DNA of 64,000 nucleotides from IMG/VR virus record IMGVR_UViG_3300048591_001244, positions 15,205 to 79,204 of that record; one strand, written 5' to 3'. Made by a program: the position numbers and the translations under genes. Each line of letters starts with the position of its first letter. Within the stretch, counting starts at the first letter, position 1. Under the pieces are notes generated by a model. That model worked only from the letters and a program-made list of their open reading frames with translations, was not told where the DNA came from and ran no database searches. Positions 1-64,000 of this stretch are shown piece by piece. The DNA is from a virus.

Positions 1-1
1 A

Positions 2-358
2 AACAAAAAACGTAAGTCGCCTTTCTACAACAAGATCATTAGGTCCCGTCATGGTAACAACGGCCACTGTTGTTCCGTCAACTAATTTAGCTCCCAATAC
101 GTTCTTGTCCAAAGTGAATTCTGTTCCGGAAGTTGACGGAAGCAATGATCCTCCACCATTATAAACACTAAAAGGCCCCAGAATAACACCATTGGACATT
201 TCAATACTTAACGTTGCTGCATCAAAATCCGAGAGTTCCGGATTAGGACTTCCATAGCCACCCGTATTATCAGGAGTTGAATAAACGCCCGTAGTATCTT
301 TTATTTTAAGTTCCGAGCACCCTAATGGGGTAAAATAAGCTTTAAAATTCAATGCCAT
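2..358 (-). CDS. Partial ORF running off the window (MALNFKAYFTPLGCSELKIKDTTGVYS...), probable virion/tail-associated protein
   Basis: ATG at 358 on minus strand, read by eye; DTTGxYxxxxNxGGYG start; co-oriented downstream of the virion RNAP. Confidence 0.55.
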   Translation of the reverse strand, partial: MALNFKAYFTPLGCSELKIKDTTGVYSTPDNTGGYGSPNPELSDFDAATLSIEMSNGVILGPFSVYNGGGSLLPSTSGTEFTLDKNVLGAKLVDGTTVAVVTMTGPNDLVVERRLTFFV

Positions 359-388
359 AACGTTGCTAAAATAAGTTATTTATAATTA

Positions 389-3300
389 CTATTTTTCTTC
401 CATGAACTTTTTTATCACTTTTTCCATTGGCAGAGTATTGACAACCATCATAGGAACCTTAGAATCTCCTTTTTTACCATATTTCGTGTCTTTCTCATAA
501 ACCAAAGGACCATAGAATCCATTTTCAGCCAATCCTTTCATCATTTTTAATGCATCAACAATGGTTGAGAAAACTGGCAGTCCACCCTGGAAGGTGTATA
601 TATAATTGTCAATGTCATAGACAACTGCAACATCACCCCACATACGATTTAAACTTGTATATGTTTCCTTATCATCATCGCCAAATCCGGCAATAAGCAT
701 AGATATCAAAAGCATCATTGTTGCCTCTCTTGCAAGCTTCCGAAGGTTCTCCTGATCCACTGGCTTGAGAGCATAGAACATCTTCTTTGCCTTTTCATGA
801 TCCTTTTCTTTTGCCAGAACCTCTAAGTACTTAAATGTTCCGCCACCTATATCTCCGACAGTTCGAACGATACCTTTGAGTTTTTTATCACTTGTTCCGG
901 CAAAGCGCTCTGACATGGCATGTACATCATAGATATCAAACATCCATGTTCGAAGTTGCATGATAGCCCGGCCCTCAGTAGTGGAAGCAGCAATCCTTTT
1001 TGCCAGACGGTGATACGAACCATGTATATCCTGAGCCTCACTGATAAGCTTGATAATCTGATCGGCTGTCATTCCTTTATGTCCATCTTTAACAGTTCCG
1101 TCATGTTTGTACGCATCCCATTGTTTTTGAGACATGCTACCGGCAATGGTCATAGAATGGTTAAAAAACTCAACAAATGCCGTTGGAGAGAATAAAAGTT
1201 GCTTTATAAATCCATAATTATCAGACGAATCTGCTGTTGTCCAGTCATGGTTGATTTCTAAGATTCTTTGCTGTTGCATGATATTGACGATCTTAGAATC
1301 CAAGAAAGCAGTTTTCCAATTTGTTCCTGGTTTAACACTTCCAAAGGTTCTCATTACTCCAATAAATGTTTTCCGGAAACCAAGATCCCTTACATTCTGA
1401 GTTATACCGCCGAATAAGTTCATCGTTGCGGCACCGAAATTCAAAGCCATAAATTTCAGCCCTGTATATTCAATCAGGAATTTTGTGACAATTTCAACAT
1501 TATGAGGTAATTTGCTCTCAGGCTTGATACCATACAACTGCCAATCATTCAGCTGCTTGATAAACCGAGCAACATTTTTTCCTTTAGCATTGTATGTTGT
1601 AGCATAGTTTTCAGTGAATTCCATCACTAAAAGATTGTCACCAAGAGCCCTGACAAAAGCACCTTGATGTAAAAAGTGCATTGCAGGGGTAAAAATATCG
1701 CGACTTCTTGTACCTGAATCCTCTTTATACAAACTATGGAACATAGATTTTGCATCAGTTCGTATAATAGGCTCATTAGCCGCATCCATTGGACTTGTGC
1801 TATCATACATCTTCCGGGCAGTTTCAGTAGCCTTACGCAAAGCTAAGTAGTATTGTCGCTTTGATTTTTTATCAGCACCACCAATTTTTTGCCTCTCCTT
1901 TAACGTTCTCTTATAATTTTTTAATGTTACCGGCTCGTCAAACTCAGGAACCATAATGTGAAGGCGATCGTATTTTGACTGGCCAAAAAACTGATGCATG
2001 AATGCAGTAAACCATCCCAGCTTTTTTGATAATTCAGTACCGGTTGCCTCAGCATAATTTACCTGGAACATTTTTTCTCCTGTTGCAATAACTTCCTTTG
2101 GAGCATAGTTATTTAACAGAGATGCATAAGTATCTGCAAACTCAATAATAGCCTTAGACTTTTCATCTGTCTTTCCTTTTAACTTTTGATAGTTTTCAGA
2201 AGCAGGATATCCCGGACCACTTGGATGAACAAAATAGAATACTGATGTATTTGTATCCATATCAGTCATCTCTTTCTTTGTAACTTTCAAATCCTTTAAT
2301 TTCTTATAAATAGGACTTAAAAGATGCTTGATTTCAGCCTGAGCATTATTGGCTTCAAATTCTGCGCGCTGGATAATCTGATTCCTCAAAGCAACAGCAG
2401 CACTGCCACTTTTTAAATGTGCCGCAAACGGAGCAATAACATTGTCCTTTCCAACCCAAGAATTATGTGTTGTCAAATCCTTCACATCTCTCGGATCAAA
2501 AATCTCATGGAGAGCCTTTATGAAAACTCTGTTCTTGTCATTTTTTGAATCAACTTCATTTTTTATTTCTTGAGTAAAAAGGTGTGCCGTAGCATACGAA
2601 GTAATGATAGTATCAACAGTATCAAAATATGCAAGGCTATCGCTTTTCATATTCATTCCACGACTGTTATACTTAGCCTTCAATCTGCTTAGATCATTGG
2701 CAATATCTACAGCTGCATCTTTGTCAAGAAGCTCTAATTTGCTTTCATCAGTATAACGATTAGAAAGAAGCTTTGCAGATTCAATCATATCACTCAAATA
2801 TTCTTGATATTCCTTTGTTACCTTTTTGGCAAGATTTTCATTTTCATCATTTTGAATCAAATCAATATACCTGATTCCAACCCTGTCTTTTGAAAAGGTA
2901 TCCTTATCTATCGGTCTTATCATTTGGAATCCTGGTTCCATCGCTCCTGCATATGGCACTCTTGCAAACTGTTCATTATAGACATAATCATTGTTTCCGG
3001 GAATAGGAGTAAACCCTGCAGCCATAATTTCAAATTCTTTCGAATCTGCCAGCTGAATTTGCTTTCCTGTAATCCTTTCTATTGCAGCCTGCCAAAAGTT
3101 TTGTGCTCCCCTACGAATGATCTCACTAAAGGCATTTCGGGTAATATCGGTATGCTCAATCTCAGAAAGACTCTTTATTTTATTCTCTCTCTTTTCATTG
3201 ATCTTTTTTATCAAATCATCAATTTTTTCCTGATGATCCTGAAAGACAGGACCGGTATTAGTCCTCTTCATGTAATTTAATGTGAGATTCCTAAAGTCCT

Positions 3301-6300
3301 GTTGAGCAAGTTCAGCATCTGTTCCTTTCCACATACGCTGAGCCATAATTTTAGCATAAAGGTCAGGAGAGGCATCTTTCCAGATCATTGCTCTCACCCT
3401 TGACCAAAAATGTTTCATCCAATTAGAAACCTTGTTAAACAATCCTTTGTTCTGAGATTCTAATTTTACTAATTCTGTTCCAGCCTTACCAATAGCATTT
3501 ACAGCCGCTTCCTCAGAGCCATAATGTGCAAGCAACTTCTTCTTTACAATATCACTATCAGGTAGCATAGCCCAGTAAATATGCGCGTGCTCATGGAATA
3601 TAGCTTCTTGGTGAGGCGTGTTAGGATTGATCCAATAGGCATCACCGATGGAAGCACCCCAGGCATTCATGTCAAGCTTCTTTCCCGGAGCGATGACATC
3701 AATGACTCTCTGGAACTCTTCTGCAGAGAAAGCCTTGACATGAGGGAATAGCTTAGCAAACTTTTTACGCATGATCTCTATCTGCTTAGGATCTGCAGAA
3801 GTGATAGGATCTTCATTCAGATTTTTTGGGCCAATTGTATCTTCAGGGAAATCAATTTGTGACTGTCCTGTAGTCGGTGGCGGTGGAAGATTTAAAATAG
3901 CATTAAGCTGAGCTTCCCAATTAGGATCAGCCATGTTTATAACAGGAATTCCTTTACGAGAAGCCATTTCATTTGAAGCTGGCCTATTTAAAAATGGAGA
4001 AGCACGCATAACCTCATTTGATAGATTTACTGATTTGTCCTTTTCATAATAGAAAATATCAACACTATTCCATTTGTATTGTATAGTCTCTTTTTTGCGC
4101 TCGAAAATATTATACTTTCCTTTTCTGTTTTCATCCTTGATCTTAACAAAATAAGGAAGTTCATTTATATTCTCTCCTGCCTTGTTCTTAACAACATATT
4201 TTCTGGAAGAAGGAATATCCTTTCCGTTGATAACAACTCCAGCATAAAGGGTGTCAAACTCAGGAATTAATTCAGGATTATTTATCAAGATATCCCTTGA
4301 AACACTTGTTGCTCCATTAGTAGAATTTAAAAATGAAAGACCTTCAAGTTTTGTCTTTACATCTTTCAATGTCTTGTATGGAAGTATCTCATAGAAAGAA
4401 CCTGACCATGGCGCACTTCTCCATCCAAATTCACTAACCAAATATTTAATCAGCATATTCAGATCAGAATCAGGAAGCTCCTTCATCTTGTCTTTCGCTA
4501 TTTTCGAGTAGCCAAAATCATCAACATTCTGTTTAGCCTCTTCACTAAGTTCAACTCTCTCATTGACCAGACTGAATGTTAAATATTTTTTCACAAAACT
4601 ATCTTCTGGAAACTTTTCAAGCCACTGAGCCACATCATCTTTTAAAGATTCTTTTGACTCTGTGACATTCATAGCTTGAAGCATCAAGAACTTATCAAAT
4701 TCATTGTAAATTAAATCATACTGATCTTTTTTTAAGTTTCTTATTCTTTCTTTCCATCCTTCTTCATTGTATGGATTATCAATCAATGACAGCTCTTTGG
4801 CAATTCTATATATCACATGCTGTCCAAAATTTGTTGAAATTGGGTGTGTAGCATAATAAGACCCTGAAATAGCCCTATTGATTTTTGCTCTCACAAAAGA
4901 ATCAGAATTGATCATCTCTTGAACCTGACTGTGATTGATAAAACGCAATGGCCTTGAGCCTTCCTTTGGAAACATAATCCGATCATAAGCATGCTTTCCT
5001 TCCATGTACTCTCCATAAGAAAGAGGTCCAGAGGTTGTAAGCTTTAATATCTTATTGATCATCTGTATCTCACTGGAAAGCTTATTCATGGCACTAAACA
5101 TTCTCACAATTTTAATCTGAGATGTTATTGAATCACTTTCCATATCATAATCATACAGATCTGGAAGTCTGTTCTTTTGTAAAACCCAAGCATTGCTATA
5201 AAATTCTTTTTGTTCTTCTGTTAATGACTCACCCATTGTTTTAGGAGAGATCATAGCAAGGACAATCTTATCATAAACATCATCACCGTTTCTTCGATTA
5301 CTGACTGAGGTAAAATGTTCATATAATTCAATGAACTTCTTCATTCCCGGAGTATGCATAAATGCAGTAAGACTATCTTCAATCTCAGCATCCAGTCCTA
5401 ATAAAGCATCATATTGTCCGGCAGTAGAAGAGAACTTATTCATCATTGACAGCGTACCATTTTTGACAGCATCGGCAGCATGATTCAAATGAGCGTTCAA
5501 TACAGAAAACAACTTTTCTTTTTCTCTTGATTCCAGCCTGTTCTTTTCTTCCGTATGAGCACGACCAAGCTGACGAACAAGAGCTTCATCTTTTACAAGT
5601 TTATTATCTTCATTGTAATAGAAATATTCACTTTCATCCTCTTGATTCTTTTCAATCTCTACATAATAGTTCTTCCCTTTAAACTCAAAAGAATTTATTG
5701 TGTCCTTATCAACTGTTCTACCCCATCCGGTTAATAGGAATGGAATCTTTTCCCATGTTCTTGACTCAGTATTGAATTTGGGGAAACGAATCTGAGTAGA
5801 TAAGTTAATATCATTTGAAGCTAAATTATAAACAACCTTCAGTGCAGAAGCAGTAATTGATATGACATCCTGAGAATCTAAGTTAGCTCGAACCATCTTA
5901 TTCCAGCTACTCGGCATCAACGGATCAAGATTCTTTCCTTCATCATAATACGTTTCCAGATATTCTTTCTTCTCTGCAATAGTCGTCTGCTCAGTAATAC
6001 GATTGAACATATGAGGATCTTCATACGTTTCTTTCATCATTTCAAAGATGCTGTTCATCCGGGACTCATAACTAGAATCCCCTGCAGGAACTTCTTTTCC
6101 TGCCTTGTTCTTATATGGAGCCCAAAGGAATACTGTATCACCATCATGGTCTGATCCGGAATAAACCTGAATTGCGCCATCGGTAACAATAGTATTTTTC
6201 ATTGTCGGCGGTAAAAACCCTGCAACTTTAACATAAGAGAAGGAATTCAAATCACCGGTAGGTACGCGAATAATAAATAATCCTTCACCTTCTTCAAAGC

Positions 6301-9300
6301 CATTAGGGTTTTCATCAGACTTCATTGCCGAAGCAGGAAGGTAAACAACAGGACTCTGTACCTCATTTTTCTCTTTGTCAAGCTTGATATGACCTAAATT
6401 CTGTCCTATTACCTTTCCATGAACATACTGAGCCTTTAGTACAACAAAGTCAAGGAGTTTTTTTCTTACCGCGTTCTTCCAGTACTTGTTTACAATTCCA
6501 CGAACAATAGGATCCTGCATTGTTATTACAGACTGCTTGTTCATTTCTTTCAAGGCCATAACATCATCACTCTTTGGATTGATAGTCATGAGCCATTTTA
6601 TAATATCTTCCCCGCTCTTATTTAATACCTCTTGAATTTCTTTTTCTTTTATTAAAGAAGCTTCAGAGAATAATTTATCAATCGCTGCTTTATGCTTTGT
6701 AGACTTTAAAATGTTCAATATCTGAGTAGGAAGGGAACCAAGATTTAACAGACCTTCATTTGTAAGATCAAGTATGACACGGAAATCATCATTCTCAATG
6801 TCTATGTATTTTGGTGCCTCTTTACCAAAGTCAACTTCTTTAATATCCGGACCGCTGGTAGTCCATTTCCAGTCATTGACATTTTCCTCTCCTGTTATTT
6901 TTGTTCCTGACTTAAATGCAATCCTGTCAATTCCATGTTCTTTAGCATACTCAACAATCTTTTTTGCCATTGGATTCTGTGCATAAAAGATCTTTCCTTC
7001 CTCAGTATGTAAATGAGGATACACAACATCATTAGCTTTTATTAAATGCTCTGAGCCATTGATATGAGTATATGTGAATGCTTTGATAACGCCTGAGTAC
7101 ATTCCACCGGAACTTATTTCAATCTGGTCATTGAACCAAGGCATCATAATATCACCGCCATCAGGAAGCTCAACTTCCTTGTTCCATACTCCAATGTCAA
7201 TAAAGACCTTTGGATCATTAACAATCATCACCCTGTGCGTTTTACCTATTCCTCCAGGTAATCCTTGCAATAAAGTAAGTCCCATACCATGTATCTTCCT
7301 TTTGATAGACATGGCATATGAAAGCTCCCGATCATTCTTACCTCTGAAATACTGATCAGTGTGATACTTGTTGTAAATGTGATTGTAAACAAATTCTTCG
7401 GCAAATTCTCTTGAAGATACTCCGGGATCTGTCATGAACTTTTTGGCAACAAAATTTTCAATCTTTTTTTGCCACATTCCAACTTCCTTGTTAATAGCTT
7501 CAGAAGACTGTTTTGCAGTAGTCTTATTTCTTTTGGCGTGTAACTTGCGTATGCTGTCCTTCTGAGCAGTGGTAAGATTTCTTAACCTCTCAACAGGGAT
7601 CATAATCTTAGTGGAGCTATCGGCCTGCTGATCCATTGTAAAAAGATAATTACCCTTTCCTGCCATATGTTCTTTATCAGAATGCATAAAATTGGCAATG
7701 AGCATAATGTCAAAATCAGTACTGTTTAACTTTGACCTCTCTTCTGCAATATTGGTATCAGTATTTTTTACTCCATCAAGCTTAAAGAATTTAATGGAAT
7801 CTTTAAACTTTTGGAACCACGGATTATCCTTGTACAGTTTTCTTATATCTTCACGCTTAGCTCTTTTTCCCTGATTTGTAAGAAAGCTATCATATTCTGT
7901 AGAATCCTGATTCTTACCGGTAGCAGTAGTAAACCGTTTGGCAACACCAAGATTTACTGAATATTCAGCAAAGTGCCTTGAGATTGTATCAAGCTGAGAT
8001 CCCTTCTCTCCAACTCCTTCATAATAATCTTTTATTGCCTTTGTACTTGTTAAAGCCCTTATGCGACGAAGTTGGTGATAAGATATTTCAGTAGCGTTGT
8101 CTGCTGTTGGAAAAGCTGTCTTTCCTCCAAATGACTGACCATTTATAATTCTATTAGCCAAAAATCTTTCATATGTTTCAAAGCCTTCTTTCTTTGAATA
8201 GTATCTTAAAAAAGCTTCCCACTGACCTCTGTTTTTATGCTGATCAATACCGGTTATCCTCTTCGCTGTTTCTATATCTGCATTGATAAGATCAGCAACG
8301 AAAGAAGATCTGGTAAGAGCATCAATCAAATCTTCCTTTTTTGCAGCCCAGTCAATACCTGTTACATCAGACTTCTTATTTAATTTGCTGATAACATATT
8401 GCCAATTAAAATGCGTTTTAGCATTTGCTCCGAATTCTTTTTTCAGCAGTTCAATTAAATCCTTGTTTTCTTCTCGAATGAATTTGTCAAGAGCAATTAA
8501 AATCTTAACTTTCTTTTCGTCATTATTTTGAAGAATAGAACGTATTTCAGTTATACTTATGGAAGCAAGTTTTTTTGCAAGGGACTCTCTGTTCTCTCTT
8601 TTAATCTGTGGCTTAGTGTACCTTGCATTTGATTGTAATGGAACAAATGGCCCTTCATTAGAATTAATGTATAGCAGGTTTACAAAGCGCTGAGAGCTTT
8701 TGTAATGGTTTCTCAAGCGAACAAATCGGTTAAAGTGAAAATCATCTTGGTCTCCATTTCTCCAAACTTCTGCCATTTCTCGAACAGGAAAGAAGTCAAT
8801 AAAATACTGCTTGACATCAATTTCATCATCAGGCATCTGATCGACAAGATCTTCTGCCATCTCCATCAATTCATTCCTGGTATATTCACCAACATAAGGA
8901 AGGCTTGTGTTACTATTTATAAATAAACCATATAGCTTCTTTTCATTTTCTGCAAATCGATCTTCAGAATCTGAAAGATTGGCCATCTTTGCAGCTTCAA
9001 TTTCATCACTCCAACGTGCCTGAAGAACAGGATCATTATTAACATATTCAGCAATGATAGGATTTCTGATTTCTGTTTTTGAACCATACAAAGCTTTCAA
9101 GCTTATTGTCAAATCAGCTTCTTCTCCTATTGTAAGTTCTTTTCCTGTTTCTTCCCTGTGAAGTTTCTTTGCTTCTATGATAACCCGATCAATTGCATCA
9201 TCGGCAAGTTCAAGCCTTCTCTCTTCTGTAATTTCAATGTTCTTGCTTTTAAGAATACGTAATCCTTTTAGGTAAAGATTATAAGTAAGGTCTAAGAGGG

Positions 9301-12300
9301 CTTTCCATGTGGCAAGACCAACAATTTTAATTACAGCTTGCGGATTATAAAAAAAACCAAGATCTCCGCGGCTCTTTTTAATATTTTTTGCAAGTGAATC
9401 GCTTACTTTTTTTCTTTCTGCATTTATCTTATTAAGAAACGGATCATTCTGTTCTTCTTCAGAAGGCTTCTCAGCTTTGAATTCTGTATCAGGAGTAATT
9501 TTAAATGGATCTTCTGAAACTTCTGTTTTCTCAGGCTCATTTTTAGGCATATGAGAAAAATCAAAATCTCCTATGTTGTTTTCTTGATATCCGGCTTCTT
9601 CTGGACTAAGCTCTCCAAGAATTGACTGTTCAGAATTGCCTCCTTCCTGTTCTTCTGAATAGAATTCATGACGAATTCTGCTGATTCTTTTTTGTTCTCT
9701 AATGGCTTCATTGGCTAATTGTTTTGTTAATTCAATTCCATATTTTGTATATATCTGATCTGAAATTATTTTTGCCGCCCCATAATTATCATGGTTATTT
9801 GAAAGACTATCTGTTGCCTTTCTTGATGGGTTGTCAAAAATAAAACGGATTAAATAATCTATTGTGTATTCAGGATATTTTACTTCAAGGTTTTCATCTT
9901 CAAATAAATCGATATTTGAATTGTCTACTTTTTTACTCCCATACTTATCAATAAGCTTTTCTTTAACCGATGAATACTTTTCAGATTCTGATTTTAATAT
10001 TACAAGATCTGACTTCTTCAAATTCTTTTCTAAAACCCAACGCTTTTTAAATTCACTAAATTCTATGGGGCTCATGTCTCTAATATAATTTAAGTCTCCA
10101 TGTCTTTGAAAACTTAAAATACTAAACGCAGGAGCATTTTCAGCTAAATAAAAATCAAGTCCTGTTTTTCTTCCAGACTCTACATTTTCTTGTTCTTTTT
10201 TAATATTTAGATATCCAATAATCCAATCGATTAAATTAGGACTTTTTATTGTAGATTCTGCAGAAGCTTCATGTGAACTGTTTTCTGGACGCTCAAATTG
10301 ATAAGATTCGTCATATTTTGCCCAGGCAATATTTTTTATTGCTTCGATTTCATAAATCTCTTTTAATGTATTATAAAGAGAACCCTTATCATATACATAT
10401 CCGCTTTTAAAATTTTTGAAAATGAGTTTTTCACTATTCCAGTAAGCTCCAAAGGCAACATTTTTGTGATATATTTTTACGTGATCTGTTTGAGATAATA
10501 CATTCAAATATTTATTTTTTAACTTTTCCTTTCTTTCCTTAAAGTTTTTTTTCTTTGGCTCGGATATTATTTTCGCTTCCTTTTTTTCTTGAGGTACAAC
10601 CGGTTCAGCTTTATCTTCTTTTTTCTCCGTCTCATTCTCTTGAAGTTTTAGTCCTAACTGATTTTTGAAGTAAGCAAGGTCATCACTGATGAAAGCACCG
10701 GACTTTTGCTCATGACGCTGATTGTAAAAAACCTTGCTATTTGTAACCTCTCCCTTGTTATTCAAAAGGTACAGGTATGACAAGCCCAGTTTTTTCTGAA
10801 CAGGTTTTTTTGTTCTCTCCGGAATAAACTCTCCTTGAGAATCTACAATATCAGAAGTGGCAAACAGATAATTGTTACCATGCTTATCTGTTAATTTATA
10901 TACTGGCAATGACTTAGAGTGAGCAAGTGTTAATGTTGTATTTCCTTCTTTGTCTGTAACCTTTATCTCTCCCCCTGGAATCTCTAACATTCCATTGACA
11001 ATTTTCAATGGTGCTTTTTTAACAGTTTCCTTTGAAGGGATTTCAAGATTTAATGAAGGATCAGGCTTTGCAGTTTTATTTATTCCAAAGAATTTGAGAA
11101 TTTTTTCTTTGGTGTTAAGCTTTTTGGAAACCTGACTTAATGATGTTTTATGTTTTTTAGGATCAAACAATCGAGCGGCACGATGCTGTTTGGTCATATG
11201 AGTAACCTCAGTATCATCTGTCTCTTTTTCTATTTCTTCTATTTTTGAATCTCTTTCTTTCTGAATTTTTTCCAACTCTTCATCATGAGCAAAGACAGAG
11301 ATGGCACCTTCGTCATAATCCTTTTTAAGCTTAGCGATTTTAACTTCAGCTGTATCACGAGCTAATTTTTTACGATCGTTTATATCGTCCTCTTTTGTCT
11401 GCTTAGGAGCAGGCTTTTCGTCATTCAGTTCAGCATTGATCTGATCAAGAACATCTTTTTCATCTTGCACCTTTCTCTGTTGAATATCAGAAACGCGTTT
11501 TATTTCCGCTTCATAGTCTTCATTACTAATAGGTGTACCTTCTTGCTGACGTTTTTCTGCATGTCTTTTAATTCCTTCAAGAACTTTCTTTCTGGTATTT
11601 TCAGCTTCAGTTACCTTTATCTCCTGTAAGTTTTTTGCTCGAACAAGTTCTTCTTTACGTACAGCTTTTTTAGCTTCTTCATCTTCACCCTTGACCTCAA
11701 AAGTTAAATCATCAGAAATGGTAAATGGCTTTTCTTCTGGCTCTCCTTCTTTTATTACCTCAGAAGTAGCCGCCGGGGTTTCCGAAGTTGTTACAGGTCC
11801 CTTAGTTTCTGCTTCTGACGAAACTGCTTGCTCTTCAGATTTAGATTCTTCCTTCTTTTCTTCAGTAGGTTTGGTAGCTTTGGCAACAATACCATCAATT
11901 TTCTTCTGCCAATGTTTAACTTGATCCTCATAAGCTTTTATTTTTGCAGAAGTATATGGATTGGCAACTTCATTTGCTGACAACTCTTCAACTTTTGCTT
12001 TCGCTGAATTTTGATTCCACAGAGCTTCAAAAAACTCTGCTTTATCTTCCGTCTGAATTTTTAAATCATCCTTTTTTATCTCGTCATGATATTGCTTATA
12101 GAATCTTATTTTGTTTACAGCATTATTGTACTGCTCGTCAGTAAGCCTACCTTGATCATGTACTTTTTTAAGCTGACTTTCTAATAAAGCTTCATTGCCC
12201 GTTTCTATGTGACGATAGATCTCTTCATTTTGACTACGCTCTCTTTGAGGAGAAACAGTTCCACCAAAAGCACCACCCATAAATCCACCTAAGATGCTCT

Positions 12301-13918
12301 CATACAATTCTGCCTGCTCCTTCTTTCCCATCATGACAGTACCATATTTGTTACCATCATGACCCATGTTGTCATACATAACCTGCATGTACTGAGAGAA
12401 CAATGTCTGAGATCCTTCTTCAATTCCTTCTCCAACAGCTTCTTTTACAGCATTCTTACCATACAAAGCAAGATTTAATGCAGTATGCTTAATGGTAGCA
12501 TTGAACAGACCATTCATTGACGTGGGATTAGGAACATCTACCCCTATTGTTAATTGTTCTTTTAATGCTGTCTTAACAGATTTTCTTTTTGTAGCCATAT
12601 CTTCAGCTACATCTTTGAATATCTTACGTTTGTTCAAAAGCCTTAATTCCTGACCACCGATCATTATCTCCATAGCACCTACACCAATTGCCGTAGCAGC
12701 TGTAAATGCATATCCTGCACGTCCTTTAATGCCTGCCTGCCTTGCAGCTTCTGAGGCTTCAGATAAGCTTATCATAGAAGAAACAAGCCAAGACTCTTTA
12801 TTTTTAAATGGACTGTTGGCTACAAGTTTCTGAGCTATTGAAGCAGGCTTTGCTGTCAGTGCAGCAATTTCATCTCCTGCCTGAGCAGCTTTCCCGGAAC
12901 CAGAGATAGCTCTGGCAACACCGGCACCACCAATAAATTGAGCCAACGATCCAACAACATCACCCATCAGGCGAACCATATTCTGAGGATTTGGAGTAAA
13001 CTCAACATCTCCATCTTCTCCTACGCCAAATACAGATTTGCTTGCATCTTCATGAGTGTCAAATTTCATGTTGTCAACATGAGCAATGAAATCTTTCATC
13101 CAGGAAGAATCTTCTCCTGTTGTCAGTCCATAGAAAAGATTTGCAACTTCCGGAACAGTCTTACCGACATTAACAAAACTATTGTAAATCGACTTGCCTA
13201 ATGTCGTTGCAGGGTTATCATCATCTGCACTTAGCTGATTGCCAAAAGTGCTTTCTATTTTTGCTCCTGGCGGGGGCAATTCTCCAACACCTAAAGCGAT
13301 GGCTTTTCCATCTGCATCAAAATAATATCTCTTTTGATCGGTAGCGGCACCTTTTATTCCACCATAAAGACCACCGGCGGCCGCGGCAATACCTACTCCT
13401 GCAGCTCCTACCGGTCCAAAGCTTGATGCTAACCCTGTAGCAACACCTGTTGTTGTGGCTCCGGTGACAAGACCTTCCATGAAACGGGAAAACATGGTAT
13501 CATCTTGTTGCTTGGGATCAAGTCCCTGCATGACTTTAGCTGTCTGAATATAGTCTTCTGAATCAAAAGTATAAGCAGCCCATTTGAGATATTGCTTTTC
13601 ATCATCATTGACATTCTGGTATCTGTCGATCTGATTGTCAATCTCTCGCTTTTTAGCAATTAATGGAGTAATCTGACTTCCGTATTTATACACCTGACCA
13701 AAATCAGTAAGAGGCTTAACTTTTACATCTGCCCCAGATTCAATAATTTCATCTAATGGAATTCCCTTTTCTCTTATTTGAGAAACAAGATCTTGATTGA
13801 AATCATCTTCTTCTTTTGTTTTAAAAACAACACCATTAGCTTCTAAGTCATCAATGCTATAAGCCTGACCACTTTTTAAAGTTAAAGGGTGATTGTTATT
13901 TTCCTCTGGTTTTGGCAT
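389..13918 (-). CDS. Giant virion-packaged DNA-dependent RNA polymerase (crAss-like, single-chain) with zincin-type domain
   Basis: 4509 aa; GSDHDGD (DxDGD-type catalytic loop, nt 6137-6151) preceded by IRVPTGD; FHEHAH (HExxH, nt 3581-3595); lies at the end of the crAss-type virion gene block. Confidence 0.9.
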   Translation of the reverse strand: MPKPEENNNHPLTLKSGQAYSIDDLEANGVVFKTKEEDDFNQDLVSQIREKGIPLDEIIESGADVKVKPLTDFGQVYKYGSQITPLIAKKREIDNQIDRYQNVNDDEKQYLKWAAYTFDSEDYIQTAKVMQGLDPKQQDDTMFSRFMEGLVTGATTTGVATGLASSFGPVGAAGVGIAAAAGGLYGGIKGAATDQKRYYFDADGKAIALGVGELPPPGAKIESTFGNQLSADDDNPATTLGKSIYNSFVNVGKTVPEVANLFYGLTTGEDSSWMKDFIAHVDNMKFDTHEDASKSVFGVGEDGDVEFTPNPQNMVRLMGDVVGSLAQFIGGAGVARAISGSGKAAQAGDEIAALTAKPASIAQKLVANSPFKNKESWLVSSMISLSEASEAARQAGIKGRAGYAFTAATAIGVGAMEIMIGGQELRLLNKRKIFKDVAEDMATKRKSVKTALKEQLTIGVDVPNPTSMNGLFNATIKHTALNLALYGKNAVKEAVGEGIEEGSQTLFSQYMQVMYDNMGHDGNKYGTVMMGKKEQAELYESILGGFMGGAFGGTVSPQRERSQNEEIYRHIETGNEALLESQLKKVHDQGRLTDEQYNNAVNKIRFYKQYHDEIKKDDLKIQTEDKAEFFEALWNQNSAKAKVEELSANEVANPYTSAKIKAYEDQVKHWQKKIDGIVAKATKPTEEKKEESKSEEQAVSSEAETKGPVTTSETPAATSEVIKEGEPEEKPFTISDDLTFEVKGEDEEAKKAVRKEELVRAKNLQEIKVTEAENTRKKVLEGIKRHAEKRQQEGTPISNEDYEAEIKRVSDIQQRKVQDEKDVLDQINAELNDEKPAPKQTKEDDINDRKKLARDTAEVKIAKLKKDYDEGAISVFAHDEELEKIQKERDSKIEEIEKETDDTEVTHMTKQHRAARLFDPKKHKTSLSQVSKKLNTKEKILKFFGINKTAKPDPSLNLEIPSKETVKKAPLKIVNGMLEIPGGEIKVTDKEGNTTLTLAHSKSLPVYKLTDKHGNNYLFATSDIVDSQGEFIPERTKKPVQKKLGLSYLYLLNNKGEVTNSKVFYNQRHEQKSGAFISDDLAYFKNQLGLKLQENETEKKEDKAEPVVPQEKKEAKIISEPKKKNFKERKEKLKNKYLNVLSQTDHVKIYHKNVAFGAYWNSEKLIFKNFKSGYVYDKGSLYNTLKEIYEIEAIKNIAWAKYDESYQFERPENSSHEASAESTIKSPNLIDWIIGYLNIKKEQENVESGRKTGLDFYLAENAPAFSILSFQRHGDLNYIRDMSPIEFSEFKKRWVLEKNLKKSDLVILKSESEKYSSVKEKLIDKYGSKKVDNSNIDLFEDENLEVKYPEYTIDYLIRFIFDNPSRKATDSLSNNHDNYGAAKIISDQIYTKYGIELTKQLANEAIREQKRISRIRHEFYSEEQEGGNSEQSILGELSPEEAGYQENNIGDFDFSHMPKNEPEKTEVSEDPFKITPDTEFKAEKPSEEEQNDPFLNKINAERKKVSDSLAKNIKKSRGDLGFFYNPQAVIKIVGLATWKALLDLTYNLYLKGLRILKSKNIEITEERRLELADDAIDRVIIEAKKLHREETGKELTIGEEADLTISLKALYGSKTEIRNPIIAEYVNNDPVLQARWSDEIEAAKMANLSDSEDRFAENEKKLYGLFINSNTSLPYVGEYTRNELMEMAEDLVDQMPDDEIDVKQYFIDFFPVREMAEVWRNGDQDDFHFNRFVRLRNHYKSSQRFVNLLYINSNEGPFVPLQSNARYTKPQIKRENRESLAKKLASISITEIRSILQNNDEKKVKILIALDKFIREENKDLIELLKKEFGANAKTHFNWQYVISKLNKKSDVTGIDWAAKKEDLIDALTRSSFVADLINADIETAKRITGIDQHKNRGQWEAFLRYYSKKEGFETYERFLANRIINGQSFGGKTAFPTADNATEISYHQLRRIRALTSTKAIKDYYEGVGEKGSQLDTISRHFAEYSVNLGVAKRFTTATGKNQDSTEYDSFLTNQGKRAKREDIRKLYKDNPWFQKFKDSIKFFKLDGVKNTDTNIAEERSKLNSTDFDIMLIANFMHSDKEHMAGKGNYLFTMDQQADSSTKIMIPVERLRNLTTAQKDSIRKLHAKRNKTTAKQSSEAINKEVGMWQKKIENFVAKKFMTDPGVSSREFAEEFVYNHIYNKYHTDQYFRGKNDRELSYAMSIKRKIHGMGLTLLQGLPGGIGKTHRVMIVNDPKVFIDIGVWNKEVELPDGGDIMMPWFNDQIEISSGGMYSGVIKAFTYTHINGSEHLIKANDVVYPHLHTEEGKIFYAQNPMAKKIVEYAKEHGIDRIAFKSGTKITGEENVNDWKWTTSGPDIKEVDFGKEAPKYIDIENDDFRVILDLTNEGLLNLGSLPTQILNILKSTKHKAAIDKLFSEASLIKEKEIQEVLNKSGEDIIKWLMTINPKSDDVMALKEMNKQSVITMQDPIVRGIVNKYWKNAVRKKLLDFVVLKAQYVHGKVIGQNLGHIKLDKEKNEVQSPVVYLPASAMKSDENPNGFEEGEGLFIIRVPTGDLNSFSYVKVAGFLPPTMKNTIVTDGAIQVYSGSDHDGDTVFLWAPYKNKAGKEVPAGDSSYESRMNSIFEMMKETYEDPHMFNRITEQTTIAEKKEYLETYYDEGKNLDPLMPSSWNKMVRANLDSQDVISITASALKVVYNLASNDINLSTQIRFPKFNTESRTWEKIPFLLTGWGRTVDKDTINSFEFKGKNYYVEIEKNQEDESEYFYYNEDNKLVKDEALVRQLGRAHTEEKNRLESREKEKLFSVLNAHLNHAADAVKNGTLSMMNKFSSTAGQYDALLGLDAEIEDSLTAFMHTPGMKKFIELYEHFTSVSNRRNGDDVYDKIVLAMISPKTMGESLTEEQKEFYSNAWVLQKNRLPDLYDYDMESDSITSQIKIVRMFSAMNKLSSEIQMINKILKLTTSGPLSYGEYMEGKHAYDRIMFPKEGSRPLRFINHSQVQEMINSDSFVRAKINRAISGSYYATHPISTNFGQHVIYRIAKELSLIDNPYNEEGWKERIRNLKKDQYDLIYNEFDKFLMLQAMNVTESKESLKDDVAQWLEKFPEDSFVKKYLTFSLVNERVELSEEAKQNVDDFGYSKIAKDKMKELPDSDLNMLIKYLVSEFGWRSAPWSGSFYEILPYKTLKDVKTKLEGLSFLNSTNGATSVSRDILINNPELIPEFDTLYAGVVINGKDIPSSRKYVVKNKAGENINELPYFVKIKDENRKGKYNIFERKKETIQYKWNSVDIFYYEKDKSVNLSNEVMRASPFLNRPASNEMASRKGIPVINMADPNWEAQLNAILNLPPPPTTGQSQIDFPEDTIGPKNLNEDPITSADPKQIEIMRKKFAKLFPHVKAFSAEEFQRVIDVIAPGKKLDMNAWGASIGDAYWINPNTPHQEAIFHEHAHIYWAMLPDSDIVKKKLLAHYGSEEAAVNAIGKAGTELVKLESQNKGLFNKVSNWMKHFWSRVRAMIWKDASPDLYAKIMAQRMWKGTDAELAQQDFRNLTLNYMKRTNTGPVFQDHQEKIDDLIKKINEKRENKIKSLSEIEHTDITRNAFSEIIRRGAQNFWQAAIERITGKQIQLADSKEFEIMAAGFTPIPGNNDYVYNEQFARVPYAGAMEPGFQMIRPIDKDTFSKDRVGIRYIDLIQNDENENLAKKVTKEYQEYLSDMIESAKLLSNRYTDESKLELLDKDAAVDIANDLSRLKAKYNSRGMNMKSDSLAYFDTVDTIITSYATAHLFTQEIKNEVDSKNDKNRVFIKALHEIFDPRDVKDLTTHNSWVGKDNVIAPFAAHLKSGSAAVALRNQIIQRAEFEANNAQAEIKHLLSPIYKKLKDLKVTKKEMTDMDTNTSVFYFVHPSGPGYPASENYQKLKGKTDEKSKAIIEFADTYASLLNNYAPKEVIATGEKMFQVNYAEATGTELSKKLGWFTAFMHQFFGQSKYDRLHIMVPEFDEPVTLKNYKRTLKERQKIGGADKKSKRQYYLALRKATETARKMYDSTSPMDAANEPIIRTDAKSMFHSLYKEDSGTRSRDIFTPAMHFLHQGAFVRALGDNLLVMEFTENYATTYNAKGKNVARFIKQLNDWQLYGIKPESKLPHNVEIVTKFLIEYTGLKFMALNFGAATMNLFGGITQNVRDLGFRKTFIGVMRTFGSVKPGTNWKTAFLDSKIVNIMQQQRILEINHDWTTADSSDNYGFIKQLLFSPTAFVEFFNHSMTIAGSMSQKQWDAYKHDGTVKDGHKGMTADQIIKLISEAQDIHGSYHRLAKRIAASTTEGRAIMQLRTWMFDIYDVHAMSERFAGTSDKKLKGIVRTVGDIGGGTFKYLEVLAKEKDHEKAKKMFYALKPVDQENLRKLAREATMMLLISMLIAGFGDDDKETYTSLNRMWGDVAVVYDIDNYIYTFQGGLPVFSTIVDALKMMKGLAENGFYGPLVYEKDTKYGKKGDSKVPMMVVNTLPMEKVIKKFMEEK

Positions 13919-13920
13919 AA

Positions 13921-15501
13921 TTAATCTGGAATAAAAATATCTCTTCCTTGTTCGTTCTTCAAAATTTTCCCAGGCATTCCATTTACAATAACCGGCGATC
14001 CTTCAGGATAATTTTGTCCTTTAATATAAGGTCTAACCGGTCCGGAATCATTTTGACTTTGATCATAATTGAAGTTGTCATTGACCTTCCAGTGCTTACC
14101 CATTTCAAGAGCCATAGGCTGATCATCTTTTGGTAATGGCTTTCTTATTTTAAACTTGACAACGGTTCCTTTATCTGTTTGGGTAGAAGTGTATTTATCA
14201 GATCCGTCAATATCTCCTAATGACTCCCACAAATTTTCATTGTTCTCTCCATGAATAGTGAAATCTCCACTTCCAGAGAATCCTATCCCTGTATTATCAT
14301 CAATGATACCTGATTCATCTTCTGCAAATTTACGGAATAGATCGCCTTCCATTTCAATATTCCATTCAGTATAAAATTCTCCAAGTTTCTTATCAAAAAG
14401 AATCTTTCCTGTATTGGTAGCTTTAGCACTGCTCAGCAACATAGCTTGTTTGTCAGTAGGAATCTGATGGAAATCTTTTCCTGGATTATCTATTGATTCG
14501 CCTCTGGAAGAAACAATGATACCATCAGACAAATCTACTAATCCATCTGAACTATATGCATTTTTAATTATCTCAGGAGATATTCGAACATATCCTGTTG
14601 GTGATTCCATCGCCCTTTTCAACTGAGTTTGGAACGGATCAAGTAACACACCACCATTTGCTCCACCGCCAGCGCCACCTCTGCCAGTATTAGGGTTGAA
14701 TATCTTAACATCCGAAGGAGCCTGTCCCGGATCTGCAAAGCCTTCACCTGTCTTAACAATATATGTTGCAAGGTCATTTTTGTAAAGCTTCTCTCTAATT
14801 GCAGGATCGAGAGATTGAAACTCTTTTGTGGCTACACGCCTTGCAATAGGATTGGCAAGAACAAGATCCGCTGCAGCTCTCAAATCTTCATTTCTCTGAT
14901 AGGTATATGTCCTCCCATCTTCAGTAGCACCAAGACCTTGAGCTTTGAGATTTTTAAAGATGTCAGCGACAGATTTGCCAAGATCAAATTTGGTATCAGG
15001 ATTTATGAAAGTGTATTTTTTGCGTTCCTGAGCATTGATATCAGTAGTACCAAATGTCCTGTAATTTTCAATTTCATCAAGCATCTCCTGAACATGAGGA
15101 TCATCTTTTGCAGCATCAGGATTTTCATGAAGCCATTTCATTGTAGCATCGTATTCAGTCCGGAAATTCATGTCTTCAGAAACAATGTCATTGTCAACAA
15201 GCTCTTGTTTCATCATTTTAAACTGCAACATCTTTGCAGGATTAAGATGAAGATCATTGTTTTGAAGGACAAACTTACCCATCTCAGTAAGCTTCTGCTT
15301 ATAGAAATCATTGAGTCTTTGACGATTATAGGGACTGCTGACAGAAGCAAGTTTAAAGTCCTCTCCAAGAAGCTTTGCCTTGTTCTCTGCATCTACACGA
15401 GTCTGTCTTTCATATGCGCGCTCTTGTAAATTCCGTTGCATTCTTGCATCGTAATCAACTTTAACATTTGCGCCTTGATATACTCCGATATTTAATGGCA
15501 T
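13921..15501 (-). CDS. Internal (cargo/ejection) virion protein
   Basis: 526 aa, helical N-terminal half, located between the cargo protein and RNAP as in crAss-like gene order. Confidence 0.6.
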   Translation of the reverse strand: MPLNIGVYQGANVKVDYDARMQRNLQERAYERQTRVDAENKAKLLGEDFKLASVSSPYNRQRLNDFYKQKLTEMGKFVLQNNDLHLNPAKMLQFKMMKQELVDNDIVSEDMNFRTEYDATMKWLHENPDAAKDDPHVQEMLDEIENYRTFGTTDINAQERKKYTFINPDTKFDLGKSVADIFKNLKAQGLGATEDGRTYTYQRNEDLRAAADLVLANPIARRVATKEFQSLDPAIREKLYKNDLATYIVKTGEGFADPGQAPSDVKIFNPNTGRGGAGGGANGGVLLDPFQTQLKRAMESPTGYVRISPEIIKNAYSSDGLVDLSDGIIVSSRGESIDNPGKDFHQIPTDKQAMLLSSAKATNTGKILFDKKLGEFYTEWNIEMEGDLFRKFAEDESGIIDDNTGIGFSGSGDFTIHGENNENLWESLGDIDGSDKYTSTQTDKGTVVKFKIRKPLPKDDQPMALEMGKHWKVNDNFNYDQSQNDSGPVRPYIKGQNYPEGSPVIVNGMPGKILKNEQGRDIFIPD

Positions 15502-15507
15502 GGCTTG

Positions 15508-18500
15508 TTACAAATTATTAAGTAGGCTCATTAATCCAGATGCAAAGTTCTTTTCTGTTCCAGAATATTTAGCATCAATTTTATCAAGACGTTCCTTTTG
15601 TCCAGCTTCAGAAGTAGCACCGATGAAATTAGAAATACCCGTATTCATAAGTCCTGCAGCTGCCTGTTGGTTCAGAAGGAATTCATTACGCTTATCCTCA
15701 TAAGCCATACGATTCTGTCCTGCTACCTGTCCTGCAAGATTCCCAGCAAACTGTTTCTTGTTTAACTTCTGTTCTTCCTGCATTGCTGCCAAAGCTATGA
15801 TCCCACGATTCTTATCGATGCCAGCACGACGAATGTTATTAACAGCAAGTCCAGTATCACCACCAGCCATCTGTTGAACCTGTTCAATTTGTCCACGACG
15901 AGTAAGTTCTAAGTTACGTTCAGCATTTGACTTTATTGCAGGGTCCAACCTGTTAGAGTCAAGGATGGCTTCATCTCTGAGTTTTACTAAGGTAGCATCA
16001 GGAGAATATGCACCCGGGTGTTTTTCTGACAATACTCCGGCAAGACCGAAACCTGTTTGAGCAAGAGCCATCAAGCCACCATAGCCACCCATTGCTTCAA
16101 AAATCTTTGAACCGGCAGATTGTGTTGGAGGAGGAGGCGTACTTTTTTCAGGATATTTTATATCGTCTCCAACAGGTTTTAATGAAGCTATTTCATCAGA
16201 AGCCTGTTTCCTTAAAGAGGGCTGTTTTTTCTTTTGAAGTAAATCAAGTGCCGTTGGAGCAAGTGCAATATCTTGATATCTTGGATCAGGAATCCGTTCA
16301 TTGTTTTGTGAAATTGCTTCTGAATCATCAACATTATATGTCGTTTTAGAAGTGGGATATTTTGCTAATTCTGATTTTAATCCTTCTTGTTTTATTAACT
16401 CTTTAAAATCAGGATCGGTACCTCTTCTTTTATAAATTTCACGAATACGATCACGTTCAGATAAAGCTTTGTCATAGTTAGCTTGAACCTTTGGATCAAT
16501 TCCTCTATTACGACTTTGATTGACAGATTCTTGACCAAAAGGAGAAACTGTTTCTTGCGAGAGCTTTGCTCGATCATATTGTCTTTTGGCAAGTTGATAT
16601 TCTTGTTCTGCTTTATCAAGCGGACCAGAACCACTTGCTACCAATTTTGCATCTCTTACTTTTTGATCTTCAGCTTGAAGTTTTTCTGCCTTCTTTAATT
16701 CAGCAGTTTTCTTTGCTAACTGTTTACCAAGTTCAGGATCATAATTTTGCTCATATTTCTTTTTAATATTAGCAATTTCTACTTGAAGCTTTGGAACAGA
16801 TCCAGCTGAATAAGATTCTTTTTTTGTCTCTGCAGGAGATGATGTTTTAACTGCTTTTGCCAAATGGTTTTCCTTTGGATCAAAAACTGACTTTGATGGA
16901 AGCTGTATTTTTTCGCCTTTTAAATAAGCTTCACGAATTTTAGGAATGTCCTGAGACAATTTATTTGTTCTTTTTAAAGAGTCTGTTGGATTAGAAACAG
17001 GGTCAGATTCAATACCTCCTGGCAGTGATGTCCATGTTCCTTTTAATCCTTTGTCAGCTTCGTCAAATTTTCCATTAGCAACATTTGATATTTGGCCTCT
17101 TTCTATCATTAAGGCAATTGCTCCTAATGCAGCTTCATTTAAATCAGGACTTCTCAAATCTGCACCATACGCATCTAAAATTTCTTGATGTGTTGAATCA
17201 ATAGCCTGAAACCATCCTTGAGCAGATGATTCTCCTGCTTCATTTTTTCCTGTTGCCGGATTTTTCTTTGAAGGTTCAGTATGTAATATTCCAGCAATGT
17301 AAGCCTGAACATTTTTTTTGTTTAAATAGTCGGTTAAGAGCTTTCTTTTTTCCGCATCTGAAAGTTTTATAATTTGTGATCTTGTGAGTTTCTTTTCTAC
17401 TGTTCCGCCAAATACATATCCTTTTCGAACAGTGCCACCTTTTTGATAGCCTGTACCTGAATACTCTGCATTCGGAGCCAACATAGCCAAATTGATACCC
17501 TGAGATTCAAGAATCTTCACTTCGTCAGGAGTAAACAAATGTTCTCCATTACTTAAAGAGACAGGAGTATTTCCACCCTTGGTCATTTTCTGCTTTCCCG
17601 GATCTCCCAAGTATTGTTCTCTCAACTGCTGAGCAATGGTAGCATTTGTAGCAGGAACAACAAATGATCCTTCCTGAACATTTACATCGATATCATCAGA
17701 CCTTCCCGTTCCTGGACCCTCTACCTGACCACCTTCTTTTAAGGATTGCTTAGCATCCATCTTTGAATGATTCGGAGTAGGAGCCATCTTATCATAAAGA
17801 ATCGCTCCCATTAATCCACCGGGAGAGCCTGCTATGATATTCTCCTGTGCAGTAGCTTTCTTATTAATTACACCGCCATCTTTTGCAGCAATACGATAGT
17901 CAGCTTTATCTTTCATTTGACTCATTAATGGATCTAGTCGCTGCTTTTGTATTAATTTATCACGCTCTTTTTTCTTTTCTTCATTCATTTTTAATCCGTG
18001 TCCCCAAGGTAATAACAATGCTTCTGCAGCAGTACCAATATCTCCTTTTCCTATTGCATTAATTCCATCCATAGTAGAATCTCCAGGACTAAAAATATTT
18101 GCAGCAACAACTTGAGTATCATTTCCTTTTCGTATGCCATAATCTTCTATTGGAGAAATGGTATCTGCAATTAAATGACTTGACGCTTCTCCCAATGCAG
18201 CAAATGGAACAATTGATCCAACACCATCTGCTATTCCATCTTTTGAAGCTGCCGCTTTTGCTTGTGCATCAAAATATTCACTAGTTCCATATTCATATTC
18301 ATTAACAGGTCTTTTTCCTATCCCTGCAGATTTTGCTGCATTACCAGCAATCATTGAAGCTCCTGCAACATCAACACCGCCACCGCTTTTTGAGTTTTCT
18401 CCTTTTGTACTATTTAAATAATCTATCTTTTCTGCATCTGTTTCAAGACTTTGAAATTTTGCTTGTTGACTTGCACTAAGATCATTTATTGCAATTGGAT

Positions 18501-18885
18501 TGTAAGATGTAGTATTAGTATCAAACTGATTTGACATGGCAATCCCTTGGGAATTTAATTGAACCTTTTTTGGATTGCTATTTAATTGTACTTTTTTTGG
18601 ATTACTATAAGTATCACTTATTGATTTTGCATTTCCAAGAACACCGCCGGCAAGGGCAACACCGTTTACTCCTGATCCTTTAGAATTTGGGTCCTTTGAT
18701 GTATTACCAACAGATTCAAGGTAGGCCATCTTCTCATTGTCAGTAGACATGCCTTCAAACTGAAGGCGCTGATCTTCGGTAAGACTGGCAAGCGTCAATG
18801 GATTGAAAGTTGTTCCACCATTATTATATTTTTTCCTTGCAGGAACCTTTATGTCTTTTTTATCATTTACAATAGCGCGCCCCAT
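15508..18885 (-). CDS. Cargo/ejection protein with lambda-R-like muramidase/lytic transglycosylase domain
   Basis: 1125 aa; SSAQGWFQ...WTSLPGG lysozyme signature; GGQVEGPGTGRSDDI and LSNGEHLFT motifs; Gly/Ala-rich hydrophobic segments. Confidence 0.75.
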   Translation of the reverse strand: MGRAIVNDKKDIKVPARKKYNNGGTTFNPLTLASLTEDQRLQFEGMSTDNEKMAYLESVGNTSKDPNSKGSGVNGVALAGGVLGNAKSISDTYSNPKKVQLNSNPKKVQLNSQGIAMSNQFDTNTTSYNPIAINDLSASQQAKFQSLETDAEKIDYLNSTKGENSKSGGGVDVAGASMIAGNAAKSAGIGKRPVNEYEYGTSEYFDAQAKAAASKDGIADGVGSIVPFAALGEASSHLIADTISPIEDYGIRKGNDTQVVAANIFSPGDSTMDGINAIGKGDIGTAAEALLLPWGHGLKMNEEKKKERDKLIQKQRLDPLMSQMKDKADYRIAAKDGGVINKKATAQENIIAGSPGGLMGAILYDKMAPTPNHSKMDAKQSLKEGGQVEGPGTGRSDDIDVNVQEGSFVVPATNATIAQQLREQYLGDPGKQKMTKGGNTPVSLSNGEHLFTPDEVKILESQGINLAMLAPNAEYSGTGYQKGGTVRKGYVFGGTVEKKLTRSQIIKLSDAEKRKLLTDYLNKKNVQAYIAGILHTEPSKKNPATGKNEAGESSAQGWFQAIDSTHQEILDAYGADLRSPDLNEAALGAIALMIERGQISNVANGKFDEADKGLKGTWTSLPGGIESDPVSNPTDSLKRTNKLSQDIPKIREAYLKGEKIQLPSKSVFDPKENHLAKAVKTSSPAETKKESYSAGSVPKLQVEIANIKKKYEQNYDPELGKQLAKKTAELKKAEKLQAEDQKVRDAKLVASGSGPLDKAEQEYQLAKRQYDRAKLSQETVSPFGQESVNQSRNRGIDPKVQANYDKALSERDRIREIYKRRGTDPDFKELIKQEGLKSELAKYPTSKTTYNVDDSEAISQNNERIPDPRYQDIALAPTALDLLQKKKQPSLRKQASDEIASLKPVGDDIKYPEKSTPPPPTQSAGSKIFEAMGGYGGLMALAQTGFGLAGVLSEKHPGAYSPDATLVKLRDEAILDSNRLDPAIKSNAERNLELTRRGQIEQVQQMAGGDTGLAVNNIRRAGIDKNRGIIALAAMQEEQKLNKKQFAGNLAGQVAGQNRMAYEDKRNEFLLNQQAAAGLMNTGISNFIGATSEAGQKERLDKIDAKYSGTEKNFASGLMSLLNNL

Positions 18886-18886
18886 T

Positions 18887-21800
18887 TTAGTATGCTTTTC
18901 GATATGTTATAATAACAGTATTGAGAACAGTCCTCTCATTCTTACTGAATCTTGGAGATCCATTTAACCGATTGTCCTTTTCCATCTCTACACCCATTTG
19001 AACATCGACAAGTCGACCATCTGTTGATAGTGGAACGGAAGAAAGCCACACCTTGTTGCGATATTCATATTCTGAATGATTAACCAAATCTAAGTCCGTT
19101 GCACTCTGATCAGACGTTGATGCAGTAAGTCTATCAAAAAAGGCTTTACTGCCCTGAAATTCAAAGTTGTCAAAGACTTTTTGCATTCTTGGATCTTTGG
19201 TTAAAGTAATGAATTTCAATAATGACGGATGAACCCTTCCATAATATTTTCCAACATCTCCTAAGTTGTGCATCCACAGCTCATTCTTCTTACTCGACTG
19301 AGCCCAAAACAAAGGAAACAATGCAGGGTTCTGTCCTCCCGTATGCGTATAAGGCTGAATGCATATCCATGTATCCTGATCTGTTAATCCATGGACTAAA
19401 TCTCCTTCAACATAGTTTCCCGGAGCCAAAACACCAAGATTCAAACTCTCAGAATTTGTTATCAGGTCTTCTCCCCAAGCATGGTATAGAGTAGGCAGAA
19501 AAGGGTAAAACCCAGCGAACTGAGGTTTAAGATGATCAAAAGCCAAAGTAAAGTCACCGGTATCAGTCCCCCGTACTGTAATGTAAGTTTTCTTGTTTTT
19601 AAAGTCATGTCCTGAAATTACACCTACCCTCAAAAATGGCGTATCGCCAGAGAGTAGATTTCCATTAATTCTTTTCTGTAAAAAGGAGTTCATTCCTTTC
19701 ACCGCACCAAGTTCTACAATCTCCTGTCCTAGCGACATGTAACACAAAGTCCTTCTTTTCACGTCCATCCATACAAAACCTTGAGGCGTTTCTGTCAATC
19801 CAAACTGATGTTGATTACCATAGAACCTACTACGCTCGTCATATCTTTCCATTACGCCACCTTCTCCCATTGTGACAGCCTGACCTAAAGAAGTCGCTAA
19901 AGCGGCTCTCTCATTGACAGGAATATATCCTGTAGCGTCCTCCTGCCAGTAGAACAACTTCATTGCTTTTGCCATGAAATTTGTAATAGGACCATTCAAG
20001 CCATTGACATCTCTGAAATTCCCGGAAGAGAACCTTCGAAAAGAATTGATCTGTTCACCAGGAGTTTTACGGAAAGAGTAAAGTCCACGATATGGATATT
20101 CATTGACCGGCCTGTAGTTTTCCGGCGCCGAATCATAGGGAACAGTCAAATGATGATTTGAATATGCTTGATTATAAAGCCACTGCTCAATATTGGTATT
20201 GGAAAGGTTAGCTGTCTTTGCAGCTGTACGGCCTTCTCTAAGCAAGAAATTAGCATGAGATTCCAATGGAATACCTACCAAGAAACGATAAGAATCTGTA
20301 TTTCCATCATAGTTTTGCTCTTTAGCAAAACAATGTAGTCCGATCGTAGCATCACCACCGAAAACTTCTATCCCGCTGATAATACCATTGCCAGCAACAA
20401 GGGCAGACATGAAATTGCTATTGAAGCTTTGAAAATGACCAATTGGAATGTATTGATTATTAGCCTTTGCAGAATTTGAAGATCCTCCATAAAGGACAAC
20501 ATTATTCTTTTTCAAATTAACAACCGGGCGGATATGATCAAACTGGCCAACCCTACTTGGATTCCAGTCAGTAACAATAACAGCTCCTCTTGCTCCAATG
20601 GCATCTTTTACGGTTCCGCCTCCTATGCTAATTCCCGGCGGAGAAAGCGTAGGACTTGCTCTCATTATATTTTCAAAAGAATTACCATTGGCATTACCGG
20701 TTCCTCCTATATCAAATTCAGCAACAGAATTTCCAGAATCTATTGGATGAATAACTCCTTGCCTTCCTGTATTTGGCTGAGCATGAACAAATTTTTGTTG
20801 CCATGTTTGGCTACCGACAAGTTTGTTTACTATTCCTCCGGCAGAAGCAGCATATTCCATTACCACTTCCATCTTGGTAACTTCATTGAAAGAAGGAAGG
20901 CCATTGTGACGCAACTGAAAGTCTGGAGAATAGAACATCTCCATATTTGGAATCAATGGATGCAAAGCATAGTCATTTGAATGACTGGGCTGAGACATTG
21001 CTATTGGACCTACCGTTCCAAAACCATTGCCAATTATAGGATAGCAAGTACCCTGAGCGACAATAGTAGAATCTAAAGGACATCTTAAAATTGAAAATCC
21101 ACTGAAATAATTTGGAAGTTCGGCGACAGTAATACCTAAAGCCGTGGCAAGACCATTAAAATCAATATTGTCAAAGACTACACCAATTGAACGAACAGTA
21201 GATCTTGGCCAGCCAAGATAGTTCCCATCCATTTCAATAACATCCATATCAAATCCGATGACATTTCCATCATCATCTAAGTCAGCAGCCTTTTTATATC
21301 GTGCCGGAATCTTCTTATCTGCAATCCATCTGGCATAGGTAATGTTCCCGGCCAGATCATGCATTCCAATAGCATATCGATATGTTTCATCACGCCAGAG
21401 ACTTTTTGACCAATAGTTAAATGTCATCCCAGCACCATCAGCAAAGTCATTATCAAGAACAACATCATTATAAACAGGCCCGGCTATTGGATGATCATAC
21501 TTTTTTATTCTGATAATTGACTGTATTGTAGCTCCATTAAATGCTCTTGCTTCTTCAGCTAAAGCCAATCCATTTGTTGACGGCCTTAATCCTGTAAATA
21601 CATCTCCAGGGAAATACTGAGTTCCACCAATCGGATACCTAACAAAAGAACCTGCAGGACCAACAACTTTATAGGTTTGGTTCCAGCGGATTCCGGTAAG
21701 AGTTAAAATAGGATTCTGACTTGGTAAATGTCCCAAGAAATTTGTACTGCCATATCCCTGATCATCATGAGTACGATCAAGCTTAATACATTTTACAGAA

Positions 21801-23062
21801 ACACCTGCACTTGCATCCCAAGCAAAGTCTTTAGAATAGACAATGTTTCCCGGAAAGAAAATATTGTTGACAGTAGCAATGGTCTTAACTTTCTCAATTC
21901 TAAGAAGAACCTGAGTGATATCTTCTTCTGTCAGCTGAGTAAGGTATTCACGCCCTGTAAAGTTTACTAAAATAGTATCTCCATCTTCTACATCACCGGT
22001 GGTAACATTGGCATTGGAAACAGTACCGTCATAAATAACAACAGGCTCTTCATAAACATTTAAGTCCGTTCCAACAATCATAGCAACCCTGAGTCTGGTG
22101 TACTTTCTATCCAGATTAGTTATCTCAAGTTGAATTCCCTGAGAGGACAAAGTTCCATATGGATGACCTTGATGATTAGAATAGCTTGTAATGACATTTG
22201 TAACTGCATTAGGTCCGGCCACACGAATAGGAAAAGTAGGCATAGACCAATTTGTTGCAGCGCCATCATTATCCAATAGCTGATAGACAAAAGTATAAAC
22301 TCCACATGGAGCATTTCCAACAAGAGGTTTCTTGAATTTTATTTGTCCTGCTTTAAATATAGGAGTCCAGTCAAGAAGCTCCAAAGGAATGTAATCGATC
22401 AGCCTGAATGGATTTCCTGATGGGTTGGCAAATACGGCTCCGGTAGCAGTAAAAACAGTCCCTGCAGTTTCTCCCGGACCATACAAAGTACTGTTGTAGA
22501 TTATCTGTCCCTGAGCAACCATATACTGATTTCCCGCAACCAAAGAAGCCGGGTTAGTATATAAATTATGAAGCTTTGTATTTAAAATATTTAATGTCCG
22601 CGGAGGATTAAAATTGTCTGTCCAATAGCTTCCCTCAACAAAACTATTTTCCGGAAACAAAATTCCTTCAATAGCATAACGCTCCTGAAAGTTTAGTCCG
22701 ATATGATTGTATAAAGGAGTGTATGTTGCCGTTAAATTTTGCTTATTGATTTCAAGAATACCAATCTCACCATTATGACGAAGTGTATTACCGATCCATG
22801 CTGAATGAACAACAATTCTTCCCTGACTTCCGGAAAGGCGAAGAGGAGAATATCCAGGAGTTAAATTTTGAATAGAGATGTTTCCTTCAGGAGAAGTTAT
22901 AGCAAAGCTTGTTCCACCGGTATTTATCAGGTGAAAGTTTTGTAAATCAAATAGCGTTCCTTCAGGCTGATCGTAGAAGTCCTGAACAACACCGTCTTTA
23001 AACTCCTGCGCGTATTCCATAGTTTGGTTCGTTTCCCAGCCAGAAAGCATTTGCATATCCAC
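18887..23062 (-). CDS. Tail muzzle / stabilisation protein (start may be ATG 23020)
   Basis: 1391 aa beta-rich; YWTDNFNPPRTLNI, RDETYRYAI, YGNQHQFG and KVFDNFEF motifs typical of crAss muzzle proteins; gene order. Confidence 0.8.
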   Translation of the reverse strand: MDMQMLSGWETNQTMEYAQEFKDGVVQDFYDQPEGTLFDLQNFHLINTGGTSFAITSPEGNISIQNLTPGYSPLRLSGSQGRIVVHSAWIGNTLRHNGEIGILEINKQNLTATYTPLYNHIGLNFQERYAIEGILFPENSFVEGSYWTDNFNPPRTLNILNTKLHNLYTNPASLVAGNQYMVAQGQIIYNSTLYGPGETAGTVFTATGAVFANPSGNPFRLIDYIPLELLDWTPIFKAGQIKFKKPLVGNAPCGVYTFVYQLLDNDGAATNWSMPTFPIRVAGPNAVTNVITSYSNHQGHPYGTLSSQGIQLEITNLDRKYTRLRVAMIVGTDLNVYEEPVVIYDGTVSNANVTTGDVEDGDTILVNFTGREYLTQLTEEDITQVLLRIEKVKTIATVNNIFFPGNIVYSKDFAWDASAGVSVKCIKLDRTHDDQGYGSTNFLGHLPSQNPILTLTGIRWNQTYKVVGPAGSFVRYPIGGTQYFPGDVFTGLRPSTNGLALAEEARAFNGATIQSIIRIKKYDHPIAGPVYNDVVLDNDFADGAGMTFNYWSKSLWRDETYRYAIGMHDLAGNITYARWIADKKIPARYKKAADLDDDGNVIGFDMDVIEMDGNYLGWPRSTVRSIGVVFDNIDFNGLATALGITVAELPNYFSGFSILRCPLDSTIVAQGTCYPIIGNGFGTVGPIAMSQPSHSNDYALHPLIPNMEMFYSPDFQLRHNGLPSFNEVTKMEVVMEYAASAGGIVNKLVGSQTWQQKFVHAQPNTGRQGVIHPIDSGNSVAEFDIGGTGNANGNSFENIMRASPTLSPPGISIGGGTVKDAIGARGAVIVTDWNPSRVGQFDHIRPVVNLKKNNVVLYGGSSNSAKANNQYIPIGHFQSFNSNFMSALVAGNGIISGIEVFGGDATIGLHCFAKEQNYDGNTDSYRFLVGIPLESHANFLLREGRTAAKTANLSNTNIEQWLYNQAYSNHHLTVPYDSAPENYRPVNEYPYRGLYSFRKTPGEQINSFRRFSSGNFRDVNGLNGPITNFMAKAMKLFYWQEDATGYIPVNERAALATSLGQAVTMGEGGVMERYDERSRFYGNQHQFGLTETPQGFVWMDVKRRTLCYMSLGQEIVELGAVKGMNSFLQKRINGNLLSGDTPFLRVGVISGHDFKNKKTYITVRGTDTGDFTLAFDHLKPQFAGFYPFLPTLYHAWGEDLITNSESLNLGVLAPGNYVEGDLVHGLTDQDTWICIQPYTHTGGQNPALFPLFWAQSSKKNELWMHNLGDVGKYYGRVHPSLLKFITLTKDPRMQKVFDNFEFQGSKAFFDRLTASTSDQSATDLDLVNHSEYEYRNKVWLSSVPLSTDGRLVDVQMGVEMEKDNRLNGSPRFSKNERTVLNTVIITYRKAY

Positions 23063-23741
23063 TTAACGGATCACTCCACATTGCAATCATTTGAGCTTCT
23101 TCTTCAGGAGATGGCTTTCCATCGTCAGCGTTACAATGAGCAGCAAGTCTTGACCATATTTTAAATTGTCCATCAATTTCATTTCTTCCATAATTTCGGC
23201 CACCAATTTTATGGCGAGATCGTTTCATGTACATGTATTCAATATAGCTGGAAATTGCACGTACATGATTCTCATTGATAAGCATCCAGCCCTCTTCATC
23301 AACTTCTTGAATTAAAAGCTGAACAGTCACTTTCTGATTGTGATAATTTTCATCGAAAACAAGTTCGTTATTTTGAATCTTCCAAGACAGATCTCTTCTA
23401 CATGCAGGACCGCCAATATTAAACTCATAAGTTAAATTAAATGGAAGCTGAGAAGTATTTATTGCAAGTTGAACTTGGTTAAATTTTAAATCACAATCAC
23501 ATCCATGATCGCCCAACATTGTAGCAAGAACAGCTTTTGCCTCACAAGGAAGTGTCGCCCTACACTGACAGACATCAAGAACATAGTTCTTTTTTTTGTA
23601 TTGTGTAAAACTTCCAATTTCATTCTCAGCATCAGCAGCCCATATTTTAAATACAGGCACGAGCGTATTTTCCTCTATACCAAGATCATCAAGAGCCTGT
23701 TGAACAGCTCTCTTGATACTAACCTTTTTTTTTATGCTCAT
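22998..23741 (-). CDS. Tail ring / head-tail adaptor protein
   Basis: 247 aa, directly upstream of muzzle; DEEGWMLI...AISSYIEY pattern. Confidence 0.7.
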   Translation of the reverse strand: MSIKKKVSIKRAVQQALDDLGIEENTLVPVFKIWAADAENEIGSFTQYKKKNYVLDVCQCRATLPCEAKAVLATMLGDHGCDCDLKFNQVQLAINTSQLPFNLTYEFNIGGPACRRDLSWKIQNNELVFDENYHNQKVTVQLLIQEVDEEGWMLINENHVRAISSYIEYMYMKRSRHKIGGRNYGRNEIDGQFKIWSRLAAHCNADDGKPSPEEEAQMIAMWSDPLSGYANAFWLGNEPNYGIRAGV

Positions 23742-24183
23742 AGCTTGCGTATTGCTTGTCAGTTTTCATTAATATATTGAACAGCTTCTTTCTCCACTTA
23801 TTACTGGCAAAGAACTTAAATCCCATATCTTCCAACTCTTTATTTTCAAAGGAGATTAAATAATTTTCGTTTATTCTCTTTGGATTAAAACAAAATTCCT
23901 GAGTGACCTTATCTGGAAACAAATGTGCATTTTTCCATGGCTTAGGCTTTTCTAAAACTTGCTTATTGACAAAGATCGTAGTCCCATCTGCAAACTTAAC
24001 CCGGTTACCATCTAAAACAGATTCCATCATTAAATCACAATACATTCCTATGATATTATTGATCGTCTTTTTTCTTAAAATAGGAACGTTCCTTTTCTTT
24101 ACAACAAACTCAATAATCTCCTGCCTCTTAACATTGTGGTTAAAGATCTTTGCCTTCCTATGATATGTGGATAATCTTGGCAT
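23719..24183 (-). CDS. IHF/HU-like basic protein of the crAss tail gene block
   Basis: 154 aa, basic; MMESVLDGNRVKFADGTTI and FKFFASNKWRKKL resemble the HU/IHF fold; conserved position. Confidence 0.6.
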   Translation of the reverse strand: MPRLSTYHRKAKIFNHNVKRQEIIEFVVKKRNVPILRKKTINNIIGMYCDLMMESVLDGNRVKFADGTTIFVNKQVLEKPKPWKNAHLFPDKVTQEFCFNPKRINENYLISFENKELEDMGFKFFASNKWRKKLFNILMKTDKQYASYEHKKKG

Positions 24184-25001
24184 TATTGCTGCTCAATGAT
24201 AGTTTGCTGATTGGTATTATCGTTTTTAATATCGGCAATTTTTCTCTCTTCAATATTTAATTCTTTTGTCAAGATCATCATCGAAACATATTCTCCACCC
24301 TGGAATGTCATTGGATAAGGATCATCTTCTGTCATTGGCCTACGCTTGTCTTTGAAGAACACCTTTCCCGGACCAGACCATGTTGTTGCCAGCTGACCTA
24401 TAAACGTATCTCCTGCAACATAGTTCGTTCCATCATAAGTGACAGCACCTTCAGAAACTTCATATTCTAAATCTTCCTGAATCTTTTGTTGTAAGGTATT
24501 GTCAAAGAAATCTCCATCCATAGGATTATCCAGGACAAAACGAAAATGAGCCTTATTTGGCGTTGGATATAAATAGAAGTCATCCCCTGACCTCATGTAG
24601 TATGGAATCTTTGCTCTTAAAGAAGTGCGGTCAAGATCGAAAAAACGCTCTATTGATATACCATAGTAGGTACTATGCTGAGAAGTTCCGGAAACTCTCA
24701 CCACTCCTTTATCATCAGGAAGGGAAAGGATTCTGGGAAGGACAACCTTTCCAAGTGTTATGCCACTGCAATATCCCGGCAATTCCTCTCCTGAATCTAC
24801 AGGAGTAAGGGTTCTGATTCCAAGATTCTGAATCCATACCGGATCGATATATCCCTGTCGCTGGAATGATTCTCGTTTTGACCGGGCAGCATATTTATGA
24901 ATGAGAAAATTGAGATGTGGTCTTTCTAATCTGTGGTCCTTACTGACTTTACTCTTTTCGGCAATAAGTTCTATATCTGAACGAAGCTCTCTTAGTGTCA
25001 T
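24183..25001 (-). CDS. Tail ring protein
   Basis: 272 aa; C-terminal DDPYPM...DIKND pattern of crAss ring proteins; gene order. Confidence 0.7.
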   Translation of the reverse strand: MTLRELRSDIELIAEKSKVSKDHRLERPHLNFLIHKYAARSKRESFQRQGYIDPVWIQNLGIRTLTPVDSGEELPGYCSGITLGKVVLPRILSLPDDKGVVRVSGTSQHSTYYGISIERFFDLDRTSLRAKIPYYMRSGDDFYLYPTPNKAHFRFVLDNPMDGDFFDNTLQQKIQEDLEYEVSEGAVTYDGTNYVAGDTFIGQLATTWSGPGKVFFKDKRRPMTEDDPYPMTFQGGEYVSMMILTKELNIEERKIADIKNDNTNQQTIIEQQ

Positions 25002-25027
25002 GGCTTTAAGGATTTACTACAAAAATA

Positions 25028-25060
25028 AAAAAGGAGTCGAATATTCCGACTCCTTTTATT
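25028..25060 (-). terminator. Rho-independent terminator after the auxiliary capsid gene
   Basis: AAAAGGAGTCG-aatattc-CGACTCCTTTT hairpin with flanking A/T runs. Confidence 0.75.
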
Positions 25061-25081
25061 AATAATTATACAATTTCAATC

Positions 25082-26152
25082 TTAGGTTAAAGCTGCCATT
25101 GCCGCTTCGAATGCTGCAATACTTCCACCGGCTGCATTTGCATACAGAATGTAAGTATACTCAGCAATAGTTCCACCCGCATTGACCATGCTCTGATTGG
25201 CATCAACAGTCCGTTTCACCTTGATTACATAGGTCCAGTACGAGTTTGCTGCAACAGGAGCTTCATTGATTGCCATGGCGTGAGAGCCGGAAGCAAGGTT
25301 TCCTGATGTGCGCTCCATAACCGGAACCATATTGACAAGGTGAGAACCTTTACCTTGCTGATATACAGCTGCAGTTGTCAAAACGCGGTCAGTAGAAGTA
25401 AATCCGGATTCCAGACGAACTTCTGTTGCTCCACCTTTTGTCTCTTTTGCATTGTAATACCCGCCGGTATCAGTCAAACGAAGACCCAAAGTTGTACTTG
25501 TCAATGGATTTGTTGCTGAGAAAGCAGCCAGTACACAAGTACCTGTTGAGGAAGAAGTAACTGTTTCTCCTGCAATAAACACTTTTCCAGGAGAGAGAGA
25601 AGTAATGTCAATGTTCAGTGTTCCAGTAGCTCCCGAAGCAATAGTATTCAAGGCAACTCCTGTTGCTCCTGAAGTTCCACCTACAAGAGTATCACCAGCT
25701 GTAATTGTTGCTGTTGCAACGTTACCCGTGAGCAAATAGCCTACACGAACACCTGCAGTAACATAACCACGCTGATCACGATTGACCTTACGAGCCATAT
25801 CCATCAGCATATTTAACTTATCAGAAGCATTTCCAATAAGTGTTGCCGGAGTAGTATAAGCTACAGGCTTCATACTTCCTGTGTACTCATAGTCTCTTTT
25901 TGAGGCTCCTCCAAATGCAAACTTGTATCGCGTTGAAGCGATCATTGTAGCACTTGGATAAATTGTCACGACCTGAGCAACTTCCGTCACTGCAGCAAAG
26001 CGCTCATACCCGTTGTAGTCAACGGCTTTAATCGTAGGCAATCCTGAGATTGCATACATAGCATTGGCTCCTGTTCCAACCGTAGTGACATCTGCCGCGA
26101 CAGGATTGTTCAACAGTGACCATGCCATAGGTGCATTGAATTCTGTTTTCAT
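25082..26152 (-). CDS. Auxiliary capsid (decoration) protein
   Basis: 356 aa Ala/Thr/Gly-rich, has its own terminator, sits in the auxiliary capsid position downstream of MCP. Confidence 0.6.
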   Translation of the reverse strand: MKTEFNAPMAWSLLNNPVAADVTTVGTGANAMYAISGLPTIKAVDYNGYERFAAVTEVAQVVTIYPSATMIASTRYKFAFGGASKRDYEYTGSMKPVAYTTPATLIGNASDKLNMLMDMARKVNRDQRGYVTAGVRVGYLLTGNVATATITAGDTLVGGTSGATGVALNTIASGATGTLNIDITSLSPGKVFIAGETVTSSSTGTCVLAAFSATNPLTSTTLGLRLTDTGGYYNAKETKGGATEVRLESGFTSTDRVLTTAAVYQQGKGSHLVNMVPVMERTSGNLASGSHAMAINEAPVAANSYWTYVIKVKRTVDANQSMVNAGGTIAEYTYILYANAAGGSIAAFEAAMAALT

Positions 26153-26224
26153 TGTTTTTGATTTTTAGTTGTTAAGTAATTATTAAAAGCCCGCATCTTT
26201 GGGGTTGTACAAATATACTTTTTT

Positions 26225-26995
26225 TTATGATCTTTCAGCTTCCATAGAAACTTTTTGAGACTTCTGGTAATCTTCGAAAGTTCCGGTCAGTACAGAGGCC
26301 GCAATCTTGCATATTTCCTCATGTGTACTCACCGGCAATTCCGTTTGTGTAAGGTTATTAACAATTCCGGTTCCTGTAAAAGAACCGATTGTTGCAGTGA
26401 AAACAGATCCTACAGGATAGATGATCGATCCTGAATTCACAATTCCACTGACAACATAGTATGGCCGTCCAATTATCAATGCTGTTAAACCTTGAGTAAT
26501 TGGCGTTTCATCAAACTTTACCCTGGTATGATTCTTTAAATAAGTCATTAGTCCTGGACCTAAAACAAGCTTACCCGAACTGAAGGTAAAGCCGGTTGCA
26601 GTCCTGCGATGAATGATTTTATTAACACCGGGTTTAGTAAATGAATTTTTGGAGAGATCAGATTCCTGATAGGTCTTCAAATCACATGGCTCCTGTTTTC
26701 CATTAACGGTAACAGTAGTCAAGAGATGATAGCTGAAATCAGGCGGAGTATCTGTTTTTTGACCTACAATAGAAATGGGATAATCATCAACAATGATAGG
26801 ATACAATTCTTCGCGTACCCTTTCAGGCACCTCAAAAGAATATCTCCTTTGCTGTTTGATATTGTCGTACCGATCTTTGACAAAGCTATCAATGGCAGTA
26901 TTCAAAGCCTGATCTCGATCAGTACGACTATATCTTGGACTCTTGACCTTATCGGCCCAGAAATCCACCTTATCATGCATTTCCTTTAGGTTCAT
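26225..26995 (-). CDS. Tail ring / neck protein
   Basis: 256 aa; MNLKEMH...FxxDK and ELPVSTHEEICKIA motifs of crAss ring proteins. Confidence 0.7.
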   Translation of the reverse strand: MNLKEMHDKVDFWADKVKSPRYSRTDRDQALNTAIDSFVKDRYDNIKQQRRYSFEVPERVREELYPIIVDDYPISIVGQKTDTPPDFSYHLLTTVTVNGKQEPCDLKTYQESDLSKNSFTKPGVNKIIHRRTATGFTFSSGKLVLGPGLMTYLKNHTRVKFDETPITQGLTALIIGRPYYVVSGIVNSGSIIYPVGSVFTATIGSFTGTGIVNNLTQTELPVSTHEEICKIAASVLTGTFEDYQKSQKVSMEAERS

Positions 26996-26996
26996 C

Positions 26997-27911
26997 TTAG
27001 AATCCGTCTAAATTTGAACTCGGTTCATTTACTATTTCCTCATCTTCCTCTTCTTCTTCAAGATTAGGAACGTTTTTGACTGCTTCTACCTTTTTTGTAT
27101 TTGCTGTAGTATGCTTTGCAGCCTTTGATATAGAATCAAGGGTTGTCAGCATATCCACATTCTTTTTAAGGTATTCAACAGCAAGTTCTTTGGATAGCCC
27201 AAGACTTATTCCCATGTATACAAATCCACGTTCATTGCCGGTATTCTGGATATCTCCATTTGAAAGGGCTCTTTCGAAGATCTCGTGAATCCTGGTCTTT
27301 TCAGTGTCATTCATATATGGAAGGAACTTCTTAGGGTTTTCCATGGCAAGATCAACCAATGTACCACGAGTAATCTCGATCGTGTTATTTGATGGATCCA
27401 TATTGAACAGTCGAGAGAAGTCATTCAACTTATTCTCGCTCATATTATTGATGAAATTGAACACATCAATAAAAGTGGTTGCTTTTTGTAATGAATCTTT
27501 CGCTTGCTGAGAGTGAGACTCTACTTTCCAGCGTGGCCGGCCAACAACATTTGGAGAATTTTCCATGAAGAAATGATGCTTAAAAATGTGCCATTCTTTT
27601 GCATCTTCCGGGTTTTTCAAATAGAAAACTCGACCATCGAGCAGAGTAAGCTTTTTAAACTTTCTGCTTCCATCAGCATTTGTACCAACCTGAATTCCAA
27701 ACCAATACTTCTTTTCTCTTACTTCCGGATCAGGATGATTTTGATTCGATGCCAACTTTCCTTTAAATCCGGAAAATGTTGTCGATTCATTCTTGAACAT
27801 ATTGGGTTTCATCGGATGGACCGTAATGATTCCCTCTCTTTCAATATCATCAAAAGAGCACACTTCTGTTTCGTCAAACACTTGGGGTTGACCAATATTT
27901 GTTCTTCTCAT
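26997..27911 (-). CDS. Conserved crAss-like protein immediately downstream of MCP
   Basis: 304 aa; position; ALxxGxI...F.YxGxxLG motif. Confidence 0.55.
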   Translation of the reverse strand: MRRTNIGQPQVFDETEVCSFDDIEREGIITVHPMKPNMFKNESTTFSGFKGKLASNQNHPDPEVREKKYWFGIQVGTNADGSRKFKKLTLLDGRVFYLKNPEDAKEWHIFKHHFFMENSPNVVGRPRWKVESHSQQAKDSLQKATTFIDVFNFINNMSENKLNDFSRLFNMDPSNNTIEITRGTLVDLAMENPKKFLPYMNDTEKTRIHEIFERALSNGDIQNTGNERGFVYMGISLGLSKELAVEYLKKNVDMLTTLDSISKAAKHTTANTKKVEAVKNVPNLEEEEEDEEIVNEPSSNLDGF

Positions 27912-27939
27912 TTTTTTTGTTTTTTAAGTAAAAATAAAG

Positions 27940-27967
27940 CGGAGCCAACTCTTGGGATGGCTCCGCC
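27940..27967 (-). terminator. Terminator after the major capsid gene
   Basis: GCGGAGCCA...TGGCTCCGC stem followed by a T-rich tract on the minus strand. Confidence 0.7.
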
Positions 27968-27973
27968 GGAATA

Positions 27974-29440
27974 TTAATTTGGTGACATATTGATTATTCC
28001 ACAGCTTGTTGTGTTGTAAATATTGATCATGTCCTGCTTGAGCATTTCATAAGCAATAGCATCAACAGAGTGGAGAACCTGTCCGTCGGCCCCTGTCAAT
28101 CCATTAAGGTATGCTTCAACCATTGAACGGTTGATACCATAGGCTCCTTTGGTGACGATCTCAATGTTCGGAGAAGATATACTTCCCGGATCAAGAAAAA
28201 CGGCCATGTTTCCACGGATCAACTCACCATTGGATCCACGCTCATACCATTTTTCTTCATCATCCCAGGCAACGTTCTTGCAAAGGATAACTTTGTTTCC
28301 GTTGATATTGAAAGTATCAAAGTTTTGTCCAACTTCAATATCTCCACCACCAACAGAACCACTAGAAGATCCACTATGAGTAACGTTTCCGCCCAATTGA
28401 TTAACCCAGTAATCGCGGAAAAGATTCTGATAGTGAGCATAACCATCGGTACCTGTTACCATGTACCAGTAGTTATTTGACGTTTTGTTCGAACGCTTCT
28501 CGAGCGTCTTCATCATGTCAGTTACATCATCAATGGTAGATTTACCATCGGCACCGGAACCAAAGTGCTCATTACCACCTTCGATCAGGGGAAGAACACC
28601 GTCACCACGGACGATCTCTTTTCCTGTACCCGGATCGATTTCCAATGAACGAGAAAGAAGCTCACCTGCAGAATTCTTCATAGAAGAAGTTCCATCCCAT
28701 TTGGCGTGCTCATTTTCCATCATAAATTGGATACGAAGCTGAATCTCTTTGGTGTACTTCCATCCTTTTGTATCACCGGCAACATACCATGTTACATCAG
28801 TCAAAGCATCTCCTGTCAAGGACATACCTTTACGCTGAGTAGTCATATGCTGGATGAACTCAGAAGGGAAGAATGATCGGCTGTAACCTCTCAGTGAAGC
28901 CTCACCATAAGAAGTGTATGCTCCAAAAGCAAAGGATTCACCAATCGGGTGAAGGTGCGTTGCAGAGACAAACAGCTCATTCGGATTGTGGAAAGTGTAA
29001 TTGTATCCACCGGAAACTTTTGTAGGGTTGCCGGAAACGCGAGCATAGAAATGATCACGATAGAACTTTACCATCTGTCCAGGATACAGCTGACTGTCTT
29101 TCATCGTTAAGATGAAATAGCCATCAGCAGTAGTTGTTCCTACCTGAGCAATAACGGCAGATTTCTTTTGGATACGACCTTGCACCTTGTAGCGCATAGC
29201 CTGATCACCAATGGCTTTACCATCAGGAATCTTTCCGATTTTTGTTTTAATTGCAGTGGTATCTCCTGTACGAAGATCCCAAGGGGTGCGAGCACCAGAA
29301 ACGATCATTGTAGACAATGTTCTTGCATCGGCATACTCAATGACGTCGCGCACAAAGGGCTTTTTTGCCGCATTCTGCGTAAGGCTATTGGATGTTGTAC
29401 ACGAATCATCCCAACTGCCCTGAATAGTTTGTATTTTCAT
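27974..29440 (-). CDS. Major capsid protein (crAss-like HK97 fold)
   Basis: 488 aa; follows portal and scaffold, has its own terminator; YGEASLRG, RKGMSLTGDA and VTGTDGY motifs. Confidence 0.85.
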   Translation of the reverse strand: MKIQTIQGSWDDSCTTSNSLTQNAAKKPFVRDVIEYADARTLSTMIVSGARTPWDLRTGDTTAIKTKIGKIPDGKAIGDQAMRYKVQGRIQKKSAVIAQVGTTTADGYFILTMKDSQLYPGQMVKFYRDHFYARVSGNPTKVSGGYNYTFHNPNELFVSATHLHPIGESFAFGAYTSYGEASLRGYSRSFFPSEFIQHMTTQRKGMSLTGDALTDVTWYVAGDTKGWKYTKEIQLRIQFMMENEHAKWDGTSSMKNSAGELLSRSLEIDPGTGKEIVRGDGVLPLIEGGNEHFGSGADGKSTIDDVTDMMKTLEKRSNKTSNNYWYMVTGTDGYAHYQNLFRDYWVNQLGGNVTHSGSSSGSVGGGDIEVGQNFDTFNINGNKVILCKNVAWDDEEKWYERGSNGELIRGNMAVFLDPGSISSPNIEIVTKGAYGINRSMVEAYLNGLTGADGQVLHSVDAIAYEMLKQDMINIYNTTSCGIINMSPN

Positions 29441-29465
29441 TTCTAAATTAGATTAGGAGTTAAAC

Positions 29466-30734
29466 TTAACGTCCTGATCTGGCCTCTTCTTCTTTTGCTA
29501 GTATTTCGCCCCAAGCATCAAGCCCTTTTGCCGTCTTCTTGTTAACAGAACTTTTGCTTCCGGTTTCAAGACCTATATTCTTAATCTTGTTAAGAACCTG
29601 CTTTCTACCTTCGTCACGCTTTCCGTTACCAATTAACGATGGTAACTGATTTTGGAACTCTAAAAACATTGCAATCTGAACTTCCAATTCGGGATTTTTG
29701 GTAAGCATAGCTTTGTAATATCCCTTTTCGTACTTTTTCTGAAGCAACGCTTTATCTCGTTCAGCAATTGGAACCCCGAAAAATTCTTTGGCTTTGCCCA
29801 AATTTTCCTTAAAAGTCTTTGCTTCTGCTAAACGATCACTTTCTTGTTTTTCTTTTGCTCTATTTATTTTTTCTCTCGCTTCTGAAATCATCGATTCCTC
29901 ACGAGAAGCTTTTCCGTTTTTTAATGCCTGACGAAGCATATCTGCTTCAAGGTCAAGCTTTCCGTCAACGTCGAAACTCTCAACAATCTCTTCGGCTTTC
30001 TCTTCCGGGAAGTTCTTCAAAAGAAGATCCTTCTTTACAAGAGACCTATTATCAAGAGCAAGATACTGATCAAATATTTTCAGCGGATTTAAGAACGATT
30101 CTACCGTATTTCCTTCTACTGAAAGAAAATCATAAAGTTTCTTAGCATCCTCCGGAAGTTTATCAAGAGCCAAATTCTGTCCTTCTTCAACACCAGCAAG
30201 GCGCTCAGCCTTTTTCGTCTCTTCAAGCCTTACCTTAAAAGAAGTGAAATTATCATCTTCCAATTCTCCCAATCCGGTTTCTTTGGCAATCAATCCCCAG
30301 GTAGATTCTTCTACCGTTTCTGCTTCTGAAGACTCTTCAAGGTCTTTAACCTCAAATTTAACTTCTCCATCATCGTCATCTTCTCCTATATCTTCTATTG
30401 CAGGAGCCTTCTTTTCAAGATCAGGTTTCTTTTCTTCCTTTTTTTTCGAATCTTCCTTTTTTGCTGCTCCGGCCTCGATCTCTTCCATTGTTGTTCCATC
30501 GGGAAGATCTCCAATGTCCTTTGCGCTTTTGAGAGCCTTTTCAGGATTGACAAAAGCTTCAATGGTTTGCTCGGTCTTTTTTTCAGATGCAGCTGAATTA
30601 TCATCTGCAGATTCTGTTGATACGGTAGTTTCAATTGCCGGTTCCCCGCCTTCCGCTGCTGCCGTTACTCCCCCGCCCGTAGAGTCTCCGGCATCTGAGC
30701 CTGAGTCTGGACTTCTGTGAAATTTGAACTTCAT
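29466..30734 (-). CDS. Putative scaffolding protein
   Basis: 422 aa, very acidic N-terminus and coiled-coil C-terminus, between portal and MCP. Confidence 0.65.
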   Translation of the reverse strand: MKFKFHRSPDSGSDAGDSTGGGVTAAAEGGEPAIETTVSTESADDNSAASEKKTEQTIEAFVNPEKALKSAKDIGDLPDGTTMEEIEAGAAKKEDSKKKEEKKPDLEKKAPAIEDIGEDDDDGEVKFEVKDLEESSEAETVEESTWGLIAKETGLGELEDDNFTSFKVRLEETKKAERLAGVEEGQNLALDKLPEDAKKLYDFLSVEGNTVESFLNPLKIFDQYLALDNRSLVKKDLLLKNFPEEKAEEIVESFDVDGKLDLEADMLRQALKNGKASREESMISEAREKINRAKEKQESDRLAEAKTFKENLGKAKEFFGVPIAERDKALLQKKYEKGYYKAMLTKNPELEVQIAMFLEFQNQLPSLIGNGKRDEGRKQVLNKIKNIGLETGSKSSVNKKTAKGLDAWGEILAKEEEARSGR

Positions 30735-30766
30735 GATTTTTAGTTTATGATTTATTAATTAGAAGC

Positions 30767-31072
30767 CTATTGCTTCATTCCTTCGATTGTATATCCTGTC
30801 ACGGCCAACTTTCCCGTGTAAGAATCGCCCTTCTCATTATCAAGAAGTTCGTTTCTTAACAGTTTTACAGTGATTTCCATCTTATACTCTTGTCCAACTT
30901 CAAGAGTTGCAAGTTCAGGAATTTGCGTACTGTTAATATGAATCATTGGTCTTCCATCAGGAACATCCCAGGATTCTTTTGGCAATTTTGTCGTTGAATC
31001 AATCTTGCGAAGATCTGTTTTAAGCAAAACAGGAACTTTTAAATTATTTTTCATAGCTGTAATATTAAGCAA
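30767..31072 (-). CDS. Hypothetical protein
   Basis: 101 aa ORF in the operon between portal and scaffold. Confidence 0.5.
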   Translation of the reverse strand: MLNITAMKNNLKVPVLLKTDLRKIDSTTKLPKESWDVPDGRPMIHINSTQIPELATLEVGQEYKMEITVKLLRNELLDNEKGDSYTGKLAVTGYTIEGMKQ

Positions 31073-33308
31073 TCATTTGTTGTTGTGGCTGTTGAGGCAT
31101 TCCTTGAGCCCCATCCATAAATTGTGCACCCATCATACTATACTCATTCATAGCTTCTTGGTTGATTCTTCCTGATTCTAAAAGATGCTTGAGAATTTCC
31201 ATGAAAGCTTTGAATTTGCGCTCTTTATCAAGCTCTCCATCTCTGGCCTGAACCTGCTGACCTACCATCTGTTGTTTAGCTTGATTATCTCTCTCAGCCT
31301 GTTCTGCCTGATTTTTTTTAATGACTTCCCATCCGTTACGGGTAATGGCAATAGCTTCGTCAATAGTTTCTGACAGGGCCGCTTCCATCGCATCGACAAC
31401 GCGCATTTCCCCGGCATTGATCGCCTGTGGGAACCAGAGTTGCATCATCTGACGAATATCCCCTTCTTTCCGGCCATCAGTTATCACTGCATCAAAATCA
31501 TCCAGGGAAAGATTTTTAATCTCTTCCAAAAAGAGAGCACCCTTGTCACCAAGTAGTTGCTGAGCTTCTTTATGATGGAAATTGCCATATGTTATCTGAG
31601 CGGCCTGAAGTAATTTCCTGACAACCATCCGGACAAACTGATGATTCATGTGAAATAAATATTCCGTAGAAGTACGTGAAACTTGTATCTGATTTACCGC
31701 ATTGGTAGCAGTCATGGATGCAGGGGTCTGGCCCTGACGAGAATTTGACAATCCGGTAAGCAGATCTGTCGTAGCTTCCAAATTCTGCTTTAAAGCAATC
31801 AAATGTTGAAAGCTATTACTCAGTCCAAGATCAAATTCTTTTAAGAGATTCCCTACCAAGTTCCCGTTGGCAAGCTGAGCCGCATCAGAGGAAGAGTCCA
31901 CGTCAATGATTCCATCATTGATCATTCGTAACAACATCTTTTCCATTGTATTATTACCAAGAAAAGCTCTGTCATAAACAATAACCTTACCTTTTAACTT
32001 GTTCAACTCTCTACGAATCTGGAGCATGGTAATGTTGTACAATTCGGAAACATGGTCAAGAGTATTGAAAATTGAAATTCTTGTTCCGTCATGAGTTTTG
32101 AAAAGAAGACCGGTATAAGAATATTCAGACAAAAAAGGATTCTGAACCGATCGTGGCTGATTGGGTTTTACTCTAATATTTTTGAAAATGCTTTTGCCAA
32201 TTCTGTATCCTTCCCAGACATATGACAATTCGGTAGCTGAAGCTTTTATCTTTCCGTTGGAAACCTTGCTTTTGAACCTCTCTCTTTCAGTAGAGTCCAT
32301 CTTATCAAGGTCCATCATCTTGTAATAAGTGGCACCTGTTTTTGACGGAGATTCTTTTATGTACAAAGTATCAACAGCTCTCCATTCAAGATGGTATACT
32401 TCAATGCCGCCATCTATTCCAACATCTTTCTGGCCGGTATTGGTGCTGATCGTTGCAGTATTACTTCTGTTTTCTTTAATCTCACTTTTCAACTGCCTGT
32501 ATTCTTCAGCGGTAAGATCAAATCGATTCATGATATCGTGCATGAAAAGAACTTCACGCCTTCCGATGTATGGAGTTTTTTGCAGGAAAGGATCTTTTTT
32601 AGATTCCTCAAACAACATATCACGAACATCACACTCCCGGACCCGGGTGTATCCGGCCTTGTCGATCTCTACCTGAATAAAAGCTTCAGAACAAATTACC
32701 TGGTCAGAAAAGGATTCAGCAAGTTTGCTCCAAATATCTTCGATTTCCATTACCTTCCGAAGAAGGATCTGCATGATATGAGTCGTTCTTCTCTTTCCTG
32801 AAAGAAGATCAAAGATTTTATCATCATCTTCTTGCAATGGTTCCATGCCTTCTAAGACTGGAACTTCTGCAGATCTGAGTTTTTGTATTTCCGGGGCTGC
32901 GTGTTTTAATCCTACCTGAAAAGCATAGTTTTCGAAAAGCTCACTCTTAGCATCAGGGTTAACACTTACAACTCTATCAAATCGTTCTCTTCCCAGCCAC
33001 TCACCAACCAATAGTTCAACCTTTGTACGCCCCAACCGGTAGTCATTGTAACGGACCAACGCATCACCTCCGTAAGTGCTGTTGATATGTTTGTATTTCT
33101 GCTCGTTAACAAGTCCATTGAAATCATTGTAAAGCTTGTTGATTTTTGTCAGCTGCTCCTTTCGAACAGAGTTAAATCTTGCAATAGCATATTCTATACA
33201 TTGCTGACCAAGATACTTCTGGTACTCCTGTATAGACATATCCTTCGGCGGCTTCTCATACATTTTGAAGCCTGGAAAATAATCCGGAACGCCAGCATCT
33301 TTTAACAT
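31065..33308 (-). CDS. Portal protein
   Basis: 747 aa after terminase; KVELLVGE, VWEGYRIG and LTGLSNSRQGQ motifs of crAss portals; Q-rich tail. Confidence 0.88.
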   Translation of the reverse strand: MLKDAGVPDYFPGFKMYEKPPKDMSIQEYQKYLGQQCIEYAIARFNSVRKEQLTKINKLYNDFNGLVNEQKYKHINSTYGGDALVRYNDYRLGRTKVELLVGEWLGRERFDRVVSVNPDAKSELFENYAFQVGLKHAAPEIQKLRSAEVPVLEGMEPLQEDDDKIFDLLSGKRRTTHIMQILLRKVMEIEDIWSKLAESFSDQVICSEAFIQVEIDKAGYTRVRECDVRDMLFEESKKDPFLQKTPYIGRREVLFMHDIMNRFDLTAEEYRQLKSEIKENRSNTATISTNTGQKDVGIDGGIEVYHLEWRAVDTLYIKESPSKTGATYYKMMDLDKMDSTERERFKSKVSNGKIKASATELSYVWEGYRIGKSIFKNIRVKPNQPRSVQNPFLSEYSYTGLLFKTHDGTRISIFNTLDHVSELYNITMLQIRRELNKLKGKVIVYDRAFLGNNTMEKMLLRMINDGIIDVDSSSDAAQLANGNLVGNLLKEFDLGLSNSFQHLIALKQNLEATTDLLTGLSNSRQGQTPASMTATNAVNQIQVSRTSTEYLFHMNHQFVRMVVRKLLQAAQITYGNFHHKEAQQLLGDKGALFLEEIKNLSLDDFDAVITDGRKEGDIRQMMQLWFPQAINAGEMRVVDAMEAALSETIDEAIAITRNGWEVIKKNQAEQAERDNQAKQQMVGQQVQARDGELDKERKFKAFMEILKHLLESGRINQEAMNEYSMMGAQFMDGAQGMPQQPQQQMIA

Positions 33309-33329
33309 AAAGGCGAATATATGAAATAA

Positions 33330-35417
33330 TTATATTTGACCACTATTAATTAATTGGCTGAAAAGGTCTCCTTGACTTGACTTATCAACATCATCATTAG
33401 CCTTTTTAACGCTCGTTTTCATTTCAAAGTTTCCTGTAATTGAATTATAACTCCAGTGGGTTTCTACACTATCCTTCTGCTTTCCGGAACTAAGCTTGAG
33501 TAATTTCCTGTCAATGTCACAGACAATGGAAAGGCCCAAAGCATCTACTTCATCCCAATCTGAATCATCTTCAATCTCGTTGTAATTTGCCAGGCCATCA
33601 ACGATCAGGGGAAAGATACATTCGTCAATTTCATCTAAAACCCATGTTTGTAAAACAGAAAGCATCTGAGGCTTTGACTTCTTTCCAGAAGAGAGCATCA
33701 TTCCATAATCATGTCTTTGAGTAGAATCTTCAGCTTCGAAACTTAATGGTCTTGGTGCCAGGTAAATTTTTCCTCCGTTGGCTTTGTAATATTCAATGAT
33801 TGCCGGCTTTCCCGCATCGATCATTGTCATACCTGTCAGTCCCCAATAAATAGAAGCTTTTAAACAATTATCATAGAACTTTTCCTTCCTTCGCGGTCTG
33901 TTTCGAATGAGCATTACCGGTATTCGCTTATCAGCAAGAGATTCATTGTTTGCATTTCTATAAGGATGTCCTTTTCTCAAAGTGACAACCATTGCTCCCA
34001 AAGACTTACTTGTTATGGACTGATCTTGGTCATAGGAGTCAACTCCACCGGAATATGCATGCTTATATCCTTTGGTAGTAAGAGGAACTTCATATCCCTT
34101 TCGAATAAGAACAATATCTTCCGGTCGGTCCTTACCTTCAATGGGATCACGAAGAATAATTTCCCGCGGGGAACATATCCGGCCATCCTCTTCTTTGCGA
34201 TCATCTAAAACATATGGCGCATACAAGGGCTTTGCCTGCATCATCAGATATGCCTGTTGATTTGCCAGAGCATCCCGATCAAACTGATTGGTAGCAACAG
34301 CCATCAATGCCTCAGCTTCTGTTCTTGGGAAGTCAAGGAAATGCTCTATGTATGCCTCTAAATTACTTGCCTCTTTAAGTACCGTTCGCTGGGTTAAAAT
34401 TTTCAGGTCGGCCTGTTCAACATCCTCACAGCCAAGCACTTGCTCGTCAGTAAGGTTTTTCTCCTCTTGTAAAATTTCAATGTTTGGAGTATCATGGTTT
34501 ACTTCATTGGTTTCATCTACGCTTCCTGTAAAAAATCCTACAACAAGGCGGTAGCCGGGAACAAAAAATCTGTCAAGGCCATAGGCATTAGCATCGCCCC
34601 ACATTGTTCTAAAGTCCTTAGAACCAGACTTTCCAGAAGTTCCGTAGACAAGAGGCGTTCCGATCAGTTTGATACCAACCTTTAGACCGGCAGTGGTCGC
34701 TGCATATCCTTTTAAAAGATGCTTAAATTCTCCACCCTCTTCATAGATAACATCATTTAAGAACTTGCCCTTGAAGACGTTAGCATTGTTGAACATTGTT
34801 CTACAATACAGGGTGTTTTGAGATCCTGCTGGGTCCGAATTATCATCTTTCCAACCGGCAACAATAAGTTCTGCAGTATCGGAAATTTTAAACTGCATGC
34901 GCAGTTCAGGGGGAAGAAAAGTATTGAGTTCCCGGAATTTTCGGCGCATATCATCAGAATAGTCTTTTAATCCTGCACACAGTCCGGCGCGGTATGCTTC
35001 TGCATGCATGTACATACCATAACCTAAAATTCCTTTGGCAGCTTTTTCTGATAGTCCAGCCCTTCGTTTTTTGAGCGAGATCATCCCCCTATTATTCTCT
35101 TTTACATGCTGATAGAGATCGAAGTATTCTTTGTCAAGGTCTACATAATCGGGAAGGTGATATCCACGAACAGGAGTAGCGATCTGACAGAAGTTGAGAT
35201 ACCAATAAAAGTTCGGAGTTATTTTTATCGAGCCGGATTCATGGCCATGTTCAAGGCGATAAAACTGCTCTTCCCACCAAGATTCGTAAGCTTTGGTGCC
35301 TACAACTTTTGGATTTGCCAGAGAATCGGCGTAGGCCGGAATTCCATACTTAGCTACTGGATTTGGGCAGAAGCCGATCCCCTTAATAATTGGCGTATAA
35401 TTATAGTCAAAGGCCAT
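33330..35417 (-). CDS. terL: Terminase large subunit
   Basis: LKKRRAGLS Walker A variant, VIYEEGG Walker B, YGTSG motif C, GVDSYDQ and DEVDA RNase H-like nuclease motifs. Confidence 0.92.
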   Translation of the reverse strand: MAFDYNYTPIIKGIGFCPNPVAKYGIPAYADSLANPKVVGTKAYESWWEEQFYRLEHGHESGSIKITPNFYWYLNFCQIATPVRGYHLPDYVDLDKEYFDLYQHVKENNRGMISLKKRRAGLSEKAAKGILGYGMYMHAEAYRAGLCAGLKDYSDDMRRKFRELNTFLPPELRMQFKISDTAELIVAGWKDDNSDPAGSQNTLYCRTMFNNANVFKGKFLNDVIYEEGGEFKHLLKGYAATTAGLKVGIKLIGTPLVYGTSGKSGSKDFRTMWGDANAYGLDRFFVPGYRLVVGFFTGSVDETNEVNHDTPNIEILQEEKNLTDEQVLGCEDVEQADLKILTQRTVLKEASNLEAYIEHFLDFPRTEAEALMAVATNQFDRDALANQQAYLMMQAKPLYAPYVLDDRKEEDGRICSPREIILRDPIEGKDRPEDIVLIRKGYEVPLTTKGYKHAYSGGVDSYDQDQSITSKSLGAMVVTLRKGHPYRNANNESLADKRIPVMLIRNRPRRKEKFYDNCLKASIYWGLTGMTMIDAGKPAIIEYYKANGGKIYLAPRPLSFEAEDSTQRHDYGMMLSSGKKSKPQMLSVLQTWVLDEIDECIFPLIVDGLANYNEIEDDSDWDEVDALGLSIVCDIDRKLLKLSSGKQKDSVETHWSYNSITGNFEMKTSVKKANDDVDKSSQGDLFSQLINSGQI

Positions 35418-35426
35418 TTGTTTTTT

Positions 35427-35747
35427 TTAAAAATAATATAGACGGGGGTTTTTTCTTGGTCGGCTTTCCAAAATTGATAATTTTCTTTTTGGCATCAATC
35501 GATATCCATTATGGTAAGCATCCCATACTTTTTGAACTTTTCCATTTTTAATAAATGCTATGGCAAAGACCTGAAGCGTTGGGTTCATTCCCGGCTGAGG
35601 GATTAACGAAAAAAAAATTTCACGAGTTTCTGACTCGTTTTTAAAAGAATTTCGATGCTTATAAAGATGCTTCATCAATTTTTGATGAGAAGTCCTAAAC
35701 GGCAACTCAATAAAATATCCAGTCTCTTGTGTTGTATACAATATCAT
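35427..35747 (-). CDS. Hypothetical protein
   Basis: 106 aa ORF, tightly packed in the operon. Confidence 0.5.
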   Translation of the reverse strand: MILYTTQETGYFIELPFRTSHQKLMKHLYKHRNSFKNESETREIFFSLIPQPGMNPTLQVFAIAFIKNGKVQKVWDAYHNGYRLMPKRKLSILESRPRKNPRLYYF

Positions 35748-35756
35748 GACGATAAT

Positions 35757-35966
35757 TTAAAAGGGTGATTCTTCAGGATTGCAATTTTCCGAATTACAGG
35801 ACTGCTTGAAAACAAACTCATGCTTCCTGTCCATGGTCCGGAAATGATTTGTTACAATATATCCTCCCTCTACTTCTCCAATACCATCTATAAAGGTTAT
35901 CGGATAGGATTCACTCCTGTTATTCAAAAAAAAAGCTCCCGAAGGAATAAGCATTACCTGTCTCAT
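35757..35966 (-). CDS. Hypothetical protein
   Basis: 69 aa ORF whose start overlaps the upstream stop codon. Confidence 0.45.
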   Translation of the reverse strand: MRQVMLIPSGAFFLNNRSESYPITFIDGIGEVEGGYIVTNHFRTMDRKHEFVFKQSCNSENCNPEESPF

Positions 35967-36571
35967 AGTTCTTCTTTTTTACTCTCTTTTTTCTTTTTTT
36001 GTTTCCTTGCTTTAGTCGGAGAGCGGAGATCCTGAATTTCTGCAAGCCTGGTCTTATCAGTTTTGCTTCTTCTCCTGTTGGCCTGCCAGATTTCAAGAAG
36101 ACTCATTTTATCCCTTCCTTCAATAGAATTCGTTGCCAGTTCATCGGTGTAAATATCATGCTCAATCTTATCAATCTCCTTTGAAAGCAATTCAATGGCC
36201 GTTTGAATATTTTTGATCTCCAAAGGAGAATTAGCAGCCATCATGTTGATGTTGAGCAAAGATATTTTTGCTCGGTAGTTCTTTTGTGTTTCCCTGCGGA
36301 TATCATACTGCAGGGAATCATAAAGTTCTATCTCTTTTTTCAGTCGCTTCTCATGCTTATCATATTCGTTATTTTTGAAGCATCTGGTAGAAGCTGTCAA
36401 TCTTCTTTGTTTATGAGTAAGCTGTCTGTAGGGAGAGTAGTAGTCAGTGATCAGGATGATAAAAAGCAAATCCTCTGCCGGTAATTTTCCCAGCAGAGGT
36501 TCTAAGCTTATCGCATCGGGATGTAAAAACACCCCTTTTTGATCATCGTATAAAAATAGCGTGCTTGCCAT
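35963..36571 (-). CDS. Putative terminase small subunit-like protein
   Basis: 202 aa, DYYSPYRQL motif, helical, upstream of terL. Confidence 0.5.
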   Translation of the reverse strand: MASTLFLYDDQKGVFLHPDAISLEPLLGKLPAEDLLFIILITDYYSPYRQLTHKQRRLTASTRCFKNNEYDKHEKRLKKEIELYDSLQYDIRRETQKNYRAKISLLNINMMAANSPLEIKNIQTAIELLSKEIDKIEHDIYTDELATNSIEGRDKMSLLEIWQANRRRSKTDKTRLAEIQDLRSPTKARKQKKKKESKKEEL

Positions 36572-37350
36572 TATAATGGAAGTTGTCTGCGTTGTGATCT
36601 TTGCTTTTCAATAGCAGCTTTTCTTTCTTCAGATTTTAATTGAGCAAGTTTGCGAAGGTCATCATTTCCTTCCAGAACAGATTTTATCCTGGAAAGTTCC
36701 ATGCCGAGCCACATCTTTGCTTCTATCAAGGCAAGCCATGAAGTCTGTACAAAGATCCCTTCAAAGTTATGGTCCTGATAAGCATCAATGATCGTCTGAA
36801 TAACACTACGAATTCTCTTAACTCCCGATGTTTGAGAAAGACCATTTTCATTAAAGATATGTCCATCTACAGCCTCAGCTGTCGGTTCGATCTTTTTTGA
36901 TTCCGGGTTCATGCTTTCCGGATATAGATTCTCCTGATCCAGTTCCTTTAGGCGCATGTCAAGGAACATTTTTGCTTTTTCAAGGTTTGTAAGTGCCAGT
37001 GACACTTCTCGGCTGGGATTTAAAACCTTCACTGAGTTCATCAGCGCGTGAATATCCCTTCGTATAATTCGTATTCTTTCTGTTTCTACTACCATAAGAT
37101 TTTGATTAGCGTCAAGAATTACTGATTCACTGTTATTCTCCGGATGATCATCATCGTCATCATCATCAAAGTGAGACCCCTCTTGATAATCGTAATTTTC
37201 ATTACTTCCAGAACCATCATTATCTTCAACGACAAGTTCAATGTCACCAAGTTTGAAAGGCTCCTGTGGAACTTCTTCCAAAGGACTGCTTTCAGGAGAT
37301 GGTTTAATCAAAGGCTTCTTGCGAAAAACCCCTTTTTCATTTTCACTCAT
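36571..37350 (-). CDS. Protein with two Acb2/Tad1-like helical-hairpin repeats
   Basis: SREVSLALTNLEKAKMFL and VQTSWLALIEAKMWLGMEL segments; acidic N-terminus. Confidence 0.5.
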   Translation of the reverse strand: MSENEKGVFRKKPLIKPSPESSPLEEVPQEPFKLGDIELVVEDNDGSGSNENYDYQEGSHFDDDDDDDHPENNSESVILDANQNLMVVETERIRIIRRDIHALMNSVKVLNPSREVSLALTNLEKAKMFLDMRLKELDQENLYPESMNPESKKIEPTAEAVDGHIFNENGLSQTSGVKRIRSVIQTIIDAYQDHNFEGIFVQTSWLALIEAKMWLGMELSRIKSVLEGNDDLRKLAQLKSEERKAAIEKQRSQRRQLPL

Positions 37351-37362
37351 TTTTTTTTAGTT

Positions 37363-38142
37363 TTAAAAATAGTTAGTAATTGACGCTTGGTTAAGCAGCG
37401 TCTGAGCTTCGTGTTTCAAGTATGGAATGGGAATCTTCAACCAAAATACTGGCTCGTTTTTTTCCATCGCTTCTAAGTTTATCCAGATCAAAGATAGTGT
37501 TCCTATCCGATATCCGTGTTCTTCCATCATCGCAGCATATAAACTTTGCTGTATAGCATACCGGGTGTACTTATTATCGACAAGATGATCAATCGGTGGA
37601 TACATCCAGGCACTGTACTGATAAACATTCTCAATACCCTTCTTATTGGTCTTAAAATCTTCAATATGAAGGATTTTATTCTTTGGAGATTCCAAAATAG
37701 GAACGTCCATTGTTCCGGCAACCTGAGCTTTTTCAGAATAAGCAATGACTTCCGTATAGCATTGGTAGTAATTAGAGAAGATTCCTGCCAGCCGGCGGAT
37801 TTGCTTCTCCCACTGAGGTTCTGTTATCTGTCCTGAGCCAATGTAATCTTCCATTGCATTGTGAAAGATTGTTCCTCTGTCTGCAGCATCCTGACCGCCT
37901 TGCTTCCATTGCTCCTGTAACTTTTTTGACTCCCTGTTGATCGATGCTGTTGTTATTGCTACACCATCAGCTTTCATCTTTTTAATGGCGCTACCTACAG
38001 AAGCTCCTTTGGCATCAAAGGCTTTGTAATACTGAGCAAGTAATTTGCTTACCGATATGTATCTGGTACCATCCTGATGATAGTACTGATGCTCCGGATC
38101 TTTACGGTGAACTTTATTTGGAAATGGATTAAGTGTATTCAT
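37363..38142 (-). CDS. PD-(D/E)xK (Cas4/lambda-exo-like) nuclease
   Basis: YISVSKLL, RGTIFH, AGTMD...IEDFKTN and YAIQQSLY motifs. Confidence 0.85.
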   Translation of the reverse strand: MNTLNPFPNKVHRKDPEHQYYHQDGTRYISVSKLLAQYYKAFDAKGASVGSAIKKMKADGVAITTASINRESKKLQEQWKQGGQDAADRGTIFHNAMEDYIGSGQITEPQWEKQIRRLAGIFSNYYQCYTEVIAYSEKAQVAGTMDVPILESPKNKILHIEDFKTNKKGIENVYQYSAWMYPPIDHLVDNKYTRYAIQQSLYAAMMEEHGYRIGTLSLIWINLEAMEKNEPVFWLKIPIPYLKHEAQTLLNQASITNYF

Positions 38143-38154
38143 ATCATCATCGAT

Positions 38155-38745
38155 TTAAGTCTTTTCTCTTCTTACAGGCCCTCCAAAAGAATTTAGATTT
38201 TGCAATCGAGTAGTTTCATCTATCTGATTCTTATCAAGAGGATGCATTCCTTGCTTCGGACTAACATATTGATCATCATAAACCAAAGGAATTACAATTC
38301 CGCAAATGAGCATATTGTAAACAGAATAATGAAAATCTTCAATTCCCCTGCTTAAATCTGCATGCCTTTGAATTGAACTTGCTCTTTCATCAGTAGCAAC
38401 AAAACTCTGAAAGTAAACAGCATACCATTTGCCATCAGTATGCTGTTTCCTTAAATAACTCTCAATATCTATACCACCAGCTTTATTATAACCAACATGA
38501 ATCTTCGGATAAATAGCCTTCCCTGTCAGATCAATCTCTATAGGAATACTCTCACTTTCAACTTCAATAGTCAATGGCCCTTTTTTCAGGGGACACTTTT
38601 TCGGGATAGTATCCAACATTAATGGATCCAATGTATTTTGATAAGATCCTGCATTTTCAACATTTGGGTGGCTACACTCATACTGCTCTCCATGAAATAA
38701 GAACAGACAGCTTCGGCAGTTTTTTACTACTAATTTATTTTCCAT
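38155..38745 (-). CDS. Hypothetical protein with N-terminal Cys cluster
   Basis: CxxC...CxH...CPL motif. Confidence 0.55.
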   Translation of the reverse strand: MENKLVVKNCRSCLFLFHGEQYECSHPNVENAGSYQNTLDPLMLDTIPKKCPLKKGPLTIEVESESIPIEIDLTGKAIYPKIHVGYNKAGGIDIESYLRKQHTDGKWYAVYFQSFVATDERASSIQRHADLSRGIEDFHYSVYNMLICGIVIPLVYDDQYVSPKQGMHPLDKNQIDETTRLQNLNSFGGPVRREKT

Positions 38746-38868
38746 AATTTTTTTTTCTAACTCTTTTGCATTGGAATATGGAGTTATTTACAGTTCCGGA
38801 AATTTTGACTTTAAATAATTCGTAGCCTCTAACCAACGTTCTTCAAAAGTATATTTCTTTGACATAAT

Positions 38869-39039
38869 TTATTCCTCCAGTAATTGTTCTATAGATTTCC
38901 TGCAGAGATAAATCTCATTGACCTCAGACTCCCCTGATTCAATTTCATCCCTGCAGAGCTGTAATAAGTCAGCCACTTCCTGACCATGTTCCGGGTATTC
39001 ACTTACAAACTCCCGGGCAAATTCTTCTAACTGTTCCAT
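38869..39039 (-). CDS. Small acidic hypothetical protein (56 aa, MEQLEEFAREFVSEYPEHG...)
   Basis: Read by eye, below the ORF-track cutoff; A-rich leader. Confidence 0.55.
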   Translation of the reverse strand: MEQLEEFAREFVSEYPEHGQEVADLLQLCRDEIESGESEVNEIYLCRKSIEQLLEE

Positions 39040-39085
39040 CGCTTCTTTTTTAATTGTGTTTGAAACTAACTAAGCTCAGTTTCTG

Positions 39086-39577
39086 CTATTTCCCAAATAG
39101 CTCCTTTCTCATTTTGTAAGTCATTAATTTCCCCCGAAAACCGGATCGCCTTGACTTCTGCCTATCAACCTCTTTCTTAGGAATCGTCAGATGACTCTCC
39201 CAGTATACTTTCATGCAGCTCTCACGATAAATCCTCTGCTCTTCAGTCATAGGCATCTCATGATAGATCCTTTTACTTGCCTGAGACTCTAACATCTTCA
39301 ATATTTCTATCGCCTGCTCTCTTGTTGAAGGAAGCGGAATCAACTTACTCTTATTCATTGGTTCATCTACCATATCTTCATTTTTTCTAAGCATTATTTG
39401 TGTACCTCTCCTGAATTTCATAATTACAGGAGTAGCATCAATTGCTCTTGCAAAATCTACTAACCTATAGTAGTACTCAAATACCTTCCAGTCATGATCA
39501 GTATAAGAAGAAAACTCTTTTTCAGAATCCATAGTCGTCATCATTATTCCCTTGCCCGAAAGGAAAATGGTAGGCAA
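39086..39577 (-). CDS. Hypothetical protein
   Basis: 163 aa ORF, co-oriented with neighbours. Confidence 0.5.
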   Translation of the reverse strand: MPTIFLSGKGIMMTTMDSEKEFSSYTDHDWKVFEYYYRLVDFARAIDATPVIMKFRRGTQIMLRKNEDMVDEPMNKSKLIPLPSTREQAIEILKMLESQASKRIYHEMPMTEEQRIYRESCMKVYWESHLTIPKKEVDRQKSRRSGFRGKLMTYKMRKELFGK

Positions 39578-39638
39578 ATAATCCCGAAGCTATCAGGATT
39601 ATTGCCATTATTAACAGCCCATTTATCAGTCCTCCTTT

Positions 39639-40241
39639 TTAAAACACTTCCTCTGCTTCACCTACGGAAAAATCCGCCGGCTCCATCACAATACACCCCT
39701 GCTTCTCTAAAATAGACTTCGCCTTAACCAACAGCTCTTCCTCACTCATTGAATCAAGGTTCAGATCAACAAATTCTTTTTTTACCTTCTCATCCCCATA
39801 CTCCTTGAAATCCAATAACACCTGCTTGGAATTCATTGCCGTACTTCCCTGTACATGCAACGCCACCAACTCATGCAATTCTCCCACCAACCTCGACAAC
39901 CCCGCGAAATCCTTATACTCCGTTCCCTCATTCATCCAGGCCGTAGTAACATTGTAATCCAACGAGTCATAACTCATCACCTGTGCCATCAATGATACCT
40001 TCTCAACATCACCCAAAACACCTACAACACTCAACAACGTCTGATCCTCAACCCTCAACATCCGTTTACAGTGCTCCTCCATCTTGATCAATACCATCCG
40101 AATCTCCGGCGTAACAGGCATCCGGTACTTCCCCGATAAACTGTTCCTAAACTTCATCCCGCCACTGTCCATCTCCTGATCATACTCCACAGCCAATCCA
40201 TTAGTACCGTGGTTCATTAACTTAACCTTTGCGATTTTCAT
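39639..40241 (-). CDS. Hypothetical protein
   Basis: 200 aa ORF with AGGAG upstream. Confidence 0.65.
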   Translation of the reverse strand: MKIAKVKLMNHGTNGLAVEYDQEMDSGGMKFRNSLSGKYRMPVTPEIRMVLIKMEEHCKRMLRVEDQTLLSVVGVLGDVEKVSLMAQVMSYDSLDYNVTTAWMNEGTEYKDFAGLSRLVGELHELVALHVQGSTAMNSKQVLLDFKEYGDEKVKKEFVDLNLDSMSEEELLVKAKSILEKQGCIVMEPADFSVGEAEEVF

Positions 40242-40740
40242 GTCTCCTAATTATTTTTTCCCTTATCTCATTTATATTGGCCGGAAAATATTCCAAATCC
40301 CCCGGTTGCAATCTCTTCATCTCTACCTCAACACTACGCCTCAAATAATCCCGCAATTCATCTTCACTATCAAATAATAACAACTCCCTCACCCAATACC
40401 CATGATCAACAACATCAAACAAATTCTCTACCCTGCTCCTACACAAATATAACCGCTCCAAATACGGATACGTATCACCAGCCTCATTCCGCTCTATCCG
40501 CCTATACAACTCGTAATCCCCCAACTTCCCTACATCCCAAAACTCATCAAAACAGCCACACTGCTCCACCCGAAATACTCCTGATCTCGTTCCCATAATT
40601 CTACAAATATAGAACCTTTTTGTAAACCAGTACAGGTCCCAACGACCTAGCCAGAACCCATACCAATTTACGCGTATTAACACAAATTCCCCATAAAATC
40701 TTTGAATAAAAGAAAAATTATTTCTCACCACAATATACAT
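40222..40740 (-). CDS. Hypothetical protein (true start probably the internal MGTRSG)
   Basis: The annotated 5' part overlaps the promoter-like motif at 40709-40734. Confidence 0.45.
   Translation of the reverse strand: MYIVVRNNFSFIQRFYGEFVLIRVNWYGFWLGRWDLYWFTKRFYICRIMGTRSGVFRVEQCGCFDEFWDVGKLGDYELYRRIERNEAGDTYPYLERLYLCRSRVENLFDVVDHGYWVRELLLFDSEDELRDYLRRSVEVEMKRLQPGDLEYFPANINEIREKIIRRHENRKG
40709..40724 (-). promoter_or_regulatory. Phage promoter-like motif GAAATAATTTTTCTTT, copy 1 (leftward)
   Basis: Exact copy of the motif at 43103 and 52187; one mismatch to 53240. Confidence 0.6.
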
Positions 40741-40744
40741 CTAC

Positions 40745-40809
40745 ATTTGTTATTTCTAACAAATAGTACCAACTTTATTTATCAACAATTCATTTGTTAT
40801 TCCTAACAA
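40745..40809. promoter_or_regulatory. Two tandem palindromic operator-like sites ATTTGTTA-N4-TAACAA(AT)
   Basis: 40745-40764 has perfect 8-bp arms and 40792-40809 is a second copy; also at 53495, 57663 and 63447. Confidence 0.6.
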
Positions 40810-40917
40810 GAATATATACATAGTCATGTTACCGGGAGAAGGTGTTCGGTTCTTCAGGTCTTAGGGGGCCCCCATGTTCGGGGTGGGGGGTAGGTCTTTA
40901 TTCGGGTAGGAGTCCCT

Positions 40918-40950
40918 AAAAAAAAAATAAGCCCTCTCATCTGAGGGCTT
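40918..40950 (-). terminator. Rho-independent terminator
   Basis: AAGCCCTC-tcatct-GAGGGCTT preceded by an A run on the plus strand (U tail on minus). Confidence 0.65.
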
Positions 40951-41116
40951 CACGTATCGTCCATTTAACCTGCCATGTGGTCTAGGCCTTGCTGATGAGT
41001 AGCAAGATTAGCTTACTTTCATGCTTTGTCGTATTCTAAAGCATCTTCTTTTACGACGGTAAGCGTACCGTCAGGTAATTCATAATAAATCATAGCAAGG
41101 GAAAGAAAAACTACCC

Positions 41117-41302
41117 CTAATTGGGATAGTTCTTCTCTACATAGTTCTTCAGTACAAGCGCATTGTACAATGTCTTGAACTGTTCGGGCGTGAGTAGTAG
41201 TTCGGTGTTGAAGTGAACGATTCGCCCGATAGTTAAGCAGATGAACTGCTTTTGCGTGTCTGACAGTTTCCCTATGAATGTCACCTGGTATCTTGTTGTC
41301 AT
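41117..41302 (-). CDS. Small hypothetical protein
   Basis: 61 aa ORF with AT-rich leader. Confidence 0.45.
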   Translation of the reverse strand: MTTRYQVTFIGKLSDTQKQFICLTIGRIVHFNTELLLTPEQFKTLYNALVLKNYVEKNYPN

Positions 41303-41432
41303 GATGATTTAAGTTAAAGGAAAATCAATCCATCCAGTGTTCACCGTTCTCATGTCCGTCATAGATAGTGAGTTCTTTGCTTATCTGACGTGAATTTTTG
41401 TTTTTCATAGCTGTATAGTTTAGAGTTAGAAC

Positions 41433-41471
41433 AAAAAAAAGAGATTCCCCGTATTTCAGGGGAATCTCTTT
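41433..41471 (-). terminator. Rho-independent terminator
   Basis: AAAGAGATTCCCC-gtatttca-GGGGAATCTCTTT. Confidence 0.75.
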
Positions 41472-41474
41472 CAC

Positions 41475-42029
41475 TTAAACCTCAAGGGCTTCAAGCGGAC
41501 GAATCGCTTTCAATCGAACGTCCATCTTGTGCGTCACCGGATTCATTTCAGGGCCGAGAACGATAGTCAGTTCACGTCCTAACAAATCAGCAACCTTGAA
41601 ATTGGCCTCAAGCGGTAAGCCTGTAGCTCCTGCCAAACCTTGAAAGATGCTCAAAGCCTGGTCAGAACGATTCGGCTTCCATCCGTCAGCTTTCTTCTGC
41701 TCAGGTGTGGAATACGGAACTTTCTCACGCAATCCAGTACTGAGATTCAGAGCATAACCGCCTGCATCTATGTACTTTCCTGACTCACGCTCTTTCTCGC
41801 TGAGTTCAGCAAAAAGCCTGTAAGCAAACAGATTGTAATAATGCCTGAACTGACGGCCCTCCTTATCTTTGAAGGTTACCTCTGCCTGTTCGTCCTTGTC
41901 CTTGAAATCGGACTTCTTGTGTTCAGGCACCTTACCTTCAATTCCTGCAATGCGCACATTATGCACACCAGACTCCAGTAGGCCAGACTTAGCTTCACCT
42001 ACGGTAAACACCATTTCATTCAAATTCAT
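41475..42029 (-). CDS. Possible DUF669-like / OB-fold ssDNA-binding protein
   Basis: LLESGVHNVRIAGIEGK start and DLLGRELTIVLG end resemble the DUF669 pattern. Confidence 0.4.
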   Translation of the reverse strand: MNLNEMVFTVGEAKSGLLESGVHNVRIAGIEGKVPEHKKSDFKDKDEQAEVTFKDKEGRQFRHYYNLFAYRLFAELSEKERESGKYIDAGGYALNLSTGLREKVPYSTPEQKKADGWKPNRSDQALSIFQGLAGATGLPLEANFKVADLLGRELTIVLGPEMNPVTHKMDVRLKAIRPLEALEV

Positions 42030-43102
42030 AACAAATAGTTTTAGGGCTGGCTTATCACCAGCGTGTTAATACGAACAAAAGAAAAATTGAATCCCCCTCT
42101 TTAGCACAACCACAACGCTACACCACCATCATACGACAGGACAGGTCTAATAGGCTTTACCGACAGATACGACAGGATCTATAGCGAAAGGACAGGACTA
42201 ATACCATGAACGCAAAAATTCCCCGCCGGGTAGTGAAGCCCAACAGGGAATAGCAAGAAAAGAAAACCATTATCAGGTATCGACCACAATGATACATAAA
42301 AAAAACCATCAGATATACTCCGATGGCTCTTTTGTCCTGTACCCCTACAGGACGTTCATTTACTTCCGAGCTACAAATATAATAACTTCCAATCACCACA
42401 ACAAATTTATTTTACTATCTGCCAATTAGGCACACCTCCATAGCCCATCCTAAAGTGATACATGATACTTACATAATTACTTTATCATTTCTCTGTAACT
42501 CCTTGATTATCAGTAGGTCTTATATTTTTTGTCGACATATATTGTGATTATTGTCTGAAAAGGGTGATTATTTGTTGAGTGGGGTATTATTTGTTTGGGT
42601 TATTGATTTGGGGTATTTCTGGGATTGTTTGTGGATATTTTGTGTTATTGTTGGGAGTACTATACATTCTGGAGGAAAGAGGGGAGGGAGAGGAGGAGCC
42701 GAAATGAAGTTTCGGCCCTTGGCCCAGAGGGAGACTTGACATTCTGTCGGAAGTCGGGTAAGGTATGAGTATGGAGTTGATGGGCGACAGAAGTTTTGAA
42801 CATATCGCTTGTTACCATCATTACAGCCTATTGGTCAGGTGATGAACGAGATGGGTTTTAGTTGGCTGTTGGATACGGCGGGGCCTGCTGGTGGGTCAGG
42901 TTTGTAGGAGGGATCTGGTGTCCGCTACTCAGGTGTGGAGGTAATTAACGGGAGTCCGGTTGGGCTTGGAACAAAGGCAGTAATGAACTGTACCGGGCCG
43001 AATAAAGAGTATATCCTTCACACGAGTTAAACAAATAGGTTCACTATCCTATTTCAGGGAACAAAGTAATGGTGTTGTGGTGAGAAAGTCAAGAGTTTGG
43101 GG

Positions 43103-43118
43103 GAAATAATTTTTCTTT
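43103..43118 (+). promoter_or_regulatory. Phage promoter-like motif GAAATAATTTTTCTTT, copy 2 (rightward)
   Basis: Lies just upstream of the first plus-strand gene; TTGTGGTGAGAAA also shared with copy 1. Confidence 0.6.
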
Positions 43119-43161
43119 CTTTCGTAATCTAATAAGTATTAACCAGATAAAATAAAAAACT

Positions 43162-43608
43162 ATGAAAATTGAGTCCTTTAGTTATGACGAATTGAGAGTT
43201 AACCATGAATTGTTTGATAATAAAATGGGCAAGTCACATGAGATCTTTAATATTGATTCGGAGCGTTATAAGTTGATAACCGATGCTATTTCAGTCCGGG
43301 CTAATAAGATTGTGGATACCCTACAAAAAGCTTCTGATTCAAAATCTGTACAAGAAAAGACAGATCTGCTCAAGCCGTATTTTAATGAACTCACCTTACC
43401 GGTTGTCATGACAGATCACTTACTTAAAAACAGTGAGGTGAAGTATGAGTCTGTAGAAGAGTTCTTTGTTGCTGTCCTATTGTGCGGTCAATTTTTTACT
43501 CAGACCAATCAAACTATGTCCAATAATCCTTCTGTTGCAATAACCATTAATCTAATAAACGTTGAAAACCTTTTGGAGACAAAGAAAGGAGAAGTCAATG
43601 AACAGTAG
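43162..43608 (+). CDS. Hypothetical protein, first gene of the rightward unit
   Basis: 148 aa, A-rich leader. Confidence 0.6.
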   Translation: MKIESFSYDELRVNHELFDNKMGKSHEIFNIDSERYKLITDAISVRANKIVDTLQKASDSKSVQEKTDLLKPYFNELTLPVVMTDHLLKNSEVKYESVEEFFVAVLLCGQFFTQTNQTMSNNPSVAITINLINVENLLETKKGEVNEQ

Positions 43609-43944
43609 AGAATTGAAAGTACAATCAAAGTATGTCCATGAGGTCCGGCCGGTGTATATCAAGGAGGCAACGAGATCTTTCAGCTATACCACCATACTAC
43701 CGGATCCATTTCCGGTGTGCAGGTAGATATCAGGATGGTCCTTGCCCTGGCATTATCATGTGGTGCATATGCAATGATTCTTACCCATAATCACCCATCC
43801 GGAAGGACATACCCTTCGGAAAGTGACAAAGAGATCACTAAGCAATTTGCCGATGCTGCAAAATTACACGATATCAAGATCCTCGATCATATTATCGTCT
43901 CACAAGAAAGCTATTATTCCTTCGCTGATGAAGGAGAGCTGTAA
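43598..43944 (+). pseudogene. radC: RadC-like JAB/MPN domain gene with internal deletion and frameshift
   Basis: C-terminal frame has HNHPSG..PS.SD and LDHIIV..YYSFADEG; the N-terminal ATG 43598 frame (VHEVRPVY) stops at 43726; the frames join out of phase near 43667. Confidence 0.75.
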
Positions 43945-43963
43945 ACCTTAAAATCAAAATGCT

Positions 43964-44188
43964 ATGACCAAACAAGAACAAATGAAAAGAATTCTGGTTT
44001 TTATTCGATTTCATACTGATATGCAGAATTTAGACAGAATAAGCCATATTGATTTAGATAGACTCGTTGCTTTCATCTTGCAATCGCTATATAATGAAAA
44101 TCCAGCATTGGCTGTATCTGCTTCTGAAGAATTGAATTTTACCAGAACAAAGAAAACCTATGTTAACAATCTAAATCGACGATCATGA
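43964..44188 (+). CDS. Hypothetical protein
   Basis: 74 aa ORF. Confidence 0.5.
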   Translation: MTKQEQMKRILVFIRFHTDMQNLDRISHIDLDRLVAFILQSLYNENPALAVSASEELNFTRTKKTYVNNLNRRS

Positions 44189-44436
44189 CAAAAATTAATC
44201 AAGAACTAATACATACCCTCTCAGCTTCAGAAGCTCAGGAAGGTATTGTTGAAATTGAAAAACTAATGGCTAAGCATCAAGAGGTCTGCTCTCGTATCAG
44301 TACTGATATGGAGCCGGAAGAACTGTTCTACCTACGAATAGAAGCTGCCATGACTGAAAGAGAGCTGCTTGTGGCTAAGAAAAAGATGAGACAACAAATG
44401 AAACGCAAACAAGTTCTCGGGGAGGTGTCATGTTAG
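44185..44436 (+). CDS. Hypothetical coiled-coil protein
   Basis: 83 aa, ATGA overlap with the previous gene. Confidence 0.55.
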   Translation: MTKINQELIHTLSASEAQEGIVEIEKLMAKHQEVCSRISTDMEPEELFYLRIEAAMTERELLVAKKKMRQQMKRKQVLGEVSC

Positions 44437-44523
44437 ATATCCAACAATCACCGCAGAAACGAAAAGCGAGGAAGCAATTATAGGATTAAAACTGCAAGAC
44501 AGAAAAAATGCAAAGTACGTGCC

Positions 44524-44640
44524 GCAGCTAAACGCTGTTGGCGATTTGAAATACGAAATTATCAATCTAAAAATAAAGTAACAATGGAAAACGAAAATTT
44601 GAATACATCAGAAGCCGCCAATAGCGATTTAGGTGCTGTT
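44524..44640 (+). repeat. attC-like hairpin H1 (AAC box degenerate, GTAC)
   Basis: Arms 44524-44543 GCAGCTAAACGCTGTTGGCG / 44616-44636 CGCCAATAGCGATTTAGGTGC, then T-GTT. Confidence 0.7.
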
Positions 44641-44874
44641 AGTGGCAGTAGGGATTCTCAGGAAGATTGGTATGATGATGAATATTACGAGGGACAGCCG
44701 CACGAGGATTGCCCTAAATGTGGTAGAAGCTATGACCATATTGATTTTGATTACCAAAGCTGCTCTAAATGCGGCTGGGATGCTGAAAATGAAAAATGGA
44801 CAGAAGCCCGTGAGCCATCTGATGATGATTATTTAAATGGGGGTGCGGACATTCTTACTGGAAGGTGGTATTAG
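44584..44874 (+). CDS. Cassette 1 cargo: acidic zinc-ribbon protein (CxxC...CxxC); start codon lies in the H1 loop
   Basis: Only Met is at 44584; reads through GTTAGTGGCAGT = VSGS; stop abuts the 3' IR. Confidence 0.7.
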   Translation: MENENLNTSEAANSDLGAVSGSRDSQEDWYDDEYYEGQPHEDCPKCGRSYDHIDFDYQSCSKCGWDAENEKWTEAREPSDDDYLNGGADILTGRWY

Positions 44875-44880
44875 TATTGC

Positions 44881-45012
44881 CACTAACGTGTTTGCGCTTG
44901 GCGCAGTGGCGGATTTCGGAGCGAAAAACTTTCAAACCACCACTAAAGCTGATGCGAGGCACAATGTTGAATTAACCACTAAAACCGCCATTGAGCCAAA
45001 CGCATGTTATGC
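44881..45012 (+). repeat. attC-like hairpin H2
   Basis: CACTAAC-N5-arm 44893-44912 / arm 44985-45004-T-GTTATGC. Confidence 0.8.
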
Positions 45013-45146
45013 TCTCGTTGCGGTTCATTAAGCAGAACTTTCAATCGAAGCAAGGTGTTTTTAATCTTTTTTTGTGCGGTGGTCAAAAAAATATCAACAT
45101 TGAAAATCAGCACTTTAGAGATAATAATACAAATAAGTGAAAAATA

Positions 45147-45190
45147 TTTGTAAAAATGCTTGGTGGTTACAAATAAGCGGCTTATATTTG
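45147..45190 (+). promoter_or_regulatory. Bacteroidota sigma70-type promoter inside cassette 2
   Basis: TATATTTG (TAnnTTTG, -7 box) at 45183-45190 with TTG/TTTG upstream. Confidence 0.55.
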
Positions 45191-45221
45191 TACTGTCATT
45201 AACAATCAAAATAACAAGAAA

Positions 45222-45647
45222 ATGAAAAATTTAATCAAAAACACAATCATCAGACAAGCAATCGAATTAGGTTTTGACTTTGAACAATTCACTAACGATG
45301 CAGATTTGCAAGAAGTAAGCGAAGCACTTATGGACTTCTTTAACGAAAATTCAGACAAGTTGCCAAAACTTGAAGATGCGTGCGAAGTAACAAGCAACGG
45401 AAGAACACAACACGTAAGCTATGGCGATTTTTGGTCTGATGGAGAGATAGTTAATTTTTCAGACAACTGGCACAAATCACCTGAAACAAAAGTTTTTCAC
45501 TCTGATTTTGTAATGGAAGATACTGACGGATTGATGAAAAATATGAACTTGTATTATTTAGTTGGCGAAACTGATTACAACGCACCTGACGGCTACTATT
45601 ACAGCAAAAGCGAAAAAAGACACGTAAAAGAAGAAGAAAATGCGTAA
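45222..45647 (+). CDS. Cassette 2 cargo, hypothetical protein
   Basis: 141 aa, A-rich leader, follows a promoter. Confidence 0.65.
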   Translation: MKNLIKNTIIRQAIELGFDFEQFTNDADLQEVSEALMDFFNENSDKLPKLEDACEVTSNGRTQHVSYGDFWSDGEIVNFSDNWHKSPETKVFHSDFVMEDTDGLMKNMNLYYLVGETDYNAPDGYYYSKSEKRHVKEEENA

Positions 45648-45855
45648 GATTTTTCACTTAGAAATCAAATCGGAAAGCTCCCATAAATACTACGGGAGCT
45701 TATCCGCTTTATGCTCTGAAAACCCAAATTTGGGTATTTCAAAATTCACACTTGACAGATTTGATTTTACAGAACCTTTTGAAAATGCAACTTGCATTAT
45801 CCGAAAATCAGTAATGAAAACTACTGGAAGCGTGGGAGAAAAAGTTAAATGGTAA
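45640..45855 (+). CDS. Cassette 2 cargo, small putative DNA-binding protein
   Basis: 71 aa, YYGSLSAL...LGISKFTL; overlaps the previous stop. Confidence 0.55.
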   Translation: MRKIFHLEIKSESSHKYYGSLSALCSENPNLGISKFTLDRFDFTEPFENATCIIRKSVMKTTGSVGEKVKW

Positions 45856-45962
45856 ATTAGAGAACAACACGAATTTAATTATTAAGTAAAAAACGCTCAC
45901 TTTAGCAGTACGCCCCTGCTTTTGTATAGCGTATGTTATAGGGCGTTTTTAATTTAATCAAA

Positions 45963-46157
45963 ATGAGAACAGTAGAAGTGACAGTAACTTACAAGTATGA
46001 GCTTGAAATTGACGACAACAACGAGATTGTCAAAGAGTATGAAAGCGAAAACGAATTATTGGTGGATTGTGCCACTTATCGTTTCTCAACAGGATTACCT
46101 GTAATTGGTGATGGTGGGGTAAAAGTTAAGGATGTCGAATTGGTCGAGGTTTCTTAA
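45963..46157 (+). CDS. Cassette 3 cargo, hypothetical protein
   Basis: 64 aa bounded by IRs 45935-45948 / 46156-46169. Confidence 0.65.
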   Translation: MRTVEVTVTYKYELEIDDNNEIVKEYESENELLVDCATYRFSTGLPVIGDGGVKVKDVELVEVS

Positions 46158-46162
46158 ATGCC

Positions 46163-46293
46163 CTATAACGTAAAAGTATAAAAGCAGGTGGGGATTGAAC
46201 GGCAAACACGTTTCGACTTGCACAAAACTAAATAAACAGCCGAGGTGGTTAAAAATAGCACATAACCCCACTTGATTTTATACAGTGTTGTGT
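46163..46293 (+). repeat. attC-like hairpin H4
   Basis: CTATAAC-N6-arm 46176-46193 / arm 46266-46283-AGT-GTTGTGT. Confidence 0.8.
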
Positions 46294-46306
46294 GCAGTTA
46301 TTTATT

Positions 46307-46627
46307 ATGTTTAAATTACATTATGCAAGTTTAGATTTAGGGAATAATGATATTCCTTGTTTTGAGTTCAAAAAACATTCTCAAATGGTTGATTTTATTG
46401 ATGAAAAATGTATCAATAGAAATGGAAAAGTTGTTTGGCTTTTGGCTAAAGAAGATTTTACAGATGTTTTTATTTCTGAAAATCATTTAAGTATTCAGGA
46501 TTTTTTAAGTAAAAAAGATTGCTGGCAAACAACTGGTAATTATTTTCTTCAAGAATATACAAGTTTTGAAGATGCTTATCGTGTCGCATTAGATATGTCA
46601 GAAATTAGTCCGCTGTGTTATTCATAA
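46307..46627 (+). CDS. Cassette 4 cargo, hypothetical protein
   Basis: ATG 46307; stop lies within the 3' IR 46624-46638. Confidence 0.65.
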   Translation: MFKLHYASLDLGNNDIPCFEFKKHSQMVDFIDEKCINRNGKVVWLLAKEDFTDVFISENHLSIQDFLSKKDCWQTTGNYFLQEYTSFEDAYRVALDMSEISPLCYS

Positions 46628-46641
46628 TTGCACACAACATC

Positions 46642-46914
46642 ATGAACAACTATCGCTCAATTGACAAAAAAACACCTGAAGTTGTTGACAATACAACAAA
46701 TGATACATATCCTAAAACCCTATACATTCGAAATGAAGTGGGAGGAATGGTGTGGCAAGTATATCATGTTAATAACATAACAGAAGCTCTCAATCTCGTT
46801 AAAAATGCTGTTAAAAATGGATTTTATGGCAACCATACATTAGAAGACCATACAAATGAAACAGAAACATGGCCTGATTGGAGAAAAACAGCACATCCAG
46901 ACATCTTTAAATAA
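46642..46914 (+). CDS. Hypothetical protein
   Basis: ATG 46642 in frame with track ORF 46615-46914. Confidence 0.55.
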   Translation: MNNYRSIDKKTPEVVDNTTNDTYPKTLYIRNEVGGMVWQVYHVNNITEALNLVKNAVKNGFYGNHTLEDHTNETETWPDWRKTAHPDIFK

Positions 46915-46922
46915 CATAAACC

Positions 46923-47291
46923 ATGAAAATAAAAGACATACTAAAGAAATACCTTCCTTATCACATAGTAAAAGAAATAACAGAAGCTATGAAATCACAG
47001 GGAAGAGGACACGAGCTAAATCGCTTTAATTATGCGGTAAAATCACCACATTCAATAATAGGGCTTTCATTTGAATGGGCTATAAAAAACTACTTGAATA
47101 AAAATGACATCTATAAAGATGATAGTGACTTTCAGGATATCATTATTAATTCTTTCTATAATCAACACAATGAAGAAGAAGGTCGGCTAGATGTAAATGA
47201 CAATCCCTGGAAAGACAAATTAGATTATGTACATAATCACTTCGAATTATTCTGTCAGTATGCACAAAATAACTGGAGAAAGATTAAATAA
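46923..47291 (+). CDS. Hypothetical protein
   Basis: 122 aa ORF. Confidence 0.55.
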   Translation: MKIKDILKKYLPYHIVKEITEAMKSQGRGHELNRFNYAVKSPHSIIGLSFEWAIKNYLNKNDIYKDDSDFQDIIINSFYNQHNEEEGRLDVNDNPWKDKLDYVHNHFELFCQYAQNNWRKIK

Positions 47292-47360
47292 AATAAATTT
47301 CATCCCTCGCATCTTGGTCGGTGCGGGGGATTTATAGACGGATGGAAAACTGAAAGTAAC

Positions 47361-47756
47361 ATGATAACAGAGACAAAAGAAATATATAAGTGCGACCATT
47401 GTAAAAAGATGTACCAAAGAAAGTCGGCTTGCATGAGGCACGAAGATGTTTGTTTTAAAAGCCCTGATTTTTTAAGACCATGCCATAGTTGCGTGAATCT
47501 TGAAAAGAGAACCACAACCGTATTTAGCGGACGTAGTGATGAAAACGGCAATGAATATGAAATGACCGTAAACCTTATGTTCTGTAAAAAAAGAGACTGC
47601 TTCATTCATCCACATAAAGTAGCGGTAAAGGGAAATGCTTTCGAGACTGGAGATAAAGAAAATATTGAAATGCCAAAAGAGTGTGAATTTTATGAAAATG
47701 AATATGCGTATGTGTTAAAAGACAATCTAACCCCAACCCATGAAAACCACCCCTGA
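47361..47756 (+). CDS. Cys-rich zinc-binding protein
   Basis: YKCDHCKK...CMRHE..C, CHSC and further Cys. Confidence 0.65.
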   Translation: MITETKEIYKCDHCKKMYQRKSACMRHEDVCFKSPDFLRPCHSCVNLEKRTTTVFSGRSDENGNEYEMTVNLMFCKKRDCFIHPHKVAVKGNAFETGDKENIEMPKECEFYENEYAYVLKDNLTPTHENHP

Positions 47757-48201
47757 CTACTTCAACGAAATAAAATGCCCGATTGTTAGGCGCAGGGCGA
47801 TAAGGAATTGCGATGAACCTGAAAAACAAGAGAGTAGTCTAAAATGGGCAATTCATGGAGGCTTCGTCTGGAGAGAAACTCCTGAAGGTGTTGCATACTG
47901 GAGTGAGGTTTACGAAAACCCACTCGCCCCATCCCCAGAACATCTACTACCTGATGGGTACAGGGAGGAGGCCGAGCCAAACTTGACGTTAGCAGCAGTA
48001 ACGGATTTAAAAATGGAACATTCAAAACAAGAAAAAGAAATTTACGAATTAGCAGAACTTTTGATGCAGTCTGAAAACTTAGAAGCAAGTGCAACTATCC
48101 TTCGTGATTTTGCTGAAAAATGTTACCAAGAAGGTGCAATAGATGCTCAAAATGATGCGGCAAAAGAAATACGTGAACACTATGTAGAAGGTGGTCGGTA
48201 G
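47740..48201 (+). CDS. In-frame fusion of a resident gene (FxWxxTPEG..YW motif) with cassette 5 cargo
   Basis: Cassette IR starts at 47988 inside the ORF; cassette's own ATG at 48013 is in frame. Confidence 0.6.
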   Translation: MKTTPDYFNEIKCPIVRRRAIRNCDEPEKQESSLKWAIHGGFVWRETPEGVAYWSEVYENPLAPSPEHLLPDGYREEAEPNLTLAAVTDLKMEHSKQEKEIYELAELLMQSENLEASATILRDFAEKCYQEGAIDAQNDAAKEIREHYVEGGR

Positions 48202-48208
48202 TTATTGC

Positions 48209-48342
48209 TGCTAACGCCCAAGCAGCTTTGCGTTCGGTGGCGTTTTTAAACCGAACGCTTCACTTAATAACAAAATTTGATATGGAAAAAAATGTAACAA
48301 CCAACACCTACCCACAGCATGACGCAAAACTGCCTGTTAGCG
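48209..48342 (+). repeat. attC-like hairpin H5
   Basis: GCTAAC-N6-GCAGCTTTGCGT (48222-48233) / ACGCAAAACTGC (48322-48333)-CT-GTTAGCG. Confidence 0.7.
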
Positions 48343-48497
48343 GTAGTTATTATTGGTATTGTCGATTCACTTTCAAAGGAGATAAATGTGATTTATACCT
48401 TACAGAAAGAAACAACTGCAAAACATTTAAGGAACTTCGTAGATGGTGGAGAAAAGAGAAACCAAACTTAAAACTTCTGTCAGCGGTCAGGAAATAA
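48282..48497 (+). CDS. Cassette 6 cargo; start codon lies in the H5 loop
   Basis: MEKNVTTNTYPQHDAKLP-VSGS-YYWY...; no other Met; stop lies within the 3' IR. Confidence 0.65.
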   Translation: MEKNVTTNTYPQHDAKLPVSGSYYWYCRFTFKGDKCDLYLTERNNCKTFKELRRWWRKEKPNLKLLSAVRK

Positions 48498-48501
48498 TTT
48501 C

Positions 48502-48653
48502 CGCTAACAAGCTGGTATGTGCTGTGCCAGCCACAAAATTAATAATCACGGCACTAACTTAACAGGCATAGCATATACCGTTTTCGGGCTTGGCGTTCGG
48601 TTTTGTGCGTAGGGCTTGTGGGTGGCAAAACTGACGCAAAACCCGTGTTATAT
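48502..48653 (+). repeat. Two fused attC-like hairpins H6a and H6b with no cassette between them
   Basis: Arms 48514-48528/48565-48579 and 48585-48605/48626-48645. Confidence 0.7.
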
Positions 48654-48743
48654 GAAGGTGGGATTTTCACGCACTACACTCGATTAGAAGCACGTAAAAA
48701 GAAAAAGAAAAAATGAGCGTGGGAAACAATTAAATCATTTAAA

Positions 48744-49241
48744 ATGCAAAAGAACATTTTATTATTTGACGTAGAAAGCACAAGTTTACACGGAACAGGA
48801 TTTGCCGTTGGTGCTATTGTAGTAAACAGAGGCGGAACAGAACTTGACCGATTTGAACTATTAAGCAAGGAGGGGGCTGAAAAAGCAAATGGTTGGGTTA
48901 AACAAAATGTAATACCTAATCTTTCTGATATGCCGACTTGCGAAACAGACAAAGAGCTTCGGGATGCTTTTTTCAACTTCTACGTAAAGCACAAAGAAAC
49001 GGCAGAAATTTGGAGCGATGTAAATTTTCCAGTTGAAACAAACTTTTTACACGCTATTGTAAATGATGCTCCGACAGAAAGAGAATGGTCAATGCCATAT
49101 CCCTTGTTTGATGCTTCAACATTAGTAGATGTAAGCATTGACCGATGTGCAGAATGTGGAATTGATGGATTGAGAAAGCACAACCCACTTGATGACAGCC
49201 GTGCAAGTGTTTACTTTCTTTTGAAATCATTGGGTCACTAA
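48744..49241 (+). CDS. Cassette 7 cargo: DEDDh-type 3'-5' exonuclease-like protein
   Basis: LLFDVEST (ExoI) and KHNPLDDS (ExoIII-h) motifs. Confidence 0.75.
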   Translation: MQKNILLFDVESTSLHGTGFAVGAIVVNRGGTELDRFELLSKEGAEKANGWVKQNVIPNLSDMPTCETDKELRDAFFNFYVKHKETAEIWSDVNFPVETNFLHAIVNDAPTEREWSMPYPLFDASTLVDVSIDRCAECGIDGLRKHNPLDDSRASVYFLLKSLGH

Positions 49242-49388
49242 ATCATTTGAGCGTGGGCAGATTTTTTCTTTTTCTTTTTCCCGAAAGTTCAATCGAAGCA
49301 CTCCTGCCCACTTTCATATAACAATATATATCCGCATCTGCAAAATAAAACTACCGAATAATATTACTAACGATTAATATCCAGACCC

Positions 49389-49751
49389 ATGAAAACAATA
49401 ATTAAAGACTTGACGGGTGAGATGCCTGTGCAAGATATTGATGAGAAGCTCGGAATCATCTTGATGAAACACTACAAAGGTAATGATTACATAACAGATG
49501 ATGCAGTCAACGACATCCTTGCCCTCTTCGCCGACAAGCCAAAAGGTAAGCCGATTGAGTTTGTGTGGTTTATTTCTTGTGATGGAGAAGAACTAAAGCC
49601 AACAATAAAACCATCAGATTTCTCTGAAATTAATTTAATTTATAAAGACTACCACGGGTATGATATTTTCATTACATTCGATAAAAATGGATGCAAATAC
49701 CAATATCACGGCCACTGGAACGATGGCTATGTTGAAGGGAATGATAACTGA
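49389..49751 (+). CDS. Hypothetical protein
   Basis: 120 aa ORF. Confidence 0.55.
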   Translation: MKTIIKDLTGEMPVQDIDEKLGIILMKHYKGNDYITDDAVNDILALFADKPKGKPIEFVWFISCDGEELKPTIKPSDFSEINLIYKDYHGYDIFITFDKNGCKYQYHGHWNDGYVEGNDN

Positions 49752-49765
49752 TAAAAACTAAGAAG

Positions 49766-49966
49766 ATGAGCAAGAAAAAAACTGAAAAAAAATACCTATT
49801 GTACGATGGAAGGTACAGGACTGATGAAGATAAGGCGGTTTGTTACGAAATGTGTGACTCTTTGAAGGAGGCTAATGAAAACAAAGATGATTATGGAACA
49901 GACACTGTTATTGTTGAATGTGAAGTGTCTGGAAACAATTTAATTAATTCTAAAACTATAAACTAA
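49766..49966 (+). CDS. Hypothetical protein
   Basis: 66 aa ORF. Confidence 0.55.
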   Translation: MSKKKTEKKYLLYDGRYRTDEDKAVCYEMCDSLKEANENKDDYGTDTVIVECEVSGNNLINSKTIN

Positions 49967-49978
49967 CACCCCAACAAC

Positions 49979-50569
49979 ATGACACCCGAAGCACTTGTCT
50001 TTGACTTAGACACAATACTGGCAAACCTTGAATCATCTTTACATGGTCACACAGGCGATCAAGTAAGCGAAGCAAGAAACCTACTCGATCAACTTGAAAA
50101 GAAAATTATATCAGACCGAGACACCCACGCCCGACAGATGGCTGTGGAGTTTTGCATTCACAAAGATACTGACGGAAAAAGAACATCGGAGAATGATTAT
50201 AAACGAGCCTTTGACACCTATTCAGCGTATGATAAATGGTTCGACACCTTCACCGCAACTAATAACAACCCAAAAACCCCAACAATCATGAGCAAAGAAA
50301 TCGAATTTAGAGACTTAACAAGCGTAGAGGACGCAGGAGCGTTTGCAGTAGGTTTATCAGAGCACCTGTCAGCACAACAACAAGGATTCTTTGTAGCGGG
50401 ATTTCAGGAGTGCTACAAGTATCTCATCGCATCAACTGACAGGAAGGAGGACAAGTCGTGTCCGATTTGCAATGGAATGGGGTGGCATTTTACAGATGAG
50501 TGGATTGGACAATTACAAGAAAGAAGAAAGTGCCAGTGTGCATCTAACCCAAAGGAGGACAAGGGATGA
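49979..50569 (+). CDS. Mosaic hypothetical protein with C-terminal DnaJ-like CxxCxGxG module
   Basis: Internal leader-like NNNPKTPTI-M segment; KEDK repeated around CPICNGMG...CQC. Confidence 0.55.
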   Translation: MTPEALVFDLDTILANLESSLHGHTGDQVSEARNLLDQLEKKIISDRDTHARQMAVEFCIHKDTDGKRTSENDYKRAFDTYSAYDKWFDTFTATNNNPKTPTIMSKEIEFRDLTSVEDAGAFAVGLSEHLSAQQQGFFVAGFQECYKYLIASTDRKEDKSCPICNGMGWHFTDEWIGQLQERRKCQCASNPKEDKG

Positions 50570-50644
50570 TTTGCTACAAAGACATAACCTTCTGAATGCA
50601 GGGATGAGGTGAGTAAGGGGATTGAGGACTTAAAATAAAGGACT

Positions 50645-50911
50645 ATGCCACGAATGAAAAATACAACAGGCGAAAATGTAGAAGATGTGACTATTAAATA
50701 TAGTTGGATTTCTATTCCAAAGGATTTTGAAAACATAGAGGACACTTCAAAAACGGATGACTTCTTAGTGAATCCGAGGGTAGCCGAATACATTGAGTTC
50801 TTAGAGCTACAAAGAGATAAGGAAACGCTGACCGTCATTAGTCACATGACATCTTTAAATGACGCTCACTTGCAACACAAGGTACTTAACACCACCCCAC
50901 CAAACAACTAA
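50645..50911 (+). CDS. Hypothetical protein
   Basis: 88 aa ORF. Confidence 0.45.
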   Translation: MPRMKNTTGENVEDVTIKYSWISIPKDFENIEDTSKTDDFLVNPRVAEYIEFLELQRDKETLTVISHMTSLNDAHLQHKVLNTTPPNN

Positions 50912-50923
50912 ACAACTGATAAG

Positions 50924-51169
50924 ATGAAAGCATATAAGATAAAACTGGCACGAGAAAAGCTGACTAGTCGAAAGTTTCTTGAAAAAAGATTATTGAAAAT
51001 AGCCTACAAGCTACTGTACTTGGAAAACTTTGAGAAGTTTGAGTGTAGTAGTTTTTTCAAAGGTGAATTACTCGCAGAACTGAATTTCAAAACATACCTA
51101 TCTGAAAAGAAGAAATGGGAAAGATTGGCAGACCGAACAAAAGAGCTATTAGCACGAGTTGTTGACTAA
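50924..51169 (+). CDS. Basic hypothetical protein
   Basis: 81 aa ORF. Confidence 0.5.
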   Translation: MKAYKIKLAREKLTSRKFLEKRLLKIAYKLLYLENFEKFECSSFFKGELLAELNFKTYLSEKKKWERLADRTKELLARVVD

Positions 51170-51200
51170 CCCCCCCCCATCGGCATTGACCGATGATTAA

Positions 51201-51521
51201 ATGAAGGATATGAAAATAAACTGGATCACACCAAAAGAAATACTAGAGCTTGAAAAAGAGCTAGGCTTCACACTTGAAGCAAACGAACGAGCAGAAAGAT
51301 TACGCGGATTGAAAAGATTCTACGTTTTATTTAAGGACGGTCATGCAATGGAGTCAAGTTGCTTGGTTGGCTACTCGGGCAACGGCGACACCGTTGATGA
51401 AGCCCTAAAAGATTACTGCAATCACATTTCGGGAAAGCGAATGGCGTTCAATGCTTATTCACAAAACAGAACCGAAGTACAGTTGCCTAGACTTGTTCAC
51501 ACTAAACTATTAGGATACTAA
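51201..51521 (+). CDS. Hypothetical protein
   Basis: 106 aa, GNGDTVDEALKDY motif. Confidence 0.55.
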   Translation: MKDMKINWITPKEILELEKELGFTLEANERAERLRGLKRFYVLFKDGHAMESSCLVGYSGNGDTVDEALKDYCNHISGKRMAFNAYSQNRTEVQLPRLVHTKLLGY

Positions 51522-51580
51522 CCATGACACGCCACCCCGACAAGCTGATTAAATGAACCAAACACTAACAACCAAAAACT

Positions 51581-51943
51581 ATGACAACATTAATTATTCT
51601 AATTGTGATTATTGCAGTAGGCGTGAAACTTCTTAATAGCTGGGACTTTGGCATGCTCGGAGGTCTTATGGCTGTGTTCGGCTCAATATTATTGCTGATT
51701 CATCTTCTATGCTGGGGTTTTGTATCCTACTACGACTACAACCAATTCAAAACGCAGCGCAACGCTTTTGAACAAACACTAAAGAGTGCAAGAGCTAACG
51801 GCAACCAATACGAAACGGCAGCAATTGTAAAAGAAGTTGCCGAGTGGAATATTAAACTAGCATCAAAGAAGTACGACAATACGATTTGGGTTTTTGGCCA
51901 ATACATTGATGATCGAATAGACTCACTTAATCCAATACGATAG
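51581..51943 (+). CDS. Membrane protein (2 N-terminal TM helices)
   Basis: Two hydrophobic segments followed by a soluble domain. Confidence 0.65.
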   Translation: MTTLIILIVIIAVGVKLLNSWDFGMLGGLMAVFGSILLLIHLLCWGFVSYYDYNQFKTQRNAFEQTLKSARANGNQYETAAIVKEVAEWNIKLASKKYDNTIWVFGQYIDDRIDSLNPIR

Positions 51944-51947
51944 AATC

Positions 51948-52193
51948 ATGAAAAAAATCAAACTACTGATAAAATGTTTTTTGCTATTTATGTTGGTAGT
52001 TATCATCTTCTGGAGCTTTAAAGTCATAGCTCAGGAGCCGGATACCACTCTCTACCATCGCATGAACCCAGATACAATTATTGTTGCGGTATTCCCTAAA
52101 GCATTGTTCGACTCTGTCCAAAGAGGATACAAAGGACCGGAAGGATATTGTCCACCGAAAAGCGTAAGATATTATCGGATACTAAAGAAATAA
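51948..52193 (+). CDS. Small secreted or membrane-anchored protein
   Basis: Basic N-terminus followed by a hydrophobic helix. Confidence 0.5.
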   Translation: MKKIKLLIKCFLLFMLVVIIFWSFKVIAQEPDTTLYHRMNPDTIIVAVFPKALFDSVQRGYKGPEGYCPPKSVRYYRILKK

Positions 52194-52223
52194 TTTTTCT
52201 TTACTCTAATTATCGCTATGAAC
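52187..52223 (+). promoter_or_regulatory. Phage promoter-like motif copy 3 plus translation start (37-bp repeat)
   Basis: 35/37 identical to 53240-53276. Confidence 0.65.
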
Positions 52224-52637
52224 TATGACAACCCAACATTCAAAATTGAAAATCGCTTGAGCGAACCTGCAAAGATGATCATCGATCCATTAAAACATGA
52301 GTCTGTTCATCAGGTTATGTTCTGTAAAATTCCATTTGGAAACGAACACAAATTACTGAGTAAGTATTCCGGACATGATCCAAAAGCAATGTACCCCGGA
52401 GGTAAGATTCATTGGCTTTACACCATTGAAGAGCCATGTGGATGCCAAATTACTGCCATGTCAGGAGTTTGTGCTGGACACAATGATTACAATGAGATAT
52501 TACAGTCTCTTAACGAGAACCTGTCAAAAAAGTATCCATTGTTCAGTCTGAAACCAGTAAAACCTGTATTTCGTAATCTGGACGGAACCCTTGCAAACTT
52601 GGATCCTGAGTATCTTGAAGCAATCTTACATGACTAA
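52218..52637 (+). CDS. Hypothetical protein
   Basis: 139 aa, starts within the repeat. Confidence 0.6.
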   Translation: MNYDNPTFKIENRLSEPAKMIIDPLKHESVHQVMFCKIPFGNEHKLLSKYSGHDPKAMYPGGKIHWLYTIEEPCGCQITAMSGVCAGHNDYNEILQSLNENLSKKYPLFSLKPVKPVFRNLDGTLANLDPEYLEAILHD

Positions 52638-52643
52638 CCCAAT

Positions 52644-52675
52644 AACTCCTGATATCTAATGGTATCAGGAGTTTA
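52644..52675 (+). terminator. Hairpin / terminator
   Basis: AACTCCTGATA...TATCAGGAGTT. Confidence 0.55.
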
Positions 52676-52691
52676 AATTCTAATTCAAAAA

Positions 52692-52922
52692 ATGGAAAAA
52701 AAAGCAATTAAAACCACAACAGTGAGCTTTAACAGCTCTACACTTGACACTGGAACGTACAATCACAAAACCAGAGATCTTATCATCCGGTTTAAGAAAG
52801 GTGCCGCATACCTCTATTCTGACGTTCCTGAGCCAATTTGGGATGGCCTTGTAAAAACATCCTCTCCGGGAACTTATCACGCTCAAAATATCAAAGAAAA
52901 CTATCAATTTACAAAGCTATGA
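52692..52922 (+). CDS. KTSC domain protein
   Basis: SS.L....Y......L.I.FK.G..Y.Y.DVP...W..L....S.G.Y...NIK..Y pattern. Confidence 0.85.
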   Translation: MEKKAIKTTTVSFNSSTLDTGTYNHKTRDLIIRFKKGAAYLYSDVPEPIWDGLVKTSSPGTYHAQNIKENYQFTKL

Positions 52923-53236
52923 ACAAACTATGGAAGCCTCAAAATCCTAAAAGAACTCTTAAAGAAATGATACATATGTTCTCTAATGAGATCAATATCA
53001 TTCAAAAGTTCAGTAAAGACAAAGCAAGCATTAAAATTATTGCTGACTATCCACAGAAAGGATGCTCTGTTAAAATAACAGTTGATGGTACTACCATTTG
53101 GGATTACACTGTCATTGACAAAGTGAACAAAGATAATGCAATCTATCAGGTCTGCGGGAACCTTATCTACAATCTACTTCAAGGAAATATTGTATTTCCA
53201 TACAAAGGAAAAGCAAGAAACCTTATTGCAGATTAG
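52919..53236 (+). CDS. Hypothetical protein
   Basis: ATGA overlap with the KTSC stop; in frame with track ORF 52838-53236. Confidence 0.55.
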   Translation: MNKLWKPQNPKRTLKEMIHMFSNEINIIQKFSKDKASIKIIADYPQKGCSVKITVDGTTIWDYTVIDKVNKDNAIYQVCGNLIYNLLQGNIVFPYKGKARNLIAD

Positions 53237-53239
53237 GGA

Positions 53240-53276
53240 GAAATAGTTTTTCTTTATTCTAATTATCGCTATGAAC
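53240..53276 (+). promoter_or_regulatory. Phage promoter-like motif copy 4 plus translation start
   Basis: 35/37 identical to 52187-52223. Confidence 0.65.
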
Positions 53277-53489
53277 AACATTATGCTACAATCTCAAGGA
53301 ACCAAATGTAAGGCAAAGTCTGACCTGCCTATTGTTCTTGTCAACAATCGAAGACACATTATTGACAAAGAAAAACGACAAATTCAGGACGAAAGAATGC
53401 CCTGGTTAATCATCAAATATGATGAACTGAATATCGATCAGTGCTCTGCTATCAGTGAACAACTTGATAACATAGAATGGTTTAATTAA
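53271..53489 (+). CDS. Hypothetical protein
   Basis: 72 aa ORF. Confidence 0.5.
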   Translation: MNNIMLQSQGTKCKAKSDLPIVLVNNRRHIIDKEKRQIQDERMPWLIIKYDELNIDQCSAISEQLDNIEWFN

Positions 53490-53494
53490 GTATA

Positions 53495-53525
53495 ATTTGT
53501 TATTTACAACAAATTTATATCTTTG
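53495..53525 (+). promoter_or_regulatory. Bacteroidota-type promoter overlapped by the palindromic operator
   Basis: TTTG...TATCTTTG (53518-53525); ATTTGTTA-TTTA-CAACAAAT. Confidence 0.6.
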
Positions 53526-53529
53526 CGAT

Positions 53530-53799
53530 GTGATTTGAATGACAGCCTTCCTTAGAACATGCATTAGGATCAAAGGTTTTGAAATATGCGTGTCGTCGGA
53601 ACATTCCGGGAACAATACGGAACTTGTTTCATCTTAAATAGCGTTATAGCATCTTGAATACCCATATTTATATATGGAGTGCTTGTGAAAGATAGATTTG
53701 TTAAGCGCTATTATTTGCATTGTCGTCGATTTCAATTTGTCATATTGGTTTCGGGTCATAGCTGAGAGCTGAGGGGAAACCCTCAGTTCTCTTTTTTTT
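53530..53799 (+). ncRNA. Candidate structured small RNA or leader
   Basis: Lies between a promoter and a strong terminator; nested stems AATAGCG/CGCTATT, CCATAT/ATATGG and TTCCG/CGGAA; only a 32-aa sense ORF. Confidence 0.35.
53764..53799 (+). terminator. Rho-independent terminator
   Basis: GAGAGCTGAGGG-GAAA-CCCTCAGTTCTC followed by a T run. Confidence 0.85.
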
Positions 53800-53819
53800 A
53801 ATTTTAATTTTAAAAAGCT

Positions 53820-54479
53820 ATGTTTACAAAACTATTTGAAAAGATTATCAACGAAGATTCGCTGACGCTTGTTATTACAAAAAAAGATAACCATCTTAGC
53901 GTATCGGTCAATATGACCAAAAACAAAGACCTCTCACCGGTAACGATGAAAGGCACACCTGAAGAACTTGACGAAAATTTTATCAAGGCTCTTACACCAC
54001 CATTAGATTCTATCAGAGCACTATTCAAAGTTAATACAGAAGCTTTTGATGAATCAGTGAAGGAGGCAGAGGAGAAGAAAGACAAGCTCGATAAAAAGAA
54101 CGCTAAGGCCCAAAAGAGAGCCCCTACCAAAGCAGAAGCAAAGAAGCCTGATCCTGTCAGTCCAATGGTTGAAATGAGAAGCCTCATGGCTGAAAGCAGA
54201 TTCAAAGAAGCTAAAGAAGATCTGATCAAGCTGATTCCTAAGCTTAAAGGTGCAGAAAAGAAAGAAGCTGAAAAGCTACTTTATGACTGCAGAGAAGAAC
54301 TGGCAAAAATCAACTTTGATGCCGATCCTGTAGAGCCTGAACCGATAAAACCTGAAGAAGAAGAGCTTGACCCTGAAACATTGGATGATTTCGATGAAGA
54401 AGAAGCTTTAAGTAACTCAGATGATGAAGAAACTCTTGAAGAAGAGGAAGAAACAGAAGATGATCCTGATAACTTTTAA
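53820..54479 (+). CDS. PRTRC system protein E-like
   Basis: MF..L....LTLVI......LSVSV....P.TMKGTPEELDENFIKALTPP; Lys-rich middle, acidic tail. Confidence 0.8.
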   Translation: MFTKLFEKIINEDSLTLVITKKDNHLSVSVNMTKNKDLSPVTMKGTPEELDENFIKALTPPLDSIRALFKVNTEAFDESVKEAEEKKDKLDKKNAKAQKRAPTKAEAKKPDPVSPMVEMRSLMAESRFKEAKEDLIKLIPKLKGAEKKEAEKLLYDCREELAKINFDADPVEPEPIKPEEEELDPETLDDFDEEEALSNSDDEETLEEEEETEDDPDNF

Positions 54480-54491
54480 TCCAACAACACT

Positions 54492-54710
54492 ATGCTTGAA
54501 GTAAAACCAATACCCAGAATTTTCAAAGCTACCATTGATGGAAATGAAATGACACTTTCTGATCCTAATCCGGAGCTTACACCAAAACAAGTTATTGAGC
54601 ATTACGCCAATATGTATCCTGAGATTACTAATTCAAAATTAGATGCAGGGAAAATTGAAGATGACACACTTGTATTTAACATAAACAATGAAAAAGGACA
54701 ACACGGTTAA
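54492..54710 (+). CDS. PRTRC system protein C-like (prokaryotic ubiquitin-like)
   Basis: R.F......LSDPNPELTP.QV..HYANMYPEITN...G; ends in KGQHG. Confidence 0.85.
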   Translation: MLEVKPIPRIFKATIDGNEMTLSDPNPELTPKQVIEHYANMYPEITNSKLDAGKIEDDTLVFNINNEKGQHG

Positions 54711-54814
54711 CAATCTGTTATTGTTTTTGAAAGAAAAAAGAGAGGGGCAAAAAGCTATCTCTCTTTCTTTTGAAAAAGATATGCCACCAAAAATATTATC
54801 TAATCTTATTCAAC

Positions 54815-55105
54815 ATGACAGAGCTTATCGAATTAAGAAATGAAGTAATGAAAAGGCGCAAAATACTTTACGAGTTAAAAAAAGTCTTTGGATTTGAAAT
54901 TCCATTGGATGATATGTTGACCGGCTTAACTATTAAGCCACAAGTTGATATTTTTAAACTCGATCAAGAATTTCGTTACAGAGAATCAAATTGGGAATAT
55001 CTTCCTGAAGCTGCTTTGTATAAAGGAAAATCTTGCTCTATGCAAGAGTACATATCTTTAAAATACGGAAAAGAAGTGCTAGAAAAATTCAAACAACTAT
55101 TATGA
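54815..55105 (+). CDS. Hypothetical protein
   Basis: ATG 54815 in frame with the track ORF. Confidence 0.55.
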   Translation: MTELIELRNEVMKRRKILYELKKVFGFEIPLDDMLTGLTIKPQVDIFKLDQEFRYRESNWEYLPEAALYKGKSCSMQEYISLKYGKEVLEKFKQLL

Positions 55106-55329
55106 GCAAAACCAAATTGAGAGTATTGAGTCCAGATGGATTTGATATTGAAAGAGACAAAACGTATGATACCAAAGAAGAAGCTTTTGAAGCAATGGAA
55201 AATTTCATTCAGCGATTTCAACGGCAAGGATATTATTCTCTTTCAAATCGAACACGACTGCCATTAACAGAAATCAGAGAAAGATGTCGAATCGTTCCTT
55301 TTGAAGAACAGGAAGATGACACAAACTGA
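55102..55329 (+). CDS. Hypothetical protein
   Basis: ATGA overlap; VLSPDGFDI...QGYYS. Confidence 0.55.
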   Translation: MSKTKLRVLSPDGFDIERDKTYDTKEEAFEAMENFIQRFQRQGYYSLSNRTRLPLTEIRERCRIVPFEEQEDDTN

Positions 55330-55546
55330 ATATGAGCGTCAAGATCCTGCAATCATGCGTCCAATAGGATCTGTTTATATTGAACGGTTTCAAGTCTGGC
55401 GTGAGAATAAAAGAGACATTTATGTGGTTCATTTAAACATAGGTGACTTCTCTTACACTACAAAAAGTGACAATAATGATATTTTGTATACAATGGATTC
55501 TGACGGAAATCCAAAAGAAGCATCCGTATTTAGAAAACCCTATTAA
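55316..55546 (+). CDS. Hypothetical protein
   Basis: In frame with track ORF 55301-55546. Confidence 0.5.
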   Translation: MTQTEYERQDPAIMRPIGSVYIERFQVWRENKRDIYVVHLNIGDFSYTTKSDNNDILYTMDSDGNPKEASVFRKPY

Positions 55547-55557
55547 TAAAACAAGCT

Positions 55558-56730
55558 ATGGAAATTTTAGAAACACCAGAAGTAAAAACACAATCAATGA
55601 CACTCCAAGAAGTAGTCATGAAATTACAAGCAGAGCAACTTGAAAAGAGAGACCTTGTTGTTCCATCAAACAAAATTACTATGATGGATGATCAGGTATT
55701 AGTTGAAGTCGGTGAGATAAGCACATCAGACGAATCTAATGCTGTCGCTGATACAAAACACTTGTTTCTCCGTCCGTTGAAACATGCTCATGCTCAGCTA
55801 TCAGAAAAGCTTGGCATCAACAAAAATTACTATGACAAAATGCTTGGATCGGCTCCCGGACTTCTTGCTATCAATGCAAACTTTTGGCTCAATCAATCCA
55901 CAAAAAGCTATCTGCTAAGAACATTCGTAGGCAAAGATGGAGAGCCGGGAATCCTCAGAGCCTTCCTTTCTGACTCATTCAAAGTAATTGACAATCTGGA
56001 CGTGCTCATGTGTACTCTTGAAGCCATCAAAGAAAGTGGTATCAAAATGGAGATTCAACAGTGTGATATCTCTGATACAAAAATGTATGTACGATTCATC
56101 GCTCCGGAAATCTATCAAGAAGCAGAGGATTTACTTGAAAACTATCGTGTACCGGGAAGCAAAGGAAGGAATGAAGACTTTAAAATCTTCTCGGGGCTTG
56201 TTATAACCAATTCTGAGGTGGGTAATGGCTCATACACCATATCGCCTTATGGAATCGTTTCGGTTTGTTCAAATGGAATGGTATGGCGTGGTGATGCTAT
56301 GAAAAAGATTCATCTGGGAACAAGAATGGATGAAAGCACTTCTGTCAAATGGAGTGAAGAAACAAAGCAGAAGAACATGGAACTGGTCCTTTCTCAGACC
56401 AAAGATGCAGTAAGGCTCTTTATGTCTCCTGAATATCTGGGTGAGAAGATCAATAAGTTACGTGAAGAGGCAAACATTCCATTGCAACATCCATTTGAAG
56501 CGGTGAAGAATGTCTGTAAAGAATTGTCTTACTCTCAGGAGAAGCAAGATTCAATCATGAACTATTTTGTTCAAGGTGGCAATCAAAGCAGATTCGGGAT
56601 CGTTCAGGCTATCACCTATTATGCTGGTCAGACAGAAGATGCTGATGAAAAGTATGACACTCAGATTGATGCTACCGAGATTATTGACAAAATCGGTGAT
56701 CTTGATAAGCCGGCAAAAAAGAAAGAGTGA
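55558..56730 (+). CDS. DUF932-family protein
   Basis: HAHAQL, RAFLSDSFK.IDN, GLVITNSEVG.GS and VCSNGM...HLG motifs. Confidence 0.8.
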   Translation: MEILETPEVKTQSMTLQEVVMKLQAEQLEKRDLVVPSNKITMMDDQVLVEVGEISTSDESNAVADTKHLFLRPLKHAHAQLSEKLGINKNYYDKMLGSAPGLLAINANFWLNQSTKSYLLRTFVGKDGEPGILRAFLSDSFKVIDNLDVLMCTLEAIKESGIKMEIQQCDISDTKMYVRFIAPEIYQEAEDLLENYRVPGSKGRNEDFKIFSGLVITNSEVGNGSYTISPYGIVSVCSNGMVWRGDAMKKIHLGTRMDESTSVKWSEETKQKNMELVLSQTKDAVRLFMSPEYLGEKINKLREEANIPLQHPFEAVKNVCKELSYSQEKQDSIMNYFVQGGNQSRFGIVQAITYYAGQTEDADEKYDTQIDATEIIDKIGDLDKPAKKKE

Positions 56731-56751
56731 TTAAAAATCTTGAAATCTTAG

Positions 56752-56797
56752 AACTCTACGAGAAAGAAAACTTTACTTCTACCTCTCGTAGAGTTTT
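56752..56797 (+). terminator. Hairpin / terminator
   Basis: AACTCTACGAGA...TCTCGTAGAGTT followed by T's. Confidence 0.55.
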
Positions 56798-57043
56798 CCC
56801 TTCTGAATATTGTTGGGTAATTGTTGCTAATGGATATTTTACAGGGAAAGCTTTTACAGGTGATAAAAAAATGGTACTGGATGCTTGAAGGAGAAGAAGT
56901 TTTTTGTCAGATATGGAGACGTTCAGATGGTTCAATTTATAAATTCAAAAATTCTCGTCTAACAAATACAAGAATAAATCTTGGAAGAGGGCTGGACCCA
57001 AAAGATTGTATAATAATTTAATTAAAATAAAAACAACAAAACT

Positions 57044-57646
57044 ATGTCACACTTTACAGTAATGGTAATTGGAGATGATCCAGAAGATCAACTTGCTCCA
57101 TTTGATGAATGTATTGAAATCAAACCAACAGATCAAGGCGAAGTCTCTGAAGGAGAGAAGCAAAGAATGATTAAATATTATCGTAAGACAGAAAACGGCA
57201 AGTTGAATTTGCCTTTTGATCAGCTTTATGCTCAAAAAGGAAATGATTGGAATGGCAATTTATGGAAAAAGCATGTAGATGGAACTTGGCATGAGTATAG
57301 CACCTATAACCCAGACTCAAAATGGGATTGGTATCAACTTGGAGGCAGATGGAGTGGAATGATAAAACTAAAAGGCGAAGCCGTTGGAGTTGTTGGAGAG
57401 CCATCATTGGTTACAGAAAACGAACCTGGAATAGATCAAGCAAAAAAAGGAGATATTGAAAATCTTAATGAGCTTGTCACATTTGCCATATTAAAAGATG
57501 GTAAATGGTATGAACGTGGAGATATGGGATGGTGGGGAATGGTATCAAATGAAAAAGATCAAAATGAATGGGAAGAAGAAATAAAAAAACTTCTCGATGG
57601 CCTTCCAGAAGATACCCTTATATCCATTTACGACTGCCACATTTAA
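57044..57646 (+). CDS. Conserved phage protein (MSHF...YNPxSKWDWYxxGGRW...DCHI)
   Basis: Recognisable widespread phage motif set; function unknown. Confidence 0.75.
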   Translation: MSHFTVMVIGDDPEDQLAPFDECIEIKPTDQGEVSEGEKQRMIKYYRKTENGKLNLPFDQLYAQKGNDWNGNLWKKHVDGTWHEYSTYNPDSKWDWYQLGGRWSGMIKLKGEAVGVVGEPSLVTENEPGIDQAKKGDIENLNELVTFAILKDGKWYERGDMGWWGMVSNEKDQNEWEEEIKKLLDGLPEDTLISIYDCHI

Positions 57647-57662
57647 TTATTAACAGTTGCTC

Positions 57663-57689
57663 ATTTGTTAAAAATAACAATTAACTTTG
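57663..57689 (+). promoter_or_regulatory. Operator palindrome plus TAACTTTG -7 box upstream of the helicase
   Basis: ATTTGTTA-AAAA-TAACAATT; TAACTTTG at 57682-57689. Confidence 0.6.
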
Positions 57690-57709
57690 AGCCTTTAAAA
57701 AGCGAAACT

Positions 57710-59266
57710 ATGAAGCTATTACGTGACTTCCAGCAAGAAGCTCATGATACTGTCTTCCAACGGTTAGAACAGGGGGTTGCTCGGCAACTTCTTGTTTTTG
57801 CTACCGGACTGGGGAAGACTTTTACTGCAACGACAATCATCAAAAGGTTCCATCGTGTCCTTTGGATTACTCACACCGAAGAACTTATCCTTCAGTCGGC
57901 AAGATCAATTATTGCCGATCATCCAGAAGCGTCTGTAGGAATTATCAAGCAGGAACGATTTGATATTGACTCTCAGATTGTTGTTGCCTCTATACAAACT
58001 CTTCATCGGAGATTGGATAGAATTGATCCGAGCACCTTTGATTGTATTGTTGTTGATGAAGCTCATTTGGCTATGGCTGAAACCTGGACCAAAGCTATCA
58101 ATCATTTCAATTTTAAATTACTATTAGGGCTTACAGCAACACCGAAAAGACTTGATGGTATCTCATTAGGAAATCTTTTCGATGATATTGTTTATGAACG
58201 TGGGATAGACTTTGGAATCAAAAATGGCTACTTGGTAGAGTTAGAAGCTATCAGGATAAAAACTGATATCAGCCTTGACAAAGTACGCACAACGGGCGGT
58301 GAGCTTAATTCAGGCGACTTGAACAAGACTATCAATACTCCTGAGCGTAATAGATTTATCGTAAAAGAGTGGCTTAAATACGCTGCAGATATGCCTACAC
58401 TGGCCTTTGCTGTGAACATAGAACATGCCACTGATTTAACAAATGCTTTCATTGCTCAAGGTATTGCTGCAACGTTTGTCGTTTCTGATAAGGAGTTATG
58501 TCCTGACAGAGAAGATAGAATTGCAGCATTTAAAAAAGGTGACATAAAAGTTCTTGTCAATGTAATGATCCTTACTGCCGGGTTTGACCATCCACCGGTA
58601 TCATGTATCATCGCAGCACGACCTACAAAGAGCGAGACGGTCTATTTGCAGTCAATTGGCAGAGGAACACGCCCTGTTGTTAATGTAACCCTTGATACAG
58701 TAGAAGAACGATTAGAGGCAATCTCTGGCAGTTCTAAACCTAAATGTATCATCATGGATATTGTCGATTCTACTTCCCGTCACCAGCTTGTCAATACCTA
58801 TACACTGGACAAAGATGTAGAGATCAAAGACAAGGTATTCATGACCAGGGCAAAGAAACAAGATCTCTTATTCAGAATACAGAAGAAAAGAAAGCTTGAA
58901 CACGAAAGGGCAAGTACTGAAATTGTTAGTCTGATAGCATTGCCAAAAATTCAAATTAACAACTCTCCTGCAATGAGAGAGCCGGCAACAGAAAAGCAAT
59001 TAAAATGGCTGAAAGATCTTGGTTATGACATTGTAAATACTCAGTATACCAAGAGAGATTGCAGTGAGATCATTAGCAACTCTGCAGCAAGAGAGTGGCA
59101 AGTGCAAAGACTTGAGAAGCTTGGATACGACTGTACCAAAGGAGTAAAGCAAGGTCAGGCAGCGATGATCCTAAAAAGCCTTGAAGAGCAAGAGCAGAAA
59201 AAACACGTTTTAAATCAGTCGGTCAGTGTAACCGGAATTCAATTACCATTTAGCGGATTAAAATAA
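57710..59266 (+). CDS. SF2 DEAH-box helicase (ResIII/Irc3-like)
   Basis: ATGLGKT, VVDEAH, GLTATP, LTAGFD and QSIGRGTR motifs; ATG 57710. Confidence 0.92.
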   Translation: MKLLRDFQQEAHDTVFQRLEQGVARQLLVFATGLGKTFTATTIIKRFHRVLWITHTEELILQSARSIIADHPEASVGIIKQERFDIDSQIVVASIQTLHRRLDRIDPSTFDCIVVDEAHLAMAETWTKAINHFNFKLLLGLTATPKRLDGISLGNLFDDIVYERGIDFGIKNGYLVELEAIRIKTDISLDKVRTTGGELNSGDLNKTINTPERNRFIVKEWLKYAADMPTLAFAVNIEHATDLTNAFIAQGIAATFVVSDKELCPDREDRIAAFKKGDIKVLVNVMILTAGFDHPPVSCIIAARPTKSETVYLQSIGRGTRPVVNVTLDTVEERLEAISGSSKPKCIIMDIVDSTSRHQLVNTYTLDKDVEIKDKVFMTRAKKQDLLFRIQKKRKLEHERASTEIVSLIALPKIQINNSPAMREPATEKQLKWLKDLGYDIVNTQYTKRDCSEIISNSAAREWQVQRLEKLGYDCTKGVKQGQAAMILKSLEEQEQKKHVLNQSVSVTGIQLPFSGLK

Positions 59267-59271
59267 AACTC

Positions 59272-59463
59272 ATGACACCAGATGAAATATTTTACAGAAT
59301 AGATTTTGAGCTATTAAAAGATCAAAAACAGAATCTTATTGAAATAAGAGCGGAAATTGAAGAGCTAACCCAAAAAGATCGAGACCTTCTAAGTGGAGTT
59401 ATCCATTTACTTGATGCTATTGAAGATGCCCAAACAACAACAAAACCAATCAATTCTTATTAA
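59272..59463 (+). CDS. Hypothetical protein
   Basis: 63 aa ORF. Confidence 0.55.
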   Translation: MTPDEIFYRIDFELLKDQKQNLIEIRAEIEELTQKDRDLLSGVIHLLDAIEDAQTTTKPINSY

Positions 59464-59464
59464 C

Positions 59465-60040
59465 ATGACAACAAGAAGACAGAAGTATTTTAAAGAACAA
59501 GAGAAAAATAAAAGACTTCAATCCGAAGAATTTCTGAAAAAGATTACTGAAAAAAACGAAGCCAGTCCGGTTCTTGTAGATACGTCAGGAGCTATTAAAT
59601 ACAACATTAGTATCAAAGCCAATGGAGCATTTAAAATCGACTATCCTGATGGTCTTAGTAACATGGACATATTAGCCTGTATCACAATGGTCAGGAACAT
59701 CATGAGAAATTTCTATTCTGCCGAAAAGGAAATATCAATGAGAAAGCCAAAACCATCATTTGCCTATTCTGAAACTGTTCTCAACAAACACAAGCATGGA
59801 GCAGAGCAATTGAACCTTCATGTCGATAAGCTTCTTAGTACAATTCTTACAGACCTGAAAAAGCCAAAGCTCTCTGAAATGAAGCCTGTTGGAAACAATT
59901 TTTCTTCTCCTCAATTAACTTCTGACAATGACAAGCAATCTATTACAAATGGAAATGACAGTATCCAAGAACGAACCGGTGAATGGCAAAACACTGATCG
60001 ACCATCAAATTTGCCAGAGGCTACGAATAAACCTGATTGA
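59465..60040 (+). CDS. Hypothetical protein
   Basis: ATG 59465 in frame with track ORF 59393-60040. Confidence 0.5.
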   Translation: MTTRRQKYFKEQEKNKRLQSEEFLKKITEKNEASPVLVDTSGAIKYNISIKANGAFKIDYPDGLSNMDILACITMVRNIMRNFYSAEKEISMRKPKPSFAYSETVLNKHKHGAEQLNLHVDKLLSTILTDLKKPKLSEMKPVGNNFSSPQLTSDNDKQSITNGNDSIQERTGEWQNTDRPSNLPEATNKPD

Positions 60041-60545
60041 GTATATTCTACTCGATTATTTTTCAACTCATACTAAAAAATCAGAAGACTTCAATTCCGA
60101 CAGGCTACACAGGCACAAAGGCTTGAAATGGAGCGATCCAATAGTAAAAGCCTGCCTCAAGTCTATTGAAAACGATGGGTTGATTAAAATTGAAGCAGAT
60201 GGCAAATTTCAGCTTCTTCCAAAATGGACTAAGTTCTTCTTGTCTGATTCTGACTTTGATAATGATGACAAGGATAATCCGGGCTTTTGGCAGATATTTC
60301 AGAAAACAGGAAATAAAGCAATGGCGAAGAAAGCCTATTCCAATGCCCGTAAGCATATTGGGAAAGACGAACTACATGCAGCTGCAAGCAACTACATTAA
60401 AAACTGTAATGAATGTAGTCGATTTATTATGCATGCCAGTACATATCTTAATCCGGTAAATGAGCATTGGAAAGATGTTCTTCCTGATCCACCAAAGAAG
60501 AAAGAAGAGCCGGTAACTCCTACCAGAAAATTCAATGATCTATGA
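59928..60545 (+). CDS. Phage replication initiator (wHTH plus FW...K..A.KAY...ASTYLN..W.D C-terminal domain)
   Basis: C-terminal signature of phage replisome organisers; directly upstream of DnaB. Confidence 0.65.
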   Translation: MTSNLLQMEMTVSKNEPVNGKTLIDHQICQRLRINLIEYILLDYFSTHTKKSEDFNSDRLHRHKGLKWSDPIVKACLKSIENDGLIKIEADGKFQLLPKWTKFFLSDSDFDNDDKDNPGFWQIFQKTGNKAMAKKAYSNARKHIGKDELHAAASNYIKNCNECSRFIMHASTYLNPVNEHWKDVLPDPPKKKEEPVTPTRKFNDL

Positions 60546-61933
60546 GTATTTTTGAAATCGATTCAGAAGAAGTTGTTCTTGGTACAATTATATCAATAAG
60601 AGATTCTATTGATGAAATTGTATCAATTCTTCAACCAAAACACTTCAGAAACAACGACCATGCTTTAATTTATGAATGCTTACTTGAATTAAAGAATGAA
60701 AACAAAGCTATTGATTCTATCATAGTTGTAAAGCACATTGACAGTAAAGGAAAACTTGATAAAATTGGCGGGCCGATAAGGATACTTAATTTAACTAGTC
60801 GCATTGGTTCAGGAGCAAATCTTCAAGAGCATGCAATGATCATCTTTGACAATTGGCTAAGATTTAAAATCATTGAAGAATCTCATTCTCTCTTGCTCGA
60901 TGCTCAGCAACCAATGACAAGTACTCAGGATCTATTATCAAAACTTGATAAAATGTCTTCAGAGTTAAACAATGAAATATCTACCATTTCAACCAAAGAT
61001 ACAACACACGAAGTCATTGACGAAACAGTAAATATTATCATTAACTCAAATGAAAATCCTGAATATTTGTCAGGAGTAGATACCGGCAATCCAAAGCTTA
61101 ACAATGCAAGTGGTGGATGGCAAAAAACCGATCTCATTATTCTTGCCGGAAGACCAGGAATGGGTAAATCAACAAAGGCTCTCAACTTTGCTGAAGCTGC
61201 ATTAAAGGCAGATAAAGCTGTTGCTATCTTTACCCTTGAAATGAGTGCTTCTCAGCTTATAATGAAACTCTTTAGCAATTCGGCTAAAGCATCAGTGAGA
61301 GAGCTTAGACAGGGATCAATTAATGCAGATCAAATTCAACAGATAAAAGACACTGCTTATTATTTAAAGAATAAAAAACTTTATATTAATGATAAGCCGG
61401 CTATTCCTGCACCCTATTTAAGAGGTATTCTGAGAAGACTTGTAAAAACAATGAGTCTTGATTTGGTGATAATTGACTATTTACAGTTAATGAAATCAGG
61501 AGAGAAAACATTCTCTCGTGAGAACGAAGTATCAAGTATCTCAGGTCAATTAAAAGCTATTGCCAAAGAGTTTAAAGTTCCTGTAATGGCATTATCACAA
61601 CTTGGAAGACAAGTAGAGAAAGACAAAGATAAGCGACCACAACTATCTGACTTGAGAGAGTCCGGAGCTATTGAACAAGATGCAGATATGGTAATGGGAA
61701 TATATCGTCCTGCCTACTATTCTCCATTAATGCACGAAGACAAGGATTATAAAGATGGCAAGTACACTCAGGAAGAATATGAATTGATATCAGAGCTTAT
61801 TATGCTAAAATTTAGAAATGGATCTCCTGTTGATAGAATCATTGAATTTGCAAATCTTGCTCATAACCACTATTATCTTCCCGGAGATGAAGCTGTAAAT
61901 TATACACCCGATGGAACCACAGATGAATTTTAA
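60542..61933 (+). CDS. dnaB: Replicative DNA helicase DnaB
   Basis: AGRPGMGKS, LEMS, IIDYLQL, LSQLGR, DLRESGAIEQDAD and KFRNG motifs. Confidence 0.95.
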   Translation: MSIFEIDSEEVVLGTIISIRDSIDEIVSILQPKHFRNNDHALIYECLLELKNENKAIDSIIVVKHIDSKGKLDKIGGPIRILNLTSRIGSGANLQEHAMIIFDNWLRFKIIEESHSLLLDAQQPMTSTQDLLSKLDKMSSELNNEISTISTKDTTHEVIDETVNIIINSNENPEYLSGVDTGNPKLNNASGGWQKTDLIILAGRPGMGKSTKALNFAEAALKADKAVAIFTLEMSASQLIMKLFSNSAKASVRELRQGSINADQIQQIKDTAYYLKNKKLYINDKPAIPAPYLRGILRRLVKTMSLDLVIIDYLQLMKSGEKTFSRENEVSSISGQLKAIAKEFKVPVMALSQLGRQVEKDKDKRPQLSDLRESGAIEQDADMVMGIYRPAYYSPLMHEDKDYKDGKYTQEEYELISELIMLKFRNGSPVDRIIEFANLAHNHYYLPGDEAVNYTPDGTTDEF

Positions 61934-62126
61934 CCTTGCTGTTGGAGTCTTATTCCAGTACAGAGGGAAGATATTTCACCTTCAAGGAATGTCAATAGCA
62001 AATTTTGAAGTTACAGAATATCATTTTGTAAATATTAAAGACCCTTCAACCAAAATAGTACGCACAAAAGAAAAAATGAACCAAATGATCATTGATGGAG
62101 AAATAACCTATCATGGTCTCAAATAA
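61911..62126 (+). CDS. Hypothetical protein
   Basis: 71 aa ORF. Confidence 0.45.
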   Translation: MEPQMNFNLAVGVLFQYRGKIFHLQGMSIANFEVTEYHFVNIKDPSTKIVRTKEKMNQMIIDGEITYHGLK

Positions 62127-62134
62127 CAAAAATT

Positions 62135-63139
62135 ATGACAAAAACTGAAACTGCAGAAAAGAAAACTACCCCAATGGTTGCTAAAAGCCCTGAAATGATC
62201 AGGAAGCTTTTTAACGCCGAAAGGCTGAAAAAGGATATCGAAGAACACAGTAAAATTTGTGATGCGATTGAAGTTGTCGATGAAACAAGTGCAAAGATCC
62301 TCAGAGAGAAAATCACCCTTTTGAATAAACTCAATATCGCCGGTGGTAAAACAAAGATGATCCTCAAAGCTCCTGCATTAACAGAAGCAAAGAATATTGA
62401 CACTGTTTACAAAGAGATCTTCGGACCTATTGATGCTTGTGTCCTGAGAGGAAAAGACAAGCTTCGCGCCTATGAAACAGCAGAATTAAAGCGAATTGCT
62501 GATGAAAAAGCTGCAGAAGAAAAAGCGGCCAGAGATAAAGAGAAGGCATTGCTTGATGCTGCCAGCGAATCAAAAAAGTCCATTGATGACCTGTATACAA
62601 TTCAGAAGTCTGCCATTGTTCTCATTGGCCAGACTAATACAATGGAGCAACTAAAAGGATGGCACACAATGTACTCAGCACCTTCTACAAGTTATCTTAA
62701 ATCGGAGCTTGCTTCTGACTTTCCTGATTCTGTTACAAATGCATTAAATCGAATGAGCATGTTAAAGAATGCTCGAAAGATTTATCTGACAGATAAGAAT
62801 ATCGAAGCCTGGAATAAAGTTGTTGAAGTTGCCATTGCTCAGATTGAATCTGAAAAGATAGGAATCATCAATGAAATTGAAACTGAAACAGAAGAAGCCG
62901 TGGCTGAAATTGTTGTGCAGAATGAAGCAATGGAGATAGCAAATGCATCTAAACCGGCAGTTCCTATGAAATGGGATTATGAAGTGGTTTCCTTTGAAGA
63001 TATTCCAAAAGCATGGAAAATGGTAAACTTCAGTGAAGTGACAAATTTCATATCCGCCAACAAGAACACCCTCAAAGATGGAGATGTTGTCAATGGAATC
63101 AAATTCTTTAAAGTTCCAAATATCATTCTTAACCGATGA
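62135..63139 (+). CDS. Coiled-coil protein, possibly recombination-associated
   Basis: K.P....K.ID..YK N-terminus; W.YEVV...IP....VNGIKF C-terminus. Confidence 0.5.
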   Translation: MTKTETAEKKTTPMVAKSPEMIRKLFNAERLKKDIEEHSKICDAIEVVDETSAKILREKITLLNKLNIAGGKTKMILKAPALTEAKNIDTVYKEIFGPIDACVLRGKDKLRAYETAELKRIADEKAAEEKAARDKEKALLDAASESKKSIDDLYTIQKSAIVLIGQTNTMEQLKGWHTMYSAPSTSYLKSELASDFPDSVTNALNRMSMLKNARKIYLTDKNIEAWNKVVEVAIAQIESEKIGIINEIETETEEAVAEIVVQNEAMEIANASKPAVPMKWDYEVVSFEDIPKAWKMVNFSEVTNFISANKNTLKDGDVVNGIKFFKVPNIILNR

Positions 63140-63471
63140 TCGATAAGCGTATAAGTAAGTATGCAAGTAAGCTTCTGGACAATCACATGGATCATAATGT
63201 GGCTGTCCAGAAGATTGCTGAGAAATATGGCTACAAAGTAAAAGATGTAGAAAGAATTTTATATCTGTTTTTTAAAATAGGCGTATCCTCATTTGTAAAA
63301 AAGGACATGGATGTTTTCATTAAGAATTTTGGTCACTATAAAAAGACTAAAATGAAGCGCTTTGAACTATTAAGAATAGTTGAAAAAGAACGGGCTATTG
63401 TCAAAGAGTCCAATGCAGCCCAACAGAAAAGAAAAAAGATTTCAACATTTGTTAAAAATAACAAATCTTAA
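63136..63471 (+). CDS. HU/IHF-like DNA-binding protein
   Basis: IAEKYG....VERIL..FF......V.IKNFG pattern. Confidence 0.6.
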   Translation: MIDKRISKYASKLLDNHMDHNVAVQKIAEKYGYKVKDVERILYLFFKIGVSSFVKKDMDVFIKNFGHYKKTKMKRFELLRIVEKERAIVKESNAAQQKRKKISTFVKNNKS

Positions 63472-63481
63472 TATATCTTTG
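63447..63481 (+). promoter_or_regulatory. Operator palindrome plus TATCTTTG -7 box
   Basis: ATTTGTTA-AAAA-TAACAAAT perfect; TATCTTTG at 63474-63481. Confidence 0.6.
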
Positions 63482-63512
63482 TTTTTCATATAAACCATAT
63501 AAAAGATAAAAA

Positions 63513-64000
63513 ATGAAAACACCGAACAAAGGGGATTACCCGCCAAAGCCGATCCCGGCAGCCAAAGCGTACAAAGCACGTTTAATCTGGTGGATCGATT
63601 TAGGAACACAGAAGAAAGAGTTTAAAGGCAAGCCTAAAGAGATTGCCGAAGTATTCATCGGATTTGAACTAATTGGCACAAAAGCCAAATTTCATCCGGA
63701 CAAACCTGAACAGCCGTTCATGGTAAGCAACACATACACAGTTTCATTGAATGAGAAATCAAATCTAAGGAAGCTGTTGAAATCATGGAAAGGTGAAGAC
63801 TTCACCGATCAGGAGTTAGAGTTAGCGTCAAAAGATTCTGCTTGGCTTGCAAATAAGTTTCTTGGTAAGCCAGGATTGTTGACTGTAGAACACAACAAAT
63901 CAGGAGACAAGACCTATGCAAACATTGGAAGCCTGATTCGCGTTCCGGAAGAAATGGGGAAAACTCCACAACCGGAAAACAAGCTCATTCTTTTTGATAT
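63513..64000 (+). CDS. Partial phage ssDNA-binding / replication protein (runs off window)
   Basis: ATG 63513; Y.AR....IDLGTQ, YTVSLNEKSNLRKLLKSW and YANI motifs, read by eye. Confidence 0.65.
   Translation, partial: MKTPNKGDYPPKPIPAAKAYKARLIWWIDLGTQKKEFKGKPKEIAEVFIGFELIGTKAKFHPDKPEQPFMVSNTYTVSLNEKSNLRKLLKSWKGEDFTDQELELASKDSAWLANKFLGKPGLLTVEHNKSGDKTYANIGSLIRVPEEMGKTPQPENKLILFD

Follow-up and report, generated by a model that had tools for sequence, protein, structure and literature searches.

The window analysed here is a stretch of 64,000 nucleotides (positions 15,205 to 79,204 of the IMG/VR virus record IMGVR_UViG_3300048591_001244). Its segment 44514-49322 displays small genes enclosed by inverted repeats that begin with GTT and end with AAC, separated by hairpin sites. 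The features of this segment are given below; scores refer to R1, a covariance model derived from sequences related to the second spacer (E1), arm values are complementary positions out of 14, and ^ marks a junction.

44514..44642, +, first hairpin site E0 (R1 34.9 bits, E 1.3e-6); its 5' box is GTAC, not TAAC, its GTT lies at 44638-44640, its DNA fold has a long-range stem (z -2.4), and a 462-kb uncultured phage shares 80% identity with it over 44524-44603
44584..44874, +, cargo ORF of C1 (96 aa, weak zinc-ribbon hints), with its ATG inside E0, 54 nt upstream of GTT
44638..44887, +, body of cassette C1 (arms 44638-44651 and 44874-44887, 12/14, G opposite T at position 11); one metagenome contig terminates at 44888
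44883..45010, +, E1, 124 nt from AAC to GTT (R1 137 bits), member of a near-invariant Bacteroidota subfamily; Flavobacterium phages 6H, 2A and FPSV share 71% identity with it from CTAAC^G onward, and it is solitary on a wastewater contig as exactly 44883-45010
45006..45934, +, C2 region (5' arm 45006-45019, ORFs 45222-45647 and 45640-45855), ending in a spacer that survives only as a 3' remnant (~45895-45937), which pairs with the 5' arm of E3; in one metagenome contig 250 other letters replace ORF 45222-45647
45935..46169, +, cassette C3 (arms 13/14; ORF 45963-46157, 64 aa); six contigs of metagenome run X2 break at 45934/5, other metagenome contigs keep both arms around different cargo, and the arm pair recurs in a bacterial locus (L040)
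46165..46291, +, E3 (R1 25.1 bits, E 3e-4), with an interrupted 18-bp stem
46287..46638, +, cassette C4 (arms 13/14; ORF 46307-46627, 106 aa), its terminal AAC having no element behind it; metagenome contigs retain the arms around other cargo, and the match to a 5.3-kb contig of metagenome run X1 begins at 46636
46639..47987, +, element-free block of four ORFs (46642-46914, 46923-47291, 47361-47756 and 47740 onward), with no R1 match and no family assignment for its ORFs except weak PHROG matches
47974..47990, +, remnant of a site 3' arm (GAGCCAAAC...GTT, compared with the family 3' arm), inside ORF 47740-48201, which matches PHROGs over residues 1-59 only
47988..48215, +, cassette C5 (arms 13/14; ORF 48013-48201, 62 aa); pieces of wastewater contigs begin exactly at 47988 and end at 48216
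48211..48340, +, E5 (R1 37.1 bits, E 4e-7), holding the ATG (48282) of the C6 ORF
48336..48508, +, body of cassette C6 (arms 12/14); its ORF (48282-48497, 71 aa) starts 54 nt upstream of the body, within E5
48504..48651, +, E6, 144 nt from AAC to GTT, matched by R1 over 48575-48651 only (23.5 bits, E 8e-4); a metagenome contig joins 48216 to 48587, with C6 absent
48647..49322, +, last cassette C7 (arms 13/14; ORF 48744-49241, 165 aa), with backbone after its AAC

The initial annotation of this DNA had listed six GTT...AAC pairs (44638/44887, 45935/46169, 46287/46638, 47988/48215, 48336/48508 and 48647/49322), all of which are present. When 14-nt arms are anchored on the GTT and the AAC, 12 to 13 positions are complementary in each pair, a G at position 11 of the 5' arm opposite a T is the sole or main mismatch in 6/6, and, as had been described, five of the six cassettes (C1, C3, C4, C5 and C6, from sequence and ORFs) have a stop codon that adjoins the 3' arm or overlaps it. 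Chance matches in AT-rich phage DNA are one rival explanation, and the window indeed has an imperfect 13-14-nt inverted repeat every 1.6 kb or so; this explanation is, however, already refuted by the shuffle and cross-genome comparisons. The shuffled control proposed in the annotation (500 dinucleotide-preserving shuffles of 44000-50000) gave a mean of 0.35 anchored pairs and a maximum of 4, none of the 500 reaching the six observed, and the four weaker anchored pairs in the remaining 58 kb of the window correspond to the chance level. Chance is equally at odds with the identical mismatch position in all six pairs, and with the own-end rule being also valid in 104 cassettes elsewhere.

The inter-cassette spacers are one structural family of ~124 nt with an AAC-hairpin-GTT layout. 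They had been characterized as imperfect hairpins of ~70-130 nt and of unrelated sequence; the hairpins stand, the lengths from AAC to GTT are more uniform than described (125, 124, 123, 126 and 144 nt), and the sequences are not unrelated, since the single model R1 matches five of them (E0, E1, E3, E5 and E6, E 1.7e-31 to 8e-4, all on the + strand). A further, weaker R1 match (47983-48126, E 0.019) was read as spurious, and neither 40000-64000 nor the complete 79-kb genome gave any other match with E below 1. In 68 distinct sites from phages and bacteria, whose alignment had been fitted to the model, 95.4% of the cells of the 22 hairpin pairs are paired (shuffles 70.5%, slid controls 22-47%); compensatory changes occur in 18 of these pairs, and two G.U positions hardly ever change. 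The thermodynamic z-scores of single window sites are modest (-0.6 to -2.4).

Across the 104 cassettes, the two arms of one cassette match at 7.95 of 11 positions on average; the corresponding averages are 4.23 for the two flanks of one site and 3.91 for random pairs. At least 9 matching positions are reached by 55%, 1.4% and 0.4% of them, respectively, which bears out the proposal that the ends match their own cassette and not the neighbour. Arm pairs also recur with different cargo, which is unexplained by a simple picture of one cassette with one history. Natural junctions are found at the AAC box: the Flavobacterium phages 6H and FPSV-D15 carry blocks of 99-100% identity in different orders, with sharp ends mostly at YTAAC^G, and two IMG/VR loci (L022 and L024) have in common an identical 1357-nt unit running from ACTAACG to ...TATAAC^, a behaviour also displayed by a second pair (L015 and L025). 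The exchange point thus maps to the AAC side, (T)AAC^, and not to G^TT as originally suggested, so that a phage hairpin moves together with its downstream gene. Neither circular cassettes nor clean excision joints were seen among the metagenome contigs, which are contigs and not reads.

These junctions could also be read without any site-specific enzyme, the 124-nt spacers serving as portable homology for general or phage homologous recombination and the arms being by-products. Spacers of one subfamily are more than 90% identical across genomes, and several HSP ends between 6H and D15 lie inside similar spacers and not at their edge. Breakpoints unrelated to the sites occur as well, at 45232/45638 in a metagenome contig and inside a 300-aa gene of 6H, and since these lie away from AAC/GTT, ordinary recombination also shapes the array regions. 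As the main explanation it is nevertheless unlikely, as it leaves unexplained the complementary cassette ends with their fixed G.T, the covariation of the hairpin, the constancy of the strand, and the presence of a recombinase at the head of the array; moreover, the partners at TAAC^G junctions share only ~5-15 nt. A comparable case are the promoter/stem-loop (PeSL) cassettes of the hyperplastic regions of T4-type phages, reportedly described by Arbiol and co-workers in 2010 with homologous recombination at promoter/terminator sequences as the proposed mechanism. There too, small accessory phage genes lie between conserved regulatory or structured intergenic modules and are shuffled among phages, but we know of no AAC/GTT boxes, own-end complementarity or linked tyrosine recombinase in PeSL cassettes.

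The same site family forms arrays in Flavobacterium phages, in many IMG/VR phages and in the genomes of several Bacteroidota orders, extending beyond Bacteroidales to Flavobacteriales, Cytophagales, Chitinophagales, Sphingobacteriales and Saprospiraceae. The array start adjoins a co-directional Xer-like tyrosine recombinase in all three bacterial genomes checked, and such a recombinase is located inside 15 of 98 bacterial loci of at most 8 kb. Among 25 IMG/VR loci found by recombinase alignment, seven have sites, which share the strand of the recombinase; in at least six of these loci the sites lie within ~2 kb upstream of the recombinase (e.g. L177 and L172, with recombinases of 269-275 aa, PF13495+PF00589). 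The search for co-occurring recombinases suggested in the initial annotation therefore yields the tyrosine (Xer-like) type, at the array head in bacteria and, in a short form, beside arrays in some large phages. Array-linked recombinases match the integron-integrase model only below the cut-off, in two pieces between which the IntI-specific insert is missing.

The strand bearing the G.T pairs is the sense strand in phages (20/20 clear cases) and the antisense strand in bacteria (58/60); the folding strand carries the cargo of phages, whereas bacterial cargo is on the other strand. This argues that the elements act as DNA rather than RNA. It is therefore improbable that phage early transcripts use the hairpins and gene-enclosing arms as RNA elements (processing, stability or termination), with mosaic junctions resulting merely from conserved sequence. 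In phages, the strand that pairs well (G.U allowed) is the transcribed one, the arms bracket single ORFs whose stop codon touches the 3' arm in 5/6 cassettes, and some members have an ORF start within the element, all as such a role would predict; in bacteria, however, mRNA would carry C.A mismatches, and the linkage to a tyrosine recombinase in both bacteria and phages, the junctions that join elements of different subfamilies at a 5-nt AAC box, without long homology, and the lack of any matching Rfam family also speak against it. The elements may still have a secondary RNA role in phages.

It is very unlikely that the 124-nt elements are non-autonomous transposable hairpins (MITE, REP or IS200/IS605-like) inserting at TAAC/GTTA between genes. 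They are short, palindromic, of high copy number, bounded by fixed tetranucleotides and solitary on some contigs, as such hairpins would be; but the phage is without a Y1-HUH transposase, and the copies are not dispersed, forming a strand-consistent tandem array at one locus (genomes G001 and G002) or a few (G003) with a tyrosine recombinase at its head. Insertion of an element cannot create complementary arms one gene apart, and the moving units include cargo.

Bacteroidota and their phages thus seem to run an integron-like gene-shuffling system, which standard integron searches have not reported; IntegronFinder surveys have reported almost no integrons in Bacteroidetes. With integrons and sedentary chromosomal integrons (IntI, attI and attC; the VCR array of Vibrio cholerae) it shares tandem co-oriented cassettes, imperfect hairpin sites bounded by 5'-AAC...GTT-3', conserved unpaired or wobble features that favour folding of one strand, a crossover at the AAC/GTT box with the first bases of the cassette complementing its own 3' box, and arrays that are sometimes very large, with toxin-antitoxin and defence cargo (integron features after PMC9024848 and established knowledge). 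It differs in that its recombinase, which runs in the same direction as the array (divergent in integrons), is without the IntI-specific insert, in that the sites are nearly fixed at ~124 nt with a 14-bp own-end stem (a 7-bp R box in integrons), and in that the cargo of phages of the present family lies on the folding strand. The integron likeness proposed initially holds for the cassette logic and not for a classical integron, the bacterial arrays having the layout of rAID-1 (10.1101/471110).

The rAID-1 loci are recombinase-associated acquired interbacterial defence clusters of Bacteroidales, published as a XerD-like tyrosine recombinase at the 5' end of co-directional short genes with repetitive intergenic sequences "reminiscent of integrons" (Ross et al. 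2019, 10.1101/471110; PMC12247911). Compared by layout, the bacterial relatives of the window sites match this definition. Of 61 genomes sampled from the order to which a Bacteroidales MAG belongs, 36 have R1 sites, similar to the published 226/423 (same sources). That work deals with gut Bacteroidales chromosomes and immunity genes, and the texts used here describe no site structure, crossover point or phage link; here we find a recombinase-less phage of virulent type, ORFan cargo, reversed cargo strand and a wider range of orders. Integrons can no longer be regarded as essentially absent from phages, as CALINs and integrons, with sites found by classical attC models, have been reported in phage genomes (Qi et al. 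2023, PMC9892861). Those CALINs resemble the present arrays as attC-type site clusters without integrase in virulent phages, including one of a Flavobacteriia host, and Flavobacterium or crAss phages are not mentioned (PMC9892861). Since classical attC models were used there and Polaribacter phage P12002L of that study has no site of the present family, the present arrays are a different site family.

The core of the initial reading, integron-like cassettes on folded sites served by an outside recombinase, is supported by the hairpin covariation, the own-end complementarity of the 104 cassettes, the AAC junctions and the recombinase family. A complete cassette (+ strand) consists of a ~124-nt hairpin site from (T)AAC^G to GTT, a 5' arm starting from that GTT, and a cargo gene with a 3' arm ending in AAC. 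The arms of one cassette, complementary over ~14 nt with the fixed G.T, would lengthen the hairpin stem in the excised circle; the strand with the conserved G.T pairs would fold as single-stranded DNA, by analogy with integron attC, and a Xer-like tyrosine recombinase would catalyse strand exchange at the 5' AAC box. The complete 79-kb record encodes no tyrosine, serine or Y1-HUH recombinase, so that any cassette movement in this phage must rely on a recombinase acting in trans, from the array of its host or from a co-infecting phage. Of the two sources envisaged initially, elsewhere in the genome or the host, the former is thus contradicted, and outside supply has comparative support.

The two 3' spacer remnants and the element-free block 46639-47987 make the region look like two partly decayed arrays and not one clean array. 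We put at roughly 0.7 the probability that 44514-49322 is one or two partly decayed, recombinase-less cassette arrays of this Bacteroidota/phage integron-like system. The array may be active today; it may also be a fossil, given its two remnant sites, the 5' arm of C2 (45006-45019), for which no partner was found in the window, and 1.3 kb without sites. Among the loci fetched, no other array was found to encode any of the window cargo proteins; they are shared only with metagenome contigs, which do not give their genomic context. The label "crAss-like" given to this phage is only distantly true, its TerL being 22-26% identical to Crassvirales. The C7 ORF, without Pfam or PDB match, is RNase H/DEDD-like by PHROG only (PHROG 2259, E 5e-5), and C7 holds a second, perfect inverted repeat of 19 nt (48696-48714 and 49261-49279).

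The array (44514-49322, plus strand) is composed of cassettes, C1 to C7, each consisting of a 5' arm that begins with GTT, a cargo ORF and a 3' arm that ends with AAC (C2 being incomplete), and of hairpin sites that lie between them. All six GTT...AAC inverted-repeat pairs reported in the initial annotation were found at the positions it gave. When 14-nt arms anchored on GTT and AAC were required to be complementary at 12 or more of the 14 positions, six pairs were counted in the 44000-50000 region of the window, more than in any of 500 dinucleotide shuffles (mean 0.35, maximum 4), and the other 58 kb of the window holds four, which is chance level. Position 11 carries a G in the 5' arm opposite a T in the 3' arm in all six pairs, and the stop codon touches the 3' arm in five of the six cassettes, as had been noted. 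The observation is confirmed, and its interpretation as an integron-like cassette system is supported with corrections.

The source record of 79,204 bp has direct terminal repeats and is rated complete in IMG/VR. Its minus strand encodes a 4509-aa ORF together with the capsid, portal and terminase genes, and its plus strand carries, from ~42 kb, small early genes and replication genes. TerL matched Crassvirales only, at 22-26% identity; the description of this phage as crAss-like is therefore true only in a distant sense. A conserved 390-aa protein found no relatives in IMG/VR and only distant actinophage matches in the phage collection, the major capsid protein had no tblastn match, and no tRNA or tmRNA was found.

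The spacer behind C1 (44883-45010) is 71% identical to a sequence of the temperate, unrelated Flavobacterium psychrophilum phages 6H, 2A and FPSV, with a homology that starts exactly between the C and the G of CTAACG and stops near TGTTA. A 19-nt pattern from the 5' arm of this site identified ~14 true members among 22 IMG/VR matches and, in bacteria, at least 89 near-invariant copies among the 120 matches listed, the bacterial matches belonging to the Flavobacteriales, Cytophagales, Chitinophagales, Sphingobacteriales, Saprospiraceae and Bacteroidales. The site measures 124 nt from AAC to GTT in nearly all members, and an alignment of 18 diverse members displays a TAACG/TGTTA closing helix, a 4-nt 5' bulge, a long interrupted stem and compensatory changes. 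The covariance model of these sites (R1), run unfiltered over 40000-64000, gave the following matches:

44514-44642, plus strand: hairpin site E0, at the edge of the array
44883-45010, plus strand: hairpin site E1, behind cassette C1
46165-46291, plus strand: hairpin site
48211-48340, plus strand: hairpin site
48575-48651, plus strand: hairpin site

Elsewhere in this interval R1 found nothing at E<1 apart from 47983-48126 (E 0.019), where only a 3' arm remnant remains and which was read as spurious; across the whole phage genome its matches are confined to this array. Among 68 distinct sites, 95.4% of the pair cells are paired, versus 70.5% after shuffling and 22-47% for slid controls, in an alignment fitted to the R1 model, which favours the structure. 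Double changes occur at 18 of the 22 stem pairs, and two G.U positions are almost never replaced. Rfam, searched at E values up to 10 with window positions 42000-52000 and one bacterial array, returned sub-threshold noise only and no such family. A cluster of ORFs in 21 loci had suggested a 41-aa minus-strand peptide encoded by the 124-nt element; the idea was dropped, since in diverged subfamilies the stem pairs and the length are retained and the interior sequence is not. The interior of E0 (44524-44603) is 80% identical to the 462-kb uncultured phage record LR756500.1, another unrelated phage with this site family, and Polaribacter phage P12002L has no R1-family site.

The rule by which cassette ends pair was examined in 104 cassettes bounded by two R1 matches (75 bacterial, 29 viral), using 11 positions beyond GTT/AAC. 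The two ends of one cassette match at a mean of 7.95 of the 11 positions (9 or more in 55%), against 4.23 for the two flanks of one site (1.4% reach 9) and 3.91 for random end pairs (0.4% reach 9); the claim that each 5' end pairs with the 3' end of its own cassette, and not with that of its neighbour, holds across this set. The position-11 mismatch (G opposite T), at times with an extra T, recurs across these cassettes. Such own-end complementarity is the signature expected if there is a circular intermediate: a cassette would pass through a circle in which its two arms flank the site and lengthen the stem.

Comparison of related loci located the exchange points. Phages 6H and FPSV-D15 share blocks of 99-100% identity that differ in order and have sharp ends, mostly between the C and the G of YTAACG. 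Two of the fetched loci (L022 and L024) share an identical 1357-nt unit running from ACTAACG to TATAAC, past which backbone follows in one contig and a different site in the other, and the pair L015/L025 behaves in the same way. Identical units ending directly after (T)AAC show that the moving unit comprises the site, the 5' arm, the cargo and the 3' arm, as read on the G.T-bearing strand, which is the presumed folding strand. The crossover would lie in the 5' AAC box of that strand; in integron attC sites, the folded bottom strand is cut at the corresponding AAC-box position. We also considered that the hairpins might lend a start codon to foreign cassettes, an ATG being present inside the site in C1 and C6, and rejected this because the junction mapping has the site and the downstream gene travelling as one unit.

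The orientation of the cargo follows a strand rule: it is opposite to the G.T-bearing strand in 58 of 60 clear bacterial cases and on it in all 20 clear phage cases. A common RNA role of the sites in bacteria and phages is therefore unlikely. Since phage cargo lies on the G.T-bearing strand, the site precedes the gene, and the ORFs of C1, C6, 6H gp47 and others start inside it, 42-54 nt before GTT; a fusion need not be invoked. In the deposited annotation of FPSV-D15 (L004:8310-9212) and 6H (L001:2552-3403), a ~290-aa CDS begins before or inside the 124-nt site and reads through it; translation may in fact start at an in-frame ATG just past the 5' arm.

Parts of the window's array were found in other contexts on wastewater and activated-sludge contigs from four studies, the sequencing runs being represented by assembled contigs in which only the covered parts of the array were read. 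C5 is present on a contig from exactly 47988 to 48216, E1 is present alone on a contig, the GTT of C3 is where several contigs break off, and in some contigs the arms of C3, C4 or C7 enclose different cargo. Arm pairs are thus matched types that turn up repeatedly, and two of the window's types are also found in a bacterial array and in 6H. The ends of C7, which are kept around other cargo in a metagenome contig, show imperfect complementarity over ~77 nt overall, and contain (48679-49300) an inner perfect 19-nt purine/pyrimidine inverted repeat (48696-48714 / 49261-49279), both copies of which are adjoined by TGAGCGTGGG.

Same-strand arrays of R1 sites at a spacing of 300-1000 nt are carried by 6H, FPSV-D15, many IMG/VR contigs (one of 270 kb) and also by bacterial loci, and R1 sites are present in 36 of 61 sampled genomes of the order Bacteroidales. 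On the complete Bacteroidota chromosome CP058707 (reached through bacterial locus L040), at least 147 scored R1 sites lie on one strand between 3.48 and 3.98 Mb, and the array, if continuous, would occupy more than one tenth of the genome. The run of sites (3,480,326-3,986,832 in that genome, ~500 kb of 4.27 Mb, with 1410 first-look candidates) has a Xer-like recombinase at its end (3985828-3986832). In the two bacterial arrays sampled for cargo, most genes are ORFans, accompanied by GmrSD_N and ParE.

In all three bacterial genomes examined, a Xer-like tyrosine recombinase (PF13495+PF00589) is located directly upstream of the array and is co-directional with its genes; the array recombinase is also present in 15 of 98 short bacterial loci. 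The array-heading recombinases align with TIGR02249 in two pieces (profile positions 4-177 and 240-315), skipping the IntI insert, and score 181-193 bits versus a cut-off of 265; their best model is XerA-type, likewise below cut-off, and they fall under every curated cut-off. In one of the three genomes (G003), a 194-nt spacer (L155:1295-1487) separates the stop of the recombinase from the first cassette, which begins at GTTAGCGG directly after gaga; the spacer contains two direct copies and one inverted copy of aaaacgggtacacat and, by analogy with attI, is a candidate docking site. No attI-like counterpart could be assigned in the window after 49322.

A single-protein search found no phage recombinase. 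Searching with an alignment of the array recombinases gave 25 IMG/VR loci, and in seven of these a 269-275-aa recombinase shares its strand with R1 sites. These seven loci are on contigs of 71 to 208 kb, and in at least six of them sites lie within ~2 kb upstream of the recombinase; the enzyme family is therefore tied to these sites in phages too. Two arrays, L177:4360-8600 (208-kb IMG/VR contig) and L172:6582-12412 (76-kb contig), have their own recombinase (PF13495+PF00589; 269 and 275 aa, respectively), which is encoded on the strand of the sites and cargo and has no counterpart of the ~90-aa N-terminal extension of the bacterial enzymes. On the 270-kb contig, an open 61-aa fragment (L018:1702-1884) directly follows a three-site array and shows 51% identity to the C-terminal, catalytic end of the array recombinase (LRHS...GH...IYTHV); it looks like a decayed recombinase gene. 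The initial annotation had proposed a recombinase encoded elsewhere in the genome or by the host, and had suggested a search for co-occurring tyrosine or HUH recombinases. A co-occurring tyrosine recombinase was found, a Xer-like enzyme adjoining related arrays in bacteria and in some phages, but the genomic source falls away: neither a homologue of the array enzyme nor any recombinase of the tyrosine, serine or Y1-HUH type is encoded in the complete genome of this phage. Here the enzyme would be supplied in trans.

Classical integrons have attI and Pc beside a divergent intI, and their integrase has an IntI-specific insert in the catalytic domain, whereas the array recombinases of the relatives are co-directional and lack this insert, and the phage has no such enzyme. 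Classical attC sites are imperfect hairpins bounded by AAC...GTT that recombine as folded single strands. The hairpin layout is seen in the present site family, together with covariation; its sites are longer and more uniform than classical attC, and their use as single strands is a prediction. The cassettes display the classical crossover, after the G of GTT and before the C of AAC, with the first bases pairing with the cassette's own 3' box. With five R1 sites and no recombinase, the window fits the idea of a CALIN (in IntegronFinder, at least two attC within 4 kb and no integrase). Integrons were said in the initial annotation to be essentially absent from phages; both integrons and CALINs have already been reported there by a screen that used IntegronFinder and names no Flavobacterium or crAss phage (PMC9892861). 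Surveys with IntegronFinder detected almost no integrons in Bacteroidetes.

The bacterial arrays resemble, in their layout, the published rAID-1 clusters of Bacteroidales. The rAID-1 description speaks of 'repetitive intergenic sequences reminiscent of integrons', defines an intergenic repeat motif, requires at least 44% identity of the recombinase to BF9343_RS08045 and describes cargo enriched in orphan immunity genes (10.1101/471110). The XerD-like recombinase at the 5' end of rAID-1 is present in the bacterial relatives and absent in the phage. The window does have at least two short genes that run in one direction and are accompanied by conserved, repetitive intergenic DNA, as in rAID-1, and would be at most a recombinase-less derivative of it. 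IS200/IS605- or REP-type elements combine a Y1-HUH transposase with dispersed copies, whereas here there is no PF01797 and the copies are in one array. Our literature search retrieved no paper linking rAID-type arrays to phages or describing the site.

We give a probability of about one half to the reading that Bacteroidota phages keep a cassette pool of their own which mirrors the host system and is common to unrelated lineages, from temperate Flavobacterium siphoviruses and phages of 70-350 kb to the present, distantly crAss-like one. Such a pool would use the same folded sites, with both the cargo and, in large phages, a short 270-aa Xer-like recombinase placed on the folding strand; it would constitute a phage 'integron' for the shuffling of early accessory genes, in which phages without a recombinase depend on enzymes in trans. 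Recombination at these sites and their folding as single-stranded DNA are predicted by analogy, and present activity of the array is putative. Integrons are the textbook case of gene capture via folded DNA sites and are generally described as all but missing from Bacteroidota and uncommon in phages. The data point to a parallel, phylum-wide system with a simpler Xer-like enzyme, whose sites extend over ~500 kb in one chromosome and which reaches virulent as well as temperate phages, where it would explain the gene-by-gene assembly of hypervariable early-gene regions. The rAID-1 arrays, which are little understood, gain a specific site structure and a specific crossover point, both open to testing, and compact new pairs of hairpin and recombinase become available to researchers. 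Phage cargo keeps to the reversed strand with a regularity that is puzzling and has a bearing on the strand exposed during phage replication.

The cargo of the window has no family assignments beyond weak matches (no PDB or Pfam match for C7), and neither its 18 local proteins nor any of the 150 ORFs of the genome had homologues in the fetched array loci, with the exception of two helicases and the frame running through E1. In E0 the TAAC box reads GTAC, the state expected of a site that borders an array; two of the window's sites are remnants, one 5' arm is without a partner, and 46639-47987 is site-free. Non-site DNA lies directly behind the AAC of C4, at which a metagenome contig also breaks, and behind the AAC of C7. 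We read the region as two short, partly decayed arrays. A single 153-aa frame (47740-48201) begins in a resident gene, with PHROG matches at residues 1-59 only, crosses what is left of a site and then the C5 5' arm, and continues in frame with the C5 ORF, whose own ATG is at 48013; it may be a fusion made by site decay. Between 45084 and 45222, a Bacteroidota-type promoter-like motif (TTTG ... TAtaTTTG) was recognized by eye before the gene at 45222. A metagenome contig carries 250 other letters in place of this gene (45233-45637), and the breakpoints are off any AAC/GTT box.

Follow-up and report, generated by a model that had tools for sequence, protein, structure and literature searches.

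The G·T mismatch that recurs at position 11 of the terminal repeats in this phage DNA is one of two fixed wobble pairs in recombination sites made of folded DNA, and the sites belong to an integron-like gene-cassette system that is common to Bacteroidota bacteria and their phages. The original prediction had described the mismatch as invariant in all six complete cassettes of one phage; the invariance extends to 121 non-redundant repeat pairs from 64 loci. What is new is the fixed position of the pair, as enrichment of G:T on the bottom strand of classical attC sites has already been published (PMC5027507).

The cassette array of the phage window

The window, the whole stretch of 64,000 nucleotides analysed from a crAss-like phage, contains six complete cassettes, each with G at position 11 (counted from the G of GTT) facing T. 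An inverted-repeat scan for GTT...AAC pairs across all 64 kb returned the six GTT starts and AAC ends that delimit cassettes 1 and 3–7 in the list below. Five of these pairs match at 12 of 13 positions, with position 11 as the sole mismatch, as had been claimed, and the sixth matches at 11 of 13. Just two other pairs in the window reach 12 of 13; neither is mismatched at position 11, and one is low-complexity. The region is best explained, and in our judgement with reasonable probability, as an array of integron-type gene cassettes. Its parts are as follows.

44519..44637, + strand: site A, hairpin site at the head of cassette 1; GTAC in place of TAAC before it
44638..44887, + strand: cassette 1; R-box halves GTTAGTGGCAGTA and TATTGCCACTAAC; position-11 pair G44648/T44877
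44888..45005, + strand: site B, 'type 1' site of 118 nt; 5-nt spacer GTGTT, and 1 nt (T) before the next GTT
45006..45868, + strand: cassette 2, incomplete; ends GTTATGCTCTCG... and ...AGAGAACAAC unpaired with each other
45869..45934, + strand: site C, short degenerate hairpin site heading cassette 3
45935..46169, + strand: cassette 3; G45945 opposite T46159
46170..46286, + strand: site D, 117 nt, register 6/3; inner stem with G·A (46184/46275) and wobble G46187·T46272
46287..46638, + strand: cassette 4; G46297 opposite T46628; AAC without a following site
47988..48215, + strand: cassette 5; G47998 opposite T48205; inside ORF 47740-48201
48216..48335, + strand: site E, 120 nt, heading cassette 6; 3' arm partly decayed; start codon 48282 in the loop
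48336..48508, + strand: cassette 6; G48346 opposite T48498; second mismatch at position 9
48509..48579, + strand: hairpin F1, GGTATGTGCTGTGCC / GGCATAGCATATACC, with two top-strand G·T pairs
48580..48646, + strand: site F2, shortened, heading cassette 7; GTTTT spacer and CGGGCTTGGCG arm
48647..49322, + strand: cassette 7; G48657 opposite T49312; carries ORF 48744-49241

Site A, whose loop contains the start codon of ORF 44584-44874, shares 82% identity with a site in another locus (L057) across 137 nt. Site B shares 72–95% identity with sites in ~80 other loci, with homology spanning TAAC to GTTA, and its L box combines C·A (44897/45000) and G·A (44903/44994) mismatches with the fixed wobble G44906·T44991. 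Cassette 2 carries ORFs 45222-45647 and 45640-45855, and in a variant on a metagenome contig ~405 nt of it are swapped for 250 other letters. Upstream of cassette 5 there is just a decayed site remnant; this cassette occurs on metagenome contigs with different flanks, with breaks at 47988 and at 48216. Hairpin F1 is probably the remnant of a cargo-less unit. The ORF of cassette 7 matches phrog_2259, a PHROG annotated as RNase H.

When identical cassettes are compared in different contexts, the upstream site moves with the cassette and homology stops exactly between TAAC and G (TAAC/G) at both ends, each in 8 of 8 informative comparisons, which come mainly from two phage lineages and map the crossover only to the conserved TAAC/G. 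Contig ends from metagenomes fall at 44888, 46170 and 48216, and in one contig position 48216 is joined to 48587, giving an array without site E, cassette 6 and F1. Two others break immediately before GTT instead (45005, 47988); these breaks can mean either that site and cassette are separable or that the site on those contigs is below 90% similarity.

A fixed G·T pair in each of two boxes

The outer repeat, or R box, was compared across 150 phage and bacterial loci that were oriented by their hairpins, with the pairs made non-redundant. The G/A difference at position 11, which is the G·T pair, is the sole mismatch in the 121 pairs; the opposite polarity occurs in one pair, and five 'perfect' pairs, which are not of the GTTA/GTTG type or are low-complexity, are probably chance matches. 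No genuine cassette was found to have a Watson–Crick pair at position 11. AAC and GTT never vary, and each of the 121 pairs has A or G at position 4, while positions 5–7, 9 and 13–14 are variable yet always matched (consensus GTTAknnGyAGT). The ends of a cassette are complementary to each other over 15 bp, in a sequence specific to that cassette.

The inner hairpin contains a second fixed G·T pair, present in 47 of 53 sites and likewise at position 11 of a box similar to the outer repeat. At the start of the inner stem, GCTTGG...AGT lies opposite ATT...CCAAAC in a pattern that can be aligned with the R-box consensus, and this L box (GCTTGGCGAAGT) lines up with GTTAknnGyAGT when the two are aligned by AGT. 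The fixed wobble falls at position 11 of each box, about one helical turn from the GTT/AAC core; counted from AAC, the L-box G·T is at nt 18–19 in 57 of 68 unique hairpins. The stem has 18 pairs, 16 of them with compensatory changes; 89% of cells are paired against 58.5% in shuffles, and its covariation score of 0.69 (0.17 in shuffles) was reached by 0 of 500 shuffles. The wobble, pair 36-140, is G·U in 47 of the 53 sites and G-C in one; it has no double changes, in contrast to the 12–24 found in the neighbouring L-box pairs. As a separate observation, the L box often has C·A at position 2 and G·T or G·A at position 8, and the conserved C·A (at nt 10 after AAC in 24 of 68 unique hairpins) is a feature absent from the original prediction.

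These patterns bear on whether the G/A difference is functionless and arose as a passive by-product, with only the general stability of one strand mattering. It could then have originated by mutation bias on an exposed single-stranded DNA strand, or from one ancestral site, and many of the sites do belong to one widespread 'type 1' family of common ancestry; in classical attC sites, moreover, G:T on the bottom strand is enriched only statistically and no position is fixed (PMC5027507). A neutral wobble, however, would be expected to drift often to G-C or A-T. The R-box arms differ at at least 6 positions and yet all 121 pairs keep G·T at position 11, and pair 36-140 is without double changes among neighbors that have many, so that we regard the by-product explanation as unlikely.

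The site as a whole consists of attC-like R and L boxes of ~15 bp each around an asymmetric centre, to which the AAC arm contributes 8 nt (5 unpaired) and the GTT arm 4 nt (1 unpaired). The hairpin begins 5 nt after AAC and ends 1 nt before GTT in site B, with offsets of 6 and 3 nt in site D; among 90 related sites 5/1 is the commonest register (45/90), followed by 6/2, 6/3 and 5/2, in keeping with the 5–6 nt and 0–3 nt first noticed in the window. An attC-type unpaired spacer of 5–6 nt on each arm was not found in these sites. In 38 of 51 hairpins and 90 of 121 sites, the two arms can be aligned across 20 positions with no gap; they depart from pairing by mismatches and wobbles, not bulges, and no extrahelical bases were seen on the arm opposite the cleaved AAC. 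The description of many arm mismatches as G·T on the phage top strand holds, with 60 G·T/T·G against 29 C·A/A·C in 38 hairpins.

The same geometry could be read as a double-stranded substrate, in which the AAC-side repeat, the 8-nt spacer and the L-box arm form a Xer/Cre-like core for two-strand exchange and the G/A asymmetry is a mere difference between two arm sequences. ATTnCnnnTAAC, 8 nt and GCTTGGCGAAGT do resemble two inverted 12-bp arms with an 8-bp overlap, and the recombinase described below is as close to XerA as to IntI. However, the 8-nt centres of neighbouring sites differ (GTGTT, GTAAA, GCCCA, GTTTT, GTCCC), so classical second-strand exchange would be blocked. Strong covariation of both helices would be purposeless in a duplex site, and a cassette-specific outer repeat is sensible only if the ends pair within one strand; a duplex substrate is accordingly quite improbable.

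The better-folding strand and the neighbouring recombinase

Rebuilt sites (n = 68) were folded on both strands with DNA parameters. The G·T strand, which is the top strand in the phage, is the more stable in 63 of 68 sites, by a mean of -4.6 kcal/mol, and in 68 of 68 when the boxes alone are folded; in the window this is so for 4 of 5 rebuilt sites (for site A, -24.1 kcal/mol on the sense strand versus -20.4). Folding the hairpin alone or the array form barely separates the strands (29 versus 22; 4/6). The complementary strand has C·A mismatches where the AAC-bearing strand has wobbles.

Cargo genes lie on the '+' strand of the site in 32 of 35 phage cassettes and on its '-' strand in 71 of 73 bacterial cassettes, where the layout is the canonical one of gene, then site, then G/TT. 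Because the bacterial genes are on the other strand, the G·T strand is, by the definition given in PMC5027507, the "bottom" strand of a canonical integron, and it is the phage genes that are inverted. The proposal that the top strand is the folded substrate gains support in the phage, where the gene-sense strand folds better and bears the AAC at which cassettes break, but the opposition to a bottom-strand substrate falls away. The break at TAAC/G in identical cassettes would place the cut at the AAC of the strand carrying the G·T pairs. An RNA substrate or an RNA-linked route of cassette formation, the other part of that proposal, is without support because site polarity is independent of the direction of transcription, and the mismatch appears to mark the DNA strand that is cut.

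The RNA alternative would have the sense transcript fold with G·U pairs and the end repeat close each mRNA, with hairpins that serve processing or translation or with cassettes arising by way of RNA. In the phage the G·T strand is indeed the sense strand, which is favoured by 5.8–9.0 kcal/mol with RNA parameters, and three phage ORFs have their start codon within the hairpin loop, each exactly 54 nt upstream of GTT. This alternative is nevertheless very unlikely: bacterial sites with the same boundary polarity are antisense to the genes in those 71 of 73 cassettes, the cassette boundaries are DNA break points, and a comparison with Rfam families gave no match to the sites.

Bacterial arrays adjoin a tyrosine recombinase similar to IntI and XerA but without the insert specific to IntI. 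Proteins with PF00589 and PF13495 occur in 8 of 120 bacterial loci of at most 8 kb, always on the same side of the site, and the recombinase is present in 3 of 5 whole genomes bearing arrays. Two further genomes have their first cassette beside a recombinase gene of this kind: directly after it in L244, and ~400 nt from the mapped match in L245. Against TIGR02249 these neighbours score 170–226 bits (cut-off 265), in two stretches that skip approximately model positions 180–236, and relative to VchIntIA (2A3V) ~43 residues of IntI 182–246 are missing. A neighbouring integrase with the insert and a score above the TIGR02249 cut-off was found neither among the bacterial neighbours nor in the phage. 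The associated enzyme is a distinct, insert-less branch, in agreement with the distinct recombinase family that had been suggested. The complete 79-kb phage genome contains no tyrosine recombinase, serine recombinase or Y1 transposase, so the phage must rely on a host enzyme.

Imperfect hairpins, strand-specific mismatches and a short conserved motif at the foot are also typical of IS200/IS605 ends and REPs, but an HUH-type transposon-like element (IS200/IS605, REP/RAYT) or T4-like promoter/stem-loop shuffling modules in place of an integron-like system are scarcely tenable, given that the phage has no PF01797 match, that the recurrent bacterial neighbour is a tyrosine recombinase, and that cassette-specific ends pairing across cargo are foreign to such elements.

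We propose that each mobile unit consists of a folding recombination site, ~118 nt long, and then GTT...cargo...AAC. In a circular unit, the two cassette-specific ends would pair into the 15-bp R box (GTTAnnnGnAGT) beside the site's own stem, which would begin with the similar L box, so that the boxes face each other across the asymmetric centre. The AAC-bearing G·T strand would fold as single-stranded DNA, be bound by two monomers of the host IntI/XerA-like tyrosine recombinase and be cut at AAC, in the way that a classical attC is cut on its bottom strand. The fixed wobbles and the lopsided centre would together select the strand, a role played in classical integrons by the extrahelical bases, absent here, and by the IntI insert, missing from this recombinase. 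We infer single-strand cleavage at these sites, action of the insert-less recombinase on them, and a function of the wobble in recognition or strand selection.

A bolder reading is more tentative: a phylum-wide integron variant may use two fixed G·T wobbles, one per recombinase-binding box, in place of attC extrahelical bases and the IntI insert to mark the strand to cut, and lytic and temperate Bacteroidota phages may borrow the host enzyme and swap early genes with the cargo inverted. If this is true, the recombining strand in phages doubles as the sense strand, with the start codon inside its RNA hairpin. Integrons owe the correct orientation of inserted cassettes to strand choice, which in classical integrons is credited to extrahelical bases, the unpaired spacer and the loop; in the solved complex the IntI insert reads the bulged bases. 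A natural system without bulged bases and protein insert that has kept two wobbles, common across Bacteroidota and their phages, would represent a simple alternative code by which strands are selected. The system also provides a sequence rule with which arrays can be located (GTTR followed by G at position 11 opposite T, plus the 118-nt site), one that flags phage accessory genes as exchangeable units common to phages and hosts. The published IntegronFinder 2.0 survey has almost no integrons in Bacteroidetes, so that such arrays seem to have gone uncounted.

Comparison with known systems

The present sites share with integron attC sites (PMC5027507, PMC2727003) the cassette-specific inverse cores ...AAC and GTTR..., a further pair of boxes inside them, an imperfect hairpin whose long loop is variable, and a length within the known 57–141 bp range. 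Also shared are the boundary at the conserved AAC/GTT, the order of gene then site in bacteria, a tyrosine recombinase gene at the array end, and more G:T with a lower folding energy on the strand bearing the cleaved AAC, in line with the finding that G:T mispairs favour the bottom strand of classical attC sites (PMC5027507). The R box follows the attC pattern (RYYYAAC/GTTRRRY), over 15 bp rather than 7, and the L box is likewise a second inverted core-like pair inside it. The centre differs, with 5 versus 1 unpaired nt instead of 5–6 per arm. Its extra bases are on the AAC arm, but in classical sites the extrahelical bases are found across from the cleaved AAC, on the other arm (PMC5027507), and the geometry is thus not a simple copy of attC. 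Further differences are the two position-fixed G·T wobbles in place of extrahelical bases, a loop sequence conserved across the phylum, a recombinase without the IntI-specific insert that scores below the TIGR02249 cut-off, and phage arrays that have no recombinase and carry inverted cargo. The view that these are not canonical attC sites is supported by the 15-bp boxes, the lack of extrahelical bases and the 5-versus-1-nt centre; its rejection of the bottom strand is without support, as bacterial arrays have the canonical layout.

In CTX phage, attP(+) is a folded single strand that mimics a duplex core site for a Xer-type recombinase (XerCD), and mismatches in the fold limit the reaction to one strand exchange that replication resolves. 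The two systems would have in common a folded single strand as the site for a Xer-type tyrosine recombinase. They differ in that the whole CTX phage genome integrates at dif, without cassettes, arrays or cassette-specific ends.

The rAID-1 clusters of Bacteroidales, in which small co-oriented genes lie beside an XerD-like tyrosine recombinase, have repetitive intergenic sequences that their authors call "reminiscent of integrons" (Ross et al., bioRxiv 10.1101/471110). They are defined by an XerD-like recombinase 5' of at least two co-oriented low-GC genes with repeated intergenic sequences; the paper describes neither a structure for the sites nor a strand or crossover point, and does not mention phages (bioRxiv 10.1101/471110). 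Several loci with the present sites come from Bacteroidales, and L244, L245 and eight further loci have the same general layout as rAID-1, to which we liken them by layout alone.

A fixed wobble at the cassette ends

A mechanical scan recovers six GTT...AAC inverted-repeat pairs in the window, five with 12 of 13 positions matched and the sixth with 11 of 13. In all six pairs position 11, counted from the G of GTT, reads G at the GTT end and T at the AAC end, in agreement with the original prediction that G faces T there in every cassette and is the only mismatch in five of the six. The rest of the 64-kb window holds just two 12/13 pairs, both unrelated to the array. After most AAC ends comes a long, imperfect hairpin, beginning 5–6 nt past AAC and finishing 1–3 nt short of the next GTT; the asymmetric offsets described earlier are reproduced.

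Array features (window coordinates)
44638/44887, plus strand, GTT...AAC end pair
44888–45005, plus strand, site B ('type 1'), after cassette 1
45935/46169, plus strand, GTT...AAC end pair
46170–46286, plus strand, site D
46287/46638, plus strand, GTT...AAC end pair
47988/48215, plus strand, GTT...AAC end pair
48216–48335, plus strand, site E
48336/48508, plus strand, GTT...AAC end pair
48509–48579, plus strand, F1 hairpin
48647/49322, plus strand, GTT...AAC end pair

The polarity was examined in a larger set of 150 loci, all oriented by hairpin. G on the GTT side against A in the reverse complement of the AAC side is the sole mismatch in 121 non-redundant end pairs from 64 loci, versus a single pair of opposite polarity. 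None of the genuine cassettes in the 150 loci carries a Watson-Crick pair at position 11; five 'perfect' 13/13 pairs were rejected as cassettes on inspection. The GTT-side consensus is GTTAknnGyAGTnnTT, its variable positions always matched by the partner, and the helix formed by these paired ends (the R box) usually closes with T.T at position 16. A coding cause of G11, suggested by three repeats that read VSGS, was rejected because other cassettes hold the repeat in another frame or outside ORFs.

Flavobacterium psychrophilum phage 6H contains a segment to which the hairpin after cassette 1 is 71% identical, and the array of this phage obeys the G/T rule as well. A 15-base motif of the 'type 1' hairpin yielded about 25 true sites from IMG/VR; a 21-base version was matched in at least 120 genome contigs spanning Bacteroidota and Ignavibacteria. 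Site B gave the sole blastn match against phage records, in F. psychrophilum phages. No DNA relatives of the cassette interiors were found among the collected loci, and the sites had no match in Rfam (E up to 10) or ARAGORN.

Two boxes and the better-folding strand

When hairpin arms were aligned against each other (38, later 68, unique hairpins), no bulged bases were found in the site arms, and mismatches recur at set distances after AAC: C.A at nt 10 (35%), G.T or G.A at nt 16 (43%) and G.T at nt 18–19 (84%). The inner stem comprises 18 pairs in a 53-site alignment, with 89% of cells paired compared to 58.5% in shuffles. Covariation analysis, the kind of check proposed with the original prediction, supports this stem, with a score of 0.69 against 0.17 in shuffles (0/500 as high) and 0.07–0.13 in slid controls. 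The pair formed by columns 36 and 140 is G.U in 47 of 53 sites and G-C once; the pairs next to it changed on both sides 12–24 times.

Counted back from this fixed inner G, the 5' arm reads GCTTGGCGAAGT, which lines up with the outer GTTAnnnGnAGT, and the 3' arm terminates in ...CCAAAC. Each site therefore contains an R box and, at the start of the inner stem, an L box written in one grammar, with G.T at box position 11 in both. Between the boxes lies an asymmetric centre, to which the AAC arm contributes 8 nt (5 unpaired) and the GTT arm 4 nt (1 unpaired). Site length is near-constant, with a mode of 118 nt, and the 'type 1' loop (44888–45005 and about 80 loci) is conserved at 72–95% identity across Bacteroidota orders and phages; together these suggest that the loop may have a further function.

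To compare strands, sites were rebuilt as they would be in a circle, from a cassette's own AAC end, its own upstream site and its own GTT end. Among 68 rebuilt sites, the strand bearing the wobbles and the boundary AAC (the G.T strand) folds more stably than its complement in 63 (mean -4.6 kcal/mol, DNA parameters), and in all 68 when the boxes are folded alone. It is also the more stable strand in 4 of 5 sites rebuilt from the window. Neither junctions folded as they stand in the array (4/6) nor hairpins folded alone (29 vs 22; mean -0.7 kcal/mol) separate the strands, and the asymmetry emerges only after a site has been joined to both ends of its own cassette.

In phages, 32 of 35 cassettes have their cargo on the G.T strand; in bacteria, 71 of 73 have it on the opposite one. 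The layout of bacterial arrays is therefore that of a canonical integron (G|TT, gene, site), and the G.T strand, being antisense to their cargo, corresponds to the integron bottom strand. In phages the cargo is inverted, which explains the first sighting of the signal on the top strand. The original prediction therefore identified the better-folding strand correctly, but the label 'top' does not hold. Its RNA-linked route is argued against, as polarity tracks the recombination boundary and not transcription, which makes the structure a feature of DNA. The opposite orientations also indicate that phage cassettes form a pool of their own instead of being simply taken from hosts. Inversion switches were rejected, since polarity relative to cargo is fixed within each host type.

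By the polarity of its family, a tyrosine recombinase would cut a folded site on its 5' arm. The boundary AAC sits on the 5' arm of the G.T strand (for attC, compare PMC5027507). We propose that the G.T strand, once single-stranded, would fold so that its R and L boxes stack around the lopsided centre. One recombinase monomer would occupy each box, two in all, and meet the wobble one turn from the core; the R-box AAC would then be cut and exchanged with a second site, and the product resolved by replication, as in integrons. The complementary strand carries C.A mismatches at the wobble places, which would weaken the fold and erase the mark. A classical duplex Xer-type reaction is argued against, as the 8-nt centres differ between neighbouring sites and both helices covary.

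The mobile unit and its phage

Identical cassettes occur in differing contexts in two phage lineages (loci L001/L002/L051/L118 and L103/L109/L117). In 8/8 informative comparisons the upstream hairpin is kept and the downstream hairpin differs, and in 8/8 homology begins and ends exactly at the TAAC/G junction, so the mobile unit is a site plus GTT...cargo...AAC. This explains how three ORFs can start in the upstream hairpin loop, exactly 54 nt ahead of GTT (window 44584 and 48282; L001 2743), and read M-x17-VSGS across GTT (window 44584–44650 and 48282–48350; L001 2743–2810). With the boundary directly after AAC, start codon and cargo share one unit, and no leader 'donation' between units is needed.

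Near-identical pieces of the array (44400–49400) are present in contigs of four metagenomes from four separate studies (runs X1, X2, X4 and X5), sampled from wastewater, activated sludge and bioreactor sludge. Pieces stop at 44888, at 46170 and at 48216, in each case at AAC plus G; one contig joins 48216 to 48587, giving an array without site E, cassette 6 and F1, and a variant of cassette 2 has about 405 nt swapped for 250 other letters. Two contigs start at GTT instead (45005 and 47988), so either site and cassette are sometimes separated, or the site that heads the cassette in these contigs is less than 90% alike. Array parts without metagenome cover were counted as evidence of nothing.

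The virus record, of which the window is part, has terminal repeats and is complete at 79,204 bp. A crAss-type muzzle protein (PF25731; 18887–23062, minus strand) and a 4,509-aa ORF identify the phage as crAss-like. The array is placed among small plus-strand genes, and a PHROGs search left most cargo ORFs without an assigned function. Within cassette 7, a perfect 19-bp purine/pyrimidine inverted repeat (48696–48714 and 49261–49279) flanks ORF 48744–49241 (PHROG match annotated RNase H), which the direct repeat GAGCGTGGG also brackets. The intra-array stretch 46639–47987 has no recognisable sites. ORF 47740–48201 starts in it, crosses a decayed site remnant and enters cassette 5, and so resembles backbone coding sequence fused to that of a cassette.

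A candidate recombinase and comparison with integrons

The complete phage genome was searched for tyrosine recombinases, serine recombinases and Y1 transposases, and all are absent. The most recurrent large neighbour in bacterial loci is a tyrosine recombinase (PF00589 plus PF13495) on the constant side of the site. Clustered large ORFs around bacterial sites are mostly cargo (beta-lactamase-fold proteins, C5 methylases, ABC ATPases); arrays whose cargo includes beta-lactamase-fold proteins and C5 cytosine methyltransferases are L123, L211, L201, L230 and others. A recombinase gene of the same kind is found in 3/5 whole genomes with long arrays, and a cassette lies directly beside the gene in locus L244 and about 400 nt from the mapped match in L245.

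The enzyme scores about 172–228 bits against NF040815 and 170–226 bits against TIGR02249 (cut-off 265), the latter as two separate segments, with the central part of the model left unmatched. Its residues 11–182 and 205–275 align with IntI 10–181 and 247–317 (VchIntIA, 2A3V); as the alignment jumps from 181 to 247, the enzyme lacks about 43 residues of the IntI-specific region. Archaeal XerA (5HXY) can be aligned to it end to end. The predicted distinct recombinase family is supported by a bacterial neighbour that is insert-less and below the TIGR02249 cut-off. In IntI, the specific insert takes part in extrahelical-base contacts. The solved IntI complex has specific contacts of the enzyme with two extrahelical bases (PMC5027507). 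An insert-less enzyme would fit bulge-free sites.

The system would work like an integron. Unlike classical integrons and attC sites, however, the sites have no extrahelical bases, their unpaired spacer is not symmetric and the recombinase lacks the IntI insert, and on these three defining features they are not canonical attC, as originally proposed. The 'type 1' loop is conserved; in classical attC sites, by contrast, the terminal structure varies. IntegronFinder surveys report almost no integrons in Bacteroidetes, and the literature on phages, Flavobacterium and Bacteroidota, searched for attC or integron-like systems, yielded no account of these sites. The closest system in print is the rAID-1 clusters of Bacteroidales, called only 'reminiscent of integrons' (Ross et al., bioRxiv 10.1101/471110). 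On the bottom strand of classical attC sites, G:T mispairs have been reported to be commoner and the folding energy lower (Nivina et al., PMC5027507); what is new relative to the attC literature is two G:T pairs fixed in position. The specific contribution is this two-wobble rule and its bearing on strand choice.

Follow-up and report, generated by a model that had tools for sequence, protein, structure and literature searches.

Putative start codons and leaders in attC-like hairpins ahead of Met-less cassettes in a phage array

Two cassettes of a Bacteroidota phage, C1 and C6, raise the question of where a cargo reading frame that holds no start codon could be translated from, and of which cassette the sequence that supplies the start belongs to. 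Both lie in a 64,000-nt stretch (the window) of the 79,204-bp (~79 kb) genome of a complete tailed phage, within an array that contains at least 6 hairpins between 44.5 and 48.7 kb. These hairpins are attC-like and 120 to 130 nt long, with one ahead of each cassette. The features discussed below are as follows, in window coordinates.

44519–49322, + strand: array of hairpins alternating with GTT...AAC cassettes, all ORFs on the + strand
44519–44637, + strand: hairpin 1, the first array element, with an attC-like body; arms at about 44527–44548 and 44617–44637
44584–44874, + strand: C1 ORF, 96 aa, a CPKCG...CSKCG zinc-ribbon cargo lacking its own start codon
44584–44637, + strand: C1 leader, ATG plus 17 codons (MENENLNTSEAANSDLGA), from the loop and right arm of hairpin 1
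44638–44649, + strand: C1 junction core GTTAGTGGCAGT, read as VSGS; also the 5' inverted repeat of C1
44878–44887, + strand: C1 3' inverted repeat TGCCACTAAC, complementary to 44638–44647
44888–45006, + strand: hairpin 2, recognized by inverted repeat, folding and a sequence match to a phage 6H hairpin
48216–48335, + strand: hairpin 5' of C6, of a different family from hairpin 1; arms at 48219–48233 and 48322–48336
48282–48497, + strand: C6 ORF, 71 aa, with an 18-codon leader (MEKNVTTNTYPQHDAKLP), VSGS and a YYWYCRFTF... cargo without its own start codon
48336–48347, + strand: C6 junction core GTTAGCGGTAGT, read as VSGS
48501–48508, + strand: C6 3' inverted repeat CCGCTAAC, an 8-bp inverted match
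49323–49335, + strand: AATATATATCCGC, candidate attI-like end, directly after the AAC of the final cassette, with no hairpin beyond

Start-less cargos and the hairpins ahead of them

The first-pass annotation of this locus held that the C1 and C6 cargos lack an in-frame ATG and that their ORFs begin in the loop of the upstream hairpin and continue through GTT AGY GGY AGT. Reading the sequence and a scripted check both confirm this, and extend it to GTG and TTG. In C1, 18 codons separate ATG 44584 from GTTAGTGGCAGT, whose GTT is codon 19 in phase 0, and past the junction in-frame ATG, GTG and TTG are all absent, the sole start candidates being two ATT codons within the zinc ribbon. Upstream of ATG 44584 the frame is open as far as 44437, an interval with no in-frame ATG, GTG or TTG. 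C6 likewise has exactly 18 leader codons, from ATG 48282 to GTTAGCGGTAGT, crosses its junction in phase 0 and contains no in-frame ATG, GTG or TTG past it in the script check; a TTG (48228) and a GTG (48240) occur upstream in this frame, in or beside the left arm of the hairpin. C3, C4, C5 and C7 do carry their own ATG, as had been annotated (45963; 46307 or 46322; 48013; and 48744, respectively).

In both hairpins the ATG lies between the arms of an inverted repeat, formed in hairpin 1 by 44530–44543 with 44616–44629 (86% complementary) and ahead of C6 by 48219–48233 with 48322–48336 (87% complementary). Hairpin 1 folds as DNA at −18.6 kcal/mol (z = −2.35), and its loop carries an A-rich leader together with the ATG, the 30 nt ahead of ATG 44584 being 80% A+T. 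Within the loop of the C6 hairpin lie an inner stem-loop, an A-rich stretch and ATG 48282. The triplet at the left end of hairpin 1 is TAC (44516–44518), where relatives have AAC. Hairpin 2 lacks a working leader ORF; it shares 71% identity with a hairpin of Flavobacterium phage 6H. The probable products of C1 and C6 are proteins bearing an 18-residue hairpin-encoded leader and VSGS.

The cassette ends are marked by GTT...AAC inverted matches of 10 bp at 44638/44887, 45935/46169, 46287/46638, 47988/48215 and 48647/49322, and of 8 bp in C6 (48336/48508). Contigs of other wastewater metagenomes match one cassette or one hairpin of the array, breaking at 44883–45010, 45934/5 and 47988, and a contig from an RNA library joins 44903 to 48262. 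An Rfam search of the window returned no matches; Rfam contains no attC model.

Recurrence of the hairpins, leaders and reading frames

Hairpins of the C1 type occur in ~40 contigs, 33 of them viral stretches and 7 binned to Bacteroidota MAGs. Behind them the leader frame runs on for 40 codons or more without a stop in 23 of 24 different cargos, against 4 and 1 of 24 for the other two frames, with median open lengths of 54.5 versus 13.5 and 0 codons; one locus, L049, is the sole context of the 24 that acts like a short upstream ORF. Stops fall within the leader region in frame +1 of 28 and in frame +2 of 25 of the 29 distinct hairpins, and in frame 0 of none. In 25 of these 29 the ATG-to-GTT distance is exactly 54 nt; the AAC-to-ATG distance ranges between 50 and 74 nt. 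The arrangement of hairpin and leader frame is more than chance. The stems exist in 4 variants with compensatory changes, 11 of 15 predicted pairs being kept via two-sided changes, and the middle of the leader varies along with them (ANSDLG, AQLGIG, PALQQG). An N-terminus of the form ME[HN]ENLN is common to many cargos behind these hairpins, and the loop sequence immediately 5' of the ATG, though non-coding, is as conserved as the coding part. One chimeric hairpin (L093) is joined inside the conserved loop.

Homologues of both cargos have N-termini of many kinds. All 26 C6 homologues have YYW[YH]C directly past the junction and no Met of their own, and they are preceded by at least 10 unrelated leaders, a C1-type leader among them (P0092). 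Among the 87 C1 homologues, a majority possess a Met of their own. At least 8 leader types with a V-x-x-S end are found in about 18 of the homologues, and one (P0003) reads VSGS-M where C1 of the window reads VSGS-R. These protein-database homologues come from gene callers, which require a start codon, a bias lessened by a small set of 14 C6 loci obtained from DNA searches rather than gene calling. In this set an in-frame ATG lies upstream within the hairpin at all 3 viral loci and at all 11 assessable loci from metagenomes, and in the loop at every locus where a fold could be made. The cultured Flavobacterium phage 6H has an array of the same design, and two of its annotated CDSs (AGN89434 and AGN89436) begin at loop ATGs.

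The view that the hairpin and not the cargo encodes the start codon and the N-terminal leader is thus upheld by the unrelated leaders and by a pair of loci, L049 and L090, in which an identical hairpin (100% over ~125 nt) precedes two unrelated cargos and the match breaks off sharply at GTTA. Homologues of each cargo were found with many unrelated N-termini ending in V-x-x-S instead of a single shared one, and neither C1 nor C6 contains a plausible internal start. Initiation of Met-less cassettes at a loop ATG is predicted for this phage and for dozens of other Bacteroidota phages, a mode of starting translation that is undescribed for integrons.

Cassette polarity and the recombinase of related phages

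Ownership of the hairpin can be judged from breakpoints between loci whose hairpin bodies are at least 95% identical. The hairpin and its downstream cargo are kept and the upstream side is changed in 3 independent pairs, and the opposite pattern occurs in 0, a small count. In 3 further pairs near-identical hairpins differ on both flanks, so something exchanges at the GTT side as well. One unit of hairpin plus C6 recurs at no fewer than 8 loci; upstream it has at least 6 different ends, and downstream at least 6 different flanks. The same cargo at different loci is followed by different hairpins. The array finishes with cargo, AAC and a TATATAT-rich motif; its last cassette is without a hairpin and its first hairpin without AAC. 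The hairpins also fold asymmetrically: the sense strand folds better in 23 of 24 members of the C1-type family, by a mean of 5.3 kcal/mol (RNA parameters), and, among 20 hairpins that belong to other families, is the more stable strand in 16 (DNA parameters). Such a bias marks the recombined strand in canonical attC sites (PMC5027507); the strand favoured here is the ORF-sense strand, which reverses the canonical relation.

A search for PF00589 in the 79,204-bp genome gave no match, and a tyrosine recombinase is absent from this genome and from 8 of 10 complete relatives. In all 5 related contigs that possess one, an Xer/IntI-like recombinase adjoins the array. The enzyme is 263–293 aa long, with SAM-like and catalytic tyrosine-recombinase domains, and matches XerA, IntI4 and XerD among solved structures. 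It scores 157 bits against the integron integrase model TIGR02249 (curated cut-off 265) and 168 bits against the XerA model (curated cut-off 220); its IntI match falls into two separate stretches, as would fit absence of the IntI-specific insertion. The TATATAT-rich motif follows the last AAC both in the window and in 4 of the related contigs (L149–L152), and in these 4 the recombinase ATG lies 40–55 nt past it. We regard AATATATATCCGC as a candidate attI-like end because it resembles this motif between the last cassette and the recombinase gene.

Taken together, the breakpoints, the array ends, the TATATAT motif, the Xer-like recombinase of relatives and the strand asymmetry suggest that the hairpin is most probably a 5' site belonging to the cassette itself rather than the 3' site of its neighbour. 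The layout would then be that of a classical integron on the other strand, with recombinase, attI-like site and repeated units of cargo plus attC, the cargo being inverted. The Xer-like enzyme may be the recombinase of the arrays, and the hairpins would be recombined as folded single strands. A hairpin that is the cassette's own site should carry leader and cargo along together in ordinary shuffling, even though leaders and cargos have been re-assorted at the GTT boundary across evolutionary time.

Competing explanations and known systems

We consider it reasonably probable that this is an integron-like array in which each hairpin is the 5' site of its own cassette and Met-less cargos are started from a loop ATG. 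In the transcript each ORF would lie behind a stable stem. Translation in Bacteroidota initiates at unstructured A-rich leaders, not at Shine-Dalgarno sites, and this, with the stable stems, is the likely reason why the loop would be the only accessible start site. In some hairpin families the large loop contains an unpaired A-rich stretch with an ATG. The frame runs from this ATG through the 3' arm and over the recombination core, where GTT is one of its codons, into the start-less cargo, and translation through the 3' arm would melt the stem.

The first-pass annotation had instead inferred that shuffling could toggle translation and swap N-termini. This corresponds to canonical integron polarity, with each hairpin serving as attC at the 3' end of the cassette before it, and with Met-less cassettes borrowing start codon and leader from the neighbour that happens to lie upstream. 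The order of elements on the + strand (ORF, ...AAC, hairpin, GTT...) does resemble a canonical cassette, and the sharp GTTA break between L049 and L090 speaks for this model, as do the unrelated leaders on closely related C6 cargos. We nevertheless find it unlikely: a hairpin kept with its upstream cassette ahead of another cargo was seen in 0 pairs against 3 of the opposite kind, the same cargo has differing hairpins downstream, and the ends of the array, with no hairpin after the last cassette and no AAC on the first hairpin, the recombinase and TATATAT motif at the ORF-distal end and the direction of the strand bias (PMC5027507) all run counter to it. Swapping of N-termini stands as an outcome over evolution, but not as the ordinary result of shuffling, in which the hairpin should travel with its downstream cargo (the same 3 pairs versus 0). 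The proposed on/off switching found no support, as none of the 14 assessable C6-family loci is a translational 'off' copy.

The hairpins could also be RNA-level elements, acting in mRNA stability or processing or in start-site presentation, and be shuffled between co-infecting phages by homologous recombination with no site-specific recombinase. The same has been proposed for the PeSL (promoter-early stem-loop) cassettes of T4-type phages, small variable ORFs between conserved stem-loop modules that would be exchanged by homologous recombination. Most complete array-bearing phages lack a tyrosine recombinase, chimeric hairpins (L093 and the 44903-to-48262 RNA-library contig) are joined in the conserved loop, and the better-folding sense strand, being the mRNA strand, equally fits a function in RNA. 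We rate this explanation as improbable, since it would leave unexplained the cassette-specific inverted repeats of 10–13 bp, the sharp breaks that fall precisely at AAC and GTT on either side of a body that is 100% identical, and the recurrent Xer/IntI-like recombinase with its conserved motif at the array end. Less probable again is a functional leader peptide, a targeting or cleavable signal to which the hairpin is secondary, as in the T4 internal proteins, where a conserved capsid-targeting leader, a functional peptide, is joined to variable proteins. The shared ME[HN]ENLN N-terminus and the fixed 18-codon length of both window leaders would suit such a peptide; however, the leaders here, unlike that of T4, follow the hairpin sequence. 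Their middle changes track the compensatory stem changes, leaders of different hairpin families are unrelated, the non-coding loop 5' of the ATG is equally conserved, and many homologues have no leader at all. We know of no AAC/GTT boxes or cassette-specific end repeats in either the PeSL or the T4 leader systems. Hardly to be credited is the idea that the loop ATGs are incidental and that C1 and C6 are remnants that go untranslated or else begin at a non-standard codon within the cargo. Expression of both is predicted from the sequence, and C1 does have in-frame ATT codons, but these sit within the zinc ribbon, the frame is kept in 23 of 24 contexts, stops in the leader region occur nearly always in the other two frames and never in the leader frame, and both cargo families are widely conserved as proteins.

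Set beside integrons, the array combines familiar and unfamiliar traits. Its palindromes are imperfect and bounded by AAC...GTT (TAC in the first hairpin), as in attC sites, and each 5' core is complementary to the cassette's own 3' inverse core (10 bp in five cassettes, 8 bp in C6), as in integron cassettes and likewise in the arrays of phage 6H and the relatives. In contrast to attC, the hairpin appears to lie 5' of its ORF, so that relative to the polarity of attC the cargo is inverted; a canonical attC 3' of a co-oriented ORF is ruled against by the 3-versus-0 pairs, the hairpin-plus-C6 unit, the array ends and the recombinase position. The loop, too, differs from that of an attC in holding a start codon and a leader that runs on into the cargo. 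The end repeats, at up to 10–13 bp, are unlike those of integron cassettes, and the spacer beside the AAC/GTT box is asymmetric (~5 nt versus 1 nt), unlike canonical attC. Extrahelical bases vary with the stem variant, from a single right-arm bulge in one to only a G·T pair in another.

The closest functional parallel comes from the short ORFs of attI1 and attC. Stems of attC block ribosomes, a block relieved by short ORFs in attI1 or attC, and ORF-11, ORF-17 and ORF-18 of attI1 and the attC short ORFs aid cassettes without initiation signals (PMC8876359). As here, an ORF with its own start signal begins in the recombination site and crosses the crossover point. Those ORFs, however, start from a Shine-Dalgarno site rather than an A-rich loop and stop at the core or close to it, as a rule at the TAG in GTTAG, acting by termination and re-initiation, whereas the ORF here reads GTT as a codon and continues in frame into a start-less cargo. 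Coupling of the ORF-11 type was rejected on these grounds, GTT AGY being read as Val-Ser and the cargo having no start codon.

A complete integron was likewise rejected, given the genome without a PF00589 match and an enzyme in relatives that is too short and falls below the TIGR02249 cut-off. In having at least 6 hairpins between 44.5 and 48.7 kb and no tyrosine recombinase, the locus resembles a CALIN, an integrase-less cluster of two or more attC sites spaced over a few kb, provided that the hairpins are taken to be attC-like. Neither phage 6H nor this phage group is named in the text and one supplementary file of a study of phage CALINs (Qi et al. 2023, PMC9892861). As in integron arrays and phage CALINs, the ORFs here are small, mostly unannotated and in a single orientation. 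DNA methyltransferases, reported as frequent cargo of phage CALINs (Qi et al. 2023, PMC9892861), are also frequent among the cargo of the relatives' arrays.

Start codons in the hairpins before C1 and C6

The virus record is 79,204 bp long, has direct terminal repeats and is rated complete; the window covers its bases 15205-79204. The features relevant to the cassette array are as follows.

Minus strand: portal, large terminase and major head protein (confirmed)
Plus strand: helicases
44.5-49.3 kb, plus strand: a series of small ORFs, none with a family match
44519-44637, plus strand: hairpin 1, in front of cassette C1
44584-44874, plus strand: C1 ORF, encoding a zinc-ribbon protein
48216-48335, plus strand: C6 hairpin, of another family
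48282-48497, plus strand: C6 ORF

Rfam gave 0 matches over the entire window, searches of the cassette ORFs against Pfam and PHROGs gave nothing beyond one sub-threshold match to DUF7128, and a tblastn search of phages with the DnaB-like helicase returned no informative relatives. At most 18% of the words sampled occurred in any one sequencing run, and every run consisted of contigs; coverage in the RNA libraries X15 and X16 was left out as expression evidence, these data being contigs.

The ends of the cassettes, each running from GTT to AAC, are genuine, with end matches that are a perfect 10 bp in five cassettes and 8 bp in C6. A leader of 80% A+T precedes the ATG of the C1 ORF, which continues for 18 codons and enters the cassette through GTT AGT GGC AGT; these codons give VSGS, the GTT being in phase 0; C6 likewise has 18 leader codons and then GTT AGC GGT AGT. 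Each of the two ATGs is enclosed by the arms of an inverted repeat (I17 and I12, which were also folded), and a script check of the sequence found no in-frame ATG, GTG or TTG past the junction in either ORF. The first-pass annotation had described these two ORFs as starting in the loop of the upstream hairpin and running through its right arm and the VSGS junction, and C3, C4, C5 and C7 as carrying their own ATG; both descriptions are borne out, and the C1/C6 observation is not only confirmed but generalises strongly. We infer that translation would begin at the loop ATG. An ORF at 47740-48201 with no hairpin directly ahead spans the cassette boundary at 47988 (GTTAGCAGCAGT, read there in a different phase) and stays in frame past the cassette's own ATG at 48013; a contig from another metagenome covers 47988-48208 only.

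The hairpin family and the leaders of related cargos

A search with the loop of hairpin 1 as pattern recovered 33 viral stretches and 7 true matches, the latter on short contigs assigned to MAGs of Bacteroidota. The 7 are what remained of 78 stretches in the MAG-contig scan, the others being chance matches to an A/T-rich pattern. After removal of duplicates, 24 distinct cargos stood behind a hairpin of the C1 type, and the leader frame was open for at least 40 codons in 23 of them, compared with 4 and 1 for the other two frames. Within the leader region itself, frame 0 lacked a stop in every case and the other two frames nearly always contained stops. Of 29 distinct hairpins, 25 had a spacing of exactly 54 nt between ATG and GTT; the spacing between AAC and ATG ranged from 50 to 74 nt. 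Compensatory changes set apart four stem variants within the family, and since 11 of the 15 predicted pairs are preserved by changes on both sides, the hairpin structure is under selection. The peptide encoded in the middle of the leader, judging from these variants, just tracks the stem sequence. The C1-type leader is joined to a different cargo in a 462-kb uncultured phage, and the array of 6H, a cultured Flavobacterium phage, has the same design, with one hairpin 71% identical to hairpin 2 of the window and two annotated CDS that begin at loop ATGs. The start-in-hairpin arrangement is thus beyond chance and not private to the window phage.

The homologues of the two cargos do not always share one N-terminus, and many of their leaders are unrelated, which favours the observation; the earlier proposal correctly has start codon and N-terminus supplied by the hairpin. 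All 26 C6 homologues have YYW[YH]C directly after the junction and none has its own Met (0/26), and they carry at least 10 unrelated leaders, including the C1-type leader. Most of the 87 C1 zinc-ribbon homologues are 67-85 aa long with their own Met, and about 18 of the 87 bear leaders with a V-x-x-S end, of at least 8 kinds. In the C1 homologue P0003, VSGS-M stands in the place of the window's VSGS-R, suggesting that an ancestral ATG was lost after the upstream start came into use. C6 loci were also sampled by DNA search instead of gene calling, and in these copies an in-frame ATG lay upstream in the hairpin in all 3 viral cases and in all 11 metagenome cases that could be assessed, in the loop wherever a fold was possible and across several hairpin families.

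Two further arrangements were seen among these relatives. In the locus L008 (1048-1404), where the junction reads VVGS, and in the protein P0111, a longer upstream ORF of 40-60 residues reads across the junction into C1 or C6 cargo, so ordinary genes, too, can be fusion partners of a start-less cargo. In a "VLADS" subtype of C6 (L134, L136-L141), the core is 13 nt long (GTTAGCGGATAGT), the GTT is out of phase (GTG TTA) and the hairpin leader is in the matching frame; core length and the phase of the hairpin seem co-adapted.

Assignment of hairpins to cassettes

The first-pass annotation had treated the hairpin as a property of the neighbouring cassette, such that routine shuffling would toggle expression. 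Both parts of this proposal are probably wrong: four kinds of evidence, from breakpoints, a recurring unit, the array ends and strand bias, indicate that the hairpin probably belongs to its downstream ORF. Locus pairs whose hairpin bodies share at least 95% identity were compared: in 3 independent pairs the hairpin and downstream cargo were kept while the upstream side changed, and the reverse occurred in 0. Both sides differed in 3 pairs, in one of which the body is 100% identical and the breaks fall exactly at CTAAC and GTTA. One unit of hairpin plus C6 was seen in at least 8 loci, where its upstream ends are of at least 6 kinds and its downstream flanks likewise of at least 6. The array starts with a hairpin that has a degenerate left triplet, and it ends with cargo and AAC followed by AATATATAT (49323-49335) instead of a hairpin; the motif and recombinase gene past the last cassette of related arrays (see below) are part of this evidence. 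Of the two strands, the ORF-sense one folds better in 23 of 24 hairpins, and in 16 of 20 that belong to other families; in canonical attC sites, such a bias, which G:T mispairs cause, identifies the strand that is recombined, with the crossover at its AAC (PMC5027507). A 3-nt right-arm bulge was considered as an extrahelical polarity feature and dropped, computed folds failing to reproduce it in some stem variants.

Unrelated leaders occur on closely related C6 cargos and unrelated cargos behind identical hairpins, so something must also exchange hairpins and cargos at the GTT side. Homologous recombination contributes, given the chimeric hairpins joined in the loop (L093; one contig). At L093:1578-1721 the right half and the cargo match L090 and L111 exactly, but the left arm derives from a different type of hairpin; the join is in the conserved loop, and the two arms no longer fit together. 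Among contigs of other wastewater metagenomes there are matches to just one cassette or one hairpin that break off at the box boundaries, which supports modular mobility, not expression.

The window also holds two tandem hairpins at 48509-48646. Apart from the right end, which it lacks, the first (48509-48580) is nearly the same as the hairpin before a C1-family cassette in L010; for the second (about 48586-48646), an RNA-library contig shows a CTAAC left end of its own. In L012 (about 1330-1360), an ORF-less mini-cassette of about 30 bp (GTTATAGCATC...GCTATAAC) precedes a hairpin and looks like an empty cassette.

A possible start module in an integron-like array

Initiation in Bacteroidota typically uses unstructured A-rich leaders, not Shine-Dalgarno pairing. 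An attC before each ORF in the transcript would place a stable stem ahead of every gene, and the loop would therefore be the natural place to start. Stems of attC sites are an obstacle to ribosomes, which short ORFs within attI1 or attC help to overcome (PMC8876359). The phage loop ORF most likely goes one step further than ORF-11, by in-frame fusion to a cargo that has given up its own start codon. In the locus L049 the cargo has its own ATG and the leader ORF stops after a few codons.

The array shares hairpins, AAC/GTT boxes and cassette-specific end repeats with integron cassettes, and attC clusters lacking an integrase have been reported from phages, one of them a Polaribacter phage (PMC9892861). 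Viewed from the opposite strand, the arrangement corresponds to a classical integron, with recombinase, attI-like site and cassettes each followed by an attC, but all cargo in the phage arrays is inverted, and the hairpins deviate from canonical attC sites in spacer and bulges. The usual integron cassette consists of an ORF with its own start signal and then an attC, the opposite orientation being reported as never observed (PMC5027507). No tyrosine recombinase was found in the 79,204-bp genome. In 5 of 5 related contigs with a tyrosine recombinase (L149-L152, L033), an Xer/IntI-like gene of 263-293 aa adjoins the array, just past the last cassette and co-oriented with the ORFs. Four related contigs have a TATATAT-rich motif after the last cassette, the recombinase gene starting 40-55 nt beyond; the window retains this motif (49323-49335) without the gene.

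It is possible, if on balance somewhat improbable, that these arrays represent a distinct class of Bacteroidota-phage integron, with a short Xer-like recombinase lacking the IntI domain, a TATATAT-rich attI-like site, inverted cargo, and attC loops that evolved into standard start modules acting as a DNA-level "spliced leader". Every ORF would then have its own attC ahead of it in the transcript, and each module would comprise an A-rich stretch, an ATG and about 18 codons in phase 0 through the GTT core, by which start-less ORF fragments could be captured, expressed and now and then given a new N-terminus.

A widespread family of phage arrays appears to be laid out in reverse relative to integrons, with the expression problem apparently solved by a start codon inside the hairpin. 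If so, gene callers and integron finders would mis-describe such loci, searching the wrong strand or rejecting the sites, and the N-termini of many small phage proteins would be set by DNA structure, not protein function. Phage 6H would offer a cultured system for hairpin-loop starts in a phylum without Shine-Dalgarno initiation, and the arrays a candidate new recombinase/site pair for single-strand recombination.

DNA methyltransferases (N6/N4, C5) lie directly beside hairpins in related arrays (L025:6976-7794, L111:6096-6794, L053:7244-7894, L084:5834-6889), echoing the cargo reported for phage CALINs. At 44433-44446 of the window, GTTAGATATCCAAC overlaps the stop codon of the last ORF ahead of the array. 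Two inverted GTT/AAC boxes lie within it, and it resembles the boundary motif noted for a phage CALIN (PMC9892861).

Follow-up and report, generated by a model that had tools for sequence, protein, structure and literature searches.

Cassette C7 of the phage DNA analysed here consists of a bipartite non-coding shell around one gene, and shells of this kind recur in many contigs with inner arms that differ and remain complementary, with many payloads for one shell, with one payload in several shells, and with similarity that breaks at defined positions. Our best reading is that the shell blocks are recombination and expression modules placed on top of integron-like cassettes of the CALIN type in phages. 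The GCGTGG motif, which an earlier note on this DNA had proposed as an inner insertion site for payload genes, looks like the inner edge of the shell and not like a proven insertion site.

The window, i.e. the whole stretch of 64,000 nt analysed, runs from base 15205 to base 79204 of an IMG/VR virus record that is complete (79,204 bp) and has direct terminal repeats. Large minus-strand virion genes, one 4509-aa ORF among them, occupy window bases 1-42000; a run of small plus-strand genes begins at about 43000 and is followed by a replication module (DnaB-like helicase, ResIII/DEAD helicase). The complete 79-kb phage encodes no tyrosine or serine recombinase (PF00589 is absent), and no tyrosine recombinase (PF00589) was found in any of five further cassette-bearing phage records, namely four contigs with a C7-type shell, two of them complete, and Polaribacter phage P12002L. 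A blastn comparison of the C7 region with 50,697 phage genomes gave no match, and a phage genome search with a methyltransferase-type cassette returned coding-sequence matches only.

All the repeat strings that the earlier note had reported in C7 and C2 are present where it had placed them, and the 19-bp arm of C7 does have a perfect inverse. The parts of both cassettes are collected in Table 1.

Table 1. Coordinates (window numbering) of the parts of cassettes C7 and C2
Feature	Position	Strand	Remarks
Cassette C7	48647-49322		676 nt; bipartite shell around one payload
Outer left inverted repeat GTTATATGAAGGTGGG	48647-48662	+	opens with the GTT cassette boundary
Left box TCGATTAGAAGCAC	48680-48693	+	internal loop between outer and inner stems; variant of TYAATCGAAGCAC
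Inner purine arm AAAAAGAAAAAGAAAAAAT	48696-48714	+	doubles as A-rich translation leader
Left G-rich core TGAGCGTGGG	48714-48723	+	just inside the purine arm
A/T-rich 20-nt leader, core to payload ATG	48724-48743	+	part of the shell; includes left TAAATCATTT
Payload, 165-aa exonuclease-like ORF	48744-49241	+	
Right G-rich core TGAGCGTGGG (49248-49257) and CAG	49248-49260	+	6 nt past the stop codon
Inner pyrimidine arm ATTTTTTCTTTTTCTTTTT	49261-49279	+	perfect complement of 48696-48714
Right box TTCAATCGAAGCAC	49288-49301	+	same orientation as the left box
Outer right inverted repeat CCCACTTTCATATAAC	49307-49322	+	AAC cassette boundary at its end
C2 left shell	45040-45082	+	box TTCAATCGAAGCA 45040-45052, pyrimidine arm TTTAATCTTTTTTT 45060-45073, core GTGCGGTGG 45074-45082
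C2 right shell remnant	45829-45849	+	core AGCGTGGG and degraded purine arm AGAAAAAGTTAAA

The outer inverted repeat of C7 (GTTATATGAAGGTGGG/CCCACTTTCATATAAC), overlooked in the first reading, belongs to the same structure. It is a 16-bp GTT/AAC repeat, and the G at position 11 of GTTATATGAAGGTGGG stands opposite a T on the right side. Conservation across the contigs related to C7 begins exactly at 48647, and in a near-identical contig (L003) the sequence departs immediately beyond the AAC of the C7-equivalent. The box TYAATCGAAGCAC is family-wide and occurs once on each side of the shell. At the left core, the ATG at 48713-48715 opens a vestigial six-codon frame (MSVGNN, then stop; 48713-48733). 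Finally, GTGGGCAG (49252-49259) is complementary to CTGCCCAC (49303-49310) in C7. We rejected this pairing as a general feature, as it is good in C7-type shells and amounts to just 5 bp in methyltransferase-type shells.

With arms at most 1.5 kb apart, no other perfect inverted repeat in the 64-kb window is as long as the 19-bp one, and none of 40 shuffles preserving local composition reached 19 bp, their maxima ranging from 12 to 17. The flanks of C7 pair with each other better than shuffled flanks (z = -5.1 and -6.5 under RNA and DNA parameters, respectively), and 49 flank-to-flank pairs are present when the entire 676-nt cassette is folded to minimum energy. Rfam gave no family for C7, its sole match (E = 0.25) lying within the ORF. 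A scan limited to sigma-70-type promoters and intrinsic terminators detected neither at arms or cores. By reading of the sequences, core-to-core pairing was discarded, the two cores not being complementary, and so was a G-quadruplex, for which no consistent set of four G-runs is present.

The payload of C7 is a 165-aa ORF with a weak match to the PHROG 'RNase H' and no match in Pfam; its FDVES and HNPLDD motifs suggest a DEDDh exonuclease fold, judged from the protein sequence. Homologues at 74% identity sit in two further shells, GTTATAGGTAGTTGCTT-TGCGTTGGC...GTGCGGTGGG-TAAGCAATTACCTATAAC and GTTATAGGCTGTATTTAAAAGTTTT-GAGGGAAGG...GTGCGGTGGC-AAAAAACTTTTAAATATTGCCTATAAC, in both of which a G-rich motif abuts the stem on each side; the gene is thus found in three different shells. 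In the L005 shell, an AAATCAWT pair brackets the exonuclease-like gene. The direct repeat TAAATCATTT, whose copies lie at 48731-48740 and 49239-49248 in C7, was not found beside the other payloads of the C7-type shell, and may be a payload-specific microhomology.

The earlier note had attributed the same layout to C2. This holds loosely, since the polarity of the arms is swapped in C2 and its right side is degraded. The C2 arms are imperfect (12/14 with one gap), and its right half sits within the 3' end of a 71-aa ORF (45640-45855), whose PHROG alignment ends at residue 62/71. Because of these imperfect arms and of the position of the right half inside an ORF, we consider C2 in the window as a degraded example. 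A C2 relative is present in a public contig (run X1), in which homology begins at 45040, 336 other letters take the place of 45193-45638, and the sequence departs at 45834 into a long purine arm, directly past the right core. Pyrimidine-left shells resembling C2 were also observed in L016, L065, L063 and L092, and ahead of gp38 of the Polaribacter phage. The 13-mer TTCAATCGAAGCA common to C2 and C7 is present at 45040 and 49288 as the earlier note had indicated; to describe it as shared by these two cassettes was incomplete, as it is really a family-wide box.

Relatives of the shell were collected by scanning for its conserved parts. The C7 right-junction scan gave 5 IMG/VR and 34 true metagenome contigs, two more metagenome matches being chance hits in unrelated DNA, and about 50 of the 80 matches of the right-box scan were true relatives. 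The left-flank pattern scan was dominated by chance A-rich matches and was used only for L209. The metagenomes from which the shell contigs come are activated-sludge, wastewater and aquatic ones. Automatic clustering sorted the payloads of C7-type shells into 11 groups, two pairs of which are each divergent versions of a single payload, leaving about 9-10 types. They comprise the exonuclease-like ORF, a pair of small ORFs, ThyX with DUF3310, a methyltransferase-like protein, an Rv2179c-like exonuclease that is unrelated by BLAST to the exonuclease-like ORF of the window, and several proteins of unknown function. The Rv2179c-like payload is carried by Logan contigs of a sludge/biofilm run that part from the window at 48726 and 49248. 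The expectation that carrier flanks would turn up with alternative payloads was thus borne out, with about ten payload types between C7 flanks and the exonuclease-like gene in three carriers, and the flanks are not confined to a single payload, the outcome that would have spoken against the proposal of the earlier note.

A sister family has an almost invariant left flank, GTTATAGGCAGTAGGG-ATTTTTAGCAGAATG-TTTAATCGAAGCAC-T-AAAGAAAAAAAAGAAAAAA-core, and an equally almost invariant right flank, core-TTTTTTCTTTTTTTTCTT-CCACAAATG-TTGAAACGAAGAAC-GTCTG-CCCTATTGCCTATAAC. Similarity among sister shells begins exactly at GTT and ends exactly at AAC. The 32 double-stem cassettes hold at least 7 BLAST-unrelated payload families despite near-identical flanks, mostly DNA methyltransferases. 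The largest sister payload group consists of N6/N4-type DNA methyltransferases, whose pairwise identities have a median of about 31%; among the rest are a DPPW-type methylase, a cytosine-5 methylase-like protein and another family, of 4 members. Hidden coding in the right flank was rejected by hand translation of sister shells, in which the frame shifts with a T-run of variable length. Compared with a TIR transposon or MITE, the inverted repeats are there, but unrelated hairpin ends lie outside GTT/AAC and no target-site duplication was seen.

The inner arms vary by lineage (AAAAAGAATTTAAAAAA, AGAAAAATTAAAAAAAGA, GAAAAAATTAAAATAAAAAAA, AAGAAAAAAAAGAAAAAATGC and the arm of the window) and are perfectly complementary within a cassette; the co-variation of ATGC/GCAT against AAAG/CTTT takes in the start codon. 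That the arms differ between lineages yet stay complementary indicates that pairing is under selection or continually renewed. Chimeric shells were also found: in L227 the arms and outer repeat are C7-type and the right box is methyltransferase-type, and in L071_7016 the two arms come from different lineages and do not match. The sequence of the outer repeat differs from cassette to cassette; GTTA, position 11 and a small number of other bases are all that is constant. The coding-strand fold is more stable than the bottom-strand fold in 30/30 shells and in 38 of the 47 inter-cassette hairpins (p about 7e-7). In wobble pairs the G lies mostly on the 5' side and the T on the 3' side of the stem (72 vs 10). 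A wobble count made on the terminal repeats was set aside as circular for position 11, because the cassette finder required G/T there.

The G-rich core follows the consensus GWGCGKTGGS and was found in a flank of 19/63 distinct shell types (13 left, 13 right, 7 both). Across the 63 shell types there are 26 sense flank matches, against 2 antisense and 3 in interior windows, so that the flanks are about 10 times richer in the motif than the interiors per kilobase, in a strand-specific manner. The enrichment that the earlier note had anticipated inside such cassettes is therefore real. It emerges only across related cassettes: within the window alone the 9-mer gives 7 matches at no more than one mismatch, vs 4.0 expected, which is no enrichment. 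A Chi-like hotspot was rejected as the main role, since the phage genome as a whole shows no enrichment of the motif. The left and right cores are identical at 10/10 positions in C7-type shells and in L092 (GCGTTGGCAA), and agree at 4-8 of 10 in many others, GAAGCGAGGG against GTGCGGTGGG being one example. The left core overlaps the start codon of many sister payloads (ATG AGC GAG GGA, encoding MSEG, or GCG ATG G), with a GTG-start variant (GC GTG GGG) in other sister shells. In C7-type shells the ATG of the core is often replaced by ATA, ATC or AAG and GCGTGGG is retained; the persistence of GCGTGGG after loss of the ATG indicates that the motif is conserved for its own sake, and an upstream reading frame was rejected on the same grounds as the reason for the left core. 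The right core lies 0-8 nt past the payload stop codon, and some ORFs read on through the right core and arm. As a result of this read-through into the shell, unrelated proteins share the tail FLNSFS(N/D)ENV, or other tails such as ERGLFLF. Starts encoded by the shell (MSEG or MREG) are also common to unrelated proteins. The motif goes with the shell and not with the payload, and it is one conserved consensus, not a random duplication.

The junctions between shell and payload were profiled on representatives of the 11 automatic payload groups anchored on the cores. On the right side, the mean pairwise identity is about 0.3 up to the right core and 1.0 from its very first position. On the left side, values of 0.5-0.75 persist over about 22 nt (14-25 nt) beyond the core, and background is reached only at the payload ATG. 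The leader between core and ATG exists in two variants, each common to unrelated payloads, which places the left junction at the ATG and not at the core. Empty shells, i.e. flanks without a payload, were also searched for at the suggestion of the earlier note. Regular-expression searches found none in 1.8 Mb of local related loci, the 8 matches of a gapped pattern in IMG/VR were all chance matches in unrelated coding DNA, and none occurs among the 39 C7-type right junctions, so that neither local loci, IMG/VR nor metagenome matches yielded an empty carrier. A role of GCG(G)TGG as crossover core in a second, dedicated tier of recombination is not supported, because the left junction is offset, shells can be mosaic, no empty site was found and no enzyme is in view.

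C7, with C2 as a degraded example, is thus a cassette shell, with a conserved non-coding half-module on either side of the payload, about 97 nt long on the 5' side and 81 nt on the 3' side. On the coding strand the halves are predicted to pair into a bipartite stem made of an outer GTT/AAC stem with a fixed G.T at position 11, then an internal loop with one box per side, then a purine/pyrimidine inner helix of 16-21 bp. The G-rich motif forms the conserved inner edge on both sides, and the left core lies within a ready-made translation start, an A-rich leader with an ATG or GTG of which many payloads make use. We propose that payloads would be exchanged by homologous or microhomology recombination in the shell blocks, as with the PeSL motifs of T4-type phages. 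The stem and cores would act in structure or regulation, as an extended attC-like hairpin when the DNA is single-stranded or else as an mRNA panhandle that joins the 5' and 3' flanks, and would not be the crossover point of a dedicated enzyme. This reading as a whole, in which the shell is a structural and expression module and payloads pass between co-infecting phages by general recombination within its conserved blocks, has, in our estimation, about an even chance of being right. General recombination leaves unaccounted for the same 9-10 nt at both inner edges and the tight first fitting of each new ORF, whose stop lies 0-8 nt before the right core. As for the role of the stem, an A/T-only stem closing a loop of 500-900 nt is weak, and hiding the start codon would seem contrary to early expression of a methyltransferase.

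Site-specific insertion would account for the perfect 10-nt direct repeat that abuts both arms in all C7-type shells, whatever the payload. Here a payload-free shell would be a hairpin whose loop TGAGCGTGGGCAG serves as the target, and a circular payload with one core would insert by means of a host-supplied recombinase, duplicating the core. It would also fit the core-like motifs found next to both strands of the stem in about 12 shell types whose stem sequences are unrelated, the right junction of variability exactly at the core, and an orientation that is always direct and sense (26 flank matches vs 2 antisense); that the phage lacks the enzyme would not stand in the way if the host provides it, as for integrase-less attC clusters. 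We nevertheless hold this mechanism to be rather unlikely: the 1.8 Mb of loci, the IMG/VR pattern search and the 39 right junctions gave no empty shell, the left junction lies 14-25 nt beyond the core, left and right cores are unlike in many shells (GAAGCGAGGG and GTGCGGTGGG, for instance), payloads have no core-like or arm-like ends of their own, and chimeric shells exist. Alternatively, the cores could be the footprint at a target site, and an ordinary gene would become a cassette, if an attC-like palindrome (right half, inter-cassette hairpin and left half) inserted at GCGKTGG by a gene and duplicated it. In a circular form the cores are indeed direct repeats on either side of a single uninterrupted imperfect palindrome, left cores look like the 5' strand of the hairpins between cassettes (TTTGCGATGG occurs in both), and payload boundaries are tight to the ORF. 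Such an origin appears very unlikely to us: the cores keep one consensus that does not depend on the target and resemble each other across shell types as closely as within one shell, payload genes beside just one core, as expected before insertion, were not found, the leader of the shell separates the left core from the gene, and the inter-cassette hairpins are not co-inherited with either neighbouring cassette. In its general form, the idea that the shell is a dedicated gene-capture device, with GCGKTGG in its loop or inner edge read by a host or phage enzyme that would load arbitrary ORFs into a cassette already mobile and expressible or, equivalently, with GCGKTGG duplicated by an inserting palindrome, has a small chance of being correct, and gene capture and cassette genesis taken together have a modest one, well short of even.

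The shell could also be purely an RNA device, that is, a 5'-3' panhandle in the transcript acting on stability, RNase III processing or, by hiding the AUG, on the timing of translation, with the cores as contact sites for proteins or the ribosome and the modularity of the DNA as a by-product. The systematically better folding of the coding strand and the bias of wobble pairs towards G in 5' and T in 3' (72 vs 10) agree with this, as do the start codon inside the co-varying stem and the short upstream frame that overlaps the payload start as TAATG in some shells. But similarity breaks exactly at GTT, AAC and the payload edges, which is a DNA-level pattern, no Rfam family matches, no intrinsic terminator or sigma-70-type promoter was found at the arms, and the upstream ATG is not conserved in C7-type shells, which makes a role in RNA alone distinctly unlikely. 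A low-complexity coincidence in an A/T-rich intergenic region, which the A/T runs of the arms and the lack of 9-mer enrichment within the window might suggest, has next to no chance of being the explanation. It is refuted by the shuffles, none of which reaches the 19-bp repeat, by the co-variation of the arms, and by dozens of independent contigs in which the structure recurs and carries compensatory changes.

Reports of integron-like cassette clusters in virulent phages are recent, and how cassettes gain their recombination structure is a long-standing open question; gene capture or palindrome insertion, if true, would be a visible route by which integron-type cassettes are built. The payloads (methyltransferases, ThyX, exonuclease-like proteins) are of the kinds that phages use against host restriction and for nucleotide supply, so that the shell looks like a plug-in socket for counter-defence and auxiliary genes among otherwise different phages. 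Shell-type cassettes are present in the 79-kb phage with its 4509-aa ORF, in complete phages of 36-39 kb and in P12002L, a siphovirus of Polaribacter that is in culture. As the latter carries related cassettes, the mechanism is open to bench testing.

Regions of Polaribacter phage P12002L were classed as attC clusters lacking integrase (CALINs), and one of its attC sites, distinct from the sites described here, recombined with attI1 under IntI1 (PMC9892861). The cassettes of this study resemble CALINs in being arrays of small same-strand genes, often DNA methyltransferases, with imperfect hairpins bounded by ...AAC and GTT..., in phages without an integrase. P12002L (NC_028924) itself has the same style of cassette at its methyltransferase and Mom-like genes, with cassette-own repeats of 23-30 bp, and a pyrimidine arm with GAGCGAGGG in front of the gp38 methyltransferase. 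The cassette-own terminal repeats of 14-30 bp, the second inner stem, the boxes, the G-rich cores and the shell with many payloads are not described in PMC9892861. The 47 inter-cassette elements (AAC to GTT) fold like attC sites, with a 5-nt spacer, a short stem, a bulge, a long stem and a variable loop. In integrons, with crossover at G|TT, attC moves with the upstream cassette, whereas here the hairpins are not co-inherited: the same shell and payload has different hairpins before and after it, with breaks at both AAC| and |GTT. A complete integron needs an adjacent IntI, which a CALIN does not, and PF00589 is absent from the present phage. The bottom strand is the active one in classical integrons, whereas the coding strand folds better here. 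We know of no nested second stem with a direct-repeat core in classical attC sites.

Parts of the shell recall other systems. ORF-11 in attI1 of class 1 integrons provides a site-borne start codon and a short frame that aid cassettes lacking start signals, and the A-rich leader with ATG or GTG of the shell serves many payloads likewise. However, ORF-11 belongs to a single platform attI and not to every cassette, and unlike the shell it has no 3' partner to pair with. The pdif modules of Acinetobacter plasmids are genes between inversely oriented XerC/D sites that rely on a host recombinase, with none in the element. They share with the shell cassettes the gene-sized module bounded by inverted sites and the absence of a recombinase from the element, but pdif sites are defined 28-bp sequences common to neighbouring modules, whereas each shell has its own repeat. 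In T4-type phages, the swapping of small ORFs is attributed to recombination between promoter-early stem-loop (PeSL) motifs without a dedicated recombinase (PMC2839356, PMC4122927). Like the shells, these are conserved non-coding stem-loop motifs beside small ORFs that vary, in plastic genome regions, and it is at the motifs that insertions, deletions and replacements have their breaks. A PeSL is a single unit of promoter and terminator, repeated directly from one intergenic site to the next, whereas the shell flanks are mutually complementary, enclose the gene and add a core and a box; the hosts also differ, the shell phages being of Bacteroidota type. PeSL is the closest analogue for the swapping of small phage genes bounded by motifs without a dedicated enzyme.

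In C2, a degraded example of the small GTT- and AAC-bounded cassettes, the stretch that holds the 141-aa ORF (45193-45638 of the window) is replaced by 336 unrelated letters in a public activated-sludge contig, and this contig retains both the C2 leader region and the 71-aa ORF that follows the replaced stretch. This replacement is a gene-level exchange within the cassette. Upstream of the 141-aa ORF, C2 carries two copies of a palindromic site, 40 bp apart from start to start, that resemble operators or a cassette-borne promoter region.

Among the shells, the conserved non-coding flanks around the payloads, two chimeric ones (L071 and L227) show that recombination has occurred within the flanks. 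One of them has arms of two lineages, left versus right, and pairs poorly; the other has a methyltransferase-type right box within a C7-type shell, the shell type found around cassette C7. In some C7-type shells, a short frame begun in the left core terminates as TAATG, overlapping the payload start codon, which suggests termination-reinitiation coupling in shells such as those of L209 and L212; the upstream ATG of the left core is missing in other shells. Unrelated methyltransferase-type proteins have a common C-terminal tail (...FLNSFS(N/D)ENV or ...ECGGSFFNFSNEND), whose source is the right core and pyrimidine arm of the shell, and MSEG, MREG and MRSEG are among the N-termini that the shell supplies.

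Near each end, the exonuclease-like payload found in C7 has similar AAATCAWT(T)AAT strings, and this holds in two separate shells. These strings are absent from the other payloads of the C7-type shell, and they may be a microhomology trace of the capture of this gene. A homologue with 39% identity and a GGAGG ribosome-binding site lies on a different viral contig of 59 kb (L013). Its flanks, GTTATAGAGTTAATTA ... TAATTAACTCTAAG, make up an inverted repeat that is similar but differs at the right end.

The hairpins between cassettes follow a common grammar, in which AAC precedes 5 nt of spacer, frequently GTTTT; next come a stem of 3-4 bp, a single bulged base, a long stem starting with GCTTKGCG..., a variable loop, 1-2 nt and GTT. 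The bottom strand folds worse than the coding strand in 38 of the 47 elements from the loci, and among wobble pairs, G in the 5' arm facing T in the 3' arm predominates (72 vs 10).

Coordinates of the features in the window and in the related loci (L-numbers)
Feature	Location	Remark
Palindromic site TACAAATAAG..N..TATTTGTA, two copies	window 45128-45152 and 45168-45192	
Chimeric shells	L071 cassette 7016-7914; L227	n=2
TAATG overlap	L209 (cassette 86-684, minus strand); L212	C7-type shells
Shared-tail proteins	L014:880-913; L179 (cassette 1212-2183); L023 (cassette 284-1143)	
AAATCAWT(T)AAT strings	window 48731-48740 and 49239-49248; L005:2955-2975 and 3480-3505	
Exonuclease-like homologue	L013:2900-3720	39% identity
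Inter-cassette hairpins	window 48509-48646; 47 elements from the loci, including L033:2941-3051 and L093:4884-4968	
P12002L cassettes	L258 (NC_028924) 29150-32290 and 37190-38960	minus strand

In Polaribacter phage P12002L, a cultured siphovirus, cassettes of the same style surround a Mom-like gene as well as three DNA methyltransferases. Its cassettes have repeats of their own of up to 30 bp, and a pyrimidine arm and GAGCGAGGG are found upstream of gp38. P12002L thus offers a bench system for such cassette elements.
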